Assembly (NCBI GenBank): GCA_004402915.1
Contig: SORU01000004.1
Location: 11,525 to 75,524, forward strand
Direction: 5' to 3'
DNA from: Fidelibacterota bacterium MT.SAG.2
Lineage (GTDB): Bacteria; Fidelibacterota; SORT01
DNA length: 64,000 bases
Each line of letters begins with the position of its first letter. Within the stretch, counting starts at the first letter, position 1. The notes under the pieces were generated by a model. It ran no database searches. It saw only the letters and a program-made list of their open reading frames with translations, and had not been told where the DNA came from. Position numbers and translations under genes: made by a program. Shown here one piece after another: positions 1-64,000 of this stretch.

Positions 1-68
1 GCAATTTTATCCTTGCTCATCAGTAGAGCTCCGATGATGTTTATCATTAGTTTATCTATTGGCTTCAT
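1..68 (-). CDS. 5' end (22 codons, MKPIDKLMINIIGALLMSKDKI) of an unidentified gene that runs off the window
   Basis: ATG at complement 66-68. GGAGG (complement of 74-78) lies 5 nt upstream. The frame stays open to the window edge. Confidence 0.35.
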   Translation of the reverse strand, partial: MKPIDKLMINIIGALLMSKDKI

Positions 69-205
69 TTCTACCTCCTATATGATTATTATCGGGCAGC
101 AAATGAAAAGTCTTAATATTTATCACTTAATCAAAATCTCCACCTTGCGAATGAATAAAATAACGGATAAATTGCAGACATTGGAAAATTGATAAAAGAA
201 AATAA

Positions 206-856
206 TTGAAATTCAGACACTCATATTATTCTTTGCTGCTGGTTGCGGGATTGTTATACAGTAAGGAAATCTATTCTCAAAAACCTGAAGGAGTAAAGGC
301 TTTTGCAGTCAAACCTATGGTCGAAGTGTATGAGGAAACTTTTAGGGGCTTTGATGTAGTGGCAGAGCTGCAATACGGCGAAGAGGTAAGAATACTCGGC
401 GAAAAAAGAGAGTGGGCATATATTCTTTATGCGCAGAAATATAAAGGATGGTCGAAGCTGGAAAATTTCGTCCTGACAGCTCCTCCTGAGATAGTCGATC
501 TGTATACTCAAGCATTTTCCAGTCACTCGAAGTGGTTTCCGTCTCCCTACGGGGTGATAGGGTGGAGGGAAGCAAGATTGAAAGTCGGGAAAAATTTGAC
601 AGTTGAGGGAAATATCGAAAGAGTAGTGGTAACGCCCAAGTTTTATTACTTATATATGGACCCGATGGGTGAGAAATTTCGAGCGGTTATTTCAGTGAAG
701 GATGCAGACGAATTTCCATATCCCCTGGATAATTTTTTTCTTTACAGAGAGGTAAGAGTCAGCGGATTATTGAAATACACGTTACACGGAGCGGAAATGG
801 TATTATTGTACCCTAATCAAATCCAAAGAGCATATAGCTCAGCCCCTGAAGAATGA
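206..856 (+). CDS. hypothetical secreted protein (signal-like N-terminus, SH3b-like segment)
   Basis: 216-codon TTG-start ORF. Hydrophobic N-terminus YYSLLLVAGLLYS. EVRILGEKREWAYILY..KGWSK resembles bacterial SH3. No family assigned with certainty. Confidence 0.55.
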   Translation: MKFRHSYYSLLLVAGLLYSKEIYSQKPEGVKAFAVKPMVEVYEETFRGFDVVAELQYGEEVRILGEKREWAYILYAQKYKGWSKLENFVLTAPPEIVDLYTQAFSSHSKWFPSPYGVIGWREARLKVGKNLTVEGNIERVVVTPKFYYLYMDPMGEKFRAVISVKDADEFPYPLDNFFLYREVRVSGLLKYTLHGAEMVLLYPNQIQRAYSSAPEE

Positions 857-863
857 AGCTAAA

Positions 864-1031
864 ATGAACACTGACGCAGTTCACATAAACCGTGCTTTGG
901 TCAATCTACCAAAAAACGAATATTATCTGTCAGAGAAATATACGTTAGAATATCTGATCGCACTTGTTACAGGATGTCTTGAAACTCCCGCTAAAGAGAG
1001 TGGATGCGACCACAGCTGCGGAGCGCACTAA
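864..1031 (+). CDS. possible small ORF (55 aa, MNTDAVHINRALVNLPKNEYY...CDHSCGAH)
   Basis: ATG ORF filling the 857-1046 gap, below the ORF-track cutoff. No clear RBS or family. Confidence 0.2.
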   Translation: MNTDAVHINRALVNLPKNEYYLSEKYTLEYLIALVTGCLETPAKESGCDHSCGAH

Positions 1032-1046
1032 ACCCATGTTACTATT

Positions 1047-1535
1047 TTGAGCGGTCAGCTGTTTTTAGCTCTTTCATTGGGCCTGATAGGGTATCTAAGC
1101 AGGTATTATTTAGAAAAAGATACGATTCAGTATAAACTTTTATCTTGGATATCCGTATTACTTATGACAGTTGGAGTTGTATATCTCTTATTAGATGGGA
1201 TCATGGGTGGAGTAATTGCCTTTTCAACTGTCCTGCTAATAATTTTATTGGCAAAAGGGCTTGAATCGGATAAGAGATTCCTGAAGAAGATATATTCTCA
1301 GATCGATGAATATAGGAGTCTCAATCCTGAAATTAACGATACGGAAATCATGAACAAGATCATTAAATCGAATTTTCCAAAAATTAAACAGCCGGTTATT
1401 GATGAAATTACAAGTGATAGCGAAGACCTCGAAGAGATGATTTATAAGGCTGTCGAATATGATCAATCCGGTAAGATAAAAAAACCATATCCTCCTGAAA
1501 ATTTGGATGATTTAGACGACTTAGAGGATTTCTAA
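1047..1535 (+). CDS. hypothetical membrane protein with acidic C-terminal tail
   Basis: TTG-start ORF. Three hydrophobic helices in the first 70 aa. C-terminus ENLDDLDDLEDF. Confidence 0.5.
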   Translation: MSGQLFLALSLGLIGYLSRYYLEKDTIQYKLLSWISVLLMTVGVVYLLLDGIMGGVIAFSTVLLIILLAKGLESDKRFLKKIYSQIDEYRSLNPEINDTEIMNKIIKSNFPKIKQPVIDEITSDSEDLEEMIYKAVEYDQSGKIKKPYPPENLDDLDDLEDF

Positions 1536-1539
1536 GCGG

Positions 1540-2757
1540 ATGTTCCATCTTATTCTGTTCGTCATATTCCCATTCGCTTTGCTGGGTTTGCAATGGGTGC
1601 TTTATTCCAAAAGCGTGAAATTTATCCAGGAACTCGAATTAGAGGTCGATATTGAGAAAAATCTCATTTATTTCATCAGAGCCGTATTTATATACTTCTT
1701 GGCGGCAGCTTTGGCGACCCTGATCTTAAGATTTGATTCGGGTGGGAGTGCAATTTATAAATATACAATTTTCTATCCACTGATCGTATGGGTGATCTCA
1801 TCATTCGTGATTTCACTTTTCTTCATATTCAGAGATTCAGTGTTGGTTCTGACAAAAACTTTCTCGCGAATAATCAATATTCAAAAAGATCCAACGCCTA
1901 AAGTGGACCTGGTCGAGAGAAGAAAATTTCTGAAGGCAGGCTCATTGACGTCTTTTGGAATCGTTGCTCTGCCGCTAACAACTTTCAGTTATGCGGCGAT
2001 AGCGGCAAAGAGTGAACCGATGATAGAGCATGTCAATATAAAATTGAACTCTTTACCGGATTCCCTGAACGGTTTAAGGATAGTACAAATAAGTGACATA
2101 CATACGAATCAATTTATCGGGCAAAAAGATGTGGAGAGGGTTACTGAACTTGTGAACAGGGAAGAACCTGATATTGTGCTGATTACAGGTGATTTCGTCT
2201 CGAATTCACCAAAGTATATTCCTAATTGCGCAGCCGGTTTAAGAAATATCAGCGCTAAGTACGGTTTGTTCGGCTGCCTTGGAAACCATGATTACTATAC
2301 AAACGCTGCAGAAGTAAGGAATCAGATGGAGGGGATAGGGATCAATCTGCTCGTAAATTCATCCGAGAAATTGGAGATCAACGGTGCACTACTTTCTATT
2401 GCCGGGATAGATGATCTGTGGGTAGGTAAGCCTGATTATGATGCCGCACTTCGAGATACAGATCTGTCATCCTTGGTAATTTTAATGTCTCATAATCCCG
2501 ATGCCTTTCCCTCCATAGCAAGACACAATGTTAGTTTAACGCTTTCGGGACACACGCACGGCGGGCAAATTGGACTAAGGCTACTCGGAAATCATTATAG
2601 TTTTGTTAACCTTGTTACGCCATATGTTATGGGTGAATTTTCTATGGGTAAATCCAAACTTTACGTTAACAGAGGGATCGGGACGGTAGGTCCACCCCTT
2701 CGATTGAACTCGCCTCCTGAAATAAGTGTCATTACTCTTTCTAACCGGGATAACTGA
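1540..2757 (+). CDS. membrane-anchored metallophosphoesterase (calcineurin-like, YkuE/YaeI type)
   Basis: Motifs QISDIH, GDFVSN, GNHDYY, SHNPD and GHTHGGQ occur in canonical order. The N-terminus has about 4 TM helices followed by the Tat-like ERRKFLKAG. Confidence 0.85.
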   Translation: MFHLILFVIFPFALLGLQWVLYSKSVKFIQELELEVDIEKNLIYFIRAVFIYFLAAALATLILRFDSGGSAIYKYTIFYPLIVWVISSFVISLFFIFRDSVLVLTKTFSRIINIQKDPTPKVDLVERRKFLKAGSLTSFGIVALPLTTFSYAAIAAKSEPMIEHVNIKLNSLPDSLNGLRIVQISDIHTNQFIGQKDVERVTELVNREEPDIVLITGDFVSNSPKYIPNCAAGLRNISAKYGLFGCLGNHDYYTNAAEVRNQMEGIGINLLVNSSEKLEINGALLSIAGIDDLWVGKPDYDAALRDTDLSSLVILMSHNPDAFPSIARHNVSLTLSGHTHGGQIGLRLLGNHYSFVNLVTPYVMGEFSMGKSKLYVNRGIGTVGPPLRLNSPPEISVITLSNRDN

Positions 2758-2927
2758 TATTTTTAATATCGTTATGACTATTTAAAGCATCACTCCTTTT
2801 AATTAACGGTCGTGAGAAAAGCGATTAAAGTTGACTATCGGATGTCGAATGCTTTAAATTCAGTTCTAAAGAAATTTCGGTAATATGATAATTGAAATTA
2901 AACATAGATGTTAAGGAGTGTTGACGT

Positions 2928-3365
2928 ATGGGCTTTATAGGCGATTGGATTATATTTTCCTTTAAGATTCTTGTATCCGGTTTGCTAAGTGGTTCTATAG
3001 GGTGGCAGTTATCGAATAAAGTGTCTGGTATTGACTTGCGTGCGTATGTCATAACCGGAATACTATCAACGATGCTTGTGGTTTCTGCTCAACATTCTGA
3101 TAAGAGCTCTCAAGATATTATGCTGGGATTTGTAATAGGCGGAATCCTTGTCGCTGTTGCTTTGATTTCTACAAAATTAAGTAGCGGTTCAGGAACCGGG
3201 TCGGGAATATTCACAGGGATAAAGCTCATCTACTCCGCATCATTAGGTATTATGGTGGGAGCTGGCAGGATAGTCGAAGCAATAATTGCCGCACTTGTTG
3301 TTTACATAGTTCTAAACCATTTGGATATCGGTAGAAATTCGTCTAAGGACGATATTGATTCATAA
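2928..3365 (+). CDS. small integral membrane protein, divergent MgtC/SapB-like
   Basis: LLSGSIGWQLSNKVSGIDLRAYVITGILSTML and GIKLIYSASLGIMVGAGRIVEAIIAAL loosely follow the MgtC domain pattern. Weak call. Confidence 0.45.
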   Translation: MGFIGDWIIFSFKILVSGLLSGSIGWQLSNKVSGIDLRAYVITGILSTMLVVSAQHSDKSSQDIMLGFVIGGILVAVALISTKLSSGSGTGSGIFTGIKLIYSASLGIMVGAGRIVEAIIAALVVYIVLNHLDIGRNSSKDDIDS

Positions 3366-3406
3366 ACAAGCGGGCCTAAAGAGGTCTTAACTACCAGGAG
3401 TAGCTT

Positions 3407-3781
3407 ATGAAACTTAATATTTCAAAGAAAAGAGTAAAAAGTCTTTTAAGAGAGACGGAGTTTTTTGAAGTCGTAGTTGATTTTGATCTCAGTTCAGATG
3501 AGTCTTTATTCCCAAAATACTTCGACGAAGATTTTCTTATTTCTTTAAATGTAGATGGAGCTCGAGAAAGAGGACACACTCTCACGGCAAGTCGACCTGT
3601 TACAAAGTTGAAGATCAATCTTAAATCATCTGAGTCTATTGATCTGTTGTTTGCGCATGAATCGGATGCGAATATGTTCATCGAGAGGTTAAAAGAGCAA
3701 TCAAAGAAGGTTATGGAGATATTACGGAGTAAAGCCGAAGAACCTTCCGATTTTGATGATGAATTCACTACAGAAGTTTAA
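3407..3781 (+). CDS. hypothetical protein
   Basis: ATG preceded by AGGAG 7 nt upstream. The composition looks protein-like, unlike the mirror ORF on the minus strand. Confidence 0.5.
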   Translation: MKLNISKKRVKSLLRETEFFEVVVDFDLSSDESLFPKYFDEDFLISLNVDGARERGHTLTASRPVTKLKINLKSSESIDLLFAHESDANMFIERLKEQSKKVMEILRSKAEEPSDFDDEFTTEV

Positions 3782-3828
3782 CTGTTTGCCGTTTCTTATA
3801 ACTGAATAGATTCGCCAGGAGTTATAAA

Positions 3829-4413
3829 TTGAAAACATTCCAAAGGATTATAGCTCAAATAAGCCTGCTTGCTATTATAATCTTTTATATAACGTCTATT
3901 GAATCTTATGCATTTGACCCTCCCGATGAATATAGTCACCAATTCATCGGTGTCGCAAAGTGTAAGATGTGCCATAAGAAAGAGAAGAAAGGGTTTCAGT
4001 ACGAGATTTGGCGAGAGAGCGCCCACTCGAGAGCCTATGAAACACTCGCTACTCCCGACGCAAAAGAATTGGGCAAAAAATATGGCGTGATTGACCCTCA
4101 AATAGATTCAAAATGTCTTCGCTGCCACACCACAGGTCACGATGCTCCTTCTGAATTTAAAGGAAGAAAATTTGACATCAGTGAAGGTGTGGGATGTGAA
4201 TCATGTCATGGAGCAGGGGGAGATTATTATAAATCTAAAGTCATGAAGGGAATACGCAGCGGGAGGATAAATCGTGAAAGGTACGGATTAATTATACCGA
4301 ATGAGGACACTTGTAAAGGATGTCATAACGCAAACGCTCATATGCCGGTGAAAGAGGAGTTTAATTTTAAAATAATGTGGGCGAAGATAGCTCATCCTAT
4401 CCCTGAAGGATAA
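3829..4413 (+). CDS. periplasmic tetrahaem cytochrome c (cytochrome c554-like family)
   Basis: Signal/TM N-terminus. Four CxxCH motifs: CKMCH, CLRCH, CESCH and CKGCH. GVGCESCHGAG is typical of c554-type multihaem domains. TTG start with AGGAG upstream. Confidence 0.85.
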   Translation: MKTFQRIIAQISLLAIIIFYITSIESYAFDPPDEYSHQFIGVAKCKMCHKKEKKGFQYEIWRESAHSRAYETLATPDAKELGKKYGVIDPQIDSKCLRCHTTGHDAPSEFKGRKFDISEGVGCESCHGAGGDYYKSKVMKGIRSGRINRERYGLIIPNEDTCKGCHNANAHMPVKEEFNFKIMWAKIAHPIPEG

Positions 4414-4418
4414 TCCAT

Positions 4419-5675
4419 TTGAGCCATATCGGTAAATTATTACCTTTTTTACTTTTGATTGTTGGTGTTACCATTACCTATGCTCAGGTTCCGGAAAACG
4501 ATAACCGGTGTTTGGATTGCCACTCGAATTCTACGCAGTTGGCAGCTCTGACAGAGCAACCCGAGCGATTTCATATACCATCCGATTTTAAGGATCAATC
4601 AGTACACAATGAGATAAACTGCATCGGTTGTCACGCTGATCCGGGTGGTTATCCGCATCCGGAAGTACTCGGTCTTCTTCAGTGCGGCAATTGTCATAAA
4701 AACGAATCAGAGGATTATCTCAGCGGGCCACATGGAAATCCCCTAACTGTTTCCTTGGAATTAGCTCCGAAATGCGGGGATTGCCACAATGTACATCTGA
4801 TAAGAAAGTCTTCAAACGTACTGTCAAAGGTTCACGTAAAAAACGAAGCTAAAACATGTACACAGTGCCATGAAATTAAAGATCAGAAAAGAAATATATT
4901 AAATATCACAAACAGGGTTGATTATGATATTCCGAATAGAACTATAAAAAAGGGGATACATTTTTTTAATTCAAAAATTTCTGATAACTCAAATCTGCTG
5001 ACTTGCAGCAGATGCCATGGAGTTCATTCTTTAAGTGAAAAGATCGGGAAAAATTGGCTAAACGATTATTTGATAGAGGCGGATTTCTGTGGCGAATGCC
5101 ATACAAGCGAAACAATTTCGTTCAAGGGAAACTTGCATTTCTCTCAAAAGATATCTTCTCTGAACGGTAATATAAGTCTGACATGCACCGATTGTCACCA
5201 AGAACATCTTATAAGCAACGATAAATATCAATACAACGAGGAAAAGTCGGCAGGGCAAATGACCGGTAAGTGTCTTGAATGTCACCAGTCGGTTAGAATA
5301 TCCGGTAAGTTCGCGCAAGTTGCGAAGGGACATTCTCCGAATATAGATTCTTTTCATGGCGCATCAAGCATTGGAGGAGATCTATTTTTCAGTGATTGCT
5401 CTTCGTGTCATGGTATACACGAATTGAATAGCTATACCGGTAGAGATAAGGAAGAGGTAAAATTAGATATAATCGCGAAATGCGGAACATGTCATCCAAA
5501 TGCAGCGGCTAATTTTGTATCTTCTCCGGTACACATGGCGCAGGGAGAATTGTTGGACAGCGAAGAATCAATCGCGCGATATATCTTTTTAGCATTGATT
5601 GTTACGATGATCAGCCTGATCGTTCTATCCATAATCGGTGATTTTTACAAATTATATTTGAGGAAGAAGAATTGA
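4419..5675 (+). CDS. undecahaem cytochrome c with C-terminal membrane anchor
   Basis: Eleven CxxCH motifs: CLDCH, CIGCH, CGNCH, CGDCH, CTQCH, CSRCH, CGECH, CTDCH, CLECH, CSSCH and CGTCH. N-terminal signal. C-terminal TM helix IFLALIVTMISLIVLSIIG. It starts 5 nt after the preceding stop. Confidence 0.85.
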   Translation: MSHIGKLLPFLLLIVGVTITYAQVPENDNRCLDCHSNSTQLAALTEQPERFHIPSDFKDQSVHNEINCIGCHADPGGYPHPEVLGLLQCGNCHKNESEDYLSGPHGNPLTVSLELAPKCGDCHNVHLIRKSSNVLSKVHVKNEAKTCTQCHEIKDQKRNILNITNRVDYDIPNRTIKKGIHFFNSKISDNSNLLTCSRCHGVHSLSEKIGKNWLNDYLIEADFCGECHTSETISFKGNLHFSQKISSLNGNISLTCTDCHQEHLISNDKYQYNEEKSAGQMTGKCLECHQSVRISGKFAQVAKGHSPNIDSFHGASSIGGDLFFSDCSSCHGIHELNSYTGRDKEEVKLDIIAKCGTCHPNAAANFVSSPVHMAQGELLDSEESIARYIFLALIVTMISLIVLSIIGDFYKLYLRKKN

Positions 5676-6361
5676 GCAGCGAAACGCCTAAACGGTATAT
5701 CAGATTTCAGAAACCGGTAGTCATACAACATTACATTCTGATGTTATCGGTGTTAGGATTGATGTTCAGTGGATATATGTTATACTCTATAAAGTCGGCG
5801 GAAACCGGATTTGATCCGACCGACTACTTTTCTTATTCTTTATGGGAGCAGATCCATATATGGTTCGGAATTCTTTTGGGGCTCACGATCTTATGGCATT
5901 TTCTGTATATTCTATTTACACTTTACGGTCATAGCGATTTCTTACATATCTTGCCAAATAAGAGTGATCTGAAATCATTGATCGGTCTCGGTTTTAGGAA
6001 GAGCGTGATTAAAAAAAGACGCTTCGGGCTTCAGGAGAAACTGACTTACTGGATTATCGGAGTCTATTTGATATTGATGGTGATTACAGGGTTGCTGCAA
6101 TACGCTAATGTATATACGGTGAATTATATTTCACGATCTTTATATATCTATATTGACGGATTTCATGGAATGTATGGATTACTGATGGGGATTATTCTCA
6201 CGGTTTGGCACCTTTATTCTATCTTTTTAAAACCGGGAAGATTTCCCGGAACCCTCTCTTGGTGGGACGGGAAGATAAGTAGCGAAGAGATGAACAGATA
6301 CCAGGAAGCAAGGGGAGAAATAACGGATGAATCCGATACAGGCACGGGGAATCCGGGCTAA
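5672..6361 (+). CDS. b-type cytochrome membrane subunit (Ni/Fe-hydrogenase / formate dehydrogenase gamma-like, 4 TM)
   Basis: N-terminal IRFQKPVVIQHYILMLSVLGLMFSGY fits the RF..R..HW...TG pattern of PF01292-type proteins. Histidines are conserved in the TM helices. Its TTG start overlaps the upstream stop (TTGA). Confidence 0.65.
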   Translation: MSSETPKRYIRFQKPVVIQHYILMLSVLGLMFSGYMLYSIKSAETGFDPTDYFSYSLWEQIHIWFGILLGLTILWHFLYILFTLYGHSDFLHILPNKSDLKSLIGLGFRKSVIKKRRFGLQEKLTYWIIGVYLILMVITGLLQYANVYTVNYISRSLYIYIDGFHGMYGLLMGIILTVWHLYSIFLKPGRFPGTLSWWDGKISSEEMNRYQEARGEITDESDTGTGNPG

Positions 6362-6787
6362 GTTAGTTATTGTTTAAGTATAATACGCAAATCTAAAGAG
6401 TATTATGATTTGCTTGATGTCCGTTCATCTAATAAGGTAATTAAAGAAAATCTCTGAGAATTCCCTTGAAAATTACCGCTCTGAGCTGGAACCTATACAA
6501 GTCTTATATACTTGCATTGTTCAAACATATTTAGGGGAGTGTGTATTAGCTGAAAAACACACACGGCGAAGCTTTCTTAATTTATTGCCTGGAGGAAGAG
6601 AAAATTTAAATTTTAATCCACTGTCAATATTTACTTGATTAAGGAAAGAAGCGAGCTTAATATATACGAAAGATTAACCGGATTTAATTGTAACTTTTTT
6701 TAATTAGCATTGAGCATTAAATTTAGTAGCTACACCAAGAAATTAGCTGGAAGACTAATTTATAAATTATACTTACGGAGGTGAATT

Positions 6788-7414
6788 ATGCATAAGGGCT
6801 TAATTCTACTAATGATATTACTACTATCAGTAATGCTTGTAGTATCGTGCGGAAGAAAAGGCAAAGATATATCTGAAATGGGTGCGGAAGAAGCGCCGGC
6901 AGCTGAGGAAGCTGTGTCAGATGCCGATGATATGGCTGAAATGGCGGCAATGCCGGGAGCTGATGCCGGCGAATTATGGAATTTCATCACAGAAACCAGT
7001 CCATATACAGAATGGTCATATTGGCCGGATTATGAGGGTTATCAACCCGGTAAATCCCCACATGGAGCTATTTTGCGAGTATTCGTCGACGAACATGGCA
7101 TGGCGAATATTGCCGATGATATGAAATCTTCTATGGATAACGGCGTAGTCATTGTCAAAGAAAATTTTATGCCGGATACAACATTGGCAGCACTTACGGT
7201 TATGTATAAAGTAGAAGGTTTCAACCCTGAAGTCGGAGATTGGTTCTGGGCAAAATATAGTCCGGACGGAACTGTAGCAGCTTCAGGAACACCGGCGGGA
7301 TGTATCGGCTGTCATGGTGGAGTGGCAAGCAACGATTACTTATTTACGGGTAACGTTGGCGGTGACGTGGAAGAAGAGCATGAACATGATGATGACGAGA
7401 AGTACGAGGATTAA
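6788..7414 (+). CDS. cytochrome P460-family lipoprotein (single c-type haem)
   Basis: Lipobox VVSC. SPHGAILRVFVDEHG...VVIVKENF...GDWFWAKYSPDG...CIGCHGG matches the P460 domain layout, with a single C-terminal CxxCH. Acidic His-rich tail EEEHEHDDDEKYED. RBS GGAGG. Confidence 0.7.
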   Translation: MHKGLILLMILLLSVMLVVSCGRKGKDISEMGAEEAPAAEEAVSDADDMAEMAAMPGADAGELWNFITETSPYTEWSYWPDYEGYQPGKSPHGAILRVFVDEHGMANIADDMKSSMDNGVVIVKENFMPDTTLAALTVMYKVEGFNPEVGDWFWAKYSPDGTVAASGTPAGCIGCHGGVASNDYLFTGNVGGDVEEEHEHDDDEKYED

Positions 7415-7471
7415 GATATCGAATCTTGAGAATTTAAGTTTCATCACTGCTTAAGGCACATTATGATTATA

Positions 7472-7506
7472 GCGGGAAGGATTTTTAGTCTTCCCGCTTT
7501 TTTTTG
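7472..7506 (+). terminator. rho-independent terminator after the P460-like gene
   Basis: GCGGGAAG-N10-CTTCCCGC hairpin followed by a T9 run. Confidence 0.75.
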
Positions 7507-7571
7507 GTTCTTAATCCAACCACGAAATATTAACGAGAATAAATCGATATATGCTTAAGGAATAGTTCTGA

Positions 7572-8630
7572 ATGGATCCGATCACAAATGCAATATTAGG
7601 AATATCATTTTTAGTATTAGGAATTGCCGGTACGGTATTAATGTATTGGCTTTGGGGATTTCCATACGATCACGAAAAATTTAAATCCGATGCGCCGCGG
7701 CATCTTCTATTAATCCACAGGTCTATAGGCTATCTGTATGTGATTGTATATTTATTGCTAATGTGGCAAATGGTACCCCGGTTATGGTCTTACCAGATAG
7801 AATTTCCTGCAAGAACGGTTATACATCTTTCATTGGGAATTCTAATCGGAGGCATTCTCTTCCTAAAAGTGCTGGTAGTCCGGTTTTTTAAGCACTTGGA
7901 ATCAAGATTTGCACCATTTTTCGGCACAATATTGATGCTTTCGACTCTTCTCCTCGTAGGTCTATCAGTTCCAATGGCATTCAAGGAATATCAATTGAGG
8001 AGAAATGTCGCCGGTGGCGATGTGTTTAGCGAGGAGAACATTCTTCGAATAAAAAGAATAGTTCCTGAAGCAAGGTTTGGGATTGAGGTTCCTTTGGATC
8101 AAATAACTACTAAGGAATCGTTGATGAAGGGCAGGGCAGTACTCCTGAATAAATGCGTTCAATGCCATGACCTGCGAACAGTATTGTTAAAACCACGCAC
8201 ACCCTCAAATTGGGTGAATATAGTAAGCCGTATGTCCGAAAGAACAGTCGCTGAACCAATATATGAAGAGGAACAATGGTGGGTGACAGCATATCTGATA
8301 GCTCTCTCGCCGGAATTAGAGAAGGGAGTAAGAGCAAAGAAAGAGAACGAAAAAATCTTACATATAGAAAAGATTGATTCGGAGAATAACGCAGGAATCA
8401 AATTGCCCAATAAAATAAGGCAACAAAATTATAGTATTAGTGAAGCAAAATCTCTTTTTGAGCTCAAATGTTCCGCATGTCATTATTTAAGCAACATTGA
8501 GAATAATCCTCCGGGAACAGATGCAGAAGTGCAGTCGTTGCTAACTCGAATGATAGGTAACGGTTTGGACATCTCCGACTCAGAACTGACTCAAATAGCG
8601 TTCTACCTATCGGAAACGTATACCAGATAA
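7572..8630 (+). CDS. membrane-anchored dihaem cytochrome c (4-TM His-containing N-domain plus two c-type domains)
   Basis: Four N-terminal TM helices carry conserved His/Arg (LLLIHRSIGY, VIHLSLG, FFKHLE). Two CxxCH motifs (CVQCH, CSACH) lie in the C-terminal half. Confidence 0.7.
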   Translation: MDPITNAILGISFLVLGIAGTVLMYWLWGFPYDHEKFKSDAPRHLLLIHRSIGYLYVIVYLLLMWQMVPRLWSYQIEFPARTVIHLSLGILIGGILFLKVLVVRFFKHLESRFAPFFGTILMLSTLLLVGLSVPMAFKEYQLRRNVAGGDVFSEENILRIKRIVPEARFGIEVPLDQITTKESLMKGRAVLLNKCVQCHDLRTVLLKPRTPSNWVNIVSRMSERTVAEPIYEEEQWWVTAYLIALSPELEKGVRAKKENEKILHIEKIDSENNAGIKLPNKIRQQNYSISEAKSLFELKCSACHYLSNIENNPPGTDAEVQSLLTRMIGNGLDISDSELTQIAFYLSETYTR

Positions 8631-8786
8631 GCATTTAGTTAGTCCTGTTATACAATATCTATGCAGTATAAGAATTATAGCCCAATCTGTAAATGATTAT
8701 AATTATTAAACTTTCTTGCTATTTTGGTCGATAAAGTGATTATATTGTGATGCAGGTCACATTATTAACCAAAAAGGAGAAACAAA

Positions 8787-9017
8787 ATGGAATTCAACGA
8801 TCAGTTGGAAAGAGCCGAATGGGAAAAAGATGAAATTATCGAATGGACTATAAACCTTCAAAAAGATATACATGATATATTAAAAAATATAGATGAATCA
8901 TCCTACGAAGGGCTGCCTGATGAGAAAAGTATAACATTTGTTAACGCAGAGGGGGAAATATCCATTAGTAACAGCGAATCTTATATTGATGAGTCAGGAA
9001 ATCTTATACTGAGTTAA
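8787..9017 (+). CDS. small acidic hypothetical protein
   Basis: 76-codon ATG ORF with AAGGAG RBS 8 nt upstream. No family recognised. Confidence 0.5.
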   Translation: MEFNDQLERAEWEKDEIIEWTINLQKDIHDILKNIDESSYEGLPDEKSITFVNAEGEISISNSESYIDESGNLILS

Positions 9018-9070
9018 CGGTTGTAAATAATTTTGTATAGATTTCAAACTATGGTAAGGTGAAGGTTACC

Positions 9071-9460
9071 TTATAGTTCAATAATTGTGGGAAGAGTTGC
9101 TATACCCTCATAAGTTATGGTAGTTTTAACTAATGAACCCGGAATAACCTCTCTACTTATCAGCGTAAATTCCGTTTCCTTGACGCTTGTGATCTGATAT
9201 TCCGCGCTTAGCAGTGCTTGATCTATACCTAATAGTTCAATCTTATCTAATCCGGAGAAATTATCCGAACCTCCGCCCAGCACGGATGGTGTTCTCCAGT
9301 ATTCAGATGCTTTAAATGCAATCAGACTTACATCGTTAGACCAGTCTTCGGCTGTGGTATCATTAATAGCGCCGGATGATGCATGACTATAGACTATATT
9401 TATGGCAATGCTTGCGATAATTAGTGCAAGAAATAAAGCAAAATATTTGTTATTTGTCAT
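9071..9460 (-). CDS. hypothetical exported/anchored protein
   Basis: Start trimmed to MTNNKYFALFLALIIASIAINIV, an ATG with GAGGGA RBS. Single N-terminal TM or signal anchor. Confidence 0.5.
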   Translation of the reverse strand: MTNNKYFALFLALIIASIAINIVYSHASSGAINDTTAEDWSNDVSLIAFKASEYWRTPSVLGGGSDNFSGLDKIELLGIDQALLSAEYQITSVKETEFTLISREVIPGSLVKTTITYEGIATLPTIIEL

Positions 9461-9743
9461 TTTCTCCCTCAAACTTATCTGATCTATTTGTTCCATGCCT
9501 CTATAATACACTGATTGGATGAAGAAGTCTGTGACTTATATCACATTTCACACGATATACACGATAAACACAGAAGATGAGCATGAGTTGGAAATAGTGT
9601 TATTTTATTAAAACAAAAAAAGCGGGAATAATTAAATCGAATCAGGGACTTGAAGTTTTTATATCTATTGATTAGATTAAACTCATACTTTAGACAGTAG
9701 TTGATAATTAATTTTTTCTAATAAGATTGTAAAAGGATTCGGC

Positions 9744-10073
9744 ATGAACGTGTATGTAAATAATCTGTCACACGCTGAAATTAGCGGTGAACTCCGCACA
9801 GCATTTGAAGTTCATGGCACGGTCGCATCGGTTACAATAATCACCGACGAGTTCAATGGAAGAAAAAGGGGATTCGGTATCATCGAAATGCCTGACGAGA
9901 TCGAAGCAAAATCAGCCATTGAGGCGTTAGAAGGTATTAAGGTCGCTGGGCATGATCTTCATTTGAGTGACAGGCGAACTGTTTCGAGCCGAAGAGTAAG
10001 CCGGGACAGGCGGGATGACGTAAAGAGAAAACAGATGGGAGAACGTCGAAACAAGACCGAAAGACGCAAGTAG
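9744..10073 (+). CDS. RRM-type RNA-binding protein with Arg-rich C-terminal tail
   Basis: RNP-2 VYVNNL and RNP-1 RGFGIIEM motifs. Tail SRRVSRDRRDDVKRKQMGERRNKTERRK. Confidence 0.9.
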   Translation: MNVYVNNLSHAEISGELRTAFEVHGTVASVTIITDEFNGRKRGFGIIEMPDEIEAKSAIEALEGIKVAGHDLHLSDRRTVSSRRVSRDRRDDVKRKQMGERRNKTERRK

Positions 10074-10151
10074 ATTGAATGAGAAGATCGAAGAATCCAT
10101 TAGAACAATAGAGGAAGAATTCAATTCACTTAAAAGAGTCGATACAGATAA

Positions 10152-10177
10152 GTGCCGGAGGCGGGAGTCGAACCCGC
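10152..10177. repeat. distal att repeat: exact 26-bp copy of the 3' end of tRNA-Leu(CAA)
   Basis: GTGCCGGAGGCGGGAGTCGAACCCGC is identical to 22861-22886. No D or anticodon arm follows it. Confidence 0.8.
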
Positions 10178-10299
10178 TACCATAATCCTGTAAACCTTTG
10201 TTATCAATGCATACAGAGATCATAAAATCAAACCGGTACGGTGACGGTATTAATTATTCCAACATTATTATTTTTCGGATTACTGATGTATCATAGAGT

Positions 10300-10665
10300 A
10301 TGCAGAATAGAACACCATTAGATAAGAAGTATAGAGCTGTTAAACTCCTTTCAGCCTCTCAACGATTTTGGGGAAGTAGATTTGTTCCTCGATTTAGGGA
10401 AGTTGCCCGGGAATTAGATATGACACCTCAAAATTTAATTACTATTTGGCAGAATAGAGAAGCAATTGAGATTCGAGCAAATAGAAATCTCTCACAGAGT
10501 CAGATATCAAATATTAATGAAAATGAGATCAAACAAGTAGAAAAGAGGGCTAATCAGTTATTATCCAAACACGAAAATGACGACTACTCTAAAATGAAAG
10601 TAGATAAACTGATTGAGGCTATGGATGATATGTTCGAAGGTCTTTTACTTACTCTAAATCGATAA
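10300..10665 (+). CDS. hypothetical protein, possible HTH (island-borne)
   Basis: FREVARELDMTPQNLITIWQNRE looks like a helix-turn-helix. No family recognised. Confidence 0.4.
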   Translation: MQNRTPLDKKYRAVKLLSASQRFWGSRFVPRFREVARELDMTPQNLITIWQNREAIEIRANRNLSQSQISNINENEIKQVEKRANQLLSKHENDDYSKMKVDKLIEAMDDMFEGLLLTLNR

Positions 10666-10926
10666 TTGTCAATGTGTGTGCATGTAAGAGATAATATTTT
10701 CAAAAAGTACCATTAAGATACAAATCAGCTGAATCTTACTATATCACAGGTTTTATCCGGATTAAATGGATAAGGATTTTCATTTCCTTAGTTACTATTT
10801 AAGGTCAAATGTATGCAATATAATCTCAGTATACGCTGATTTGTTTGCATAAGAACTTGACACTGATAATTATCCCTTTTTTAATTTTTCAGTGGTGTGT
10901 AAGAGGGCATTATAACTAAGTAGGAA

Positions 10927-10955
10927 GGGGGCGCCCGCTTGATTGGGGGGTGTGG
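10927..10955 (+). repeat. island GC-rich motif, copy a (GGGGGCGCCCGCTTGATTGGGGGGTGTGG)
   Basis: Similar to copies at 14539-14570 and 19064-19098. Flanked by the 7-bp inverted repeat AAGTAGG/CCTACTT (10918-10924, 10956-10962). Confidence 0.5.
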
Positions 10956-10956
10956 C

Positions 10957-12225
10957 CTACTTCAACAACACCATCTTCCTCGTAAGGACGAAATCGCCTG
11001 CTTGGAGGCGGTAGAAGTAGATGCCTGAGGAAATGTTTGATGCGTTCCATTTGACCGTGTAACTTCCAGCTGGTTTTCGTTCATCGATTAGGTGAGCTAC
11101 TTCCTCTCCAATCAGGTTATACACCACGAGCGACACTTCCTCCGCTTTCGGGATAGAATACCTTATCACCGTCTCCGGGTTGAAAGGATTCGGGTAGTTC
11201 TGGCTTAATTCGTATTTCTCGGGAACGACTCCTTCATCCGCTATGCCAACTGATATCGAAGTTGCATAACCTATTTGGAACTTTTGACCAGAAGCTAGAC
11301 CAGTATACCATAAGTGGTATGAAGTACCATCATATAGCACTGAAGGAACTATAAGCATTGACCAATCCCAAACATTAAAAGGACCAACAGGAAGGACAGG
11401 GTTAGACGCGTGCTTCGTCCACACAAGTCCGTCTGTCGAGGTCGCATACCCGATTTGGGTTAATTGAGCCCCCCTTCCACCTTCATACCACATTTCGTAA
11501 ATACTCCCGTTGTAAATGACCGCATCCACGCCTGCTTTTGCGTTGTCCCATTCCCCAGAAGCTCCAAAGTTCATGACGGGGTTAGAGGGGTGCTTCGTCC
11601 AAGTGATACCATCCGGCGAGGTCGCATATCCAGTTCGAAAGTTGAAGTCGTTGCCGCCGGTGCCGATGTACCAACCTTGATAATCGCTTCCATTAAATAT
11701 CACGGCACTGATACCAGCCCAGAAGCCATCCCATTCCCCACCAGCTCCCACGTCCAGGACAGGGTTAGACGCGTGCTTCGTCCACACAATTCCGTCTGGC
11801 GAAGTCGCATATCCAGTTCGAGAGATTGCGCCATCATAGCCCCGATACCACATCTTGTAACTGCTTCCGTCAAAGATAACTGCTCCCGGAGTAACGCTTT
11901 CATCATCCCAGCTGCCGGATGGACCCAAGTCAATAACAGGGTTAGACGCGTGCTTTGTCCAGCTAATTCCATCAGATGATTCTGCATATCCAATTCGCCA
12001 TTTGCGGTCGGTGAATAATCCCCATCCGGCATACCACATCTTGAAAGTGCTGCCGTCGAGTATTACTTCCGAAAAAGCGGCTGCCTCGTTTTCCCACGAT
12101 TCAGCTGGTCCTTTACGTAACACGGGATTACCTTCATACTTTGTCCAATCGGTTTGTGCCTGTGTGGCTGTCCCTACTGGAATGAACAGCGATGCTGCAA
12201 TAAATATGATAGTAACTTTCTTCAT
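10957..12225 (-). CDS. secreted 5-bladed beta-propeller protein (GH43/GH130/DUF377-like blades) with T9SS C-terminal sorting domain
   Basis: Signal peptide. Five reiterations of W.Y.G....(I)GYA.S.DGI.WTKH.SNPV. C-terminal QNYPNPFNPETV...SGIYFYRLQAGDFVLTRKMVLLK. Confidence 0.8.
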   Translation of the reverse strand: MKKVTIIFIAASLFIPVGTATQAQTDWTKYEGNPVLRKGPAESWENEAAAFSEVILDGSTFKMWYAGWGLFTDRKWRIGYAESSDGISWTKHASNPVIDLGPSGSWDDESVTPGAVIFDGSSYKMWYRGYDGAISRTGYATSPDGIVWTKHASNPVLDVGAGGEWDGFWAGISAVIFNGSDYQGWYIGTGGNDFNFRTGYATSPDGITWTKHPSNPVMNFGASGEWDNAKAGVDAVIYNGSIYEMWYEGGRGAQLTQIGYATSTDGLVWTKHASNPVLPVGPFNVWDWSMLIVPSVLYDGTSYHLWYTGLASGQKFQIGYATSISVGIADEGVVPEKYELSQNYPNPFNPETVIRYSIPKAEEVSLVVYNLIGEEVAHLIDERKPAGSYTVKWNASNISSGIYFYRLQAGDFVLTRKMVLLK

Positions 12226-12300
12226 TTTAACCTCCTAACTACTTTCTTAGATTGACATAGAGCGAAATGGTGTGTCATAACTTACGTTTATGGGACACTG

Positions 12301-14172
12301 TTATTTGAGGAGTAGCATCTTGCGAGTTTGCACGAAATCGCCTGCTTGGAGGCGGTAGAAGTAGATTCCAGAGGTGAAGTTTGATGCATCCCAAATAACT
12401 TGGTGATTCCCTGCTTGCTGAAAACCGTCAACGAGACTGGTTACTTCTTCAGCCAAAAGATTATACACCGTCAATCTCACCTCTCTCGATTTAGGGAGTG
12501 TATATTCTATTGTAGTTGTAGGATTAAATGGGTTGGGATAAGCATTAGATAGAGCATATTCTGTTGGTAATTCAGTTATCTCATCCTCAACTCCTATTCC
12601 AATACCAGGTGGCACAGCCAATACAAAACTATCTGTCCAATAAGTAAATCCTTCACTCGAAATCTCAATATCAAATGGAATAAGTAGCACTTCAGCTGAA
12701 GCACAAATTGAATTAATCACTACTTTGAATTCATAAAAGCTTGGTTGCATACTGCTTCCTCCAGCAGATATATCACCATAATGGGCAAATCCCGAAATAA
12801 TACTTCCTACACACATATCGGAAGTGGATATCTTAGCCCCTATGTCACTTGCAGTCGCCGCCAAACCATTATTAGCTAATGTCAAAGTAAAGAAATAACT
12901 ACTACTATTACTGGATGTGCTATCTTGACCGTCATAAACTATTGGACCGATCGTTGTGAATGTAGCTAATCCATGAGGACCAAGATACTCATTATCATCA
13001 AGATCCATGGTGCTGACATGAACGGAGAAATGGGATTCCATCGATTGAGGTTGAATCGTGCCACCTACCAAACCGTCAAGTGCAGATCCATCACCATGTT
13101 CACCATCATCAAACAATAGGATACTATCCACGAGTGTGCTATCGAAACTCTGAATAATGGCATGGGCGGTATAGGAATGATCATCCGTATTTGTAATTTG
13201 AGCCGTAACGGCTATCATAGCCGGTCTTCTCCCGATAATCATGAAGGATGAACTCAGCTCTAAATTAATTGCCCATACGCCGTTTATTGAGAAACTGTCG
13301 CTGTTGAAGAATTTCCATAATTCTACATCGGCGATAATATCACGATTTGTAGGTCCAAAGATAGGAAATGTCACTTCCCACTCTTCACTCCATCCAGGCC
13401 ACGTATGACCAACCCCATACATTTTATATAACACAACTGAAGAATTTTCCGTACAGTTTCGATGAATAAAGACGTCGATATAACCTCCATCCCAAGGATC
13501 AATATCCGGCAATCGGATAGTATCGGCTGGAAGGACACAGCCATTTATGGCAAGCCACTGATCCATGGTTTCCTCTACGGAAAACTGTCCAGCCGGTCCA
13601 CCTACACCATTATAGAGAACAATTGGATCAGCGGTACCGTGCATAAATAACATCGGTATCGGAAAGGCAGAATTACAGCTCGCGGTTGTCGTTCTGGTCA
13701 TTGCCCCCGAGACTGACGCGGCTTTAGCAAAACGATCGTTCAACTCACAGGCAAGTCTGACAGTCATAGCTCCACCATTGGAAAATCCGAACACATAGAT
13801 GCGGTCCAAATCGATAGCATAATCAGCCTGAAGAGTATCAATGAGTGCGGAAATGAATCCGACATCGTCAACATTCGGAGTCTGAAAATTGATCCCGCTA
13901 TTCCATCTGTCATCGATTGCCTTAGGATAACAGACTATGAATCCCGCTGTGTCTGCAACCTCCTTCATGAAGGTATAATTCATATGGTCTTCTGCTGATA
14001 CATCATAACCGTGGAGGGAAAACACTAGCGGGCCATTCGGTCCACTCGAACTTGGCACATACATTATGTATTCTCGTTCAAGACCATCATGCATAATGCT
14101 GCCATATTCCACTTGGCCAAAAGCAATACTACTAAACAGGATGACTATTAAGCCGACTGTAGATTTTTTCAT
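12301..14172 (-). CDS. secreted esterase (PHB depolymerase / feruloyl esterase family) with T9SS C-terminal sorting domain
   Basis: Start trimmed to MKKSTVGLIVILFSSIAFGQ. LVFSLHGY...KAIDDRWN...GFSNGG (GxSxG) and HGTADP fit the LpqC/PHB-depolymerase esterase fold. C-terminal NAYPNPFNPTT...SGIYFYRLQAGDFVQTRKMLLLK. Confidence 0.8.
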   Translation of the reverse strand: MKKSTVGLIVILFSSIAFGQVEYGSIMHDGLEREYIMYVPSSSGPNGPLVFSLHGYDVSAEDHMNYTFMKEVADTAGFIVCYPKAIDDRWNSGINFQTPNVDDVGFISALIDTLQADYAIDLDRIYVFGFSNGGAMTVRLACELNDRFAKAASVSGAMTRTTTASCNSAFPIPMLFMHGTADPIVLYNGVGGPAGQFSVEETMDQWLAINGCVLPADTIRLPDIDPWDGGYIDVFIHRNCTENSSVVLYKMYGVGHTWPGWSEEWEVTFPIFGPTNRDIIADVELWKFFNSDSFSINGVWAINLELSSSFMIIGRRPAMIAVTAQITNTDDHSYTAHAIIQSFDSTLVDSILLFDDGEHGDGSALDGLVGGTIQPQSMESHFSVHVSTMDLDDNEYLGPHGLATFTTIGPIVYDGQDSTSSNSSSYFFTLTLANNGLAATASDIGAKISTSDMCVGSIISGFAHYGDISAGGSSMQPSFYEFKVVINSICASAEVLLIPFDIEISSEGFTYWTDSFVLAVPPGIGIGVEDEITELPTEYALSNAYPNPFNPTTTIEYTLPKSREVRLTVYNLLAEEVTSLVDGFQQAGNHQVIWDASNFTSGIYFYRLQAGDFVQTRKMLLLK

Positions 14173-14446
14173 CCAGGTCTCCAAGGTTAACCTATTGCCT
14201 CCCCACACCCCACAGCCCATTTATATCTATAAACATGATTTCTGATTTGTCTTGTTTACAAGATATGAATAATATCTGCCAAATCAAGATTTTAATTAGT
14301 GTGCCCATTCTGTGCCCAACTAAAGATAACAAAACGGAACGAATCGGAATGAATCGTAGCAAAACGACACTTGGGTAAATCCCCGATATTAGGGGATTAG
14401 AAGAGCATATTGGGCTCTATTATTGGTTTTTACCTCTTTTGAGGCA

Positions 14447-14488
14447 TAGCGGGAGAGTCTGGGAATCGAACCCAGCGGATCTAATCGC
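14447..14488 (-). other. orphan tRNA 3' fragment (T-arm plus 3' acceptor strand, no 5' half)
   Basis: The reverse complement reads GATTAGATCCGCTGGGTTCGATTCCCAGACTCTCCCGC: CTGGG-TTCGATT-CCCAG T-arm, then ACTCTCC. The sequence 5' of it has no D or anticodon arm. Confidence 0.6.
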
Positions 14489-14538
14489 CCCGTAAATTTT
14501 CATAAAGTGTGCAAGAGCGGTATATAACTATATTTGAT

Positions 14539-14570
14539 GGGGTGTCCCCAAAGGTTAGGGGGTATGCCCC
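14539..14570 (+). repeat. island GC-rich motif, copy c (GGGGTGTCCCCAAAGGTTAGGGGGTATGCCCC)
   Basis: Two GGGG-N3-CCCC mini-hairpins. Alignable with 19064-19098 and 10927-10955. An inverted relative lies at 14183-14218. Confidence 0.5.
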
Positions 14571-14598
14571 TTTAATATTATTTTTAAGGAGGTTTCAA

Positions 14599-14802
14599 TT
14601 GATAGATACACACAAACGTTTCGAAAGGGCTTGGAAGGATTTAAACGAGGAACAAAGAGCGGGTATCGACAAGAGAATAGCCAAAATAATGTATTTTGCT
14701 GGTGTGATCGACGGTATGACGTCTTCCACAGATAGTCTTAAATCTATGCATGTACCGGAGATCGTTAAAGAGATATTAAAATCAGGAACTCCGAATAAAT
14801 AG
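14599..14802 (+). CDS. small hypothetical protein (67 aa)
   Basis: The track ORF is trimmed to the TTG at 14599, which has AAGGAGG 6 nt upstream. The upstream part of the track ORF merely translates the GC-rich motif. Confidence 0.5.
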   Translation: MIDTHKRFERAWKDLNEEQRAGIDKRIAKIMYFAGVIDGMTSSTDSLKSMHVPEIVKEILKSGTPNK

Positions 14803-15102
14803 ATTATATGTATGGTATCAACCCAGTTTTCAATTCAGCATCTTAGCATTTCCAATGATGCCATATAACAGGAACATGTAGTTCTTAGTAGACTCGAAAT
14901 GCAGACAGCTGAAATCGACAAAATTCGATTTTAAGATATGCTTGTCGTTCAGGGTAGTATCAAATATATATCAAAGTTTTGACGAGCTTACAATGGCAAA
15001 TAGAAAATTAAGTGCCCCTATGTTGTAGCTACTTGCATGACCAGTGATTTCTTGTATAGATACATTTGCCACATTTACGCCCTTTGGAGTTTTGCAACCC
15101 AA

Positions 15103-15303
15103 TTAACTTATTTGTGATAACTTTCGAGTAACTCTTTTATAAATCGAAGAGGGGAAAATAACACACTTTCCAACACTACCATCCGGATATCTATATGTTG
15201 CATCAACTTCTACTTTCTTCCAGCGAATTATCTTAGAAAATATGCTTGGATCGTCGGTATACAGTTTATACCAGCCCTTTCCATATTGCCATATCTCGAT
15301 CAT
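15103..15303 (-). CDS. small hypothetical protein, last gene of the island replication operon
   Basis: Its start overlaps the dnaB stop by 4 nt. No family recognised. Confidence 0.5.
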   Translation of the reverse strand: MIEIWQYGKGWYKLYTDDPSIFSKIIRWKKVEVDATYRYPDGSVGKCVIFPSSIYKRVTRKLSQIS

Positions 15304-16622
15304 GAGTTTCCCTTTAATGCTGATTTCATTTCACTTTTGTTATCACATGTGTATTTCCCTGATTTTGGTTCAAATTCGAGGATTATATTTCCCGTTCTTC
15401 CGTGTCTGTTTTTTGCGATAAATATACATACTTTACCTTCCGGTTCCCTTTGATCGTACTTGTGAAGCCAATGAATAAGTAAGACAACATCCCCACTTTC
15501 TTCAAGTGATCCACTACCTTTAAGATTCTCAGCGCGAGGTAGTTTATCGCCTGGTTCAGAACCTCGATTTATTTGAGACAGAATTATTACTACACATTTT
15601 TCTATCTTGGCAATATGTTTTAATCCCTTCATTATTTCTTCGATCTGGTATGCCCGATTCTCGCCTTTTGAAAATCTCATGTGTTGGATAAAATCCACAA
15701 TCAGGACATCAGGTTTATGTGTTATAACAGATTTATGAATTGAGTTTAGAGTATACAGATCATCCAAAAGGGTAAAATTATCGAGGTTATAAAACTCTCT
15801 ACCTTTGTCGTTTATTATCTCTCTTTCTTCGGTGGTAAGCCAACCGCTACGCAATTTTTCATAGGGTATACCCGTACCCAATGAAATGATCTTTTTAAAC
15901 AATTCCGATTTTGTCATTTCCAGCGATACAAACAATACCTTCTTGCCACTGACAGCCAAATTATAAGCGAAATTCACCGCGAGACTTGTCTTTCCCTGTG
16001 AAGTACGTCCACCCAGAACAATCAAGTTTCCGGGTTGAAAGCCTCCCGTCATTCGGTCTATGCTTTCGAATCCCGTTAATAAACCTTTCGACTCTTCTCT
16101 CTGTATGCCATCTACCACCCTCGATAGTTCTTCTGAATAGTTATAGTCATTAATCGTGTTACCCCTTGATAACAGGTTAATCTTCTCTCTGTAGGATTCT
16201 ATCAGTTCCATGCTCGCCGTTGAATCGTTATATCCATCTGCGGTCATTGTCACTCCGAGCGAAATAAGTTGCCGGTGTAAAGCCTTCTCAATAACGATGT
16301 TTATATGAAAGTTTACGTTAGAGGTAGATGGCGTACTTTCAAGAAGCCCTGTAACGTAATAACTCCCACCTACTTTTTTGAGTTGACCTAAACGCTTTAG
16401 TTTATCCGATACCGTTATCTGGTCAATTGGAAGTGAATCATCAAACAGTTTTTTCATGGCAGAGAAGATGTCTCTGTGAATATCAAAGTAGAATAGAGTG
16501 GGATCCGCTATTCTGGCAATCGTATTCGGAACAATGTCTTTACTCATCATCATAGCCCCAAGAACTGCTTCCTCGGCTTCTCTTGAATGTGGAGGGATAC
16601 GGTTGTTGTCTGCCCCATTCAT
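15300..16622 (-). CDS. dnaB: replicative DNA helicase DnaB (island-encoded)
   Basis: N-terminal PPHSREAEEAVLGAMM, Walker A GGRTSQGKTSLAVN, DFIQHM, and an SQINR-type motif. Confidence 0.9.
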   Translation of the reverse strand: MNGADNNRIPPHSREAEEAVLGAMMMSKDIVPNTIARIADPTLFYFDIHRDIFSAMKKLFDDSLPIDQITVSDKLKRLGQLKKVGGSYYVTGLLESTPSTSNVNFHINIVIEKALHRQLISLGVTMTADGYNDSTASMELIESYREKINLLSRGNTINDYNYSEELSRVVDGIQREESKGLLTGFESIDRMTGGFQPGNLIVLGGRTSQGKTSLAVNFAYNLAVSGKKVLFVSLEMTKSELFKKIISLGTGIPYEKLRSGWLTTEEREIINDKGREFYNLDNFTLLDDLYTLNSIHKSVITHKPDVLIVDFIQHMRFSKGENRAYQIEEIMKGLKHIAKIEKCVVIILSQINRGSEPGDKLPRAENLKGSGSLEESGDVVLLIHWLHKYDQREPEGKVCIFIAKNRHGRTGNIILEFEPKSGKYTCDNKSEMKSALKGNS

Positions 16623-17437
16623 GACATTACCTCATACGGTCTGATAGGCTCTTCCGGTATTGGTGGTTCCATATTAAATGCAAACACATCAAAATATCTC
16701 GTACCGTCTTTATCATCCCTTCTGAATTTTACTGGCGATAGGCAGGTTGCCCTCCAAAATTGATCTGAAGTTACCCACATGATAATTTCCTCGATTTTAG
16801 AATATTCTTCTCCATCAATACGATGTAGTTTTACAATAGAATCTGTCCAGGTTTTTAGAGTATGTTCTTTTTTGCTTTCCCTTATATTTACCCCACTCAT
16901 TTTTAGGAATAGGTGTGCTAATCTTTTTGCTTCTTCAGAATACTCTAACCTCGAATCATTTTTTCGATTCGAAGGTTTCTTTAATATATTTCTTTTTTCT
17001 TTTGTGGTAGTCTGTTTCGAGTACAATTTTGTAGTCTGTTTAGAGTACTCTTTGTAGTCTGTTTTGACTACAATTGAATTATCCTTTGTAGTCTGTTTCG
17101 ATGACAAACCAATCCACTTGTCGTAATCTTTCTGTAGTCGATACTCATAGTCCCCTCTTTTACTACAGGGTTTTCTTTCAATCACCATTTTATAAAGTAA
17201 TTTATTGACCGCTCGGTGAACATTTTGCTTTGGAATACCCGTATAATTTGAAAATTGCGAATAAGCGATCCTATCCCAGATTTTTTTATTGCCATTATTG
17301 TCGATATACCCCCAAGTCTTTCGGATAATCACATCGACTATCCTTCTCTCGGATGCCGGTACATTCAATCTTGCGAGAGCTTCGAGAATTTCATTCGAAA
17401 TCGAGGTATATCCATTTTCTTTTTGTGGATTTGCCAT
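16619..17437 (-). CDS. replication initiator, phage lambda O-like N-terminal winged-helix domain
   Basis: GYTSISNEILEALARLNVPASERRIVDVIIRKTWGY resembles the Phage_rep_O N-domain. The central SKQTT peptide repeats are encoded by the iterons. It overlaps dnaB by 4 nt. Confidence 0.7.
   Translation of the reverse strand: MANPQKENGYTSISNEILEALARLNVPASERRIVDVIIRKTWGYIDNNGNKKIWDRIAYSQFSNYTGIPKQNVHRAVNKLLYKMVIERKPCSKRGDYEYRLQKDYDKWIGLSSKQTTKDNSIVVKTDYKEYSKQTTKLYSKQTTTKEKRNILKKPSNRKNDSRLEYSEEAKRLAHLFLKMSGVNIRESKKEHTLKTWTDSIVKLHRIDGEEYSKIEEIIMWVTSDQFWRATCLSPVKFRRDDKDGTRYFDVFAFNMEPPIPEEPIRPYEVMS
17005..17105. repeat. iteron array (putative origin of replication of the island) inside the initiator gene
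   Basis: Four 20-nt units T(T/G)GTAGTCTGTTTnGAnnAC start at 17005, 17029, 17052 and 17086. An A/T-rich tract lies at 16981-17003 next to them. Confidence 0.7.
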
Positions 17438-17465
17438 TCAAATTCTCCATAATTACATCATGCTT

Positions 17466-17768
17466 TTATATAAATTCATGATCATAAATAATTGATTTTA
17501 GATCATCGATCGAGCTTTTGTATAATATGGCTGAAATCTTACCACCATTTTCATAATCCATAATTACATCTCTTGCTTTGGGTTCGAAAAGAAAATAGAC
17601 TGACTTTCCTTCTCGGATAATATCAACCATTTTGACGCCCTTTGACTTAATAAAAGCTGCGCCCCAAATATCTTTTATTTTTAATATTTTAACCTCGTTT
17701 TTTGGATTCAACATTCCTTTTTCCTTTAATTCATTGAGATAGACTGATATATGTTTAAATTCACCCAT
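17466..17768 (-). CDS. small hypothetical protein (resembles DUF5659-type phage proteins, unverified)
   Basis: AAFIKSKGVKMVDIIREGKSVYFLFE...DDLKSIIY pattern. Its start overlaps the xis-like gene stop by 8 nt. Confidence 0.45.
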   Translation of the reverse strand: MGEFKHISVYLNELKEKGMLNPKNEVKILKIKDIWGAAFIKSKGVKMVDIIREGKSVYFLFEPKARDVIMDYENGGKISAILYKSSIDDLKSIIYDHEFI

Positions 17769-17994
17769 TCATTGGCTCCCAGCCACGCTCTTGTAGCCAT
17801 TTCTTCACGTTTTCTTTTGCAAATCGAAGTCGTTTAGGTGAGACCCTGATGACTGGAAATTGTTGTGTAAGAACCAATGAATATAAGCGCTCACGGCTGA
17901 TTCCGAGCCAAGAGGATAATTCTTTCGAATTGTAAAGAAGTGGAAGTCCGCTCGGAATATCTTCGTCTACTATCTTATTTACATCTTTTTCCAT
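17761..17994 (-). CDS. xis: excisionase-family HTH DNA-binding protein
   Basis: SKELSSWLGISRERLYSLVLTQQFPVIRVSPKRLRFAKENVKKWL fits the Xis/AlpA/MerR-type HTH_17 pattern. It sits at the head of the replication module. Confidence 0.65.
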   Translation of the reverse strand: MEKDVNKIVDEDIPSGLPLLYNSKELSSWLGISRERLYSLVLTQQFPVIRVSPKRLRFAKENVKKWLQERGWEPMNG

Positions 17995-18114
17995 ATGGAA
18001 AAGAATCTATGATAAGTATAACTCTTCTGTCAACGGATATAAGAAAAGGCGATTAAGATGCTCTCTTTTTTCTACCTTAAGATATTATGTTTAAAGAATA
18101 TAGGCTTTAGTTAT

Positions 18115-18900
18115 TTAGAGAATTAGATACTTTTTTTTCTTGAAAGATTCGAATAAAATTTTGACGTCAGCACTAAGACTTGGTAAAAATATTTCTTTAT
18201 ACTGTTTTGCCGCGGGATTAAGTAATGAAGATTTTAGAATTTTCTCAGCATGTTTCTTGTCGGATGAATTCGAAAATTCCCATGTACCATTGTTGCTTAT
18301 ATCTTCTCCAATAGAATTCCAAGAAACCTTAAACTCTTTGAACAATTCAATAATTAATCGAGTTTGGTCAATCGGCTCGATACCGTAATCATTTAAATTC
18401 ATTATAAGTCCACCAAACATAACTGCGAGAGGTACTACATGACCAATGTTTTCTCGTTTTTTCCTCACTCTAAAAGTTGATTTTAATTTCTTAATTATAT
18501 CTTCAATTTCACTTGGTTCAGGAAGCGTCTGAAGTTTTTCAAATGCAAAGTCATTATAAGTCTTTAAAGTATTTAGGAAGTGTTCTTCTGCGGCTATATG
18601 TTCTTTAATGTAATCTCTGATAAATTTATAATGTTTCATTCTATTTTTTTCACTTTGTTCCATATAAAAAACTGCATGTATCAGAGTACTAGCCATCCGC
18701 TTAATATCATTTTCGGTTAAATCTGGCTTATAGCTTGAAAGTACACATTTGTCACTACTAAATAATTTTATGAGTCTTGGGAGATTTCGTTGATAAATTT
18801 TATTAATTTTTTTATCAAATTTAACTATTTCATATTTCTTGTCTACTTCGGCAGGCGTTAAGATAATTTTCTGTTTAATATTGGGTTTTATTTTGCCCAA
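18115..18900 (-). CDS. hypothetical protein (261 aa, Lys-rich, island cargo)
   Basis: Long ORF in a very AT-rich region. No motif recognised. Confidence 0.5.
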   Translation of the reverse strand: MGKIKPNIKQKIILTPAEVDKKYEIVKFDKKINKIYQRNLPRLIKLFSSDKCVLSSYKPDLTENDIKRMASTLIHAVFYMEQSEKNRMKHYKFIRDYIKEHIAAEEHFLNTLKTYNDFAFEKLQTLPEPSEIEDIIKKLKSTFRVRKKRENIGHVVPLAVMFGGLIMNLNDYGIEPIDQTRLIIELFKEFKVSWNSIGEDISNNGTWEFSNSSDKKHAEKILKSSLLNPAAKQYKEIFLPSLSADVKILFESFKKKKYLIL

Positions 18901-19063
18901 TGTAAATCTCCATCTAAATTAAACATCTTGTATAAAATATGGTATATAACCCTGATACACAAACCCATATAATGTATCCACTCAATTATATTTTATACTA
19001 ATCAGGGAAACCTCGTGGAAATATTTAAATTATGTGTGCGTGTGGCATATATATATTAATGAA

Positions 19064-19098
19064 GGGGTACCCCCGCTTGGTTGGGGGGTAGGGGGTAG
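19064..19098 (+). repeat. island GC-rich motif, copy d (GGGGTACCCCCGCTTGGTTGGGGGGTAGGGGGTAG)
   Basis: GGGGTACCCC palindrome followed by G-tracts. Aligns with copies a and c. Confidence 0.5.
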
Positions 19099-19345
19099 TG
19101 CTATATAACTTGATATTAAGTCCTGATTAATACTCTTTTAAATAGATCGATTATTGCACATGAGTATAGTATATACGCACTCGAATGCTTGTAAATATAG
19201 ATCACAGGTCTATCCGGTATTAATTCCGGTATCATTGGTCCTCTCAAACAATTATTAATATGCCAAAATGGACTTCTTCAGCTAATAATTTAGGCGGACT
19301 AAGAAATAGAAAAAGAATTGGCCCAAATTAGTTTTGTAACTCTGG

Positions 19346-19828
19346 CTATTTGTCAAAGAACTGATACCACCGAGGTGAATGTAGATCCCTAAAAAAATCG
19401 AAGGGAGTCTGATCATAATCTGGGTTAAGATCCGCTTCAAGTGACTCAATTACGGTGATATATAAATCTGTTTGGTCACTGGATATTAACCTTCTAACGA
19501 AGGCTTCTTTCACTACATTTGTATCTACTAATTTATAAATCTTAAAAAAATAATGTGAGACAAATCTTCTGGCCCTATCCAATTCATCTGTGGGAAGATC
19601 ATCTGTACCCGCTGAACGATCATTCCAGATACTAAGAAGTCTCAGATTTTCCAGCATCTCATGAGAAGCATATTCACTGAGAAGCTTAAGTATAATCGGA
19701 GCTCGAATTGCTTTATTCGTAATCCTTGCTGAGCGCCACGCTGCGCCAGCAGCGACTGCAGCGGATACTGCAGTCAGCAAGGATATAAACGGAATCCATG
19801 GTTTTAAATGGACAAGAAATTCATTCAT
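19346..19828 (-). CDS. small single-pass membrane protein (160 aa; size and layout reminiscent of DUF4760, unverified)
   Basis: N-terminal TM WIPFISLLTAVSAAVAAGAAW, then a helical soluble domain. Confidence 0.5.
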   Translation of the reverse strand: MNEFLVHLKPWIPFISLLTAVSAAVAAGAAWRSARITNKAIRAPIILKLLSEYASHEMLENLRLLSIWNDRSAGTDDLPTDELDRARRFVSHYFFKIYKLVDTNVVKEAFVRRLISSDQTDLYITVIESLEADLNPDYDQTPFDFFRDLHSPRWYQFFDK

Positions 19829-19884
19829 TTCACATCTCGTAATTGATTATTCAACCCTCATAATCTTCTGGACGGAGTTGATAT

Positions 19885-20454
19885 TCATTTTATAAATCCA
19901 GAAAATACTTCATCAAAGTCTCTAATGAATACGAGATGTTGATTTGATATTTGTGGATGTATCATAAATACAAGTTTAACAGAGCTGTTAATTGTGCATG
20001 TTACTGTACCTCCCACTACTTCACTGCCTTCGGGTAACATTCTAATAAAGATCTGGGCAAGATCTACATTCTCCAACGATAACACTATTACCCCACTGAG
20101 ACTTTTAGGTGGACTCATTACAACGTTAGCTGTATAGACAACCTGGCCGTTGCCATTTTGTTTTCCATAACTATCGGAGGATTCCAGAACCATCATTGTA
20201 TCATTATTACTTCCTAATGCAAAATAAGTATTTCCATCCATAAAATGTGTATCGATTTTTGCATCTGAATCGATTACTACGTCTATCTTGGCCATAGCAC
20301 TTAGAATTTGTTGACGAAAAGGACTACTTGCCTCAATCCGTTGTGTAAAATAATGAACACCATAAATTGATAGACCAACTAAAACCGTCCCAAAGAGGCC
20401 AATTCCGACAAAGATGGTTCTCCCAGTATCGGGATTCATAGTAGGTTTGTACAC
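19885..20454 (-). CDS. small single-pass membrane protein (189 aa), unknown function
   Basis: N-terminal TM IFVGIGLFGTVLVGLSIYGV. It lies 56 nt upstream of, and co-oriented with, the 160-aa TM protein. Confidence 0.5.
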   Translation of the reverse strand: MYKPTMNPDTGRTIFVGIGLFGTVLVGLSIYGVHYFTQRIEASSPFRQQILSAMAKIDVVIDSDAKIDTHFMDGNTYFALGSNNDTMMVLESSDSYGKQNGNGQVVYTANVVMSPPKSLSGVIVLSLENVDLAQIFIRMLPEGSEVVGGTVTCTINSSVKLVFMIHPQISNQHLVFIRDFDEVFSGFIK

Positions 20455-20684
20455 CAGTCATGTTCTGGATAAAGATTCATATTCAATTGAGGCCCAATAT
20501 AGCCCAAATCAATGTTCCCTTATAAATTTTAGACTCCACTGAAATTATCCTTTTAAAATTTAGTTTAACCGATTCGAAAGAAATATATATCATGAAGTAT
20601 GAACAGAAATATACCTGAGAGAATATCGTAAATCAAGGTCAATTTATTGCTTGAAATTATTAAAATGGTGTGTATATTAGGTAC

Positions 20685-20837
20685 ATGAAGCGAATTAACC
20701 ATCACCTGACAGAAAAACAAATTAAAAAATTGAAGGCGCAATCTAAGAAAAGCGGACTATCCGCTTCGGAGATTATAAGACGTGCCTTGGACGAATATTT
20801 AGAGAGGCTTAAAGAAATGGAACGTACTACTAAATAA
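20685..20837 (+). CDS. ribbon-helix-helix (CopG/Arc/MetJ-like) DNA-binding protein, 50 aa
   Basis: Not in the ORF track because it is under 60 aa. Sequence MKRINHHLTEKQIKKLKAQSKKSGLSASEIIRRALDEYLERLKEMERTTK has the beta-strand, helix, helix layout of RHH repressors and antitoxins. Confidence 0.6.
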   Translation: MKRINHHLTEKQIKKLKAQSKKSGLSASEIIRRALDEYLERLKEMERTTK

Positions 20838-20955
20838 AAAGTTGCAATGCCGATAGCGTCAACTACCGGAGAAGCTTAATTCATGCGGATTTCATTCACT
20901 GCCGATTGAGGTTTGAATAAATGAGATATCTAACAAAGCATAAATTGCTGGAGAG

Positions 20956-21690
20956 ATGATGAACATGACAATTCCCAATCATACGGTCTATAAAAATATC
21001 AGAAAGTTCAGAAATGATAGACTGAAAAATAACGTTGATAAAATAGCAAAAGACTTATTTACCGTTGATGCAACAAAACTTAACGGTCCTATGGTGGTGC
21101 TGCATTGTGTGCCGATTGGAAGTTCGCCTGAACCAGATAAATTAATAGATATTGGTGATTACCACTTACATTTTTCAAATTTATTACGCGGGTATACGGA
21201 TACGAAAACCCATTATGGTTCAAGTGGAATTACCATTAGTGCAGATAACTCATATTGTATGTTTATGAATAAAGGTGCAAAGTTGGAATATGCATCTGTT
21301 CTATTTTCAGATACTGAAAAAAAGCCATATTTTATAGATATACGGAAATTAGAAGGATTCGTTATTCAATTAATGACAGATTATATTTCTATATTGAAAA
21401 ACATAGATATTGGTCCATCAATGGTTGTCCTATTATCGATAATACATACTTCCGATTCCAAGTTAAAGATTTCTGATAAGATAATTAATGATAACAAAGA
21501 ATATTTAAAAGGGATAGAAGGACATAAGATCGATGTCAAGAAATTGTTAGTTCCAGAGATCCTTATTGATGATTATACCAATGACATAAATATGGAAAAA
21601 ATATTTCATCCTATTTTTAATATCATTTGGAATGCTGGTGGATATCCAGGTTCACTATTGTATGATGAGAATGAAAATAGAATTGACTAA
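20956..21690 (+). CDS. hypothetical protein (244 aa) between the RHH gene and the integrase
   Basis: GGAGAG RBS. No motif recognised. Confidence 0.5.
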   Translation: MMNMTIPNHTVYKNIRKFRNDRLKNNVDKIAKDLFTVDATKLNGPMVVLHCVPIGSSPEPDKLIDIGDYHLHFSNLLRGYTDTKTHYGSSGITISADNSYCMFMNKGAKLEYASVLFSDTEKKPYFIDIRKLEGFVIQLMTDYISILKNIDIGPSMVVLLSIIHTSDSKLKISDKIINDNKEYLKGIEGHKIDVKKLLVPEILIDDYTNDINMEKIFHPIFNIIWNAGGYPGSLLYDENENRID

Positions 21691-21705
21691 AATGAGGTTT
21701 TAATC

Positions 21706-22773
21706 ATGGCATCAATTTTTAAGCGTAAAGATACAGGTAAGTGGTATGTTCAGTGGTATTACAAAGGAAAATTATGCCGCGAACTAATAGGTAAATCAAA
21801 AGAAGCAGCTAAAATCAGAATGGGTGAAATTACTCTTAAGATTGAATTAGGACAGTTTTCGATACAATCTAATGCAAGTTTGGAATCATTGATCAAATCA
21901 TTCAAGGAATCATTGGACGCTGAATCGCATTCTGAAAGTTATAAGCGTAGACTTGGTAATATCTTTAATAACTTCGAAAGATATTTCATTGCTGAAAAAA
22001 TCGAAAGATTGAAAGAGGTTGATTTTCCGGTTCTCGATCAATACATCACCAAACGGATAAACCAAGATGGGATTGCTCCTAAAACTGCTAACATGGAGAT
22101 TGATCTGTTACGAAGGATGTTCGATCATGCAGTAAAGTATAAATTCATTCTTGAAAATCCGGCAAAAGAACTAAAGCGCAAAAAAGTTACACGCAAGGAA
22201 CCGAGATATTTTACAAATGAAGAGATAGAACTACTCTTAGAGAATGCCGATAAATATGAACCATTTTTTATGGTTCTATTGCATACGGGGCTCAGAGCCT
22301 CTGATGCCGGAAATCTAAAGTGGTCAGATATCGATCTTGAGAAAGGGTTCATCCGGGTGATTCAGGAGAAAACCGATAGGCGATTAACCATTCCAATTAA
22401 TGATTCTTTGCGGAATTATCTATTGGATTATGCCACTGAATCTTCTAAATTATTTCCATCCTTAGATACTGATAAGAAGAGAGAGAAAGTAAGGCGTTTC
22501 ATTAAGAAGATACTTAAGGACGCTGAATGCGATTGGATGGGAGTAGGCTGTCACACATTCAGACATACATTTGCTTCGCATCTTGTGATAAATGGAGCCA
22601 GTATATATGATGTTCAAAAATTGCTCGGACACAGGTCGATCAGTATGACTCAAGTCTATGCACATTTAAGTGAGGATGCTACACGGAGAGCAGTGGACTT
22701 ATTAGAATTCAATGTTAAAACCGGTATTAATCCGGTATTAATTGCCAGCGGTCATCAGCGGAAAAGGGCATAA
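21706..22773 (+). CDS. int: tyrosine site-specific integrase
   Basis: N-terminal SAM-like domain. Catalytic LHTGLRASD (R) and HTFRHTFASHLVINGASIYDVQKLLGHRSISMTQVYAHL (H-x-x-R, H, Y). Confidence 0.92.
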   Translation: MASIFKRKDTGKWYVQWYYKGKLCRELIGKSKEAAKIRMGEITLKIELGQFSIQSNASLESLIKSFKESLDAESHSESYKRRLGNIFNNFERYFIAEKIERLKEVDFPVLDQYITKRINQDGIAPKTANMEIDLLRRMFDHAVKYKFILENPAKELKRKKVTRKEPRYFTNEEIELLLENADKYEPFFMVLLHTGLRASDAGNLKWSDIDLEKGFIRVIQEKTDRRLTIPINDSLRNYLLDYATESSKLFPSLDTDKKREKVRRFIKKILKDAECDWMGVGCHTFRHTFASHLVINGASIYDVQKLLGHRSISMTQVYAHLSEDATRRAVDLLEFNVKTGINPVLIASGHQRKRA

Positions 22774-22861
22774 ACAGTATGTTTCTGAAAATGGCTATAG
22801 TGGTTAATAACACAGGCGTAAAGCCTTGTTTTATTAGACTTTTAGAGGGTGTAAAAAGAGT

Positions 22862-22945
22862 GCCGGAGGCGGGAGTCGAACCCGCACGCTCTTGCGAGCG
22901 GAGGATTTTGAGTCCTCTGCGTCTACCAGTTTCACCACCCCGGCA
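22862..22945 (-). tRNA. tRNA-Leu(CAA), class II with long variable arm; integration target
   Basis: The reverse complement is GCCGGGGTGGTGAAACTGGTAGACGCAGAGGACTCAAAATCCTCCGCTCGCAAGAGCGTGCGGGTTCGACTCCCGCCTCCGGCA. It has a 7-bp acceptor stem, anticodon loop CT-CAA-AA and T-loop TTCGACT. Confidence 0.9.
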
Positions 22946-23028
22946 TGGAGATGAAATATAAAAAATTGCAAAACAATGTCAATCATATTAGTTAATCATG
23001 TTAGAATTTCGACATTAAGGAGGTAATA

Positions 23029-24822
23029 ATGGATTTTAGATCACTTCCGGATATGCTGCGAACCAACGCAAACAGATATGGTGATAAGGCGGCAATGCTA
23101 ATAAAAAGCGGTGACGAATGGAAAGAGATAACATATGCTGAGTTCGGAGAAAAAGTTCGTCTGATTGCTGAGGGGCTTGTCTCGCTTGGAATTGCGGCAG
23201 GCGAAAAGGTTGCACTACTTTCTGAAAATAGACCGGAGTGGTCTATGAGTGATTTCGGTATTCAGTCAGCGAAAGCGATAGTTGTACCGGTATATCCTAC
23301 TCTGATAAGCAAGCAGATTGAATATATTCTGCGAAATTCCGGAGCTAAATTTATAATTGCATCAACAGCAGAACAAGCTGAGAAGGTAGTACCGCTTCTT
23401 GATAGCATAGAAAATCTATCTAAACTCATTCTGATGGAAGGCGGGGACAACTTCGATAACGAAAGCATAATTTCTTTTGATGATCTTTTAGAAGCAGGTA
23501 AGCAATACAGAAAAAACAACGAAAATTGGTATCATGAGACTGTTGATAAGATCGATAAAATGGAAATGATGACGATAATATACACGTCCGGGACCACGGG
23601 AGATCCTAAAGGAGTTATGCTTTGCCATAATAATTTTATGTCGAATATTGAAGCAGTATTAGAGCCGATCCCGATCTCTAAAGATGATATATTTCTATCT
23701 TTTCTCCCATTGAGTCACGTATTTGAGAGAATGGCAGGAAACTTTGTTCCTTATGCTCTAGGCTCGACAGTTGCTTTTGCTGAAAGTATAGAAAAGGTGG
23801 CGGAGAATATGGGCGAGGTACATCCTACCATAATGACAAGTGTTCCACGTCTGTATGAGAAGATGTATACCAAAATTAATATTGCGGTGGATGAGGGTTC
23901 ACCAGTGAAGAGAAAGCTGTTCCGGTGGTCGTTCAGAATTGGCGATGAGATGCAGAAAGCCCAAAAAGCGGGAACAGTCAGCGCGGGACTGAAGTTTAAG
24001 CATGGGATTGCGAGTAAGCTCGTTTTCAGCAAACTGAAGACTCGGATGGGCGGTAAATTGCGATTCTTTGTTTCAGGCGGAGCGCCGCTATCGCAAGAGA
24101 TCGGCGAGTTTTTTTCAATGGCGGGTATAACCATCATCGAGTGCTACGGTCTAACAGAAACTTCACCCGGGATTACAGCGGGTGTAGCGGGAGATGTTGT
24201 GTTTGGAACAGTTGGACCTCCTCTTAACAACGTAGAGGTCAAAATCGAGGAGGACGGCGAGATACTTACGAGGGGTCCTCATGTTATGTTAGGATATCAT
24301 GACAATGAAGAGGCAACCAAGGAGATAATAGATAGTGATGGTTGGCTCCATACGGGCGATATAGGTGAATTTGATGATGGAGGAAGATTAAAAATAACCG
24401 ACAGGAAAAAGAATATACTCGTCACCGCAGGGGGTAAGAATATAGCGCCTGCTCCGATTGAGAATATGCTTATCACAAGTCCGATTATCGAACAAATAAT
24501 GCTTATTGGTGACCGGCGTAAATTTATCAGCGCGGTAATTGCTCCGGATTTTGTAAACCTCAAATCACTCGCGAAAAAAAGGGGAATCAGCATCTCCTCT
24601 AATGAGGAACTTGTCAGCGATCCCGAAGTATATAAATTGATGGAAGAGGAATTAGACAAATTGCTTGTAGATATTTCTAATTTTGAACGAGTGAAGAAGT
24701 TCATAATGATACCACGTTTATTGACTATAGAGGATGGAGAAATAACACCAAGTCTGAAGATCAAACGAAAAGTTATAATCGAGAAGTTTGCCGGTCAGAT
24801 CGATGCGCTATATGAGGATTAA
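23029..24822 (+). CDS. fadD: long-chain fatty-acid--CoA ligase (AMP-forming)
   Basis: AMP-binding motif IIYTSGTTGDPKGVML, plus GYGLTE-like YGLTETS and GWLHTGD. Confidence 0.85.
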   Translation: MDFRSLPDMLRTNANRYGDKAAMLIKSGDEWKEITYAEFGEKVRLIAEGLVSLGIAAGEKVALLSENRPEWSMSDFGIQSAKAIVVPVYPTLISKQIEYILRNSGAKFIIASTAEQAEKVVPLLDSIENLSKLILMEGGDNFDNESIISFDDLLEAGKQYRKNNENWYHETVDKIDKMEMMTIIYTSGTTGDPKGVMLCHNNFMSNIEAVLEPIPISKDDIFLSFLPLSHVFERMAGNFVPYALGSTVAFAESIEKVAENMGEVHPTIMTSVPRLYEKMYTKINIAVDEGSPVKRKLFRWSFRIGDEMQKAQKAGTVSAGLKFKHGIASKLVFSKLKTRMGGKLRFFVSGGAPLSQEIGEFFSMAGITIIECYGLTETSPGITAGVAGDVVFGTVGPPLNNVEVKIEEDGEILTRGPHVMLGYHDNEEATKEIIDSDGWLHTGDIGEFDDGGRLKITDRKKNILVTAGGKNIAPAPIENMLITSPIIEQIMLIGDRRKFISAVIAPDFVNLKSLAKKRGISISSNEELVSDPEVYKLMEEELDKLLVDISNFERVKKFIMIPRLLTIEDGEITPSLKIKRKVIIEKFAGQIDALYED

Positions 24823-24866
24823 TAGGATAAAATATAGTCGGCGGTAACTGATAATACAGGAAGTAA

Positions 24867-25862
24867 TTGAGAAAAACGTATAAGGATGCGGGAGTTGATA
24901 TCGCCGCGGCTGTAAACACACTGAAAGATATCGGCGAACTTGCCAAGTCAACATATTCTCCAAATGTTCTATCAACTGTCGGTAGTTTCGGCGCGCAATT
25001 TCTTTTTCCCGCAGAAGATTATGATAAACCCGTTTTAGTCTCTTCCACAGATGGGGTTGGAACAAAAACTCTGGTTGCTGCCGAGATGGGGATCTATAAT
25101 ACTGTTGGCGAGGATTTACTGAACCACTGTGTAAATGATATATTGACTGTCGGAGCAAAGCCGTTATTTATGTTAGACTACATCGGCGTTGGAAAACTTA
25201 ATTCTTCGGATATGACCGAGCTGATCAGCGGATTAGTAAAAGCATGTAAGGAGACAGGTTGTTCTCTTATTGGAGGAGAGATGGCGGAAATGCCTGAAAT
25301 ATACAGAGATTCTCACTATGATCTGGTCGGAACTATCGTTGGCGTAGTGGAGCAAGACCGGATTCTTGACGGTAAGAACATAAAAATCGGAGACATCTTG
25401 ATAGGGCTACCATCGAACGGGCTCCATACAAACGGCTTTACACTTGCAAGGAATATACTTTTTGAAGATATGTCCATAACGGAATATAATTCTGCTTTAG
25501 ACTCTATTCTCGGAGAGGAATTACTCAGGGTTCATAAATGTTATCTCAATTCCGTTGAACCGTTATTGAGTCAAAATTTGGTTTCAGGATTAGCCCACAT
25601 AACAGGTGGAGGCATTGAAGGAAACACTTCAAGGCTCTTAAGCGACGGTTTATCGTTACAAATCGATTGGAATTCCTGGCAGCCTCAACCTATATTTGAT
25701 CTTATTCAAGAAACCGGAGAGGTGCCTGAAAAGGAGATGCAAAAAACTTTCAATATGGGAATTGGCTTTGTTGTCGTGTGCAGCGAAGAAAATGTGGCCA
25801 GAGTAACTGAATTAGCTGGAAACAGTGGAGAAAAACCGGAAGTGATCGGGAAGATAGTTTGA
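24867..25862 (+). CDS. purM: phosphoribosylformylglycinamidine cyclo-ligase (AIR synthetase)
   Basis: N-terminal YKDAGVDI, DGVGTK and GGEMAEMP motifs. TTG start. Confidence 0.9.
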   Translation: MRKTYKDAGVDIAAAVNTLKDIGELAKSTYSPNVLSTVGSFGAQFLFPAEDYDKPVLVSSTDGVGTKTLVAAEMGIYNTVGEDLLNHCVNDILTVGAKPLFMLDYIGVGKLNSSDMTELISGLVKACKETGCSLIGGEMAEMPEIYRDSHYDLVGTIVGVVEQDRILDGKNIKIGDILIGLPSNGLHTNGFTLARNILFEDMSITEYNSALDSILGEELLRVHKCYLNSVEPLLSQNLVSGLAHITGGGIEGNTSRLLSDGLSLQIDWNSWQPQPIFDLIQETGEVPEKEMQKTFNMGIGFVVVCSEENVARVTELAGNSGEKPEVIGKIV

Positions 25863-27046
25863 AAAGCCAAAATCGGATTTTCAAGCACGTCACAAAACTG
25901 AAACTTCTGCTGTCATGCACTATACTCTTACTGTTAACTGATTCTTTGTATTCGCAGCCAACTTCCATCCTAACCTCAAAAAAAGCTATCAGGTATAATA
26001 GGGTCGAAGGTCTTCATCTTGGTACTAATATTAAATTATTCGAGATGAACGGTGGGAAAATACGCACAATTGCCTTTGGCGGTTACGGCTTCAGTTCCGA
26101 TGAATTAACGTATGGCGCGGGAATTAATTACAATAGTAAAAAAGCGACAGGATACGCGGGATCATTAAACTATTCACATGATATATCTACGAATGATGAA
26201 AATGTAATGGGTTGGTTGGAAAATTCAACCGCTGCATTCTTTGCAAAAAAAGATTTTCTGGATTACTTCCTGACCACTGGAGCAAGGGCGTCAATACTAT
26301 ACAGAATCAGCAGAAAACATGAAATTTCTACAAAATTTCATTCTTTAGAATATGAGAGTGTTGATTCAATGGATGTATGGAGTTTCTACGAGCTCATTGA
26401 CTCTGATAGAAAATATCGCAAAAATCCTGCTATCAAGGAAGAAAGAGAAACAAGAGTAACCATCGGGTATGCTTTCGATTCGCGAATAAACCAATTCATG
26501 CTCACGGATGATTTCATTTTTAATATCAGTTTAGAAAAAGCAGGCGGAGCTTTTGGCGGATACTTTGAATATAACGGATTAAACATAAATATTAAAAAGT
26601 ACAAAAGAACGTTTGGGCCACAGATGCTTATTGTACGAGGGTTTTTGGGTGTCAGGGATCGGAAGGTCAACGAACAATTTTTATACGATCTCGGTGGAAT
26701 CGGCACTCTTCGCGGGTACGGTCATAAAGAGTTCACCGGTAACAGAGTTGGTATGGTGAATGTAGATTACATGTTCAACAGGGCTATCTTTAAATTGCTT
26801 CCCCTAAAATTCCTGCCATTTTATCCTACAATGGGTTTAATAGCCTTTTTTGACGCAGGATGGACAAATCTCGGCGCTGATAGCACACCTCTCTCATTAA
26901 GCAGATCATTTAACAGCAGCGATATCAAAACTAATATCGGAGTGGGGTATTCACTTTTCCGCGATATGATAAGAATAAATTTTGCAAAACGTTTAGATGG
27001 TGAAGACGGTATTAAATTTACACTACGATTTTTCCAAAGGATATAA
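25859..27046 (+). CDS. outer-membrane beta-barrel protein (Omp85/surface-antigen-like C-terminal region)
   Basis: Signal peptide. DLGGIGTLRGYGHKEFTGNR is typical of Bac_surface_Ag barrels. Its TTG start overlaps the purM stop (TTGA). Confidence 0.55.
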   Translation: MKSQNRIFKHVTKLKLLLSCTILLLLTDSLYSQPTSILTSKKAIRYNRVEGLHLGTNIKLFEMNGGKIRTIAFGGYGFSSDELTYGAGINYNSKKATGYAGSLNYSHDISTNDENVMGWLENSTAAFFAKKDFLDYFLTTGARASILYRISRKHEISTKFHSLEYESVDSMDVWSFYELIDSDRKYRKNPAIKEERETRVTIGYAFDSRINQFMLTDDFIFNISLEKAGGAFGGYFEYNGLNINIKKYKRTFGPQMLIVRGFLGVRDRKVNEQFLYDLGGIGTLRGYGHKEFTGNRVGMVNVDYMFNRAIFKLLPLKFLPFYPTMGLIAFFDAGWTNLGADSTPLSLSRSFNSSDIKTNIGVGYSLFRDMIRINFAKRLDGEDGIKFTLRFFQRI

Positions 27047-27049
27047 ACG

Positions 27050-28057
27050 ATGAGAGTCAGCGTATTAGGAGCAGGAAGCTGGGGCACGACATTAGCAGTC
27101 CATCTTTGCAACAATGGTCACGATGTTACATTATGGGAAATAAATAACAACCAAGTAATCGAGCTTAAAAATGACAGGGAAAATAAGCTATTTCTACCCG
27201 GAATTATGCTCCCTGAAGGTTTAAATGTAATAAATGATATATCGCTTACGGTTGCTGATAGTGAATTGATGGTATTTGCAGTTCCTTCACACTTCATGCG
27301 TGAAACCGCAATAAAAATCAATAAATATTGGAGCGATGCGCAGAATCTCACAGTAGTTTCTGTCTCTAAGGGTCTTGAACTCAAAACTCACAAGAGAATC
27401 AGTCAAGTTCTTCTTGAAGAACTGACCGATCTATCTGAAAATAATTTCTGTGCTCTTTCGGGTCCAAGCCATGCCGAAGAAGTCAGCAGGGGAGTGCCGA
27501 CCGCATTAGTTGCAGCTTCGCACTCACCTGCCACAGCAAAATTGGTTCAGGATCTGTTTTTCTCCTCTAAATTGAGAGTGTATGTGGGCGATGATGTGAT
27601 AGGAAACGAATTAGGCGGGTCGCTTAAAAATACAATTGCCATTGCAGCGGGCATCGTTGACGGAGCAGATTTCGGTGATAATACGAAAGCGGCATTGATG
27701 ACCCGAGCTTTAGTCGAGATGTCGAGGATGGGAGTGGCTTTAGGAGCAAAGATTGAAACATTTCAAGGATTGGCAGGAATGGGCGATATGATCGTCACTT
27801 GTTTAAGCAGACATTCCCGCAACAGACACGTCGGAGAAGAGATCGGAAAAGGGAAATCGTTAGAGGAAGTACTTAACGAAATGACGATGGTGGCTGAAGG
27901 AGTGAACACCACTAAGGCAATACGAGAATTGTCGGAAGAACTGAATATTGAGATGCCGATCTCCGACCAAGTCTACAAGGTTCTCTTTGAAAATAAAAGT
28001 CCCAGAACGGCAGTGGAGGACCTTATGATGAGGGATCCAAAATCTGAGAAATCTTAA
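27050..28057 (+). CDS. gpsA: NAD(P)H-dependent glycerol-3-phosphate dehydrogenase
   Basis: VLGAGSWGTTLA Rossmann motif, GPSHAEEV and LKNTIAIAAGI. Confidence 0.92.
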   Translation: MRVSVLGAGSWGTTLAVHLCNNGHDVTLWEINNNQVIELKNDRENKLFLPGIMLPEGLNVINDISLTVADSELMVFAVPSHFMRETAIKINKYWSDAQNLTVVSVSKGLELKTHKRISQVLLEELTDLSENNFCALSGPSHAEEVSRGVPTALVAASHSPATAKLVQDLFFSSKLRVYVGDDVIGNELGGSLKNTIAIAAGIVDGADFGDNTKAALMTRALVEMSRMGVALGAKIETFQGLAGMGDMIVTCLSRHSRNRHVGEEIGKGKSLEEVLNEMTMVAEGVNTTKAIRELSEELNIEMPISDQVYKVLFENKSPRTAVEDLMMRDPKSEKS

Positions 28058-28101
28058 AGATTTTTCCTGATTGTGCTTTACTCAAAAATAGATAGTCTAA
28101 T

Positions 28102-30282
28102 ATGAATTATTTTTCTCGATTACCATTATTTGTCTCTCTTATACTGACTCAAATAATTCAGTTCCCTGATCTGTTACTTGGTCAAGGGCTTGAAATAGTT
28201 CACATAGAAGGGGTTTGCGCCGTTCCGAACTTACCCAAAGGTTTTGAGCGATTTAATTACAATGAGATGACCTTAGAAGGAAGAGAGAGAGGGTTGCGGA
28301 AAATCGGTGAAATAAAAACCTTCTTTACGCGGAAAAATGTTTTGGAAGAATCGGGATTCGTCTCGTTAGAAGCGGAATTGGTGGCTGTATCAGACCTCGT
28401 CGAGATTTGGGTAGATATAACCGAGTGGAATATACGTGTAGATCAAGACGATGCAGACCAATTAGTAATAGCGTTTGAATTAGAAACACCGAGTGGCTCA
28501 ATTGATCCTTCAAAAGGGATACTGGCGCTTGAAATAGAGTATTTCGGTTTGCCGCCGGATGTAGACGGTAACGGTAAAGTAATTTTACTGATATTGGATA
28601 TTAACGACAACTATGATGAGGAGACCAATCCATCTTTCGTATCCGGCTATTTCGACCAGGCTGATCAAGTGTCTGATACGCATCCTCAGACATCAGGAAA
28701 CGTGGCAGATATTCTTTACCTGGATTCTAATCCGGGGAATAAGAGAAGAGACGAAGTATTATCCACAGCGTCTCACGAGCTGCAGCATCTTATCAACTAT
28801 AATTATGACAGGAACGAAGATTCTTGGTTGAATGAGGGACTTTCTGAATATGCCTCCAAACTCGCCGGATATCAGGGCAGGGGATTTGGTAAATTCCTTT
28901 CGCAAACCAATCGCGGTCTGACTGTTTGGGATAATCTGCTGCAGGATTATGCAAGAACAGGATTATGGATGACATATACGTCATTAAGGTTAGGTTTGGA
29001 TGCCATAAAACAACTGGTTCAAGACGATGCTCATGGGGTAGGATCTGCCGAAAATGTTATAAAATCTTTTTCCCCCGGAACCTCTTTTCCCGAATTCGTT
29101 TATGAGTGGACTATAGCGAATCTTTTGAATGACAGCGCTTATGGATATAAAGGAATTGAGCTCCCTTCGATCATTCCGCAAAATCAGTATTTTCAACTTC
29201 CGATAAACGGAGTGCCGGGATCTGTTCACTCTTATGCTTCCTCATATCATGAGTTCAGCGGTGGAACAGAATTAGAAATATTTATGGATTTTTTCGGCAG
29301 ACAGGATGTAAAGGCGACAATTTTTACATTTTCTGCCGCTACTACGGTAGCACCTGTTGTTCTCGATGCGAACGGCGCTGCAAACATAGAATTACCCGGT
29401 TTCGGAAATGAATTCAGCAGGGCAATTCTTATGATTTCATATATGGATGACGCTCTTGACTCCGTCAGTTATTTTTATTCGGCATCCGGAATAGGAGGAT
29501 ATGAGGTAGTTGAATTGTCTAATGATGATGGAGAAACAGATTTTTTTATAAAATCATTCGATACACCGTCTGTTTCAGTTGCTTCATTATTCAATTCTAT
29601 CAACACTCCATCATCAATTTTGTCCGTTAAGGTTTTTATGGGCAGTAATGATCCGATTTCAATTCAAATACGGGATAACGGCATAAATTCTAATTTCATA
29701 TTTGAAAAAAGAAACATTACACCTGCGATCAACGGCTGGACAGAGATAAATTTAGAATCTTCCGAGATAGTTGTCTCCGCTCCAACTGCTGTATCAATAA
29801 CGGTTGCCGATTCAATTATAATCGGTTATGATGAAGATAGTAATGGAATAGGCAACGCTTTCATTAAAACCAATAATTCATTTATAGCGTTGTCCAATTT
29901 AACGTTCAATAACGGTCAATCAATTGACGGTACCTGGATGATCAGGCTTCTTTTAAGGCAGGATATTGAAATTGATACTACTTCGAATTCAGAAACTGCA
30001 ATTCGAGGAGATGACTGGATTGAATTTGAATATTCAGATGGAGTTGTAACTATTCCTTATACTGTAGCTACTGAGGGCGAGGTAAGCTTATATCTGTATG
30101 ACATACTGGGTAGAACGGTTCAATCATGGAGAGAAGAAGGTCAAAAATCTCCCGGTAGGCAGCATCAGGTATTTTGGAACGGCAAAAACGCATTCGGACA
30201 TACTGCCTCTTCTGGAATTTATTTTATCCGTTTGATGACGCAAGACGACTCAGCCGTAAAGAAATTGAGATTCATAAAATAA
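28102..30282 (+). CDS. secreted zinc metallopeptidase-like protein (HExxH; M30/hyicolysin-like, unverified) with T9SS C-terminal sorting domain
   Basis: Signal peptide. ASHELQHLINYNY...NEGLSEY (HExxH plus a downstream Glu). C-terminal SGIYFIRLMTQDDSAVKKLRFIK. Confidence 0.6.
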   Translation: MNYFSRLPLFVSLILTQIIQFPDLLLGQGLEIVHIEGVCAVPNLPKGFERFNYNEMTLEGRERGLRKIGEIKTFFTRKNVLEESGFVSLEAELVAVSDLVEIWVDITEWNIRVDQDDADQLVIAFELETPSGSIDPSKGILALEIEYFGLPPDVDGNGKVILLILDINDNYDEETNPSFVSGYFDQADQVSDTHPQTSGNVADILYLDSNPGNKRRDEVLSTASHELQHLINYNYDRNEDSWLNEGLSEYASKLAGYQGRGFGKFLSQTNRGLTVWDNLLQDYARTGLWMTYTSLRLGLDAIKQLVQDDAHGVGSAENVIKSFSPGTSFPEFVYEWTIANLLNDSAYGYKGIELPSIIPQNQYFQLPINGVPGSVHSYASSYHEFSGGTELEIFMDFFGRQDVKATIFTFSAATTVAPVVLDANGAANIELPGFGNEFSRAILMISYMDDALDSVSYFYSASGIGGYEVVELSNDDGETDFFIKSFDTPSVSVASLFNSINTPSSILSVKVFMGSNDPISIQIRDNGINSNFIFEKRNITPAINGWTEINLESSEIVVSAPTAVSITVADSIIIGYDEDSNGIGNAFIKTNNSFIALSNLTFNNGQSIDGTWMIRLLLRQDIEIDTTSNSETAIRGDDWIEFEYSDGVVTIPYTVATEGEVSLYLYDILGRTVQSWREEGQKSPGRQHQVFWNGKNAFGHTASSGIYFIRLMTQDDSAVKKLRFIK

Positions 30283-30406
30283 ATACTCCGGTATCAAGAC
30301 CAATATGAACGAAAAAATGTCCTTGATTTAATCAGCAATTATTAAGAAGTTAGGCTATTATTATTTCGGTGTTAATAAAATTTTCATTACAGGAATGGAG
30401 GTAGGT

Positions 30407-31096
30407 ATGGTCACAAACGGCCAGAAATTTTCGGCGGAATTCATCGGCACATTCTTCCTTGTCTTTATGGGTACGGGAGCGATAGCTGCAGATGTATTCA
30501 GTGGAGGAGCTGTTGGATTGATAGGAGTCGCGCTTGCCTTCGGTCTTACAATAGCCTTAATGGTGGGCGTCACGGCCCGGATTTCGGGTGGGCATATCAA
30601 TCCTGCCGTCACTTTCGGCATGTTGATCACAGGTAATATAAAACCCAAAGAAGCCGGTCTTTATTTGGCTGCTCAGCTACTCGGCGCGACTGCCGCTTCG
30701 TTTCTTTTAAGTCTGTTAAATCCAAATCATAATCTCACGGCTGGAAATATGGGTGTAACTCTTCCGGCAGAAGGAGTGGGATTAGCCTCCTTGATGGGAA
30801 TCGAGATATTGCTCACATTTTTATTGGTATTTGTAATATTTTCGGTGGCGGTTGACACTAAATCCCCTTTTAAAAGTATTGCGAATTTCATGATAGGTTT
30901 GACGGTAACCGTATGCGCTTTGATGGGAGGTACGATAACCGGAGCGTCAATGAATCCTGCAAGGAGTTTCGGACCGGCATTAATGACGGGAGAATGGACT
31001 TTACAGTGGGTTTATTGGGTTGCCCCGTTGATCGGCGGCGGTCTTGCGGCTGTTGTCTACAGTAAAGTATTTTTATCCGAGGCAGATAACGGATAA
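30407..31096 (+). CDS. aqpZ: aquaporin / MIP-family channel
   Basis: Two NPA boxes (HINPAVT, MNPARS). AEFIGTFFLVF N-terminus. Start moved to the ATG 5 nt after GGAGG. Confidence 0.9.
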   Translation: MVTNGQKFSAEFIGTFFLVFMGTGAIAADVFSGGAVGLIGVALAFGLTIALMVGVTARISGGHINPAVTFGMLITGNIKPKEAGLYLAAQLLGATAASFLLSLLNPNHNLTAGNMGVTLPAEGVGLASLMGIEILLTFLLVFVIFSVAVDTKSPFKSIANFMIGLTVTVCALMGGTITGASMNPARSFGPALMTGEWTLQWVYWVAPLIGGGLAAVVYSKVFLSEADNG

Positions 31097-31142
31097 TCAG
31101 GAATAGAAATAGAAATCAAATAAACAGTAGAAAGGGTTCAAA

Positions 31143-31736
31143 ATGGCTCACACATTACCTGAATTAACATACGCATATGATGCTTTAGAGCCTCATATCG
31201 ATGAACAAACAATGAAATTGCATCATGATATCCATCACAACGGATATGTTGTAGGATTGAACAATGCAGAAGATAAATTAGCGGAATCACGCGAGAGCGG
31301 CGATTATTCCTTAACCAAACATTGGGAAAGAGAATCAGCGTTCCACGGAGCAGGTCATCTCTTGCACTCGATCTTCTGGACAAATATGGGTCCCGATGGC
31401 GGTGGAGAACCGGGAGGGGCTCTCGCCGAGGCTATGAACAGTGATTTTGGCGGATTCGATAAGTTCAAAGCGCAGTTCACAGCCGCCTCGAATCAGGTTG
31501 AAGGATCAGGATGGGGTATACTTGCCTACAGACCGAGCGATAATAAGCTTATTATCTTGCAGGCGGAAAAGCATCAAAACCTGTCACAATGGGACGTGGT
31601 GCCGCTGCTTGTTTTGGATGTATGGGAGCATGCGTACTATCTCAAATATCAAAATAAACGTCCTGCGTACACCGATGCGTTCTTTAACGTGATTAACTGG
31701 ACCAACATAGAGGAGAGGTATAATAACGCCAAATAA
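31143..31736 (+). CDS. Fe/Mn superoxide dismutase
   Basis: LPELTYAYDALEPHID, HH.KHH-like HHDIHHNGYV and DVWEHAYYLKYQN. Confidence 0.93.
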   Translation: MAHTLPELTYAYDALEPHIDEQTMKLHHDIHHNGYVVGLNNAEDKLAESRESGDYSLTKHWERESAFHGAGHLLHSIFWTNMGPDGGGEPGGALAEAMNSDFGGFDKFKAQFTAASNQVEGSGWGILAYRPSDNKLIILQAEKHQNLSQWDVVPLLVLDVWEHAYYLKYQNKRPAYTDAFFNVINWTNIEERYNNAK

Positions 31737-31759
31737 CTTCCTTAAATAAAACCTGAATT

Positions 31760-31805
31760 AAGCCCCTGATGATGGTCTTCCAAATCAGGGGCTTAATTTT
31801 TTTTG
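31760..31805 (+). terminator. rho-independent terminator after sod
   Basis: AAGCCCCTGAT-N13-ATCAGGGGCTT hairpin followed by AATTTTTTTT. Confidence 0.8.
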
Positions 31806-31868
31806 TATTATACTGTTAATCAGTCTATTACATTTAAACAGTAAATATTTTCGGACTGAAAGATTAGC

Positions 31869-32366
31869 ATGGATTTAAACCATAATAATATATTAAATGC
31901 AACAGATAATCTCAAAGCGGTTCTATTTGTAATGTTGCTGTTTGTTATAGGATGCGGACCGTTTGCTCGTTTGGATATCAACGGGAAAGAGAAAGATTCC
32001 CCTCAGCCGAAACTTGAAAAAGAATATCACAGATCACTCTTTTGGGGTGGATCCGGAGGTATTTATGTGTCGATAAATAAAGGCAGCTCATCAATCGGAA
32101 GACAGACATACGCCAAAGTGATGGTGATGAATCATAGCGGGGATAATTTACTGTTGGATCCCAGAAATGACCGATATTGGTTTGAAAGATATGGAACGAA
32201 ATATTCCTTGTACCGCAGACCCGGAGGGAGATATCCTGATAAGATCTCGGACAACAGAAATATCGAGTTTGATCTGTTGGGTATAGACTCGTTTACTGCA
32301 GTTGACAGCATTAATATAATGTTTTTCATGATGGATAGTCTCGAAATAAATTCACGTTTAAAGTAG
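31869..32366 (+). CDS. hypothetical lipoprotein
   Basis: Lipobox-like FVIGCG. No family recognised and the RBS is weak. Confidence 0.4.
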   Translation: MDLNHNNILNATDNLKAVLFVMLLFVIGCGPFARLDINGKEKDSPQPKLEKEYHRSLFWGGSGGIYVSINKGSSSIGRQTYAKVMVMNHSGDNLLLDPRNDRYWFERYGTKYSLYRRPGGRYPDKISDNRNIEFDLLGIDSFTAVDSINIMFFMMDSLEINSRLK

Positions 32367-32382
32367 TAGTGCATAGTGTCTT

Positions 32383-33288
32383 ATGATAGTGAAATCGAAT
32401 AATCAACTACAAGAAAGTGTTATTGAGGTTAAAAGATTAACCTATCTTGGAATGATCATTAATGTTTTTCTGATGATCATAAAATTCGGCGGTGGAATAT
32501 TTTTTGGTTCTATAAGTCTAATAGCAGATGCTTTTCATACGTTTTCCGATTTTTCCACTGATATACTGATTCTCTGGGGCGTAATTATAGGTTCGAGACC
32601 GGCTGATTCGAGCCATCCGTTCGGCCATGGTAAATTTGAGACTCTTTCGGGAACACTACTCTCCATAATATTGATTGTGGTAGGAACAGGGATCGCAGTT
32701 GAATCGGGGAGGATGGTCATGTCCGCAAAATTCATGGCTCCTGGATTACCAGTATTATTTGTTGCATTCATTTCTGTGGTCACAAAGGAATTTCTATATC
32801 AACAGACAATAAAATCTGCGAAACAATTGGATAGTATGGCGCTTTATGCCAATGCTTGGCATCACAGAAGCGATGCACTATCATCAATTGTTGTAATAGT
32901 TGGAGTGAGTTCTTCCATGCTGGGTTTTCTCCCGGGTGACAGCATTGCAGGATTATTTGTAGGTCTAATGATAGTGATAATCGGAATCAAGTTTCTGATA
33001 AAAGCCGGGAAAGAACTAATGGAAGGCTCTGTCGAAGAAGATGTGCTGCAATCTATTAAAATGATATTGGATGAACATCCCGACGTAAAAAGTTGGCACA
33101 AATTACGTACAAGAAAAGTAGGTCGCGAATTAATTGTAGATGTTCATATATTGGTAAAACCTGAATTAAGTGTAAAGAAAGGACATCAGATCGCAGAGGA
33201 GGTAGAATCGACTGTCAAAAATGCTTTCAAAAAACCTGTAAATGTACTGACACACGTTGAACCCGATTTGCCTTTCGCAAGACAATAA
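32383..33288 (+). CDS. cation diffusion facilitator (CDF) metal efflux transporter
   Basis: Six TM helices. SLIADAFHTFSD and AWHHRSDALSS metal-site motifs. C-terminal cytoplasmic domain. Confidence 0.85.
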   Translation: MIVKSNNQLQESVIEVKRLTYLGMIINVFLMIIKFGGGIFFGSISLIADAFHTFSDFSTDILILWGVIIGSRPADSSHPFGHGKFETLSGTLLSIILIVVGTGIAVESGRMVMSAKFMAPGLPVLFVAFISVVTKEFLYQQTIKSAKQLDSMALYANAWHHRSDALSSIVVIVGVSSSMLGFLPGDSIAGLFVGLMIVIIGIKFLIKAGKELMEGSVEEDVLQSIKMILDEHPDVKSWHKLRTRKVGRELIVDVHILVKPELSVKKGHQIAEEVESTVKNAFKKPVNVLTHVEPDLPFARQ

Positions 33289-33433
33289 ATTGAGAGCAAT
33301 CTAAAAAACCTGAAGATTCTTAATTTAGACTCAGCTTGCCATTTCGATACTGTTAAATTAAGTTATTGGAGATTTTACAATTAAAAAAATTAATTTATTG
33401 GCGCTATATTTTAATACAAAGAGGGGTATAAAT

Positions 33434-35512
33434 ATGCTATCAAATAGAACCACCTCTATTTTGTTCTCATTGCTATTATCAGTAGCTCTTGCCGGGAATG
33501 GAATAGCTCAAAATGTAGATCAAGCAGCCTTAGCCTTGAAAAAAAGAGGAGAGGTCTTCAGAAAACCTGCCGGGTTTAATACAACCGACGAGCAGGTGGA
33601 AGTTGGCTCTTGGTTCAGTGATTTTGATTCTGTAAGGACAGAAGCAGCAAGTTTCTTGGCTATATTATTCACCGATGACAAAAGTATATTGAAAATGAAA
33701 GAAAATACACGGTTAACCATACAGGGTAACACGACTCCGTCTCAAAAGATTCGACAAATTCGAATAAATAGAGGTTCGATTAAAACTAAGATCAGTCCGC
33801 AAATAGATGGGAAGTACGAGATTATTTCTCCGGTGAGTGTAGCATCAGTAAAGGGAACAGAATTTTGGGTTACTGTAGATCCAAGCGGTACAGATACATT
33901 CATAGGGTTGGAAGGTACCGTCGAAATACTGAACATTGAAAGTGGTCAAACCATGCTGCTATCGGCAGGTATGACGATCACTTCAAGTTGGACTGGAACG
34001 ATGAATATCAATCCTACCGACCCTGCGACCATCCCTTCCGATCCTGACACAGAGCAGCAACAGCAACAAGGAGGTCAACAGCAGGGTGGAGATTCACCTC
34101 AGGATGATCAATCTACTCCAACAGACCAAGCACCCGCTCAGCAATCGCCGACTCAAACACCATCTCAATCTGAGCCACAGAGTGGGGGAGGCTCTAAACT
34201 TCCGGGTGGCATAGGAATGTCTGCAAGCGTTGGTGCAGCAGTGTTAGATGGTCAGGTTTACAATCAAATAAGCCTGAGACCGGATATCCCTATAGGTCCA
34301 TTTGGAATTGGTTTAGACTTAAACTTTTATTTCGACGCTGACGGTAATCTTCGCGAAGAAGATTGGGACGAACCTTTAGACGCAATCGACAAAATATTTT
34401 ATCTACGATACAATAATCCTGAAGACCCATTCTATATTCGCGCTGGTGGATTACTTGGAATCACTATGGGACAGGGACTTATAATGGATAATTATAGTAA
34501 TACTATAGAGTATCCGCAAGTCAGGCGAGTTGGCGTATTTGGACATAAAGAGTTCGGGAAATTCCGACTTCAAGGACTTGTAGCGAATTTACGGGAACTC
34601 TCAAATCCAGGTTTGATAGGTATACGGGGAACCTATAATGTAATTGGTAAGTTAAAGATCGGCGCAACAGCAATATATGATGGCGATCAATTCGCAGGAC
34701 TCCCGGATCGAGATGGTGATCATGTCCCCGATGCGGTAGATGATTTTCCTGATAATGCGGAGTGGTCGGTTGACACAGATGGAGACGGTGTTGCTGATAA
34801 AGTGGATCCGGATCGAAATGGTAACGGTTACACGGATAATACCCAAGATTCCACCATTTCCAATAATGATATATTTCCTCTTGATCTTAAAAATGCTCTG
34901 AGTTTGGAGGATACTTCAAATTCTTCAGCAATATACGGAGCTGATATAGAGTATCCTGTATTCAGTAACGATCTGATCGCCATAACAGCATACGGAGAAT
35001 TTGCCAAAATTCAGGATTTCGGTTCCGGTTTTGCTCTTCCCGGAGTACGGGCGACTATCGGACCAGTGTTCCTAAAATTAGAGTATCGTCAATATACTAA
35101 AGAATTCTTAGGAAATTACTATGACAGAACATACGACATAGAGAGAGTGCACCTGACTTGGAACGATTCGAGCAATAGCGTAAATATTGAAACAAGGGAG
35201 GATCTACTTCTTAAACCGGTAACAGAACCGCTTTCCGGCGTATTCGGTGGAGCCGCAATTGATCTTCTTGATATGTTCACTCTTTCTGCTTCTTACTCCA
35301 GAATGAAGAGCACAGGCGATGGTACGCTGACCTTTGAGAGTCTATATGGTGATCTATCAATAAATCCCGTCTTTATTCCAAAGGTAAACAAAGCTTCACT
35401 CTTCTATCAGCAAACGAATAATTTAAATAGTGTATTCGATTTTGAGAAAACTTCAAGCACCTTATTCGGTTATTTGATAGGATACGAAATTGCGCCGAGC
35501 GTCACTCTATAA
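33434..35512 (+). CDS. FecR-domain / thrombospondin type-3 repeat outer-membrane protein, apparently truncated by an in-frame TAA
   Basis: Start at the ATG after AGAGGGG. Signal peptide. FecR-like SVASVKGTEFWV. Q/P-rich linker. TSP3 Ca-binding repeats DRDGDHVPDAVDDFPD..DTDGDGVADKVDPDRNGNGYTD. Beta-strand-rich C-terminal half. See the finding at 35510. Confidence 0.6.
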   Translation: MLSNRTTSILFSLLLSVALAGNGIAQNVDQAALALKKRGEVFRKPAGFNTTDEQVEVGSWFSDFDSVRTEAASFLAILFTDDKSILKMKENTRLTIQGNTTPSQKIRQIRINRGSIKTKISPQIDGKYEIISPVSVASVKGTEFWVTVDPSGTDTFIGLEGTVEILNIESGQTMLLSAGMTITSSWTGTMNINPTDPATIPSDPDTEQQQQQGGQQQGGDSPQDDQSTPTDQAPAQQSPTQTPSQSEPQSGGGSKLPGGIGMSASVGAAVLDGQVYNQISLRPDIPIGPFGIGLDLNFYFDADGNLREEDWDEPLDAIDKIFYLRYNNPEDPFYIRAGGLLGITMGQGLIMDNYSNTIEYPQVRRVGVFGHKEFGKFRLQGLVANLRELSNPGLIGIRGTYNVIGKLKIGATAIYDGDQFAGLPDRDGDHVPDAVDDFPDNAEWSVDTDGDGVADKVDPDRNGNGYTDNTQDSTISNNDIFPLDLKNALSLEDTSNSSAIYGADIEYPVFSNDLIAITAYGEFAKIQDFGSGFALPGVRATIGPVFLKLEYRQYTKEFLGNYYDRTYDIERVHLTWNDSSNSVNIETREDLLLKPVTEPLSGVFGGAAIDLLDMFTLSASYSRMKSTGDGTLTFESLYGDLSINPVFIPKVNKASLFYQQTNNLNSVFDFEKTSSTLFGYLIGYEIAPSVTL

Positions 35513-35637
35513 ATTCGATCTCAGCAGACTTATGTCGATAGGAACGGAGATGGAGACGTGGAAGATGAGGGTGAAACAATTAAATTAACATCAATTGAAA
35601 CGGTGTTCACTTTTTAAATTAAATAAAACTTGATATT

Positions 35638-35679
35638 ATGAGGGAATGTGTTAACGCTCTGAGTTAAGCATTCCCTCAT
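35638..35679 (+). terminator. strong hairpin (11-bp perfect stem), likely terminator of the FecR/TSP3 gene
   Basis: ATGAGGGAATG-N20-CATTCCCTCAT followed by TTTGCGTT. The T-run is weak. Confidence 0.45.
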
Positions 35680-35692
35680 TTGCGTTAAAGAT

Positions 35693-36025
35693 ATGATTTA
35701 TAGTAAAATTAAAATAATGAGTATACTTTTTTTCTCGGTGTTCAACGGATGCTCATTGATTCCCAGAAATTTGGAAGAGTATGATACCAATGTAAGATCA
35801 ATAACTTACGTTAATCCGATAGGAGCAGATCTCAGAGCGCCTGACGGAGCGGATATTTATCTGTTTCGAACCATTATGCTGCATAAAGGGACTATGTTAG
35901 GCGGGGGGGTAGAATTCGCTCAAGTTATGTTTATGCGGGATTCTCAACTGTTTATTTCACTTTTGGCGCCATATATATATTATTACACCGGTTGGAATCG
36001 TGGAACCGGACGAGTTTGGACCTGA
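35693..36025 (+). CDS. hypothetical protein, possibly the 5' part of a frameshifted barrel gene
   Basis: Signal or lipoprotein-like N-terminus SILFFSVFNGCS. Its last 26 nt overlap the next ORF. Confidence 0.4.
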   Translation: MIYSKIKIMSILFFSVFNGCSLIPRNLEEYDTNVRSITYVNPIGADLRAPDGADIYLFRTIMLHKGTMLGGGVEFAQVMFMRDSQLFISLLAPYIYYYTGWNRGTGRVWT

Positions 36026-36284
36026 CGGACCGCGAGGTATCAGAACGAGGATAATGACATTTTTTTACGCAGGAGGGAGTTTCATATCGATACCGAGAAA
36101 AAAAACTCCTGAATCTCCATCGAGAACTATTTATGATTTCGGCGCGGGATTGACCTTCAAAAGACTTGAGTTCAGAGTCGGAGGTCTGTATAAGTACCGT
36201 AAATCCACAGACGTTTCAGGAATTTTCTTTTATGGAGGGGTATCATATCAATTATTCGGAGGTAAATGGAACCTCGAATGGTAA
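36000..36284 (+). CDS. hypothetical protein, possibly the 3' part of the same gene (ends ...GGKWNLEW)
   Basis: GTG start without an obvious RBS. Alternating beta-strand pattern and an aromatic C-terminus, as in outer-membrane barrels. Confidence 0.35.
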   Translation: MEPDEFGPDGPRGIRTRIMTFFYAGGSFISIPRKKTPESPSRTIYDFGAGLTFKRLEFRVGGLYKYRKSTDVSGIFFYGGVSYQLFGGKWNLEW

Positions 36285-36352
36285 TAAATATTGACAATAT
36301 TGTTGCGAGAGTATATTTTTACTTAATAACAGAAAATATTGGAGAGAGATAA

Positions 36353-36562
36353 ATGCCGACTTATGAATATACATGCGGAAATTGTGACGAAGATTTTGAT
36401 ATATTTTTTAAAACGCTCGGAAATGTAGAGCAAAAACCTTTATGCCCAAAATGTAAGTCAAAAAATACAAAACGAATGATGTCTGTTTTTGCGTCGGCAG
36501 ATGCCGGAAACACTCAAGAATTTGCCGGCTGTGGGGAAGGCTGCGGTTGCGTCAATAATTAA
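36353..36562 (+). CDS. FmdB-family zinc-ribbon protein
   Basis: MPTYEYTCGNCDEDF...CPKCKS, the canonical CxxC...CxxC N-terminus of the FmdB family. Cys-rich tail. Confidence 0.8.
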   Translation: MPTYEYTCGNCDEDFDIFFKTLGNVEQKPLCPKCKSKNTKRMMSVFASADAGNTQEFAGCGEGCGCVNN

Positions 36563-36628
36563 AAGGTTTTTCATAGCCTTCAATATACACAATAAATGTA
36601 ACTTACAAAATGACCGTATGAATAACAG

Positions 36629-37405
36629 ATGGATATAAAACAAATATTAGATGAATGGGAGTATGATCCCTATAGTTTCAGCGTTCGGATCGTAGACGGA
36701 GACGATGGTAAACAGAAACTTCAAATACGGCTTGACCTTGGAGTTCTCCAGTTAGAGATGGAGGGAAGGCCGGATGGTACTTCTCCTCACAACAAAGAAT
36801 CACTATTAGATTACTATAAAGAAAAACTTGAGGATTCTCCAAACGATCCCGTATCAGGATCCGAATTTGTGTTGTCCGATGACGATTGTGATCAACTCCG
36901 GATGGAAGCGATTCAATATTATCACCGTTATGTCAGCCTATTAGAGCTTGAAAAGTATAAAGGTGTTATATCGGATACGGAACATAATCTTGAGATCCTT
37001 GATATGATGAAAGAATATGCCGAGGACAAATCTGATTTCATGAGTTATGAGCAATACAGACCCTACATATTGATGATAAACACTCTCGCAAAAGGTCGCA
37101 TGTCTCTGAATAAGAACCATTCTGAAAAAGCGTCAAAAATTGTTGAAAAGGGTATCAAACTTATTAACGATGCCCGCGCGGAGCTTGGACTGAAAGATTC
37201 TGTCTATGGTTATAAAGAAGTTAGATTTTTAGAAGAGTGGAATAAGGAATTCGATTCAAATAGCAGCCCTTCGGAATTGGACCTGCTGCAGAGGAAACTG
37301 ATGAAAGCGGTGAAAATAGAAGATTATGAATCTGCTGCTCTGATTCGGGATGATATTTCTAATTTCGATAAGAGAGGGAAGAAAAAAATCAACCCGAGTA
37401 AATAA
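36629..37405 (+). CDS. UVR (UvrB/UvrC motif) domain-containing protein
   Basis: C-terminal LQRKLMKAVKIEDYESAALIRDDISNF matches the UVR motif. The rest is unassigned. Confidence 0.55.
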   Translation: MDIKQILDEWEYDPYSFSVRIVDGDDGKQKLQIRLDLGVLQLEMEGRPDGTSPHNKESLLDYYKEKLEDSPNDPVSGSEFVLSDDDCDQLRMEAIQYYHRYVSLLELEKYKGVISDTEHNLEILDMMKEYAEDKSDFMSYEQYRPYILMINTLAKGRMSLNKNHSEKASKIVEKGIKLINDARAELGLKDSVYGYKEVRFLEEWNKEFDSNSSPSELDLLQRKLMKAVKIEDYESAALIRDDISNFDKRGKKKINPSK

Positions 37406-37419
37406 AGCTCTTCTTCTTA

Positions 37420-39015
37420 CTATAATCTGCTTATAATATTCAGTTCTATTCCCTCAAAGGGAAGCAGTTCATAACAGGTTCCAGCCGTGCAAGCAGGACC
37501 GCCTCTGCGTTTTCCGACGAACAGACGAACCTGATGTTTCATTCCCAATTCAAACGACAAGTTAATTGATGACCACCAACGGGCGGAAGTTTCAACGATA
37601 TCGAATGTAGAGCGTCTATCGGTATCCAAAATATCGGTGGAGCGTTCTGTTAAGAAACTCGCGGAAAAGAGACCTGATTTTCCGTAGGATAAAGAGAGGT
37701 ACAAATTCCTATACTTGGTTACCTCGAAGTTCCTCGACAGATCATTATTTTCTTTGTAAAATTCAAAATCCCGTGTTGCATTCTGTAACGCAATATCAAC
37801 AGTTGTGCTGCTTTTATGATTCAAATTGAGAGTCCATGAACCACCGAAAGTTACTTTTTCCGAGATGCTGTTAAACTCGTCTTTTGAATTAACCAGATAC
37901 AGAGCGCCTTTTATCTCGTCAGAAAACTTATGCGAAACCTCCAAAAAAAATTCTGAAAAATCTGTGTTGTAGTCAAAGATAGTGTTCCTTGCAAAACTAA
38001 TGTTGGTGGTGAAGGTTGTAAATTGAGACTGAAAATAGCTTAATTCGAGCTGATAACCTCTTTCATCTTGAGGAAGAAGCACGTGTGTATCCCGGTTAAG
38101 AAGAACATAGGAGTGCTCTTTTACAAGAGATGGAGGATCATTCACGCCGAGATTATACAAAAGATAATCTTTGAATTCAGATGATAGACTGAGTTTCTTG
38201 TAATCTATGCTTAATGCAACATAAATCGCATGGGGAGTTTCCGACGATGTGCTGATACCGTCAGAAATAATATTCCGGTCTCTGTTACTGATTTCACCTT
38301 CGATATCGAGATATAGGTCTTCTACTTTATGAATACGTTCGAAAAAATTAGAATTGAGATTCAAACTAAAAGAGAATATTTCGTTATCTTCACCCTTATC
38401 CGGAATGAGATGGAGATATGAACTTCCAATTCTAAGAAAACCGGAGAAGTCATACTCTATCTCAGCCCCTTCGATAATACCGCTGCGTCGATCCTTCTGA
38501 GAAAGTAGATCGAAGTTGGTTGAAGGCGACAGCGTGCTTTCTACAGGAACGCCTCTGAGAAATGTTAGTTGAGTAGAGGGCAGCGAGTACTCGAGCAGTA
38601 TGCCGTTTAAATCACGTGTGGGTGTATATCGTGAAAAGGAGCCGAGGTCTTCGAGAATCACACCGGGTAGATCGAAGGAACGTTGAGAAATGCCGTTACC
38701 GAACATATTATAAAAATTGCCTAATCTAACTCTGAAACTGCTTTCTCTGATCTCCATATATCGCTGAGTAATAGCACTATAGCCGGTTTCAAATTCAGAA
38801 GAAGTATAGTTTTCCAACCTTAATCCGACACTAAACAGATTCGCAGAGTAATTCAGATTGAATTGATCATACCATCCGGTTCGAGAGGAAATCCGGTCAT
38901 TTGAATTGCCAAATTGAAATTCGGCGCTATTTATCGCGGAAATCTGAGCTGAATTTTGAGAGTGCAGCGCAAAGAGAAGGAGAAAAATAACAATGAAGTT
39001 TTGAAAAGAATTCAA
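37420..39015 (-). CDS. outer-membrane beta-barrel protein (possibly DUF6029-like, unverified)
   Basis: Signal peptide. Alternating beta-strand pattern throughout. Conserved-looking GGPACTAGTCYELLPFEG near the C-terminus. Last gene of the thioredoxin operon. Confidence 0.55.
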   Translation of the reverse strand: MNSFQNFIVIFLLLFALHSQNSAQISAINSAEFQFGNSNDRISSRTGWYDQFNLNYSANLFSVGLRLENYTSSEFETGYSAITQRYMEIRESSFRVRLGNFYNMFGNGISQRSFDLPGVILEDLGSFSRYTPTRDLNGILLEYSLPSTQLTFLRGVPVESTLSPSTNFDLLSQKDRRSGIIEGAEIEYDFSGFLRIGSSYLHLIPDKGEDNEIFSFSLNLNSNFFERIHKVEDLYLDIEGEISNRDRNIISDGISTSSETPHAIYVALSIDYKKLSLSSEFKDYLLYNLGVNDPPSLVKEHSYVLLNRDTHVLLPQDERGYQLELSYFQSQFTTFTTNISFARNTIFDYNTDFSEFFLEVSHKFSDEIKGALYLVNSKDEFNSISEKVTFGGSWTLNLNHKSSTTVDIALQNATRDFEFYKENNDLSRNFEVTKYRNLYLSLSYGKSGLFSASFLTERSTDILDTDRRSTFDIVETSARWWSSINLSFELGMKHQVRLFVGKRRGGPACTAGTCYELLPFEGIELNIISRL

Positions 39016-39032
39016 ATATAAGCCGCTGTCTT

Positions 39033-39536
39033 TTAAGAATCATCACTGTCGAACAACAGTGATCTTATTTCATTTTCTAAAAGAATTTCATCTCCCCTGA
39101 TGTATCCTTTATGAATTTTGATGATAGAGCCGTCTTTTGCGATCAAAAACCAGGTGGGCAGGCTGTAGACGCCATAATCGGACATTACTTCAGCGGTTTC
39201 ATCTATGAGGATTGGAAAAGAAATATTCAAAGAACGAAGAAATGAGCGGATCTTCCGCTTATTTCTCGGACCGTCTTCGTTTATACCGATGATGGATAAG
39301 CCATTATCTTCATATTTGTTGTGCATTCTCTCCAAATGAGGAAAATACTCTTTACAAGGATTGCACCATGTCGCCCAAAAATCCAATAAAACAGGACCCT
39401 TTTCAAGAAGACGTTCTAAGTCATATCTGTTACCTGCAATATCCGATAATTGTATGCGACGGGCTTTTTCCTGTGAAAAGAGTTCTCCATCGAAAATAAA
39501 TAGAGCGATGGAAAAAATCAGGACTCTATTGATCAC
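39033..39536 (-). CDS. TlpA/ResA-family thiol:disulfide oxidoreductase
   Basis: Signal anchor. VLLDFWATWCNPCKEYFP active site. Thioredoxin fold. Confidence 0.85.
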   Translation of the reverse strand: MINRVLIFSIALFIFDGELFSQEKARRIQLSDIAGNRYDLERLLEKGPVLLDFWATWCNPCKEYFPHLERMHNKYEDNGLSIIGINEDGPRNKRKIRSFLRSLNISFPILIDETAEVMSDYGVYSLPTWFLIAKDGSIIKIHKGYIRGDEILLENEIRSLLFDSDDS

Positions 39537-40345
39537 TTGATGAATGCCATTTTACGAGTTATTTCGACATCTTCAATTTGAAGTTTATAAAAATAAATGC
39601 CCGACGGCAAATTCTGTGGACTCCACTCATAAACATAGTCAGTAGGTGATTGCAACTCATCAACTAACGTATCAACCTCTCTGCCCGATAAATCATAAAC
39701 TATTAAAGTTACGTAGCCTCCTGTCAGCAAAGTGTATTCAATAAATGTTGCAGCATTGAACGGGTTAGGATAATTCTGTGATAAATTAAAATCGACCGGA
39801 ATTTCACCTGAATTTAATCCTGTCCTAGTTAAGAGTTGTTTGATAGTGTCTGTTAGCTCTTTAATTCTATAACGTTCTCCCAATATCCCGTTGTCGGCGC
39901 TCGAATATCTGATAATGCCTTGATGATCAAGAACAAGATAATTGTCATAAGTTATACGGTAATTATCTAATTCATTACCGGCGCGAGTGAGCAGTGGATA
40001 TGTGATACCAGAAGAAATTACGTATGATTGTGCCTGTGATAAAGAACCGTTCCAGGTTTCCAATGCCAACGCCTGGAAGGAGTCGCTCTTAAAGACTTGC
40101 CATATATCGGATTCAGTAGAAGGAGCAACGGCTCTGCAAAATGGACAGCCATGACCGATGAAAGCGAGAAATACAACATTCCCTTTAAAGTCAGAAAGCC
40201 TGTAACTATCTCCTTTGGTATCGGTGTATTCAAAATCAGACTCTAAATCACCTACTTTGCCTTGTGAGAGTAAGGTATTCGGGAAAGCTAACAGTACTGA
40301 ATAAATTAAATTCAGTAATAAATATTTGTATTTAATATCGCTCAT
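39533..40345 (-). CDS. thioredoxin-fold (redoxin/AhpC-TSA-like) protein fused to a T9SS C-terminal sorting domain
   Basis: VVFLAFIGHGCPFCRAVAP CxxC motif. C-terminal QNYPNPFNAAT...SGIYFYKLQIEDVEITRKMAFIK. Its stop overlaps the tlpA-like start by 4 nt. Confidence 0.7.
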   Translation of the reverse strand: MSDIKYKYLLLNLIYSVLLAFPNTLLSQGKVGDLESDFEYTDTKGDSYRLSDFKGNVVFLAFIGHGCPFCRAVAPSTESDIWQVFKSDSFQALALETWNGSLSQAQSYVISSGITYPLLTRAGNELDNYRITYDNYLVLDHQGIIRYSSADNGILGERYRIKELTDTIKQLLTRTGLNSGEIPVDFNLSQNYPNPFNAATFIEYTLLTGGYVTLIVYDLSGREVDTLVDELQSPTDYVYEWSPQNLPSGIYFYKLQIEDVEITRKMAFIK

Positions 40346-40495
40346 TTGCCCAATCTGCATCTCATAATATTAAGAAATATTATATCATATGCAAATCTAA
40401 GAAAATGTAACCAACATCACTTTAAATTCACTATATTATTTGAAAGAAAGCAGGTTTCAAATAAATTGTTCAGTACTTTCGCTATAAGAGGATTT

Positions 40496-42526
40496 ATGAA
40501 TTCATATTATGTCACACTGTGGCTGTTATTAGCTTCAATTCCTGCGAACGCTATCCAATCTTCAGGGATAATTGATGATGCATTATTTGAAATAGTCTCT
40601 GAATCTGTATCGGGTGCGCGTGCGAAAGAAGACGTCAAACAGATTATTCAAAATCATCGTGTTCAAGCAACAAAAGGCTATTCGAATGCTGCAAAATATA
40701 TTAAAGAAGAACTTAAAGCAGCAGGTGTAACTAACGTAAAAACACATAAGTACAAGTCAAATGGCAAAAAAAGATATAACGCTTACACGTCCCCCATGTC
40801 CTGGACTGTTAAGAGTGGGATTCTTAATATGATTGAGCCTTATGAGATGAATCTTGCCGATTATACAGCGGTTCCAACCAGCCTGACTACACTGTCCAAC
40901 GGTGGAAGTTGGGAGGGTGAACTCATTGATGTAGGTTCCGGCCTGAAAGACGAAGATTACGAGGATATCAATGTCGAGGGGAAGATCGTCTTCGCTTACG
41001 GTTATGCCGGAACTGTGCATCGTCAAGCTGTCATCAAGAGGAAGGCATTAGGGGTTGTAATAAGACCTTCCGATTCTGACAGGGTTGCTATGAGGGATGC
41101 GGTTAGATACAACGGTCTCTGGCCAAAATGGGATGAAAGGAAAAAAGTCGGTTTCGGGTTTCAGCTTTCGCGCGCTAATTCTGAAGAATTAATGAATTTA
41201 CTTGATTCAGGCGAGAAAATCATAGTCAACGCAGAAGTGGATGCGAAGCTTCATTCGGGCGAGTTGGTGATCATAAGCGCAGTGATCAAGGGCAGGCAGA
41301 AAGATTCCGGTCAGTTCGTTCTAATAGCTCACCTCGATCATTATAAACCCGGTGCAAACGATAATGCAAGCGGTTCGGCAGCGATTTTAGAAATAGCGCG
41401 AACTCTTAACAAACTTATCAGTTCCGGAACAATAGAACGTCCACGCCGTTCTATACGGTTTTTGTGGGTACCCGAGCATTTCGGAACGATGGCGTACTTG
41501 ACGAAGGACAGAGACGAGTTGGAGGGAGCGATCTGCGGAATCAACCTCGACATGGTCGGAGAGAATACAAAACTGACAGACACCCGGCTTGACGTTATTC
41601 TAACCCCTGCCTCTGCAGCTACTTTTTTTAATGATCTGATCGTTGAAGTGGTTAAGGAAGTGAAAAGGAAAGAACCGAGTTCCTCGAAAGGCTCTGATAA
41701 TCTATTCGAGTATGATCTGAAGAAATTCAGATTAGGGAGCGATCATGATATGTTGAATGATCCGTTGATCGGAATTCCTACGGTAGCGCTCGGTTATTGG
41801 GCCGACAGGTATCACCATACTAATGAAGACTCGTACGATAAAATTGACGCTACAACGCTTAAAAGAAATATGATAATCGGTGCCTATAGCGCATTGTGGA
41901 TAGCAAATGCAGGAGACGAGGAAGCAGATAAATTAACGATTCTCACCTTTGCAAAGGCGAGAGAACGAATAATACAATTGGGATTAGAGGGTTCTCTATC
42001 ATTGAAAATAAACGACAGCCAAGAGAAAATTAAGCATTTGACAGATAGGATCGATCTCCAAACAGAGGTGGATAACAACGCTCTCATCTCGATACGAAAA
42101 CTCCGAAGCGGCGAAAGCTCGATGGAAGATATGTATAGAGTCGCCTTAGATGAACTGGGAAAGTCTGAAAAGACATTGATGTTGAGTAGGATAGGCAAGG
42201 CGTCATCAAAAGATCATCGAATTGTTACAGGCTCAACAGCCAGAATTCCTAAGAGAAAGTTTATCGGACCTGTTTCGGACTCTTATGCTGACATCTGGTT
42301 TTCAGAACATCTTGGAGAGGATTACAAATGGTATAGTGAGGTTAAAATTTCCAATCTTGATCTTATACGTTACGAAACGGTGAATTTTATGAACGGCAAA
42401 AGAAATATATCCCAAATCCATAAATTGGTGAGTGCGGAATTGGGACGTTATGATGTTAAAATAACAGAAATAATTATTGATAATCTGTCAAAACTCGGTT
42501 TAATTGAATGGGTGAAATTAAAATAG
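40496..42526 (+). CDS. M28-family aminopeptidase-like protein (PA domain plus C-terminal winged-helix-like extension)
   Basis: Start trimmed to MNSYYVTLWLLLASIPANA. IAHLDHYKPGANDNASGSAAILEIARTL and NLDMVGE metal-ligand motifs. Confidence 0.75.
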   Translation: MNSYYVTLWLLLASIPANAIQSSGIIDDALFEIVSESVSGARAKEDVKQIIQNHRVQATKGYSNAAKYIKEELKAAGVTNVKTHKYKSNGKKRYNAYTSPMSWTVKSGILNMIEPYEMNLADYTAVPTSLTTLSNGGSWEGELIDVGSGLKDEDYEDINVEGKIVFAYGYAGTVHRQAVIKRKALGVVIRPSDSDRVAMRDAVRYNGLWPKWDERKKVGFGFQLSRANSEELMNLLDSGEKIIVNAEVDAKLHSGELVIISAVIKGRQKDSGQFVLIAHLDHYKPGANDNASGSAAILEIARTLNKLISSGTIERPRRSIRFLWVPEHFGTMAYLTKDRDELEGAICGINLDMVGENTKLTDTRLDVILTPASAATFFNDLIVEVVKEVKRKEPSSSKGSDNLFEYDLKKFRLGSDHDMLNDPLIGIPTVALGYWADRYHHTNEDSYDKIDATTLKRNMIIGAYSALWIANAGDEEADKLTILTFAKARERIIQLGLEGSLSLKINDSQEKIKHLTDRIDLQTEVDNNALISIRKLRSGESSMEDMYRVALDELGKSEKTLMLSRIGKASSKDHRIVTGSTARIPKRKFIGPVSDSYADIWFSEHLGEDYKWYSEVKISNLDLIRYETVNFMNGKRNISQIHKLVSAELGRYDVKITEIIIDNLSKLGLIEWVKLK

Positions 42527-42543
42527 AATCAAAGAAGCGATAA

Positions 42544-43602
42544 TTGAATTACGGATCTGAACATGCAGGGAGATGGCAGAGGCCTGCGAATAATAATCGA
42601 GCAGAGTGTACGCTGTGTCCAAGATATTGTAAAATTCCTGAGGGTAAAGCAGGTTTCTGCTCTATCCGCAAGAATATTGATGGTATAATAGAAAATATTG
42701 CTTATGGAAGGCCAACAGGATTTGCTGTTGACCCTATCGAAAAAAAACCTCTTTTTCATTTTCTTCCGGGGACCGGTGTTTTGAGTTTCGGTACAGCCGG
42801 CTGCAACCTCGGATGCAAATTCTGCCAGAATTGGCATATATCAAAAGTAAAAATAGATGAGGCGAACAGCATCGAAGCTTCGCCCGAACAAGTAGTGAAA
42901 ATAGCCATAGATAATAATTGTCCTACGATTGCATTTACGTATAATGACCCCACTATATGGGCGGAATACGCCATGGATATTTCGATATTGGCTAAACAGG
43001 TAGGCATAAAGAGCGTTTGGGTAACTGCGGGGTATATCACAAAAGAAGCTAGAATAGATGCCTACGAAAATGTAGATGCCGCTAATGTCGACCTTAAAGC
43101 CTTTTCACAGGAGTTTTACGGAAAGATTACGCTCTCAAAGTTGGAGCCGGTGTTAGATACGATCAAATGGCTGAAAAACGAAACTGATGTCTGGATTGAG
43201 ATTACTAATTTGATTATTCCGACTCTGAACGACGGAGATGATGAATTTAAAAAGATGGTTGATTGGATTACTGAAAATTTAGGAGAAGAGGTTCCGCTGC
43301 ACTTTACAGCGTTTCATCCTGATTTTAAACTGAAAGAACTACCAAGGACAGAAGCAAGTACACTGAATAGAGCTCGAAAAATTGCTTTAGAAGCAGGATT
43401 GAAATACTGCTATGTCGGTAATGTACACGACATCGGTTCATCAAGCACAATGTGTCCAAAATGTGATTCTCTTCTCATCGAAAGAGATTGGCACAGTGTC
43501 CTTCAGAATAATATTCGCAATGGAAAATGTCCTACATGCGGTACGCAAATACCAGGTGTTTTTAATTCGGATAAAGTTTATCTGAATTCGCTTGACACAT
43601 AA
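42544..43602 (+). CDS. AmmeMemoRadiSam-system radical SAM enzyme
   Basis: N-terminal CTLCPRYCKIPEGKAGFCSIRKN. CNLGCKFCQNW radical-SAM cluster. C-terminal CPKC...CPTC zinc ribbon. TTG start. Confidence 0.8.
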   Translation: MNYGSEHAGRWQRPANNNRAECTLCPRYCKIPEGKAGFCSIRKNIDGIIENIAYGRPTGFAVDPIEKKPLFHFLPGTGVLSFGTAGCNLGCKFCQNWHISKVKIDEANSIEASPEQVVKIAIDNNCPTIAFTYNDPTIWAEYAMDISILAKQVGIKSVWVTAGYITKEARIDAYENVDAANVDLKAFSQEFYGKITLSKLEPVLDTIKWLKNETDVWIEITNLIIPTLNDGDDEFKKMVDWITENLGEEVPLHFTAFHPDFKLKELPRTEASTLNRARKIALEAGLKYCYVGNVHDIGSSSTMCPKCDSLLIERDWHSVLQNNIRNGKCPTCGTQIPGVFNSDKVYLNSLDT

Positions 43603-43649
43603 TTCAGTTCATGTTACTTTAAAAGAGTGAATAACCTAAAGCACATAAA

Positions 43650-44198
43650 ATGAACCATAAAGACTCTTACTCGACACCCGAACTCCTTAGAATAATGGGA
43701 GGACTCGAGTTGAGAATGAACCAATTTTATACTCAAGTTGCCAAGAAATTCACTGAGCCTGAAGGTATAAGAATTTTTTGGGATTCTCTTGCGCAACAGG
43801 AATCTGTTCATTCTACTATAATTTATACTCTCTCGAATATGTACAGAAACAACCCGGGAATGTTTAATGAAATAGTTGAAGTAGATTACTCAACTATGTC
43901 TAAAATAGAGGATTTCATTAAAACTTCAGAAGAAAAAATAAATAATGAAGATTTTGATCTTAACGCAGCCTTGCAAGAAGCCTTTGACCTTGAAACTCTC
44001 GAAGTAAATGACATTTACGACAGGATCATTGAAAGTCCCAGAGAGCCTTTCCTGGCAGTTATAGATCATCTAATCGAATCGGAGGATGCCCACCTTAATT
44101 CATTGGTTGAAGCCATTCTTGAATATGCGAGTAGTGATAAACTTATAGAGAAAGCAAAGAATCTTAGAGCCACATTTTCTGTTCACGAGCAAGTCTAA
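43650..44198 (+). CDS. ferritin-like (di-iron, rubrerythrin-type four-helix bundle) protein
   Basis: Two E..H pairs in predicted helices (QQESVH, ESEDAH), with upstream Glu residues (LELRMNQFY, ETLEVNDIY). Confidence 0.45.
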   Translation: MNHKDSYSTPELLRIMGGLELRMNQFYTQVAKKFTEPEGIRIFWDSLAQQESVHSTIIYTLSNMYRNNPGMFNEIVEVDYSTMSKIEDFIKTSEEKINNEDFDLNAALQEAFDLETLEVNDIYDRIIESPREPFLAVIDHLIESEDAHLNSLVEAILEYASSDKLIEKAKNLRATFSVHEQV

Positions 44199-44286
44199 AA
44201 TCATTTCAAGCAATATTATCGCCTTTTAATTAAACCGATGTTGACATATTCAGCGGTTAGATGTAACTTTATTATCGGCGTAAAAA

Positions 44287-44359
44287 GGGGCCGTAGCTCA
44301 GTTGGGAGAGCGCTGCGTTCGCAACGCAGAGGCCGAGGGTTCGACTCCCTTCGGCTCCA
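44287..44359 (+). tRNA. tRNA-Ala(CGC)
   Basis: GGGGCCGTAGCTCAGTTGGGAGAGCGCTGCGTTCGCAACGCAGAGGCCGAGGGTTCGACTCCCTTCGGCTCCA. G3:U70 Ala identity pair. Anticodon loop TT-CGC-AA. Confidence 0.93.
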
Positions 44360-44363
44360 CAAA

Positions 44364-44635
44364 GGCTGTGCACGATGGGGAGTTAGCGGTACCCTGTAAC
44401 CGGCAATCCGCTGTAGCCGGATCGATACCATGACCGAGGGTGTACCGATTTCGTTACTCCTTTACGGAATAAGTGTTGAAGCTTTAAGTCCTGCGCAATG
44501 AGAAGTTGCTAAACTCCGTCAGGACCGGAAGGTAGCAGCGGTAAGGTTACAACTTGTGTGCCGTAGATAGCTTAGGCGGAGCTTATGACGGAAAGGTAGA
44601 AGCGGAAAGAGTCACACGGAGTCTGGCGCACAGCC
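44364..44635 (+). ncRNA. ffs: signal recognition particle RNA, long (Alu-domain-containing, Bacillus-type) form
   Basis: Domain IV GTCAGGACCGGAAGGTAGCAGCGGTAAGG...GTGTGCCGTAGATAGCTTAGGCGG aligns with E. coli 4.5S GUCAGGUCCGGAAGGAAGCAGCCAAGG...GUGUGCCGGGAUGUAGCUGGCAGG. The termini pair (GGCTGTGC / GCGCACAGCC). It sits directly upstream of dnaX, as in Bacillus. Confidence 0.85.
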
Positions 44636-44656
44636 AACTTTTAACGGGAATGAAAA

Positions 44657-46333
44657 TTGTCATACTTAGTACTGTCAAGAAAATATAGACCTCAACAGTT
44701 TCAAGAAATTGTAGGTCAATCTCATGTAACAAAAACGCTGCAAAATGCTTTATTATTAGATCGCCTTTCACATGCCTATATCCTTTCAGGACCGAGAGGC
44801 GTAGGCAAAACCACGACTGCCCGCATTTTAGCAAAAGCCTTGAATTGTTTAGAAGGAACAAAATCAGAGCCATGCGGGGTATGCGGAATTTGTAATGAAA
44901 TTACCGAGGGTCGAAGCCTTGATGTATTAGAAATTGATGGCGCGACATATCGTGGCATAGACAAGATCAGAGATGATCTTCAGGATTATCTCCGGCATCC
45001 GCCGATGAAAACCTTGTATAAAGTTGTTATCATCGACGAGGTTCATATGCTTACTAAAGAAGCGTTTAACGCCTTACTTAAAACGCTTGAAGAACCACCA
45101 CCTAATGTCGTGTTTATATTCGCGACTACTCAGCCCAATAAGGTACCACCAACAATTCTATCGAGATGTCAACGTTTTGATTTCAAACGAATACTGGGTT
45201 CGGAGATAATAAAATCTCTCGCAGAAATAATGAAAAAAGAAAAAATTGACATTGATGAGGATTCTTTGCTTCTGATCGCAAAAAAAGCAGATGGTGGAAT
45301 GAGAGATGCGTTGAGCCTTCTCGATCAGGTTATATCATTCACGGACGGCAGTGTAAACTTCTCATCCGTACGGTCGATTCTAAGCGTTGTGGACGAAGAA
45401 ATCTTTTTCTCAATAACGGATCTTGCAATGACGGGCAATTCTTTAAAAGGATTAGAGATTGTTGATGATTTGATGTCACAAGGGTATGATCCCGAGACAC
45501 TGATATCCGGTTTGTTAGAGCATTTGCGATCGCTCCTAATCGTCACTGTTACAAATTCAGCCGACTTGATCGAAACAACAAAAGATATTAAAAAACTATA
45601 CTTGGCGCAAAAAGACAGATTTGCTCAATCCGAACTGCACAGGATATCAAAATTAACTGAAGACGCATTACTTTCCATACCTCGAAGTTCCATGACGAGA
45701 ATGATTTTTGAATCGCTGCTCTTGAAAATATCAAATATGGATAAGAGTGTAGAGATTGAATCTCTCCTTAATGGAATGGGATATTCAGTTGAAGGAACCG
45801 ATTCGGAAAATGAAAAGAAGAGTAGCTCAATTAAAGATAAATCGAAATCCGCCTCCAATTCAGATTCAGAAAAAGCAGTTGCCGCAGCAGCTAAGGAAGT
45901 TTCCGACAAGAAGGATGATAGTCAATCCCAAAGCAAAAATAGCGCTTCAATTACTTTAGAAGAGTTGAAGGAGAAATGGGATTCAATTATCTTTGAGATC
46001 TCAAAAACGAGAAACAATCTCGGGAATGCACTGCAAAAAAGTCATTTGACGGGTCTAACCGGTAACTATCTTGAATTATCATTTGACAGCGATGACCAAT
46101 ACCAAAAGGGGGCCGTAGATCACAATTCCGAATACATTCGGAATTATTTAAAAGAAAATATCGGCATAGATATAATGCTCAAAACCGTTTCGGGAGAATT
46201 TAATAGTGTCAAGAACCATAGCACAGAAGAAATAATAGAGGACGAAAAGGAAACAATATCAGAGCAAGATATGCTGAAGCACCCAACCGTAGAAAAAATC
46301 ATGGAAAAATTTAACGGAAAATTAGCGTTATAA
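44657..46333 (+). CDS. dnaX: DNA polymerase III subunits gamma/tau
   Basis: MSYLVLSRKYRPQQF, GPRGVGKTTTARILAK, Zn module CLEGTKSEPCGVCGIC, IIDEVHMLT and SRCQRFDF. TTG start. Confidence 0.93.
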   Translation: MSYLVLSRKYRPQQFQEIVGQSHVTKTLQNALLLDRLSHAYILSGPRGVGKTTTARILAKALNCLEGTKSEPCGVCGICNEITEGRSLDVLEIDGATYRGIDKIRDDLQDYLRHPPMKTLYKVVIIDEVHMLTKEAFNALLKTLEEPPPNVVFIFATTQPNKVPPTILSRCQRFDFKRILGSEIIKSLAEIMKKEKIDIDEDSLLLIAKKADGGMRDALSLLDQVISFTDGSVNFSSVRSILSVVDEEIFFSITDLAMTGNSLKGLEIVDDLMSQGYDPETLISGLLEHLRSLLIVTVTNSADLIETTKDIKKLYLAQKDRFAQSELHRISKLTEDALLSIPRSSMTRMIFESLLLKISNMDKSVEIESLLNGMGYSVEGTDSENEKKSSSIKDKSKSASNSDSEKAVAAAAKEVSDKKDDSQSQSKNSASITLEELKEKWDSIIFEISKTRNNLGNALQKSHLTGLTGNYLELSFDSDDQYQKGAVDHNSEYIRNYLKENIGIDIMLKTVSGEFNSVKNHSTEEIIEDEKETISEQDMLKHPTVEKIMEKFNGKLAL

Positions 46334-46349
46334 ACATAGAGGTGATAAT

Positions 46350-46688
46350 TTGAAATTTGATATAGATAATATTTTACAACAAGCTCAGAAAATGCAAAGC
46401 CAGCTGGAAAAAGTTCAAAAAGAATTAGAAGAAGTGGAAGTGGAAGGAAGCGCCGGGGGAGGAATGGTCACTGTAAAAGTAAATGGAAAACAAGAAGTGA
46501 CAGCTATCAAAATCGAGCCTGAAGTTTTGGGCGAAGATGTAGAGATGTTGGAAGACCTTGTTTTAGCGGCTATAAATCAAGCGATATCACGCTCAAAACA
46601 ATCAGCCGAAGAACATATGCAAAAGGTAACCGGCGGTTTAATGGGAAATTTACCGGGTGGAATGAAGATGCCTTTTCCCGGAATCTGA
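46350..46688 (+). CDS. ybaB: nucleoid-associated protein YbaB/EbfC
   Basis: ILQQAQKMQSQLEKVQKELEE...GGGMVTVKVNGKQEV matches the family. Conserved dnaX-ybaB-recR order. Confidence 0.9.
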   Translation: MKFDIDNILQQAQKMQSQLEKVQKELEEVEVEGSAGGGMVTVKVNGKQEVTAIKIEPEVLGEDVEMLEDLVLAAINQAISRSKQSAEEHMQKVTGGLMGNLPGGMKMPFPGI

Positions 46689-46698
46689 TCAATAGATT

Positions 46699-47292
46699 AT
46701 GTCCTCGTCTTCTCCATTATTAGAAAAACTTGTATCAGAACTTTCTAAATTACCCGGAATCGGGAGAAAATCAGCTCAGAGACTATCTTTCTATTTTTTG
46801 AAGCAAAGTAAATCTGAGGTTGAGGAGCTGGCACGAACACTGATTGAAGTGAAGGATAAAATAATTTCATGCGAGACCTGTTTTAACTTTACAGAAATCT
46901 CGCCCTGTTCAATTTGCTCAAGCGAGCACCGGAATAGATCGGTAATATGTGTTGTAGAAGAACCGACTGATCTTATGGCAATCGAACGGAGCGGTGAATA
47001 TAAGGGGTTATATCATGTCATCGGAGGTGTTATATCTCCTCTCGACGGAATTGGCCCGGAAGACCTGCATATCAGAGAACTCTTAAATAGGTTAGACTCG
47101 GTCGAAGAGGTGATAATTGCAACTAATCCGAGTATAGAAGGCGAAACGACTACATTGTATCTTCAAAGGGAAATAAAAAAACAAAATATAAAGGTCAGCA
47201 GAATAGCACGCGGAATACCGATGGGCAGCGCTCTTGAGCATGCCGATCAAGTGACTCTTGTCCGTGCATTTGAAGGCAGGATGGAGATATAG
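46699..47292 (+). CDS. recR: recombination protein RecR
   Basis: LPGIGRKSAQRLSFY helix-hairpin-helix, C4 zinc finger CETC..CSIC, and a Toprim domain. Confidence 0.93.
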   Translation: MSSSSPLLEKLVSELSKLPGIGRKSAQRLSFYFLKQSKSEVEELARTLIEVKDKIISCETCFNFTEISPCSICSSEHRNRSVICVVEEPTDLMAIERSGEYKGLYHVIGGVISPLDGIGPEDLHIRELLNRLDSVEEVIIATNPSIEGETTTLYLQREIKKQNIKVSRIARGIPMGSALEHADQVTLVRAFEGRMEI

Positions 47293-47306
47293 GGTAGTTC
47301 CAGCTG

Positions 47307-47924
47307 ATGACTCTACCAAACCAACTCACTATCTTTCGTTTAGCGCTTACGCCGCTATTTTTTATCCTAATGGTTTTTAGTGATACAACATATAGTATTT
47401 TCATAGCAACCATCGTATTTCTTATTGCATCATTAACCGATGCTTATGACGGTTTTATCGCGCGGAAATACGGTACGGTTACCAGATGGGGTACTTTTCT
47501 TGATCCGCTTGCGGATAAAATTCTGATAAGCGCAGCATTTGTCGCCTTGATGATAAAGGGTTATTTGAGTTTGTGGATGATTCTTATCGTAATAGCCAGG
47601 GACGCAATGGTAACTTTAATAAGGGCTTACGGGTTGTGGAAGAATAAACCCATTAAAACCGAACGATTCGCAAAATGGAAAACATCTTTACAAATAATTA
47701 TAGTTGGATTATTACTGTTGTATGATAACATGGTAACAAATCCCTTTGGAAAAACTCTCAGTCCGGAGTCGCAAGAGTTTATCCGTCAAAGTGGAATAGT
47801 TGATGCAGCAATGTTCGTAATTGTTCTACTGACCGTTTATTCGGGTATTTCGTATATCATTGGAAATCGTAAGTTTGTCAAGCAAATGGCTATTGGAATT
47901 TACAGAACAATTCTAAATTCATAA
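47307..47924 (+). CDS. pgsA: CDP-diacylglycerol--glycerol-3-phosphate 3-phosphatidyltransferase
   Basis: CDP-alcohol phosphatidyltransferase motif DAYDGFIARKYGTVTRWGTFLDPLADK. Confidence 0.85.
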   Translation: MTLPNQLTIFRLALTPLFFILMVFSDTTYSIFIATIVFLIASLTDAYDGFIARKYGTVTRWGTFLDPLADKILISAAFVALMIKGYLSLWMILIVIARDAMVTLIRAYGLWKNKPIKTERFAKWKTSLQIIIVGLLLLYDNMVTNPFGKTLSPESQEFIRQSGIVDAAMFVIVLLTVYSGISYIIGNRKFVKQMAIGIYRTILNS

Positions 47925-47930
47925 ATCCCT

Positions 47931-48377
47931 GTGTTGAGTTATCACTATCTTGTTGCCACCGGATTAGGCGTGGGGAAATTGCCGATGATGCCGGGCACTT
48001 TCGGAAGCATCTTAGGAACGCTTGCGTTTCTGCTCATCCCGACAGATTCATTATTAATCAGGTTGATAATTCTGGTCATAATTCTAATTGCAGGCGCGTT
48101 CTCTTCGTACAAGATTGAAATGATAACCGGGAAACAAGATAATCAGATCATTGTTATTGACGAGATCGCAGGTGTTTGGTTGACGCTAACGATCATTCCG
48201 GGGGGGACATGGTTTTCGCTTGCCGGACTTTTGTTATTCAGATTAATTGATATTTGGAAACCTTATCCGATAAAAAAATTGGAAAAAGTGAAATACGGAT
48301 ACGGAGTAATGCTCGATGATCTGCTTGCCGGGCTATACGCAGGTCTGTTGATACTAATTGTTAACAGCATGATATGA
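47931..48377 (+). CDS. pgpA: phosphatidylglycerophosphatase A
   Basis: GLGVGKLPMMPGTFGS...VIDEIAG...FRLIDIWKPYPI matches the PgpA pattern. GTG start. Confidence 0.8.
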   Translation: MLSYHYLVATGLGVGKLPMMPGTFGSILGTLAFLLIPTDSLLIRLIILVIILIAGAFSSYKIEMITGKQDNQIIVIDEIAGVWLTLTIIPGGTWFSLAGLLLFRLIDIWKPYPIKKLEKVKYGYGVMLDDLLAGLYAGLLILIVNSMI

Positions 48378-49615
48378 CGGCAGCGATAATAATAATCGGA
48401 GATGAAATCCTTCTTGGCCAAGTTAAGGATACGAATTCAAGTCATATAGCGGATAATCTTTTGAATGTAGGGGTGCGCGTTAAAAAGATCCTCACGGTGG
48501 GAGACAGCAAAGAGGAAATTGTCTCAGCTTTAAAAGAAACGTCTGGAAGCTACGACCATATATTTATCACCGGTGGTTTGGGTCCCACCAAAGATGATAT
48601 TACCAAATCCGCCTTTCTTGAATATTTCGGCGGAGAACTTGTTTTGGATGAAAATCTTCTAATTGAACTAAAATTAAAGTTCGAGGAGCGAGGATGGAAA
48701 TTCCATGAATCCAATATTAGCCAGGCGGAGTATCCGGACAGCTGTGAGGTTATTCCGAATGAAAGAGGCTCGGCTCAAGGGATGCTATTTCATCAGAACA
48801 ATTCAAAATATTTTGCAATGCCGGGAGTTCCTCATGAAATGGAAGGAATTTTGCACAGTTGGATCCTACCATATCTAAAAAAAGAATCGACCCAATCTTA
48901 TTTAAAGTACATCTCCATCGGTACAATAGGAATCAGCGAATCAGGCTTGTCAGAAATTATAGAACCGTTGAGAAACCGTTTAGGAGAAATAGAAATTGCA
49001 TACCTTCCCGGATACTACGGGGCAAGATTACGACTTACCGCCGAAGGGGCTGATCAGTCGGATGTGCAGAAGAGGTTAGACAATGCCCTATCAATTTTTC
49101 GTGATAAGATCGAGAAGTATGTATACTCTACCAAAGGCGATACTCTTTCTGAAGTGATAGGGTATCTGATGCGGGAAAAGAGTCTTACCCTTTCTGTAGC
49201 CGAATCTTGCACCGGCGGTCTCATTCAAGACCATCTGACCGATGTTCCCGGCTCATCTGATTATTTTATCGGAGGAGTTGTTTCTTATAGTAATGATATC
49301 AAAGATAAAATTCTTGGAGTCGAACTTGAAAGCATAGAGCAATTCGGAGCGGTAAGCAGTGAGGTAGCCATAGAAATGGCTGAAGGAGTAAGAAGGAAGA
49401 TGGGAAGTGACATAGGTTTATCTGTCACCGGAATAGCGGGACCCGGGGGTGGAACTGAAGAAAAACCGGTCGGATTGGTTCACATCGGATATTCAGATAA
49501 AAAAACTTCTAAATCGAATCAATATCAATTCGGAAATGATCGGATTATCAATAAGAAACGAAGCGCAGGAATGGCTTTGGGAATGTTATGGAAGAATCTT
49601 AAAGAGTATTCTTAA
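48374..49615 (+). CDS. cinA: CinA family protein (MoCF-binding domain plus nicotinamide-nucleotide amidohydrolase PncC domain)
   Basis: IIIIGDEILLGQVKDTNS, ITGGLGPTKDDIT and AESCTGGL motifs. Confidence 0.9.
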   Translation: MTAAIIIIGDEILLGQVKDTNSSHIADNLLNVGVRVKKILTVGDSKEEIVSALKETSGSYDHIFITGGLGPTKDDITKSAFLEYFGGELVLDENLLIELKLKFEERGWKFHESNISQAEYPDSCEVIPNERGSAQGMLFHQNNSKYFAMPGVPHEMEGILHSWILPYLKKESTQSYLKYISIGTIGISESGLSEIIEPLRNRLGEIEIAYLPGYYGARLRLTAEGADQSDVQKRLDNALSIFRDKIEKYVYSTKGDTLSEVIGYLMREKSLTLSVAESCTGGLIQDHLTDVPGSSDYFIGGVVSYSNDIKDKILGVELESIEQFGAVSSEVAIEMAEGVRRKMGSDIGLSVTGIAGPGGGTEEKPVGLVHIGYSDKKTSKSNQYQFGNDRIINKKRSAGMALGMLWKNLKEYS

Positions 49616-52581
49616 CGGAGCAATATCATCTTTTTAACTGCACTGAAACTTTCTGTAGTGATCGAGTAAAAATAAACACCTGAAGAAACGGTATTCTGCG
49701 CGTTATTCAGCCCGTCCCATATTACGCTGTGTCTTCCTGCTTCAAATTCTTCTTGCAGCAGTGTCGTAACTTCTTCCCCGAGTAAATTAAATATCTTCAG
49801 ATCCACTCTCCCGGAAACTGGCAGATCAAATTCAATAGTAGTTACGGGATTAAATGGATTCGGATAATTATTGTATAATGCATACTCTTTAGGCAGTGTG
49901 GAAATAATTTCGAGTCTGTGCTCAAAAGATCCACTTAAAAGAACGGCTCCATTCTTATTCCTGAGGTCGTATGCGATGGATATCATGCCGCTATATCCAT
50001 GTTTATCAGAAGTAAAGTTTACCCTAAAAATATCATCTTCCCATTGACTGAGCGGCTTATTATCGAGGGGCGCAACAACAATTTCTGCAACGCCTTCTGA
50101 ATTCTCTGTCCGCTTGATAAAGAGATTCATTCGGTTTTTATTATATTCAGTTGAAAGGGAAATATCTCTGACCTTTAATTTGGTTTGATCGTATGAAAGA
50201 AGCACTCTTCCTGACCATACATCTTCCAATTCCGGCAGCGAGAAATAAAGTTCCGCCGTTTGATTCTCATCGGTTTTATTAGAAACTTTTATCGGGTGTT
50301 CTGATTTAGAGTTGGAAAAATTAGAGATCTGTTTGGACAGCGAAACTCTGTTATTATCGTAAGACCAATTCCACATTAAGATGAATGTCATCAGATCCTC
50401 AAAATCTATGACGCCGTCTTTCGTGACTATCAGATTAGGCACTCTTGATGTATCGGCAACAGGTCCGGTTTCCCTGACTAAATCTTGAGAGTTCCATGTG
50501 TCAACAAATCCTGCGATATCGTCGAAATCAATTTTAAAGTCTCCCGAAAAATCCCCGACCAAATTATTTACAATAAAATCGTTCGATTCAACCCACTTGC
50601 TCCTGTCATTATCTATAGCTGCAAAACGTAATCTGGTAGCTGCGTCAAGAACAAACCCAACATCAAGCACAGAATCCCAAATAGTTGTTGGTGTATATCT
50701 GATTGTTGGAGTGAAAGTTGTTGGAAGGAGAGTATTAGATTCTCCAAGAGGAGTACCTCTGTTCCATGTAGAACCGCTGTCACTGCTGAACTGTATCAAG
50801 ATATGCAACGTATCTCCCTCAATGTCCGTAAGCTCAAGAGGCAAGTTAATTTTACCAGTTATTGTATCAGGAATATCCATCGGTACTGTCAGGACCTCAG
50901 GTGGACGGTTATTATCCACGTGTATGGTAACGGTATCAATCCAAGCGCCGATATGCTCATCTCTTGCTCTTATTCTGAACTCGACTCCGATTCGATCTTC
51001 GTGGGATAGCTGTCCTACAGAATCGGACTGCCAGATCAGTGTCCCTGTGTATTTATCAGAGAATAGAGTATTTGTCTCACCGACTATCAATGCCGTAGTC
51101 CATGAAGGATCGCCGTTTCTCCTGAATTCAATATCGAGAAATACAGAGTCACCTTCATTATCTATGATTTCATAGTCAAAGGAATGATCTCCGACGACTT
51201 CTTTCGGATCTAGCGGAAATACGGAAGTGAAGCTTACTTCAGGTAAACCGATGTTATCTATGGATAACGGAACGATAGCAGAGAAGCCTCTGTCATTGTC
51301 ATGAGGAGTCAGCCGAATTTGAGCATCACCTTCAAAGAGAGGTATATCTATGAGCGAATGCCATGTCACTGCTGAACTATAGTTTAAGATATTTGAAGAA
51401 TCGCCTGTTATTGAGGCGTTGTTCCAGGTGGAGCCATTATTGATTGAATATTCAATCAGTAATCCCAAAACATCTTTTTCAACGTCGATTAAATTATAAT
51501 TTATCAGAGCGTTCCCTCTGAATCCATCCTCCGTCGGGCCTGAAGCGGAAATAGAAGGGGGATTATTGTTATCCACATGAAAGGATGTAGTAGCGACAGT
51601 GTTTCCAGTATCGTTGTCCGCGACGGTTATTCTGAACAATATATTTGTGTCATCAACTCCCGGCAGATCGTTCAAGGAGTTCCAAATCAAACTCCCGGAA
51701 TAATCAGCTGAACTGATTCCGGGTTGAGTCAGCGCCTGATTCCAAACACCATCTACGGCGTATTCACCAATCAGCATAAGCAGATCGTTCTCGCTATCGG
51801 TGAGTTGATAAGAAATTTCTATATTACCTGATGATTCTCCCGGCGGCGTACTGATAGTCGCAGAAGGAAGGCTGTTATTATCAATATGAAACGGTTCCGA
51901 AACTGCCGTGTTTCCGTTGTCGTTATCTGCGACAGTGATCCTGAATCGAATGGACTCATCATCTATCCCCTGCAAATCGGCTAATGAATTCCAAAGCATA
52001 ATGCCTGAGTAATTATCAGAAGTGATGCCGGTTTGGGTCAGCGCCGGGTTCCAAACACCTTCTACTGCATACTCACCTATCAGTGTAAGTTCATCGTTTT
52101 CATCGTCTGAGAGTTGATATGATATTGCAATATCCCCAATTACTTCTCCGGCAGGAGTTTCAATTGAAGCAAATGGCGGCTCATTATTGTCGAGGTGGAA
52201 AGCAGCGCTTTCGCCGGCAGAGCCGCTGCCGTTTGAATCTGAAGGAGTAATACGGAATATTGCGTTGATCGCATCAACTCCGCTTGCATCTGTAAGGGAA
52301 TTCCAAATTATAGAGCCTGAATAACCGGCAGGAGGAATGTTGCTGGCTGTACCTGTGATTGTTGCGGCAGTGAATCCGTTTCCTATGTCGAACTCAACCA
52401 AGAGATCAACTGGCAGATTATCAGAATCCGCGATGAGATAATCGAAAGTGATGTCTCCACTGAACTCTCCTGAGCCGTTAATGGTAACGGTTATAGATGG
52501 AACAACAGCTAGACTCGTAGTGGAACTAATCATTATCAGCAATAATAATTGAAGGATTTTTTGATGAATACTATTCAGCAA
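49612..52581 (-). CDS. 989-aa surface protein: at least 5 tandem ~100-aa modules, dockerin-like and cohesin-like segments, T9SS C-terminal sorting domain
   Basis: Signal peptide. Modules each end in FH(L/I/V)DNN.PP. GDFSGDFKIDFDDIAGFVDTW and KDGVIDFEDLMTFILMW are dockerin-like. C-terminal NNYPNPFNPVTT...SGVYFYSI...KKMILLR. Confidence 0.75.
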   Translation of the reverse strand: MLNSIHQKILQLLLLIMISSTTSLAVVPSITVTINGSGEFSGDITFDYLIADSDNLPVDLLVEFDIGNGFTAATITGTASNIPPAGYSGSIIWNSLTDASGVDAINAIFRITPSDSNGSGSAGESAAFHLDNNEPPFASIETPAGEVIGDIAISYQLSDDENDELTLIGEYAVEGVWNPALTQTGITSDNYSGIMLWNSLADLQGIDDESIRFRITVADNDNGNTAVSEPFHIDNNSLPSATISTPPGESSGNIEISYQLTDSENDLLMLIGEYAVDGVWNQALTQPGISSADYSGSLIWNSLNDLPGVDDTNILFRITVADNDTGNTVATTSFHVDNNNPPSISASGPTEDGFRGNALINYNLIDVEKDVLGLLIEYSINNGSTWNNASITGDSSNILNYSSAVTWHSLIDIPLFEGDAQIRLTPHDNDRGFSAIVPLSIDNIGLPEVSFTSVFPLDPKEVVGDHSFDYEIIDNEGDSVFLDIEFRRNGDPSWTTALIVGETNTLFSDKYTGTLIWQSDSVGQLSHEDRIGVEFRIRARDEHIGAWIDTVTIHVDNNRPPEVLTVPMDIPDTITGKINLPLELTDIEGDTLHILIQFSSDSGSTWNRGTPLGESNTLLPTTFTPTIRYTPTTIWDSVLDVGFVLDAATRLRFAAIDNDRSKWVESNDFIVNNLVGDFSGDFKIDFDDIAGFVDTWNSQDLVRETGPVADTSRVPNLIVTKDGVIDFEDLMTFILMWNWSYDNNRVSLSKQISNFSNSKSEHPIKVSNKTDENQTAELYFSLPELEDVWSGRVLLSYDQTKLKVRDISLSTEYNKNRMNLFIKRTENSEGVAEIVVAPLDNKPLSQWEDDIFRVNFTSDKHGYSGMISIAYDLRNKNGAVLLSGSFEHRLEIISTLPKEYALYNNYPNPFNPVTTIEFDLPVSGRVDLKIFNLLGEEVTTLLQEEFEAGRHSVIWDGLNNAQNTVSSGVYFYSITTESFSAVKKMILLR

Positions 52582-53449
52582 TTATTATCCCCTTGACAAG
52601 GCTTGAGTCTTGGAAAACTATATCCTTGTTTTCAGAGTCTCTGTAAATTGACTCGGAGCTAAATCTAATAGTAGATGTGCCTGAGAGTAGGGGTTTTACC
52701 TCCAGAATAGCCAATTCCCCTGTCCCATTTACCGAATCTGCATCAGCGCCCGCTAAAGCCATATTCAACGTTATTGTGCCTATACCATCACTGTCAGACC
52801 GTACCGATTCTAAAAATAGAGTCGTTTCGCCATTAGGTGAAAGGAAAAAAAGTGAATCAGCAGGAGCGGTTATATTCCCTATTGACAATGAATCAAGAGA
52901 ATATTTAAGTACGATTTTCGCGCCGGTCAAGCCTGTAACTTCTTCAGCAAATATTTCCATCGTAAATGGAATACCAACGACAGCCTTATCATATTTTCTC
53001 GGATGAAACCGCAAAGTAGGTCCTACTATATTGTCGACTCTAAATTCATAATGTGTCGGTGGATCCTCAATTTCACCGTTTGGATAGTGTGTACGAATAT
53101 CAAAACTGTTCAGAGTATCTGTCAAGTAAGTAAAAGTTACCGTCCTAATCGCCGAAGTGTCGGTATAGTCACTTCCGTTCAAACTATAAGACCAACGAAT
53201 ATTTATATACTCGGATGTATCAATTGATGTGCCTGTTGGTGAGCCTGTACGGGTCGAATTCCAAATAAAAGTGGTCGTATGCTCTTTTATCAAAGAATCC
53301 GGTTTATCAATCAGGATTGTTTCCGGCGACTTGTAAAAATCAGAGCTGGGATCCCACACATTAGCATAATCTGTCGAATCAGGCGCATCTTCAAACAATG
53401 AACATCCTATAAATAGGAAGAGGAGGGTTACGAAAAATAATTTTTTCAA
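52571..53449 (-). CDS. lipoprotein with cohesin-like C-terminal domain
   Basis: Lipobox LFIGCS. FTMEIFAEEVTGLTGAKIVLKYSLDSLSIGNI...ELAILEVKPLLSGTSTIRFS resembles cohesin modules. Its last 11 nt overlap the start of the next gene. Confidence 0.5.
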   Translation of the reverse strand: MKKLFFVTLLFLFIGCSLFEDAPDSTDYANVWDPSSDFYKSPETILIDKPDSLIKEHTTTFIWNSTRTGSPTGTSIDTSEYINIRWSYSLNGSDYTDTSAIRTVTFTYLTDTLNSFDIRTHYPNGEIEDPPTHYEFRVDNIVGPTLRFHPRKYDKAVVGIPFTMEIFAEEVTGLTGAKIVLKYSLDSLSIGNITAPADSLFFLSPNGETTLFLESVRSDSDGIGTITLNMALAGADADSVNGTGELAILEVKPLLSGTSTIRFSSESIYRDSENKDIVFQDSSLVKGIIIAE

Positions 53450-54864
53450 AATTTTGTGTTCAAAGTAATTAGAAGTGCATTATTAGTTGTAGAGTAACTT
53501 AATGCGGGAAAACGAGCCTTTTCTGATTCCCATGGATCTCGAATTCTCGGAGGGAAACCGAGCAATGCGTCATTGAGATTGTAGAACCAAAACAATGTCG
53601 TGGCAGCCACGGCGGTAAGTCCTATTAGCCTTTTATTGTTTGCCTCATCGAGAGCGAAGTCCATATCGGTGCGAGCTCCATCAATTCTTTCATCCAGAAG
53701 TATAGATGCCTTGTAAATGTCTCTTTTTTCTTCATAAGTTTTTAACGCATCTGAATACTGTTGGTTCATAAATAGACTCGCCAAAATCCCTGAAGCATAA
53801 ATGATAGGGAATAATGTCGCTCGTTTATAATGCCCTGAATAAGCCTGACCCCATCCGGGAAGCAGAGCTGAATAAAACATGGCAAGGTATCGATTTTTGT
53901 ATTTTAATACCAATTCAACGTGCTTAGGCTCATAACCGTTGATTTGTGTCGTCAACTCTTGGTCATAATATCCAATATGCTTTGCGATGATATTATATTC
54001 TCCCCAAAACACTTTTTCATCCTTATAAGGGATTGCGCCAACTCGGATATCATTCAAGGTCAGACTGGCGCCGTAAGGTAATCCTGAAACGTATAATTCG
54101 CCCAATTTAAACCTGAAATTCGAGACAACAGTTAAAATCGGTTCATCAGGTGTGAGAAGAATTTTCTGAATTTTCTCTTTGAACTCAGAAGTGTTTACTA
54201 CTCTGACCGAATGGCTCCCGAAGCTCATATCAGAATTTGCGTACGGAGTTTTTCCGACAAGAATTCCATCGACGTAGACAATCGCGCTGTCAGCATCACT
54301 TTTAACTATAAGAGTGCCCGATATCACGGTTTTAGGAGTCTCCAAGAGTTTGTTTATTAAGTCGGGAAGTTGAATATTTATCAGTTGCTCCCAATCACTT
54401 GTCAGAGTTTTGGATACATGGTTCATCCGTCTTTTTTGAACTGTTCCTACGAGATTCAGATCAAAATGATAACCGTTCGGGAGCAATCGGATCTCTCCAC
54501 CTATGCCAAAATCAGCGCCTGTATTCTGTCCAAAAGCGGAAAGGCAATCAACAGATTTACAATTGCTTTGAGTTGAAAGATTTTGACTCTGAAGAATTTC
54601 TCGCACTTGATCCGCGCTGAACACAAAATAATTACCGTTCTTTTTTATAATGATCCGAATTCGTGAATCCAATTTCCTTCCAACCAGGTCGCTCAGATTG
54701 ATGAGGGTTAAAGGATGTATAGCCATACGCTGCGCCGGTATAGGATTGGGCATTGATAATACGCTGTCAGAGATTGCCTGTGCCCTCAGCGAAGCATAAT
54801 TAACGGCAGAAATTATCCATAACAGTAGTCCCAAATTAAGAAAACGTTTAATACATGACCTCAC
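53446..54864 (-). CDS. PEGA-domain protein with C-terminal membrane segment (DUF5683-like LLPGWGQ motif)
   Basis: Signal peptide. Two PEGA-like units (AIVYVDGILVGKTPY, LTLNDIRVGAIPY). ALLPGWGQAYSGHYKRA and TM helices. First gene of the 3-gene operon. Confidence 0.6.
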   Translation of the reverse strand: MRSCIKRFLNLGLLLWIISAVNYASLRAQAISDSVLSMPNPIPAQRMAIHPLTLINLSDLVGRKLDSRIRIIIKKNGNYFVFSADQVREILQSQNLSTQSNCKSVDCLSAFGQNTGADFGIGGEIRLLPNGYHFDLNLVGTVQKRRMNHVSKTLTSDWEQLINIQLPDLINKLLETPKTVISGTLIVKSDADSAIVYVDGILVGKTPYANSDMSFGSHSVRVVNTSEFKEKIQKILLTPDEPILTVVSNFRFKLGELYVSGLPYGASLTLNDIRVGAIPYKDEKVFWGEYNIIAKHIGYYDQELTTQINGYEPKHVELVLKYKNRYLAMFYSALLPGWGQAYSGHYKRATLFPIIYASGILASLFMNQQYSDALKTYEEKRDIYKASILLDERIDGARTDMDFALDEANNKRLIGLTAVAATTLFWFYNLNDALLGFPPRIRDPWESEKARFPALSYSTTNNALLITLNTKF

Positions 54865-55024
54865 GAGTTATCTGTACAACAAAATGTATTTTTCAAATGT
54901 GGAAAAGTCAAGAGGATAGAAGGTTTTTAAGATTTTATACTGTTTATCCGAGTAGTTAGCGAGATGTATTACATTTCTTTTGCTTACATGATTTATAAAG
55001 TATAAATTACCAATCTATGCCAAA

Positions 55025-55588
55025 ATGATGATCAGAACCTTTATAGCGATCGAACTCCCAACTGAGGTAAAGCAGGTTGCCCGGCAAATTCAAAATCAAT
55101 TGGGAGAAAGTATAGAAGGAATAAAGTGGGTAAAACAGGAGAATTTACATTTAAGTGTGAAATTTCTTGGAAATGTGGAAGAGAATAGGATAAACGATAT
55201 TGCGACTGCTGTGAAAAACGCTGTGAAAGAGAGTTCGGTGATGAACCTTAAAACAGGGCATTGGGGCGCTTTCCCTAATGAAAAAAGTCCGCGAATTCTT
55301 TGGCTTGGATTAGAAGGCGATGTCCCGGATTTCATTCGTATGTCTAAAAATTGTGAATCGGAACTGGCAAAATTGGGTTATGAAATAGATGCTCGGGGGA
55401 ATAAGCCTCATATTACTATTGGAAGAATAAGAAGTTCGAAAAAGCAAAAAGGTATGATTAATATTTTAAAAGATATACCTATCGAGAGTATATTATTCAG
55501 AGTAGATGAATTAAAAGTGATGCGAAGTGAGTTAAACCGAAATGGAGCGGTTTACACAAACCTGCAGTCCGTCAAACTTGATAAATAG
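55025..55588 (+). CDS. thpR: RNA 2',3'-cyclic phosphodiesterase (2H phosphoesterase, ThpR/LigT)
   Basis: IRTFIAIELP plus two HxT/S motifs (HLSVKFLG, HITIGR). Confidence 0.85.
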   Translation: MMIRTFIAIELPTEVKQVARQIQNQLGESIEGIKWVKQENLHLSVKFLGNVEENRINDIATAVKNAVKESSVMNLKTGHWGAFPNEKSPRILWLGLEGDVPDFIRMSKNCESELAKLGYEIDARGNKPHITIGRIRSSKKQKGMINILKDIPIESILFRVDELKVMRSELNRNGAVYTNLQSVKLDK

Positions 55589-55597
55589 GAGTTAGGA

Positions 55598-56662
55598 ATG
55601 GCTAAATCTGAAGACGCAAAAGCGAAAGCGCTTGAATTGGCAATAGGTCAAATCGATAAACAATTTGGCAAGGGGGCAATCATGAGGCTCGGTGATTCGG
55701 ATGTAAACATGGAGATTCAAGTGATACCGACCGGAGCTTTATCTCTTGATGCCGCTCTTGGGATCGGCGGCGTGCCGCGCGGAAGGGTCATCGAAATATA
55801 TGGTCCTGAGGCTTCAGGTAAGACAACACTGAGTTTGCACATCATGGCTGAAACGCAAAAACTCGGAGGCAAAGTAGCATTTATTGACGCGGAACACGCG
55901 CTTGATCCGAAATATGCCGCCAAGTTGGGAGTGAATACAGACGATCTTTTATTGTCGCAGCCGGATTCGGGAGAGCAGGCATTGGAGATAACGGAAACGT
56001 TGGTACGCAGCAACGCAATCGATACTATAGTTATTGATTCTGTAGCTGCCTTAGTTCCCAGAGCGGAGCTCGAGGGAGAGATGGGTGATTCGCATATGGG
56101 ATTACAAGCGAGGTTGATGTCTCAAGCGCTTCGAAAATTGGCGGGTATCATTAAAAAATCAAATACCTGTGTAATTTTTATCAATCAAATTCGGATGAAA
56201 ATAGGCGTTATGTTCGGCAGTCCCGAGACTACCACCGGAGGCAGGGCGCTAAAATTTTACGCATCCGTTCGATTGGATATCAGGAGAATCGGAGCCATCA
56301 AGGAAGGTTCGAATGCAGTCGGGAACAGGGTAAGAGTTAAAGTCGTAAAGAATAAGATGGCGCCGCCATTTAGGGAGGTGGAACTCGATATAATGTACGG
56401 TTTCGGAATCTCATACGAGGCTGATATACTCGATATCGCATTGGAAGCCGATCTCATCTCGAAAATGGGAAGCTGGTATTCTTATGGTGACGAAAGGCTC
56501 GGACAAGGCAGAGAAAATACAAAAGTGTACTTACATGATAATCCGGATATGCTCGAGGATCTGACTGTGAAAGTGAAAGAACACTTAGGATTGATAGATA
56601 GCCCCGAATCTGCTGATTCCGAAAATAAGGACGCTGACAAAAAGGATGAAGAAAAAGAATAG
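55598..56662 (+). CDS. recA: recombinase RecA
   Basis: [20 protein letters not shown], Walker [20 protein letters not shown] and VIDSVAAL. Confidence 0.97.
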
Positions 56663-56683
56663 ATATCATAATTAAAATATTTT

Positions 56684-57193
56684 TTGTTCGCAATGCCGTA
56701 TAGGAATTCAGAACAGCTGAATATAGACCCACTTGCAAAAGCAAAGGACAGCGCGCTGATGTATTTGGAGTATCGCGATAGATCGGTCAAAGAGATGAGA
56801 CTAAAATTGAACCAGAAGGGGTATCGTGAGGAGATAATTGAACGAGTATTAGAATTATTAACTAAGGCTAAACTGCTTAATGATGAACGGTTTGCCATCG
56901 CCTTTTCGAGAAGTAAGATAGAAGGAAGATCCTGGGGTCCTGATAAAATTCGGTCGGAATTATACGTAAAAGGTATCGAAAAAGAGCTTATTGAAGGGGT
57001 TATCCGTAAGATGTACGAAGAGTACAATCAATTCGATCTCATACGAAAACTGTTGACAAGACGCTTACGTTACCAAGATACATTAGAACAAAAAGATATG
57101 AAAAGACATATAGATTTTCTCAAAAGGCGAGGATTTCGCTGGGATGCAATTCGGGAAGTCATCACAGAATATGATAATTTTAAATTAGAATAA
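56684..57193 (+). CDS. recX: recombination regulator RecX
   Basis: ALMYLEYRDRSVKEMRLKLNQKGY is a typical RecX repeat. Follows recA. The start is ambiguous (TTG 56684 or ATG 56693). Confidence 0.85.
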   Translation: MFAMPYRNSEQLNIDPLAKAKDSALMYLEYRDRSVKEMRLKLNQKGYREEIIERVLELLTKAKLLNDERFAIAFSRSKIEGRSWGPDKIRSELYVKGIEKELIEGVIRKMYEEYNQFDLIRKLLTRRLRYQDTLEQKDMKRHIDFLKRRGFRWDAIREVITEYDNFKLE

Positions 57194-57195
57194 AG

Positions 57196-59802
57196 ATGAA
57201 GACGGTAAACCAGATACGACAAGAATTTTTTGATTTTTTTGAAGAAAAAGGGCATAAAGTTGTTCCCTCCGCTCCGGTCGTGCCTTCCGACGATCCGACG
57301 TTGTTGTTCATAAATGCGGGGATGAACCAATTTAAGAATATATTCCTTGGAACAGAAAGTCCAAAGGTGCCGCGTATAGTTGATACTCAAAAATGCATCA
57401 GGGTTAGCGGAAAACATAACGACCTCGAGGATGTCGGACTCGATACATATCATCACACATTTTTTGAAATGCTCGGTAATTGGTCATTCGGCGACTATTA
57501 CAAAAAGGAAGCGATAGAATGGGCTTGGGAATTGCTCACCGATGTTTGGGGGTTCGAGAAAGAGAGGTTGTGGGCGACAGTTCACGACAGTGATGATGAA
57601 TCCGAGAAGCTTTGGTCTGAGGTTACGGAATTACCGGCTGAACGAGTTCTCCGATTTGGTGATAAAGAAAATTTTTGGGAGATGGGCAATACCGGACCGT
57701 GCGGACCATGCTCGGAAATACACTATTACATAGGTGATGATGTAGAAGGACAGTCAGCTGATAAGATCAATTCGGGAGATGCTGAGTATATCGAGCTGTG
57801 GAACCTTGTCTTTATTCAATATTTTCGTGATTCAGAGGGAAAACTGAACGATCTTCCGAAAAAGCATGTGGATACAGGATTAGGGTTGGAGCGATTGGCA
57901 GCTGTAGTTCAAGGCAAGTCGTCAAACTATGATACAGATATATTTTCGCCGATCATCAAAGAGATAGAAAACATCAGCGGGAAAAAATATGAAGGCGAAA
58001 ATCAAAACGCATTCAGAGTGATCGCGGATCATCTTCGTTCATTGTCATTTGCCATCGCCGACGGAGTTATGCCCTCCAATGAAGGTCGGGGGTACGTGAT
58101 AAGGAGGTTGCTGCGGCGAGCCGCTAAGTTCGGAAGGAATCTTGATCTGAATACTCCGTTCATTTATAAGCTGGTTTCTACTCTTGCCGATCTAATGGGT
58201 GATACCTTTCCGGAGTTGCGTGAGCGGAAAGAGCATATAGAAAGGATCATAAAATCTGAAGAAGAGAGTTTCGGTGAAACTATAGACAGGGGTTTGGAGC
58301 TTTTTGAACAGTTGACTGATAAGATGAAAAAGAGTTCTTCAAAGCAGATCTCAGGAGAGGATTCTTTCAAATTATACGACACGTTTGGATTTCCGATTGA
58401 CTTGACATCTCTGATGGCAAAAGAGAAGGGATTGTCGGTTGATTTAAAAGGATTTGAGAAAAAAATGACCGAACAAAAGGAACGAAGTCGCCAAAAGAAA
58501 AAATTTGTTTCGGGTGATTTGGTCCCTGAGGGAGTCGAAATAAAGGAAGAGCCGACTCTCTTTTCAGGTTATGATATGCTTGAAGTGGAAACTGAGATAA
58601 CACAAATCATCTTTCATGCTGATAAGGATATCCGGCTTTTACTTAAAGAAACACCTTATTATGCGGAATCGGGTGGACAGGTTGGCGACATAGGGTTTAT
58701 TTTTGCTGACGGAATGAAGATAAGGATCGATGATACACAAAAAGTCGGCGGTTTGCATTATGTTCATATCGGGGAGGTTCTTGATGGTGATCCGAAACCT
58801 AATATGAAAGTCAAAGCAGAGGTTAATCCCGAATGGCGTAAGGATATCCTGCCTAATCACACTGCAACACATCTGATGCATGCTGCGCTAAGGGGTGAAC
58901 TAGGGGATCATGTTGAGCAGGCGGGTTCATTGGTAGCGCCCGATAGGTTGCGGTTTGATTATCATCATTCAGAAAAACCTACTTTAGAACAGCTCAAGAA
59001 TATTGAAATGTCTGTAAACGAAAAAATTCGAGAAAACATAAAACTTAAAACTACCCTCACAACCTTCGAGAATGCAAAAAAGTCGGGCGCGATGGCGTTG
59101 TTTGGCGAGAAGTACGGTGATGAAGTGCGTATGGTGGAGATATCTGTTTTCAGCAAGGAGCTTTGCGGCGGCACTCATGTTGAAAGGACAGGTGACATAG
59201 GTCTGTTTCTTATAACCCATGAATCATCGGTATCCTCAGGAGTTCGCAGGATCGAAGCAGTTACCGGTGAAGGAGCGCTAAGATATGTACAGGAAAACAG
59301 ATCGGTATTGTCAGAGTTGGAAAATAGTCTGTCGGTAAAATCGGAGCAACTTCCGGATCGGATTAAAGCTCTTTCGGAAAGCAATAAAGATCTTGAAAGA
59401 AAATTAAAGAAGTCGAAGCTATCGGGCAATATTGATATCGATTCATGGATCGATCCGAATAATAAAACCGGAGATGTCACTCTTGTCACCCGCCGTTTAG
59501 AAGCATCCTCTCTTGATGAGATGAAAGGTGTGGCTGATAAACTACGGGAAAAAATGAAAAGCGGAGTAGGAGTATTAGCGAGTGAAATTGACAACAAAGC
59601 AAATATTGTCGTTATTGTAACTCAAGACATTATTAAAAGCGAAAACATTACCGCTACGAAAGTATTAACAGGATTGATTGAGATTATCGGCGGCGGCGGC
59701 GGCGGAAGTGACCGTATCGCTACAGCTGGCGGAGGGAAACCCGATCTGATTGAGAAGGCGCTAAGTCAGTCATCTCTGATATTATCAAAATTGACTAAAT
59801 AA
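57196..59802 (+). CDS. alaS: alanine--tRNA ligase
   Basis: FFEEKGH..VPS, FTNAGM-like FINAGMNQFK, HHTFFEMLGNWSFGDY, editing-domain HTATHL, and C-terminal GGGGGS DHHA1 motif. Confidence 0.97.
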   Translation: MKTVNQIRQEFFDFFEEKGHKVVPSAPVVPSDDPTLLFINAGMNQFKNIFLGTESPKVPRIVDTQKCIRVSGKHNDLEDVGLDTYHHTFFEMLGNWSFGDYYKKEAIEWAWELLTDVWGFEKERLWATVHDSDDESEKLWSEVTELPAERVLRFGDKENFWEMGNTGPCGPCSEIHYYIGDDVEGQSADKINSGDAEYIELWNLVFIQYFRDSEGKLNDLPKKHVDTGLGLERLAAVVQGKSSNYDTDIFSPIIKEIENISGKKYEGENQNAFRVIADHLRSLSFAIADGVMPSNEGRGYVIRRLLRRAAKFGRNLDLNTPFIYKLVSTLADLMGDTFPELRERKEHIERIIKSEEESFGETIDRGLELFEQLTDKMKKSSSKQISGEDSFKLYDTFGFPIDLTSLMAKEKGLSVDLKGFEKKMTEQKERSRQKKKFVSGDLVPEGVEIKEEPTLFSGYDMLEVETEITQIIFHADKDIRLLLKETPYYAESGGQVGDIGFIFADGMKIRIDDTQKVGGLHYVHIGEVLDGDPKPNMKVKAEVNPEWRKDILPNHTATHLMHAALRGELGDHVEQAGSLVAPDRLRFDYHHSEKPTLEQLKNIEMSVNEKIRENIKLKTTLTTFENAKKSGAMALFGEKYGDEVRMVEISVFSKELCGGTHVERTGDIGLFLITHESSVSSGVRRIEAVTGEGALRYVQENRSVLSELENSLSVKSEQLPDRIKALSESNKDLERKLKKSKLSGNIDIDSWIDPNNKTGDVTLVTRRLEASSLDEMKGVADKLREKMKSGVGVLASEIDNKANIVVIVTQDIIKSENITATKVLTGLIEIIGGGGGGSDRIATAGGGKPDLIEKALSQSSLILSKLTK

Positions 59803-59820
59803 AAATAAGGATCACCGTAT

Positions 59821-61272
59821 TTGGAAAAATTGTTGAACGAGCTGAGTGTACCGGGAAGAATAGGATATTCTTTACCTCCTAACGATGTGGGCGAAAATGA
59901 ATTATCGTCACTTATCCCTGAAAAATATCTTTCAAACGAAAGACCGTCTCTTCCTGAAGTAAGCGAACCGGAGATCGCAAGGCATTTTATCAATATGAGT
60001 ATTACCAATCATCATATTGATAAAGGATTTTATCCTCTCGGTTCTTGCACGATGAAATATAATCCGAAGCTGAATGAAGTGACATCACGACTGCCCGGAT
60101 TTTCAGGAATACATCCGCATCAGCATGAATCAACGATTCAAAGCGCGCTCCAACTGATGTACGAGCTTGAAAAAGCCTTATGTGACTTTACCGGAATGGA
60201 TTCTTTTACTCTTCAACCGGCTGCCGGTTCTCAGGGGGAGCTCACCGGAATTATGATAATGCGGAGATACCATACGGAAAATGGAAATCCGAGAAAGAAG
60301 GTTCTGATACCCGATTCCGCTCATGGCACAAATCCGGCAAGCGTAGTAATAAGCGGCTACGAGTCGATTCCTGTCAAATCAAATAATAGAGGATTGGTAG
60401 ATGTCGATGACCTTTCCTCTAAACTCGATGAAGAAGTTGCGGGAATGATGATAACGAATCCGAATACTCTGGGACTCTTCGAGGAGGAAATTTCTACTAT
60501 TTCAAAGAAGATCCATGATGTCGGGGCTTTACTCTATCTCGACGGGGCGAACTTCAATGCTTTGATCTCATTAATGAAACCGGCTAATATGGGGTTTGAC
60601 ATTACCCATCTTAACTTGCATAAAACTTTCAGCACTCCACACGGGGGTGGTGGACCGGGATCGGGTCCCGTCGGAGTCATATCAAAATTGTCTAAGTATC
60701 TGCCTTATCCAAGGGTGCAGAAGGTTAATGAAAGTTATACTTTAAGTCAAGAAAGTCCTGATTCTATCGGCAGATTACACGGTTTTTTTGGTAATTTCAG
60801 TATACTTGTGAGAGCATATACCTATATCAGACTATTGGGCTATGATGGATTTGGAGCCGCCTCTAAAAATGCAATTATCAACGCGAATTACCTTAAGAAA
60901 CTCGTTACTAAACGATATGATATTCCATTCGATCAGAATTGTATGCATGAATTTGTGGTGAGCGCAGAAGCCCAAAAAAAGCGGGGCGCTAAAGCAGGAG
61001 ACATAGTTAAACGGCTTTTGGATTTTGGAGTGCACGCTCCGACAGTATATTTTCCATTGATAGTTAAAGAAGCGTTGATGATCGAGCCGACAGAATCTGA
61101 ATCTAAGAGTTCACTGGAGGATTTTTCGTCGATACTTGAAAAGATAGATGATGAAATTGACGAAAACCCTTCTCTTCTGACTGATGCTCCTTTCAATACC
61201 CCCATTAGAAGACTAGATGAAGCAAAGGCTGTACGGGAATTAAGACTTACATGGGATAAGGTGGGTAACTGA
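59821..61272 (+). CDS. gcvPB: glycine dehydrogenase (aminomethyl-transferring) subunit 2
   Basis: GSCTMKYNP, SAHGTNPAS and NLHKTFSTPHGGGGPG (PLP-Lys region). TTG start. Confidence 0.93.
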   Translation: MEKLLNELSVPGRIGYSLPPNDVGENELSSLIPEKYLSNERPSLPEVSEPEIARHFINMSITNHHIDKGFYPLGSCTMKYNPKLNEVTSRLPGFSGIHPHQHESTIQSALQLMYELEKALCDFTGMDSFTLQPAAGSQGELTGIMIMRRYHTENGNPRKKVLIPDSAHGTNPASVVISGYESIPVKSNNRGLVDVDDLSSKLDEEVAGMMITNPNTLGLFEEEISTISKKIHDVGALLYLDGANFNALISLMKPANMGFDITHLNLHKTFSTPHGGGGPGSGPVGVISKLSKYLPYPRVQKVNESYTLSQESPDSIGRLHGFFGNFSILVRAYTYIRLLGYDGFGAASKNAIINANYLKKLVTKRYDIPFDQNCMHEFVVSAEAQKKRGAKAGDIVKRLLDFGVHAPTVYFPLIVKEALMIEPTESESKSSLEDFSSILEKIDDEIDENPSLLTDAPFNTPIRRLDEAKAVRELRLTWDKVGN

Positions 61273-61698
61273 ATGCAATATCAATCCACAGCTTATGGGT
61301 ATCAACTGCGGCTTGAAACAGGCGAGGAGATACATTCAACGCTGACCGACTTTATGACCTCTAAAGGTATAAAGGGAGGTAGTGTGACGGGAATAGGCGC
61401 GTTGTCTTCATATTCGTTAGGATATTATAAAGTTACCGAAAAAGAGTATCTAAGGAAAGATTACGATGAAGAAGTTGAATTATTGTCCTGCGCAGGTAAC
61501 CTTGCTTATAAAGGCGGTATTCCCATAGCGCATTTGCATGTTGTAATTTCTAATATGAAGATGGAAACACGTGGCGGTCATTTATTCGAGGGAGTGATTT
61601 CCGCAACAGGAGAGTTTTCAATATTTGATTCCAAAATAGAAGTGATCAGGCTTGATCGCGCAGATGCGTTACCGCTCTTAGATCTGCCTAATCGCTGA
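61273..61698 (+). CDS. PPC (DUF296) domain protein
   Basis: EVELLSCAGNL...IAHLHVVIS...GGHLFEGVISATGEFSIF matches the PPC/DUF296 layout. Its start immediately follows the gcvPB stop. Confidence 0.7.
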   Translation: MQYQSTAYGYQLRLETGEEIHSTLTDFMTSKGIKGGSVTGIGALSSYSLGYYKVTEKEYLRKDYDEEVELLSCAGNLAYKGGIPIAHLHVVISNMKMETRGGHLFEGVISATGEFSIFDSKIEVIRLDRADALPLLDLPNR

Positions 61699-61783
61699 TG
61701 ATCCAACAGTGAAATATACAATATAGTTTCCTCGCTTTCTCTTTACATAATTGTAGAGAGCTTATATTTTATGTCTAACAGTT

Positions 61784-64000
61784 ATGAATAATATTCAAAT
61801 ATATACTCCCGAGACCGTGGCAATAAAAAGGGAGGAAATTAAATCCGATCACAGAAAAGGAAGTGACGGGAGGGATACATCTATCGGATTGACGAATCTT
61901 GCAGATTCTTGCATCCACACCGTCATAACTGATTTGAATTTAGAGGGAGTGGTAATTGCCGCGGTGGGGGGATATGGAAGATGCCAACTCTCTCCATACT
62001 CAGATTTGGACCTGATTACGATATACGATGAGAACGCAGAGAGTAATGAAACAAAAGTCTCGGATATGGTTCGATCCCTTTGGGATTTAGGATGGTCACT
62101 ATCGCATACCTATCTAACATTGGATGAGGTTAAATCAAAAGCTGATACAGATTTAAATTTTTTCTCTTCGCTATTAGACCTGCGAGTTATACACTCAGAT
62201 GACAAATTTGGTGATAGATTAAATAGGACTCTTAGCGCAGATATTTTACCCACAGGACTGGAAAATTTAATCAACGCTAAGCTTGAAGAGACGACGAGAA
62301 GGCATGAGCGATTCGGCTCTACCAGTAGAGTGCTCGAACCTAATATCAAAGAAAGCGCCGGCGGTCTTAGGGACATACATTCCCTGATCTGGATCAATAT
62401 GAACATGAAACTCTTAATTCCGTTTGAAGACAATACTGTTTATTCGCGGGTAGATAGCTATTTGAATTTAATCTCGGAGAAAGAAAATTGGCATCCAGGT
62501 TTGACTAAGAGGCTTATAGACGCCAATGACCTGATATTAAAAATTCGACACGAGATACATTATCTGAGAAAAGAAAAAAACGATTTTCTGACTTTCGATA
62601 TTCGAGACGATGTTGCAAAAAATTTAATTATGAATAAAAATGGAGAAAATGTATCGTCCTTTCTGCGAAATTATTACAGGTCTGTAAGAAATATATCCCG
62701 CGCATTACAACTTTCCGAGGAATTGTTAGGAGGTACGGTTCTAAAACTAAGCCGCACTAATATTGAAGCTAAGATGCTGCAACCGGGAATTTACTCTGAT
62801 GGAAGCAGGCTCTATGTAGATGCTACTCTCGGTGAAAAAGTAGATTATAATTTGACCAATATCATCGAACTGTTTCGATATTCTAAAGAGAATAACTACC
62901 GATTATCGTCTCTGTTGCTCTATCAGATAGATAAGCATTATTTAGATTTTGAGTTGTCATCAAAGGATAGGAAAAAAATCGGTAAACTGTTTTTCGATAT
63001 TTTTGATGATCCTGCAAATTTGGCTCAAACTCTCAGGCAACTTTTTGAAACAGGTATACTGAAAATTATTATACCTGAGTTGGACGATATGTACTGTCAT
63101 GCTCCGAAAAGCAGGTATCACTATTACACAACAGATGAGCATACTATGAGAGCTTTGGAAGTAATAGAGAAATTGGATTCTTCCGAAGGTATCGGCGAAC
63201 TACAGGAAGTGTTGCGCGACTTGGAAAACAAGAACGAACTGATGCTGGCATTGCTCTTTCACGATATAGCGAAGCCTCGAGAAACCACAGAAGGAGAACA
63301 TGTAGCTGCCGGAGCGGAAGATGCGCGCCGAATACTTAAAAATTTAGGTTACGGAGGGAATATCGATTTGATCGAAAGATTGATTTCAAATCATCTTGTG
63401 ATGGAACAAACCGCATTCAGGAGAGATATCTCTCTATTAGAGACTATTGAATTATTTTGTCTGAAAATAAAAGATGTAGAAACGCTTAACTGTCTCTATC
63501 TACTCACATATGCTGACCTGTACGCCGTGAATCCTACCGTATGGTCGGAATGGAAAAGATCACTGCTCAGCAATCTATATAGAAATGCGTTGGATTATCT
63601 GAATGGTTATTTTAAAAAAGATATTAAAATTGAGAATGCCAATTTAGTCAATGATCTTAGGAAAAAACATAGTGAAGAAAAAGTGAAGTCAACTTTAGCA
63701 ATGCTTCCGATCTCCTACCAGCATGAATTCGATAGTCGTCAAATTTCCGATCATATTTCGGATGCAGAAAATTTAAAAACGGAAATCGTATCGGTAAAGT
63801 GCAGAAGCTATTTCAACTTTAGCGAAGTTACGATCATAGCAGGAGACAGGAAGTATTTAATGTCGGATATCTGTGCGGTATTCGCTGTCAACAATGTAAG
63901 TATTTTCGAGGCAAAAATTTATACTCGAACAGACGGTATAGCTATCGATAGCTTCCATGTAGTAAGTTTAAAAGAAAGGAAACCTCTATCGCCGGAAACT
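61784..64000 (+). CDS. glnD: [protein-PII] uridylyltransferase/uridylyl-removing enzyme GlnD, 3'-truncated by the window end
   Basis: Absent from the ORF track because no stop falls inside the window. I read the frame from ATG 61784 and it is open for 739 codons. It has nucleotidyltransferase GGYGRCQLSPYSDLDL, EPNIKESAGGLRDIH, HD domain HYYTTDEH...LLFHDIAKP, and an ACT-like C-terminal segment. Confidence 0.85.
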   Translation, partial: MNNIQIYTPETVAIKREEIKSDHRKGSDGRDTSIGLTNLADSCIHTVITDLNLEGVVIAAVGGYGRCQLSPYSDLDLITIYDENAESNETKVSDMVRSLWDLGWSLSHTYLTLDEVKSKADTDLNFFSSLLDLRVIHSDDKFGDRLNRTLSADILPTGLENLINAKLEETTRRHERFGSTSRVLEPNIKESAGGLRDIHSLIWINMNMKLLIPFEDNTVYSRVDSYLNLISEKENWHPGLTKRLIDANDLILKIRHEIHYLRKEKNDFLTFDIRDDVAKNLIMNKNGENVSSFLRNYYRSVRNISRALQLSEELLGGTVLKLSRTNIEAKMLQPGIYSDGSRLYVDATLGEKVDYNLTNIIELFRYSKENNYRLSSLLLYQIDKHYLDFELSSKDRKKIGKLFFDIFDDPANLAQTLRQLFETGILKIIIPELDDMYCHAPKSRYHYYTTDEHTMRALEVIEKLDSSEGIGELQEVLRDLENKNELMLALLFHDIAKPRETTEGEHVAAGAEDARRILKNLGYGGNIDLIERLISNHLVMEQTAFRRDISLLETIELFCLKIKDVETLNCLYLLTYADLYAVNPTVWSEWKRSLLSNLYRNALDYLNGYFKKDIKIENANLVNDLRKKHSEEKVKSTLAMLPISYQHEFDSRQISDHISDAENLKTEIVSVKCRSYFNFSEVTIIAGDRKYLMSDICAVFAVNNVSIFEAKIYTRTDGIAIDSFHVVSLKERKPLSPET

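Follow-up and report, generated by a model that had tools for sequence, protein, structure and literature searches.

A tRNA-Leu(CAA) genomic island of hadal Marinimicrobia with a phage-type integrase, a lambda-O-type replication module and T9SS-sorted cargo

An inserted island lies against the 3' end of an intact tRNA-Leu(CAA) in the window, by which we mean the whole 64-kb stretch of DNA that was analysed. The 26-mer GTGCCGGAGGCGGGAGTCGAACCCGC has exactly two copies there, at 10152-10177 and 22860-22885, and no others when up to three mismatches are allowed, the shuffle expectation being zero; it is therefore not a dispersed repeat, a possibility that an earlier note on this DNA had set against its own reading. 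With the preceding A the identity block grows to 27 bp (10151-10177 = 22859-22885), and the inserted DNA therefore measures 12,708 bp. While the right copy is part of the tRNA, neither ARAGORN nor Rfam finds a tRNA body adjoining the left one. The exact direct repeat at the end of an intact tRNA, as described in the earlier note, thus stands, its right-hand coordinates (22861-22886) being one base off. The features of the island are collected in Table 1.

Table 1. Features of the island and its borders, in window coordinates
Feature	Position	Strand	Evidence
attL core: 27-bp copy of tRNA-Leu(CAA) 3' end	10151..10177	.	exact repeat
orf121: small all-helical protein with HTH-like segment, adjoins attL	10300..10665	+	ORF list
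Cargo 1: 422-aa secreted repeat protein, signal peptide and T9SS C-terminal sorting domain	10957..12225	-	Por_Secre_tail 3.2e-9, TIGR04183 6e-11
Cargo 2: T9SS-sorted alpha/beta-hydrolase, extracellular short-chain PHA-depolymerase type	12301..14220	-	NF050058
Conserved non-coding leader upstream of Cargo 2	14299..14484	-	sequence reading
Partial tRNA-like 3' fragment GGGTTCGATTCCCAGACTCTCCCGC opening the leader; not tRNA-Leu	14449-14473	-	sequence reading
orf97: small ORF	14509..14802	+	ORF list
orf66: small ORF overlapping dnaB end	15103..15303	-	ORF list
DnaB-type replicative helicase, element-encoded	15300..16622	-	DnaB_C 3.4e-55, DnaB N-terminal domain 8.3e-28, phrog_19 3.6e-90
RepO: lambda-O-type replication initiator	16619..17437	-	PF04492 5.9e-15
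Candidate origin: four iterons then A-rich tract, inside repO	16989..17107	-	repeat analysis
DUF5659 protein, conserved partner upstream of repO	17466..17768	-	PF18903 3e-5
HTH_17 (Xis/AlpA-like) DNA-binding protein, candidate excisionase or regulator	17761..17994	-	PF12728 1.8e-6
orf261: ORFan	18115..18900	-	ORF list
orf160 and orf189: N-terminal hydrophobic segments, first genes of leftward operon	19346..20454	-	ORF list
Divergent intergenic control region	20455..20669	.	between leftward (replication) and rightward (RHH-orf244-int) sets
Ribbon-helix-helix (RHH; CopG/Arc-like) protein, candidate repressor	20670..20837	+	RHH_1 1.6e-8
orf244: ORFan in variable slot right upstream of int	20956..21690	+	ORF list
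Tyrosine integrase, full length, reading outward to tRNA	21706..22773	+	PF00589 8.5e-34
Candidate arm-type repeats CCGGTATTAAT x2, directly upstream of int-proximal att arm	22721-22742		repeat search
int-proximal att arm	22774..22859	.	kept among related elements of different species (alignment A4)
attR core: 3' 26 nt of tRNA-Leu(CAA)	22860-22885	part of minus-strand tRNA	
Intact tRNA-Leu(CAA)	22860..22944	-	ARAGORN; Rfam 50.3 bits

The integrase matches phrog_1 (4.3e-72) and, weakly, Arm-DNA-bind_2 and SAM_5. Its catalytic set is complete (R197, K222, H283, R286, H309 and Y318) and invariant in 18 homologs. That it might be a degenerate XerC/D paralog, as the earlier note had allowed, was considered and rejected, the protein being a full-length, phage-type tyrosine recombinase with all six catalytic residues and an arm-binding N-terminus. 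Its DNA is 93.4% identical to that of contig L068, from another species, where the flanks share only 78-82%; for L015 the values are 86% and 79%. The excess of integrase over flank similarity across species, as seen with L068, points to horizontal spread of the gene between species. Related integrases in two single-cell genomes, MT.SAG.3 and MT.SAG.4, are truncated at the same tRNA beside T9SS-gene debris, and the islands next to them carry no replication module; from the truncations, decay at the tRNA-Leu site is evidently common.

Two divergent sets of genes leave a control region in which promoter-like matches do not rise above chance. The RHH protein, whose likely start is the ATG at 20687, matches the repressor families phrog_876 and phrog_3180, and a homolog of 80% identity lies upstream of int in L015. 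Only two relatives of orf244 were found (60-63% identity), one of them directly preceding an int start; its AF2 model has a pLDDT of 28.8, and its slot is filled by different genes in L015 and L230. The other relative, in P0235, is fused in frame to an RHH domain, and on sequence grounds orf244 is functionally linked to the RHH protein. On the leftward side, the HTH_17 protein resembles phrog_66, “excisionase and transcriptional regulator” (6.1e-6). No family match was obtained in Pfam, PHROGs, NCBIfam or PADLOC for orf160, orf189 or orf97, the last more likely starting with the TTG at 14599 behind AAGGAGG, nor in Pfam or PHROGs for orf66. The orf261 product has no match among families or the PDB; a set of 1.84 billion representatives yielded just four relatives, all weak or partial, and contig L149 carries orf261 at 99% identity. 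Family matches of orf121 are sub-threshold (AF2 pLDDT 53), and its product is encoded without change in L011 and L012.

RepO matches phrog_277, phrog_678, phrog_16826 and phrog_2514, its C-terminal half being similar to helicase-loader and replisome-organiser families, and its metagenomic relatives form a family of 57-99% identity. Inside its gene the iteron core AAACAGACTACAA occurs in four copies at 17003-17107 (spacing 24, 23 and 34), and the array is kept at the equivalent place in the repO of contig L148 (75% identity). The same contig has a DUF5659 homolog likewise upstream of repO and a DnaB homolog with 71% identity to that of the island, which shares at most about 32% with helicases from cultured phages. 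L148 also holds three large uncharacterised genes, an HTH_17 gene, an integrase start and a fragment that matches a phage tail protein (phrog_10775, 1.7e-5), and by that single weak match it looks like a temperate phage. The description of the island as self-replicating in the earlier note finds support in RepO, in DnaB and in the conserved iterons within repO, and it is from these that we infer replication.

About one third of the element, at 10957-14220, consists of two T9SS cargo genes. Cargo 2 scores 155.5 bits against NF050058 (cut-off 150), with further matches to Esterase_PHB, Abhydrolase_2 and Por_Secre_tail (1.2e-8); its true start is likely at 14172, which gives a signal peptide. Cargo 1 has weak matches to GH130/beta-1,2-mannobiose phosphorylase and is missing from a variant (L006/L011) that jumps from 11043 to 12316; cargo content differs among copies of the element via recombination between CTD-coding ends. 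The tRNA-like fragment that opens the Cargo 2 leader matches exactly at this one place in the window and in L013, and no full tRNA is present at the leader. Two other tRNA-Leu islands, L013 with two copies and L069 with one, carry the leader at 76-85% identity, and this sharing of partial tRNA and leader suggests that host-type T9SS gene cassettes are captured and exchanged. The gene layout in the earlier note holds in strand and position for every gene it named, including the integrase, the Xis-like protein, the lambda-O-like initiator with its iterons and the DnaB; orf121, orf97 and both cargo genes had been left out.

The empty site foreseen in the earlier note exists. In the same population, seven independent contigs, drawn from several metagenomes and one MAG, run from the RRM gene straight into tRNA-Leu and on to the AMP-binding gene, and their sequence equals attL-left, core and attR-right, base-exact at the element boundaries, the attL core being the stretch where both flank alignments overlap. 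Related strains thus precisely lack the island, rather than all sharing identical content. The left flanks of occupied and empty alleles are at least 99.8% identical, a near-clonal background, and both alleles occur in one sample (attR contig L230, which repeats the int-core-tRNA junction, and empty-site contig L003). The attL junction is also present in the independent contigs L006, L007 and L012. Searches of JGI metagenomes and IMG/VR gave no circular attP junction.

Compared with the ENA population, identity falls from about 99.4-99.8% up to position 19225 to about 94-95% from 21686. This drop across 19.2-21.7 kb means that the window's copy is recombinant, or that the contig merges two strains with related islands, and from sequence comparison we read the copy as mosaic, or possibly strain-chimeric, within that interval. 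So sharp a shift, the repeated leader and CTD-coding tails that could mislead assemblers, and the fact that only the window holds the full 12.7-kb structure in one piece would also suit an assembly artefact, a chimeric join of unrelated sequences with no real insertion. We regard such an artefact as very improbable, as the attL and attR junctions each occur in independent contigs from several samples, internal segments are seen independently (16.5-19.2 kb in L149, orf244-int in L231), and the empty sites match the boundaries to the base. Chimerism would at most concern the pairing of this left half with this right half, the two strains involved each having a related island.

The earlier statement that the island has no virion genes is borne out: Pfam, PHROGs, NCBIfam and PADLOC detect no capsid, terminase, tail or lysis gene, nor a relaxase. 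Nor did tblastn searches of relatives with the proteins of the island turn up any fragments of structural genes. These absences, from island and relatives alike, weigh against a cryptic lambdoid prophage, derived from a temperate phage at tRNA-Leu, that internal deletion stripped of late, structural and lysis genes, that later received T9SS cassettes by recombination from resident islands, and that may still excise, though as an evolutionary remnant instead of a dedicated mobile element. Such an origin would account for the lambdoid early-region layout (int-side regulator, divergent operon with xis, O-type initiator with intragenic iterons, helicase), for the closest replication module lying on the phage-like L148, for the decay that MT.SAG.3 and MT.SAG.4 show at this tRNA, and for the abrupt core/cargo junction with its foreign partial tRNA. 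Yet all mobility and replication ORFs are intact, the att cores are identical, the insertion is polymorphic in a near-clonal background and inside one sample, the integrase moves between species, and the phage nature of L148 hangs on one match, so that we hold a prophage remnant to be unlikely.

The lack of structural and lysis genes also fits a satellite in the style of PICIs or VEIMEs, which would be induced by a helper phage, excise, replicate from its own origin and be packaged in helper capsids, with at least one unassigned ORF redirecting packaging or interfering with the helper; such functions could be hidden in orf121, orf160, orf189, orf244 or orf261. The island resembles PICIs in size, at 12.7 kb, and in topology: to one side of their divergent region lie int and a regulator, to the other xis, replication genes and then accessory genes (PMC10085698). 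Marine virion-encapsidated elements also have no capsid genes, many having no recognisable packaging genes (PMC9618062), and L148, with its related replicon, may represent the cognate phage lineage. Against this, terS, capsid-morphogenesis and primase-replicase genes were not detected, so that of the five core components of a PICI the island has two or three; neither the element nor its att arm matches any of 2.9 million IMG/VR contigs; and the cargo comprises metabolic and secreted enzymes, PADLOC matching no known anti-phage gene. A satellite is accordingly a doubtful reading, and the label “PICI-like or integrated plasmid” in the earlier note is not established because three of the five core components are absent.

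We consider it reasonably probable that the island is a site-specific integrative element of hadal Marinimicrobia (Neomarinimicrobiota) that works as follows. The integrase, with its arm-binding N-terminus, would recombine the 26-27-bp core of a circular form with the identical tRNA-Leu(CAA) 3' end in the chromosome, so that an intact tRNA is restored on the integrase side (attR) and a partial copy remains at the distal end (attL). Excision is probably steered by the HTH_17 protein, and the divergent leftward operon probably has the RHH protein, acting with orf244, as its repressor. After excision the circle would initiate theta-type replication by itself, as lambda and P22 do, RepO binding the four iterons beside the A-rich stretch and recruiting the element's DnaB, with primase and polymerase supplied by the host. 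The distal third would serve as cargo, delivering a PHA-depolymerase-type esterase and a GH130-like repeat protein through T9SS secretion. As virion, packaging and conjugation genes are not detectable, movement from cell to cell must depend on something else, which may be a helper phage, vesicles, or transduction or transformation.

Such an element behaves like a cargo-carrying tycheposon or a PICI-like element, yet fails the defining features of both. The novelty claimed for it in the earlier note was overstated, because functionally equivalent marine elements, the tycheposons and VEIMEs, have already been described, while the overall reading of an integrative element at tRNA-Leu is upheld. 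It is a real genomic island, of a fairly ordinary kind, in an uncultured deep-sea Marinimicrobia bacterium, and one that has been mobile in recent time.

The 26-mer GTGCCGGAGGCGGGAGTCGAACCCGC occurs exactly twice in the window, once at either end of the island, with no further copy there even at up to three mismatches and none expected by chance. The direct repeat described in the earlier note is exact and is not a dispersed repeat, its right copy lying one base away from the position first given. With the preceding A the identity extends over 27 bp, and the inserted DNA amounts to 12,708 bp. The right repeat is the 3′ end of a tRNA, because ARAGORN and Rfam place an intact tRNA-Leu(CAA) across it on the minus strand; after the left copy neither recognizes anything tRNA-like. 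A 98-aa ORF on the minus strand, which runs across attL into the end of the RRM gene on the left flank, is almost certainly spurious.

A look-up of the exact flanking RRM protein gave contigs in which the RRM gene leads directly to tRNA-Leu(CAA) and then to the AMP-binding gene of the right flank. There are seven of these (L001-L005, L008 and L009, the last from MAG GCA_022567635.1), and on alignment they consist, base for base, of the left flank of the window, one core, and the tRNA with the right flank, which is the precise attB that the earlier note had expected where the RRM gene is joined directly to the tRNA. The occupied attL junction is present in three contigs from different samples (L006, L007 and L012), a fourth (L010) stops exactly at the end of the core, and L230 carries the int-core-tRNA attR junction. 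Since L230 comes from the same metagenome, ERZ27267370, as the empty-site contig L003, both alleles coexist in one population. The left flanks of occupied and empty contigs are 99.8-100% identical over 10 kb, and the difference in presence is therefore recent relative to strain divergence. The population occurs in metagenomes ERZ27267370, ERZ27267427, ERZ23500489, ERZ23495036, ERZ23495178 and ERZ23495181; exact attL and attP patterns had no match in JGI metagenome contigs, nor had these or the att-arm patterns in IMG/VR. The locus thus combines what is generally seen in tRNA-integrated islands, namely tRNA 3′-end repeats with an intact tRNA, a precise attB and an R-K-H-R-H-Y recombinase adjoining the att site, and there can be very little doubt that the element is a genuine site-specific insertion.

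Positions of the element, its parts and neighbouring features in the window
Feature	Position	Strand	Remark
Conserved left-flank cytochrome region	about 3400-8630		L001 genes 4084-8886
RRM gene	9744-10073		left flank
98-aa ORF	9927-10223	-	crosses attL
26-mer, left copy	10152-10177		attL
Cargo	10178-14484		distal third of element
CCGGTATTAAT, single copy	10244-10254		one mismatch, ~70 bp inside attL
T9SS-sorted gene end	10957-11049		near-identical tail
T9SS-sorted gene end	12316-12393		near-identical tail
Leader	14299-14484		upstream of esterase gene
Partial tRNA-like 3′ end GGGTTCGATTCCCAGACTCTCCCGC	14449-14473	-	opens the leader
dnaB	15300-16622	-	
repO	16619-17437	-	
Four iterons, core AAACAGACTACAA	17003-17107		within repO
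CCGGTATTAAT, inverted pair	19214-19229		orf261-orf160 gap
Divergent region	20455-20669		
RHH gene	20670-20837	+	CopG/Arc-like
orf244	20956-21690	+	
Integrase gene	21706-22773	+	
CCGGTATTAAT, tandem pair	22721-22742		3′ end of int
26-mer, right copy	22860-22885		attR
tRNA-Leu(CAA), intact	22860-22944	-	ARAGORN, Rfam
tRNA-Ala(CGC) and large SRP RNA genes	44287-44633		SRP RNA: RF01854, 128 bits

Junction sequences of the empty, occupied and predicted circular forms
Junction	Left side	Core	Right side
attB	...AGTCGATACAGATAA	GTGCCGGAGGCGGGAGTCGAACCCGC	ACGCTCTTGCG
attL	...AGTCGATACAGATAA	GTGCCGGAGGCGGGAGTCGAACCCGC	TACCATAATCCTG
attR	...TTAGAGGGTGTAAAAAGA	GTGCCGGAGGCGGGAGTCGAACCCGC	ACGCTCTTGCG
attP (predicted)	...TTAGAGGGTGTAAAAAGA	GTGCCGGAGGCGGGAGTCGAACCCGC	TACCATAATCCTGTAAACC

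The copy in the window is a mosaic or possibly a strain chimera. Its identity to the ENA population is 99.4-99.8% over positions 1 to at least 19225, through orf261 (L007, L012, L149), and about 94-95% from 21686 through at least 10 kb of right flank, to about 32800 (L230, L001-L005), so that the switch falls within the island, between 19225 and 21686. Either recombination with a relative of about 95% ANI brought in the right part together with its flank, or sequences of two strains, each with a related island, were merged in the contig. The switch leaves the boundaries and existence of the element untouched and bears only on how left and right parts are combined. The flanks also hold features of their own. 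A conserved stretch of the left flank, unrelated to the island, encodes multihaem cytochromes, a cytochrome b subunit, a cytochrome P460 and a 352-aa protein with weak cytochrome c matches, and to the right of the island a bacterial large SRP RNA gene begins 6 bp after a tRNA-Ala(CGC) gene.

The integrase retains R197, K222, H283, R286, H309 and Y318, all invariant in an alignment of 18 sequences. Its best family is the phrog_1 integrase (4.3e-72), and its N-terminus has weak Pfam matches to SAM-like and arm-binding domains. The earlier note had considered that it might prove to be a XerC/D paralog; the phrog_1 assignment, the arm-binding match, the att-bounded polymorphic insertion and a sharing between species above the identity of the flanks all speak against this, and by its sequence the integrase is of phage type and no Xer paralog. 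Relatives form a tight family of proteins, 59-97% identical and mostly found on short metagenome contigs. In DNA, the integrase gene is 93.4% identical to that of L068 (MAG B25T3L8), the AMP-binding gene 82% and the next 5 kb 78%; in L015 the integrase is 86% and the flank 79% identical to the window. The 85-bp arm between integrase and core is likewise conserved across species, so integrase and arm are shared above the chromosomal background, for which horizontal transfer to the same tRNA is the simplest reading.

The nearest named contexts are the Mariana Trench single-cell genomes 'Candidatus Marinimicrobia bacterium MT.SAG.3' and 'MT.SAG.4' and one Neomarinimicrobiota MAG. At the same site, MT.SAG.3 and MT.SAG.4 have N-terminally truncated integrases beside debris of T9SS genes and further genes. 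The 6-10 kb of available sequence contain no replication module, a picture to be expected after repeated integration and decay. Paralogous integrases, 63-64% identical, lie elsewhere on the chromosome (L071, MT.SAG.3 SORT01000009; L014, ENA ERZ23500489 scaffold_90), and no tRNA or other Rfam RNA gene was found near them; the family therefore also uses a non-tRNA or unrecognised target. The motif CCGGTATTAAT, with seven matches in the window against 1.4 expected, recurs as a tandem pair in the end of int, as an inverted pair and as a single copy just inside attL, and these repeats are candidate arm-type integrase sites. Exact-protein look-ups for the integrase, DnaB and orf244 (P0233) returned nothing on record, an IMG/VR scan with the integrase gave no relatives, and in a second metagenome scan, with the integrase alignment, generic integrases of at most 35% identity predominated.

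From the divergent region orf189 and orf160 (both hydrophobic at the N-terminus), orf261, an HTH_17 Xis/AlpA-like gene, a DUF5659 gene, repO, dnaB and orf66 read leftward, and the RHH gene, orf244 and the integrase gene read rightward. RepO and DnaB form a 2.1-kb module in which the full-length helicase gene comes directly after the initiator. RepO has matches to helicase-loader and replisome-organiser PHROGs over its C-terminal half, and four iterons followed by an A-rich tract lie wholly within its gene. In the repO of L148 (Logan contig SRR29093015_1611132), 75% identical, the four-iteron array recurs at the corresponding place with a core that differs by one base, and this conservation argues for a working origin. 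The O-like initiator, iterons and DnaB of the earlier note are all present, and the element was there called self-replicating; as no primase domain was found in it, the term can here mean only initiator, helicase and origin, with the rest supplied by the host, and replication itself is inferred. Lambda and P22 carry an O-like gene with internal origin iterons, and in P22 the O-like initiator gp18 acts with the DnaB-type helicase gp12. The island resembles their early region in its PF04492 O-family initiator, in the four iterons and A/T-rich tract inside the gene and in the helicase gene that follows, but differs in that no late genes come after the helicase. The annotation of some cultured phages, Burkholderia phage KL4 among them, shows RepO paired with DnaB as well; DnaB homologs of cultured phages are at most about 32% identical. 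In IMG/VR, RepO found distant phage homologs alone, at most 48% identical and over the N-terminal part, and DnaB found no relatives. Scans of the island for sigma-70 promoters and terminators stayed at chance level.

None of the 15 ORFs of the island matches a capsid, portal, terminase, tail, lysis, relaxase, T4SS or known defence gene in Pfam, PHROGs, NCBIfam or PADLOC, and the proposal that virion genes are lacking holds under these HMM searches, which returned no structural or lysis match. PADLOC on all unassigned and cargo ORFs found no defence system, no ORF had a small terminase hit in Pfam, PHROGs or NCBIfam, and no coupling protein was detected in the element. Several genes are orphans or nearly so: among 5.8 billion proteins orf244 has just two relatives, a search of 1.84 billion representatives gave four for orf261, all weak, and PDB sequence searches with orf261, orf244 and orf121 gave chance-level matches only. 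AF2 models made without alignments were unusable for orf244 (pLDDT 28.8) and poor for orf121 (pLDDT 53); with this poor model, orf121, which contains an HTH-like segment, had no Foldseek match below E = 1 among viral structures, and the idea that it might be a small terminase gains no support from this and loses none. One orf244 homolog stands directly before an integrase start and another, a 295-aa ENA protein (P0235), is fused in frame to an RHH domain, which links orf244 by sequence to the RHH protein and the integrase and suggests that RHH and orf244 may act together, for example as a DNA-binding domain with a sensor or effector domain. In L015 and L230 the slot upstream of int holds different genes. 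A relaxase role for the RHH and orf244 pair was considered and rejected: there is no family hit, the NikA-like match of RHH (21.8 bits) falls below the cut-off of 27, and the H-L-H of orf244 is unconserved in its homologs.

The gene layout first proposed was incomplete, having missed the cargo, which makes up the distal third of the element. It encodes a 639-aa protein assigned by NCBIfam to extracellular short-chain-length PHA depolymerases of type 1 (155.5 bits against a cut-off of 150) with a C-terminal T9SS sorting domain, and a 422-aa repeat protein that likewise carries this sorting domain and has weak GH130-like matches. The G+C content is 44-49% in the cargo block, 29-40% in the rest of the island and about 39% in the flanks. 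Upstream of the esterase gene lies a conserved non-coding leader of about 190 bp that opens with a partial tRNA-like 3′ end, GGGTTCGATTCCCAGACTCTCCCGC, different from tRNA-Leu. The leader recurs twice in the MT.SAG.4 island (L013, 3641-3826 and 5015-5185) and once in that of MT.SAG.3 (L069, 2466-2781), and in several tRNA-Leu islands it stands before T9SS cargo genes. Neither ARAGORN with relaxed thresholds nor Rfam at E <= 10 recognised a tRNA or tmRNA in the internal fragment, and the leader with its fragment may derive from a former att site or from a captured tRNA flank. For tycheposons, imprecise excision has been proposed to capture flanking DNA (bioRxiv 10.1101/2020.12.28.424599), and by analogy the partial tRNA would fit such a capture.

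The final 60-90 bp of distinct T9SS-sorted genes and orphan remnants are 83-98% identical in DNA (both gene ends in the window; L013, L069, L071), with 90-98% over the last 60-70 bp of the T9SS genes and remnants in these islands, and in the variant L006/L011, which has no 422-aa gene, the sequence jumps between two CTD-coding ends, from 11043 to 12316. The cargo thus consists of modules that are exchanged with resident islands by homologous recombination, and the coding ends of the sorting domains seem to serve as handles for it.

Among described systems the tycheposons of Prochlorococcus and other marine bacteria come close. They too are small, target tRNA genes and leave partial tRNA repeats behind; a tyrosine integrase lies at one end, the small replication module may include a DnaB-type helicase, a few kb of niche-adaptive cargo are carried, capsid and conjugation genes are missing, and there too degenerate integrases and extra partial tRNAs accumulate at one tRNA to form an island, as in MT.SAG.3, MT.SAG.4 and the internal fragment. 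Tycheposons are defined by an inward-facing integrase of a tycheposon-specific tyrosine-recombinase lineage; a small replication module taken from their shared hallmark genes, which include 'hel_DnaB', is optional (Hackl et al., bioRxiv 10.1101/2020.12.28.424599). In one defining feature the element departs from them, because its integrase (+) faces outward, to attR and the tRNA at 22860; the initiator is of the lambdoid O type with intragenic iterons, and the host is a T9SS-bearing Marinimicrobia bacterium, outside the Proteobacteria reported with related elements. The cargo, two T9SS-secreted enzymes of predicted function, is of the locally adaptive kind, and in function, compared by described features, the element matches cargo-carrying tycheposons.

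The PICI-like label of the earlier note is apt for size and topology: as in PICIs and SaPIs the length is within 10-15 kb, a site-specific integrase gene lies at one end and accessory genes at the other, control is from a divergent region, an AlpA/Xis-like HTH protein and an autonomous replication module with its origin are encoded, and tail and lysis genes are missing. SatelliteFinder recognizes PICIs by five core components, integrase, regulation (alpA/merR/stl), primase-replicase, small terminase and capsid morphogenesis (de Sousa et al. 2023, PMC10085698). The last three were not found in the element, which has RepO and DnaB in place of Pri-Rep. The integrase is present, and the regulation module would be the HTH_17 protein (PF12728, 1.8e-6) with RHH; the L148 homolog alone touches PF05930 Phage_AlpA, at 3.4e-4 and below the cut-off. 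Marine VEIMEs are similarly integrative, mostly with tyrosine integrases, an AlpA or excisionase, replication genes, no major capsid gene and many homolog-less genes, but what defines them is that they were recovered from virus particles, as concatemers (Eppley et al. 2022, PMC9618062). That paper makes no mention of Marinimicrobia hosts, O-type initiators or DnaB. Integrase, DnaB and att-pattern scans of IMG/VR gave no trace of the element.

NBU1-type elements of Bacteroides are about 10 kb long, integrate into the 3′ end of tRNA-Leu, carry a relaxase and oriT, and are not known to replicate autonomously. The element shares their approximate size, an FCB-group host, the tyrosine integrase and the target, but an initiator, helicase and origin are present and no relaxase was detected. 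Of a complete lambdoid prophage it has the O-type initiator with intragenic iterons and the helicase, but none of the capsid, portal, terminase, tail or lysis genes was found. By these family searches and its att-bounded setting it is neither a complete prophage nor an IME or ICE, nor is it a Xer locus.

L148 bears on the origin of the replication module and on candidate helpers. This contig of 7,969 bp carries a DUF5659 gene, RepO (75% identical), DnaB (71%), an HTH_17 gene and the start of an integrase gene, preceded by a tail-protein-like fragment (phrog_10775, 1.7e-5) and three large unknown genes (211, 279 and 1056 aa). The product of the longest matched none of 50,697 phage records, and its one match in IMG/VR was trivial. 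On this thin evidence L148 is a probable fragment of a temperate phage with the same type of replicon. The related replicon keeps alive two readings, that the island is a deletion derivative of such a phage and that it uses one as helper. A broader proposal, which we consider improbable, is that the element is an active member of an undescribed Marinimicrobia 'hitcher' family, dependent on a helper or on vesicles, that would move T9SS hydrolase cassettes between species with an O/DnaB replicon and a tRNA-Leu integrase. Each cassette would be marked by the shared leader with its partial tRNA and by the near-identical CTD-coding tail, and repeated visits and decay would build the variable tRNA-Leu island of hadal single-cell genomes. 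If true, the tycheposon view of how islands form would come to include the FCB superphylum, and secreted polymer-degrading enzymes as cargo.

The original core interpretation, a tRNA-Leu integrative element, is upheld by the empty sites, the junction contigs and the intact integrase: the element is specific to tRNA-Leu, has been mobile recently and combines a lambdoid replicon with T9SS cargo, and the fuller mechanism proposed for it we consider reasonably probable. Marinimicrobia are abundant, uncultured ocean bacteria, and a literature search found no papers on their mobile elements. The locus adds one more case to the established picture in which tRNA-targeting elements build genomic islands; it overturns nothing and will not surprise the specialist, but is useful for understanding gene flow in hadal Marinimicrobia. 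It offers an example resolved to the base pair, with defined attL, attR and attB and with evidence that the integrase crosses species boundaries, and the candidate integrase/att pair and candidate origin are possible genetic tools for FCB-group bacteria. It also suggests that in hadal populations a small vehicle made of integrase and replicon can carry genes for secreted enzymes that degrade polymers, among them an esterase of the PHA-depolymerase type.
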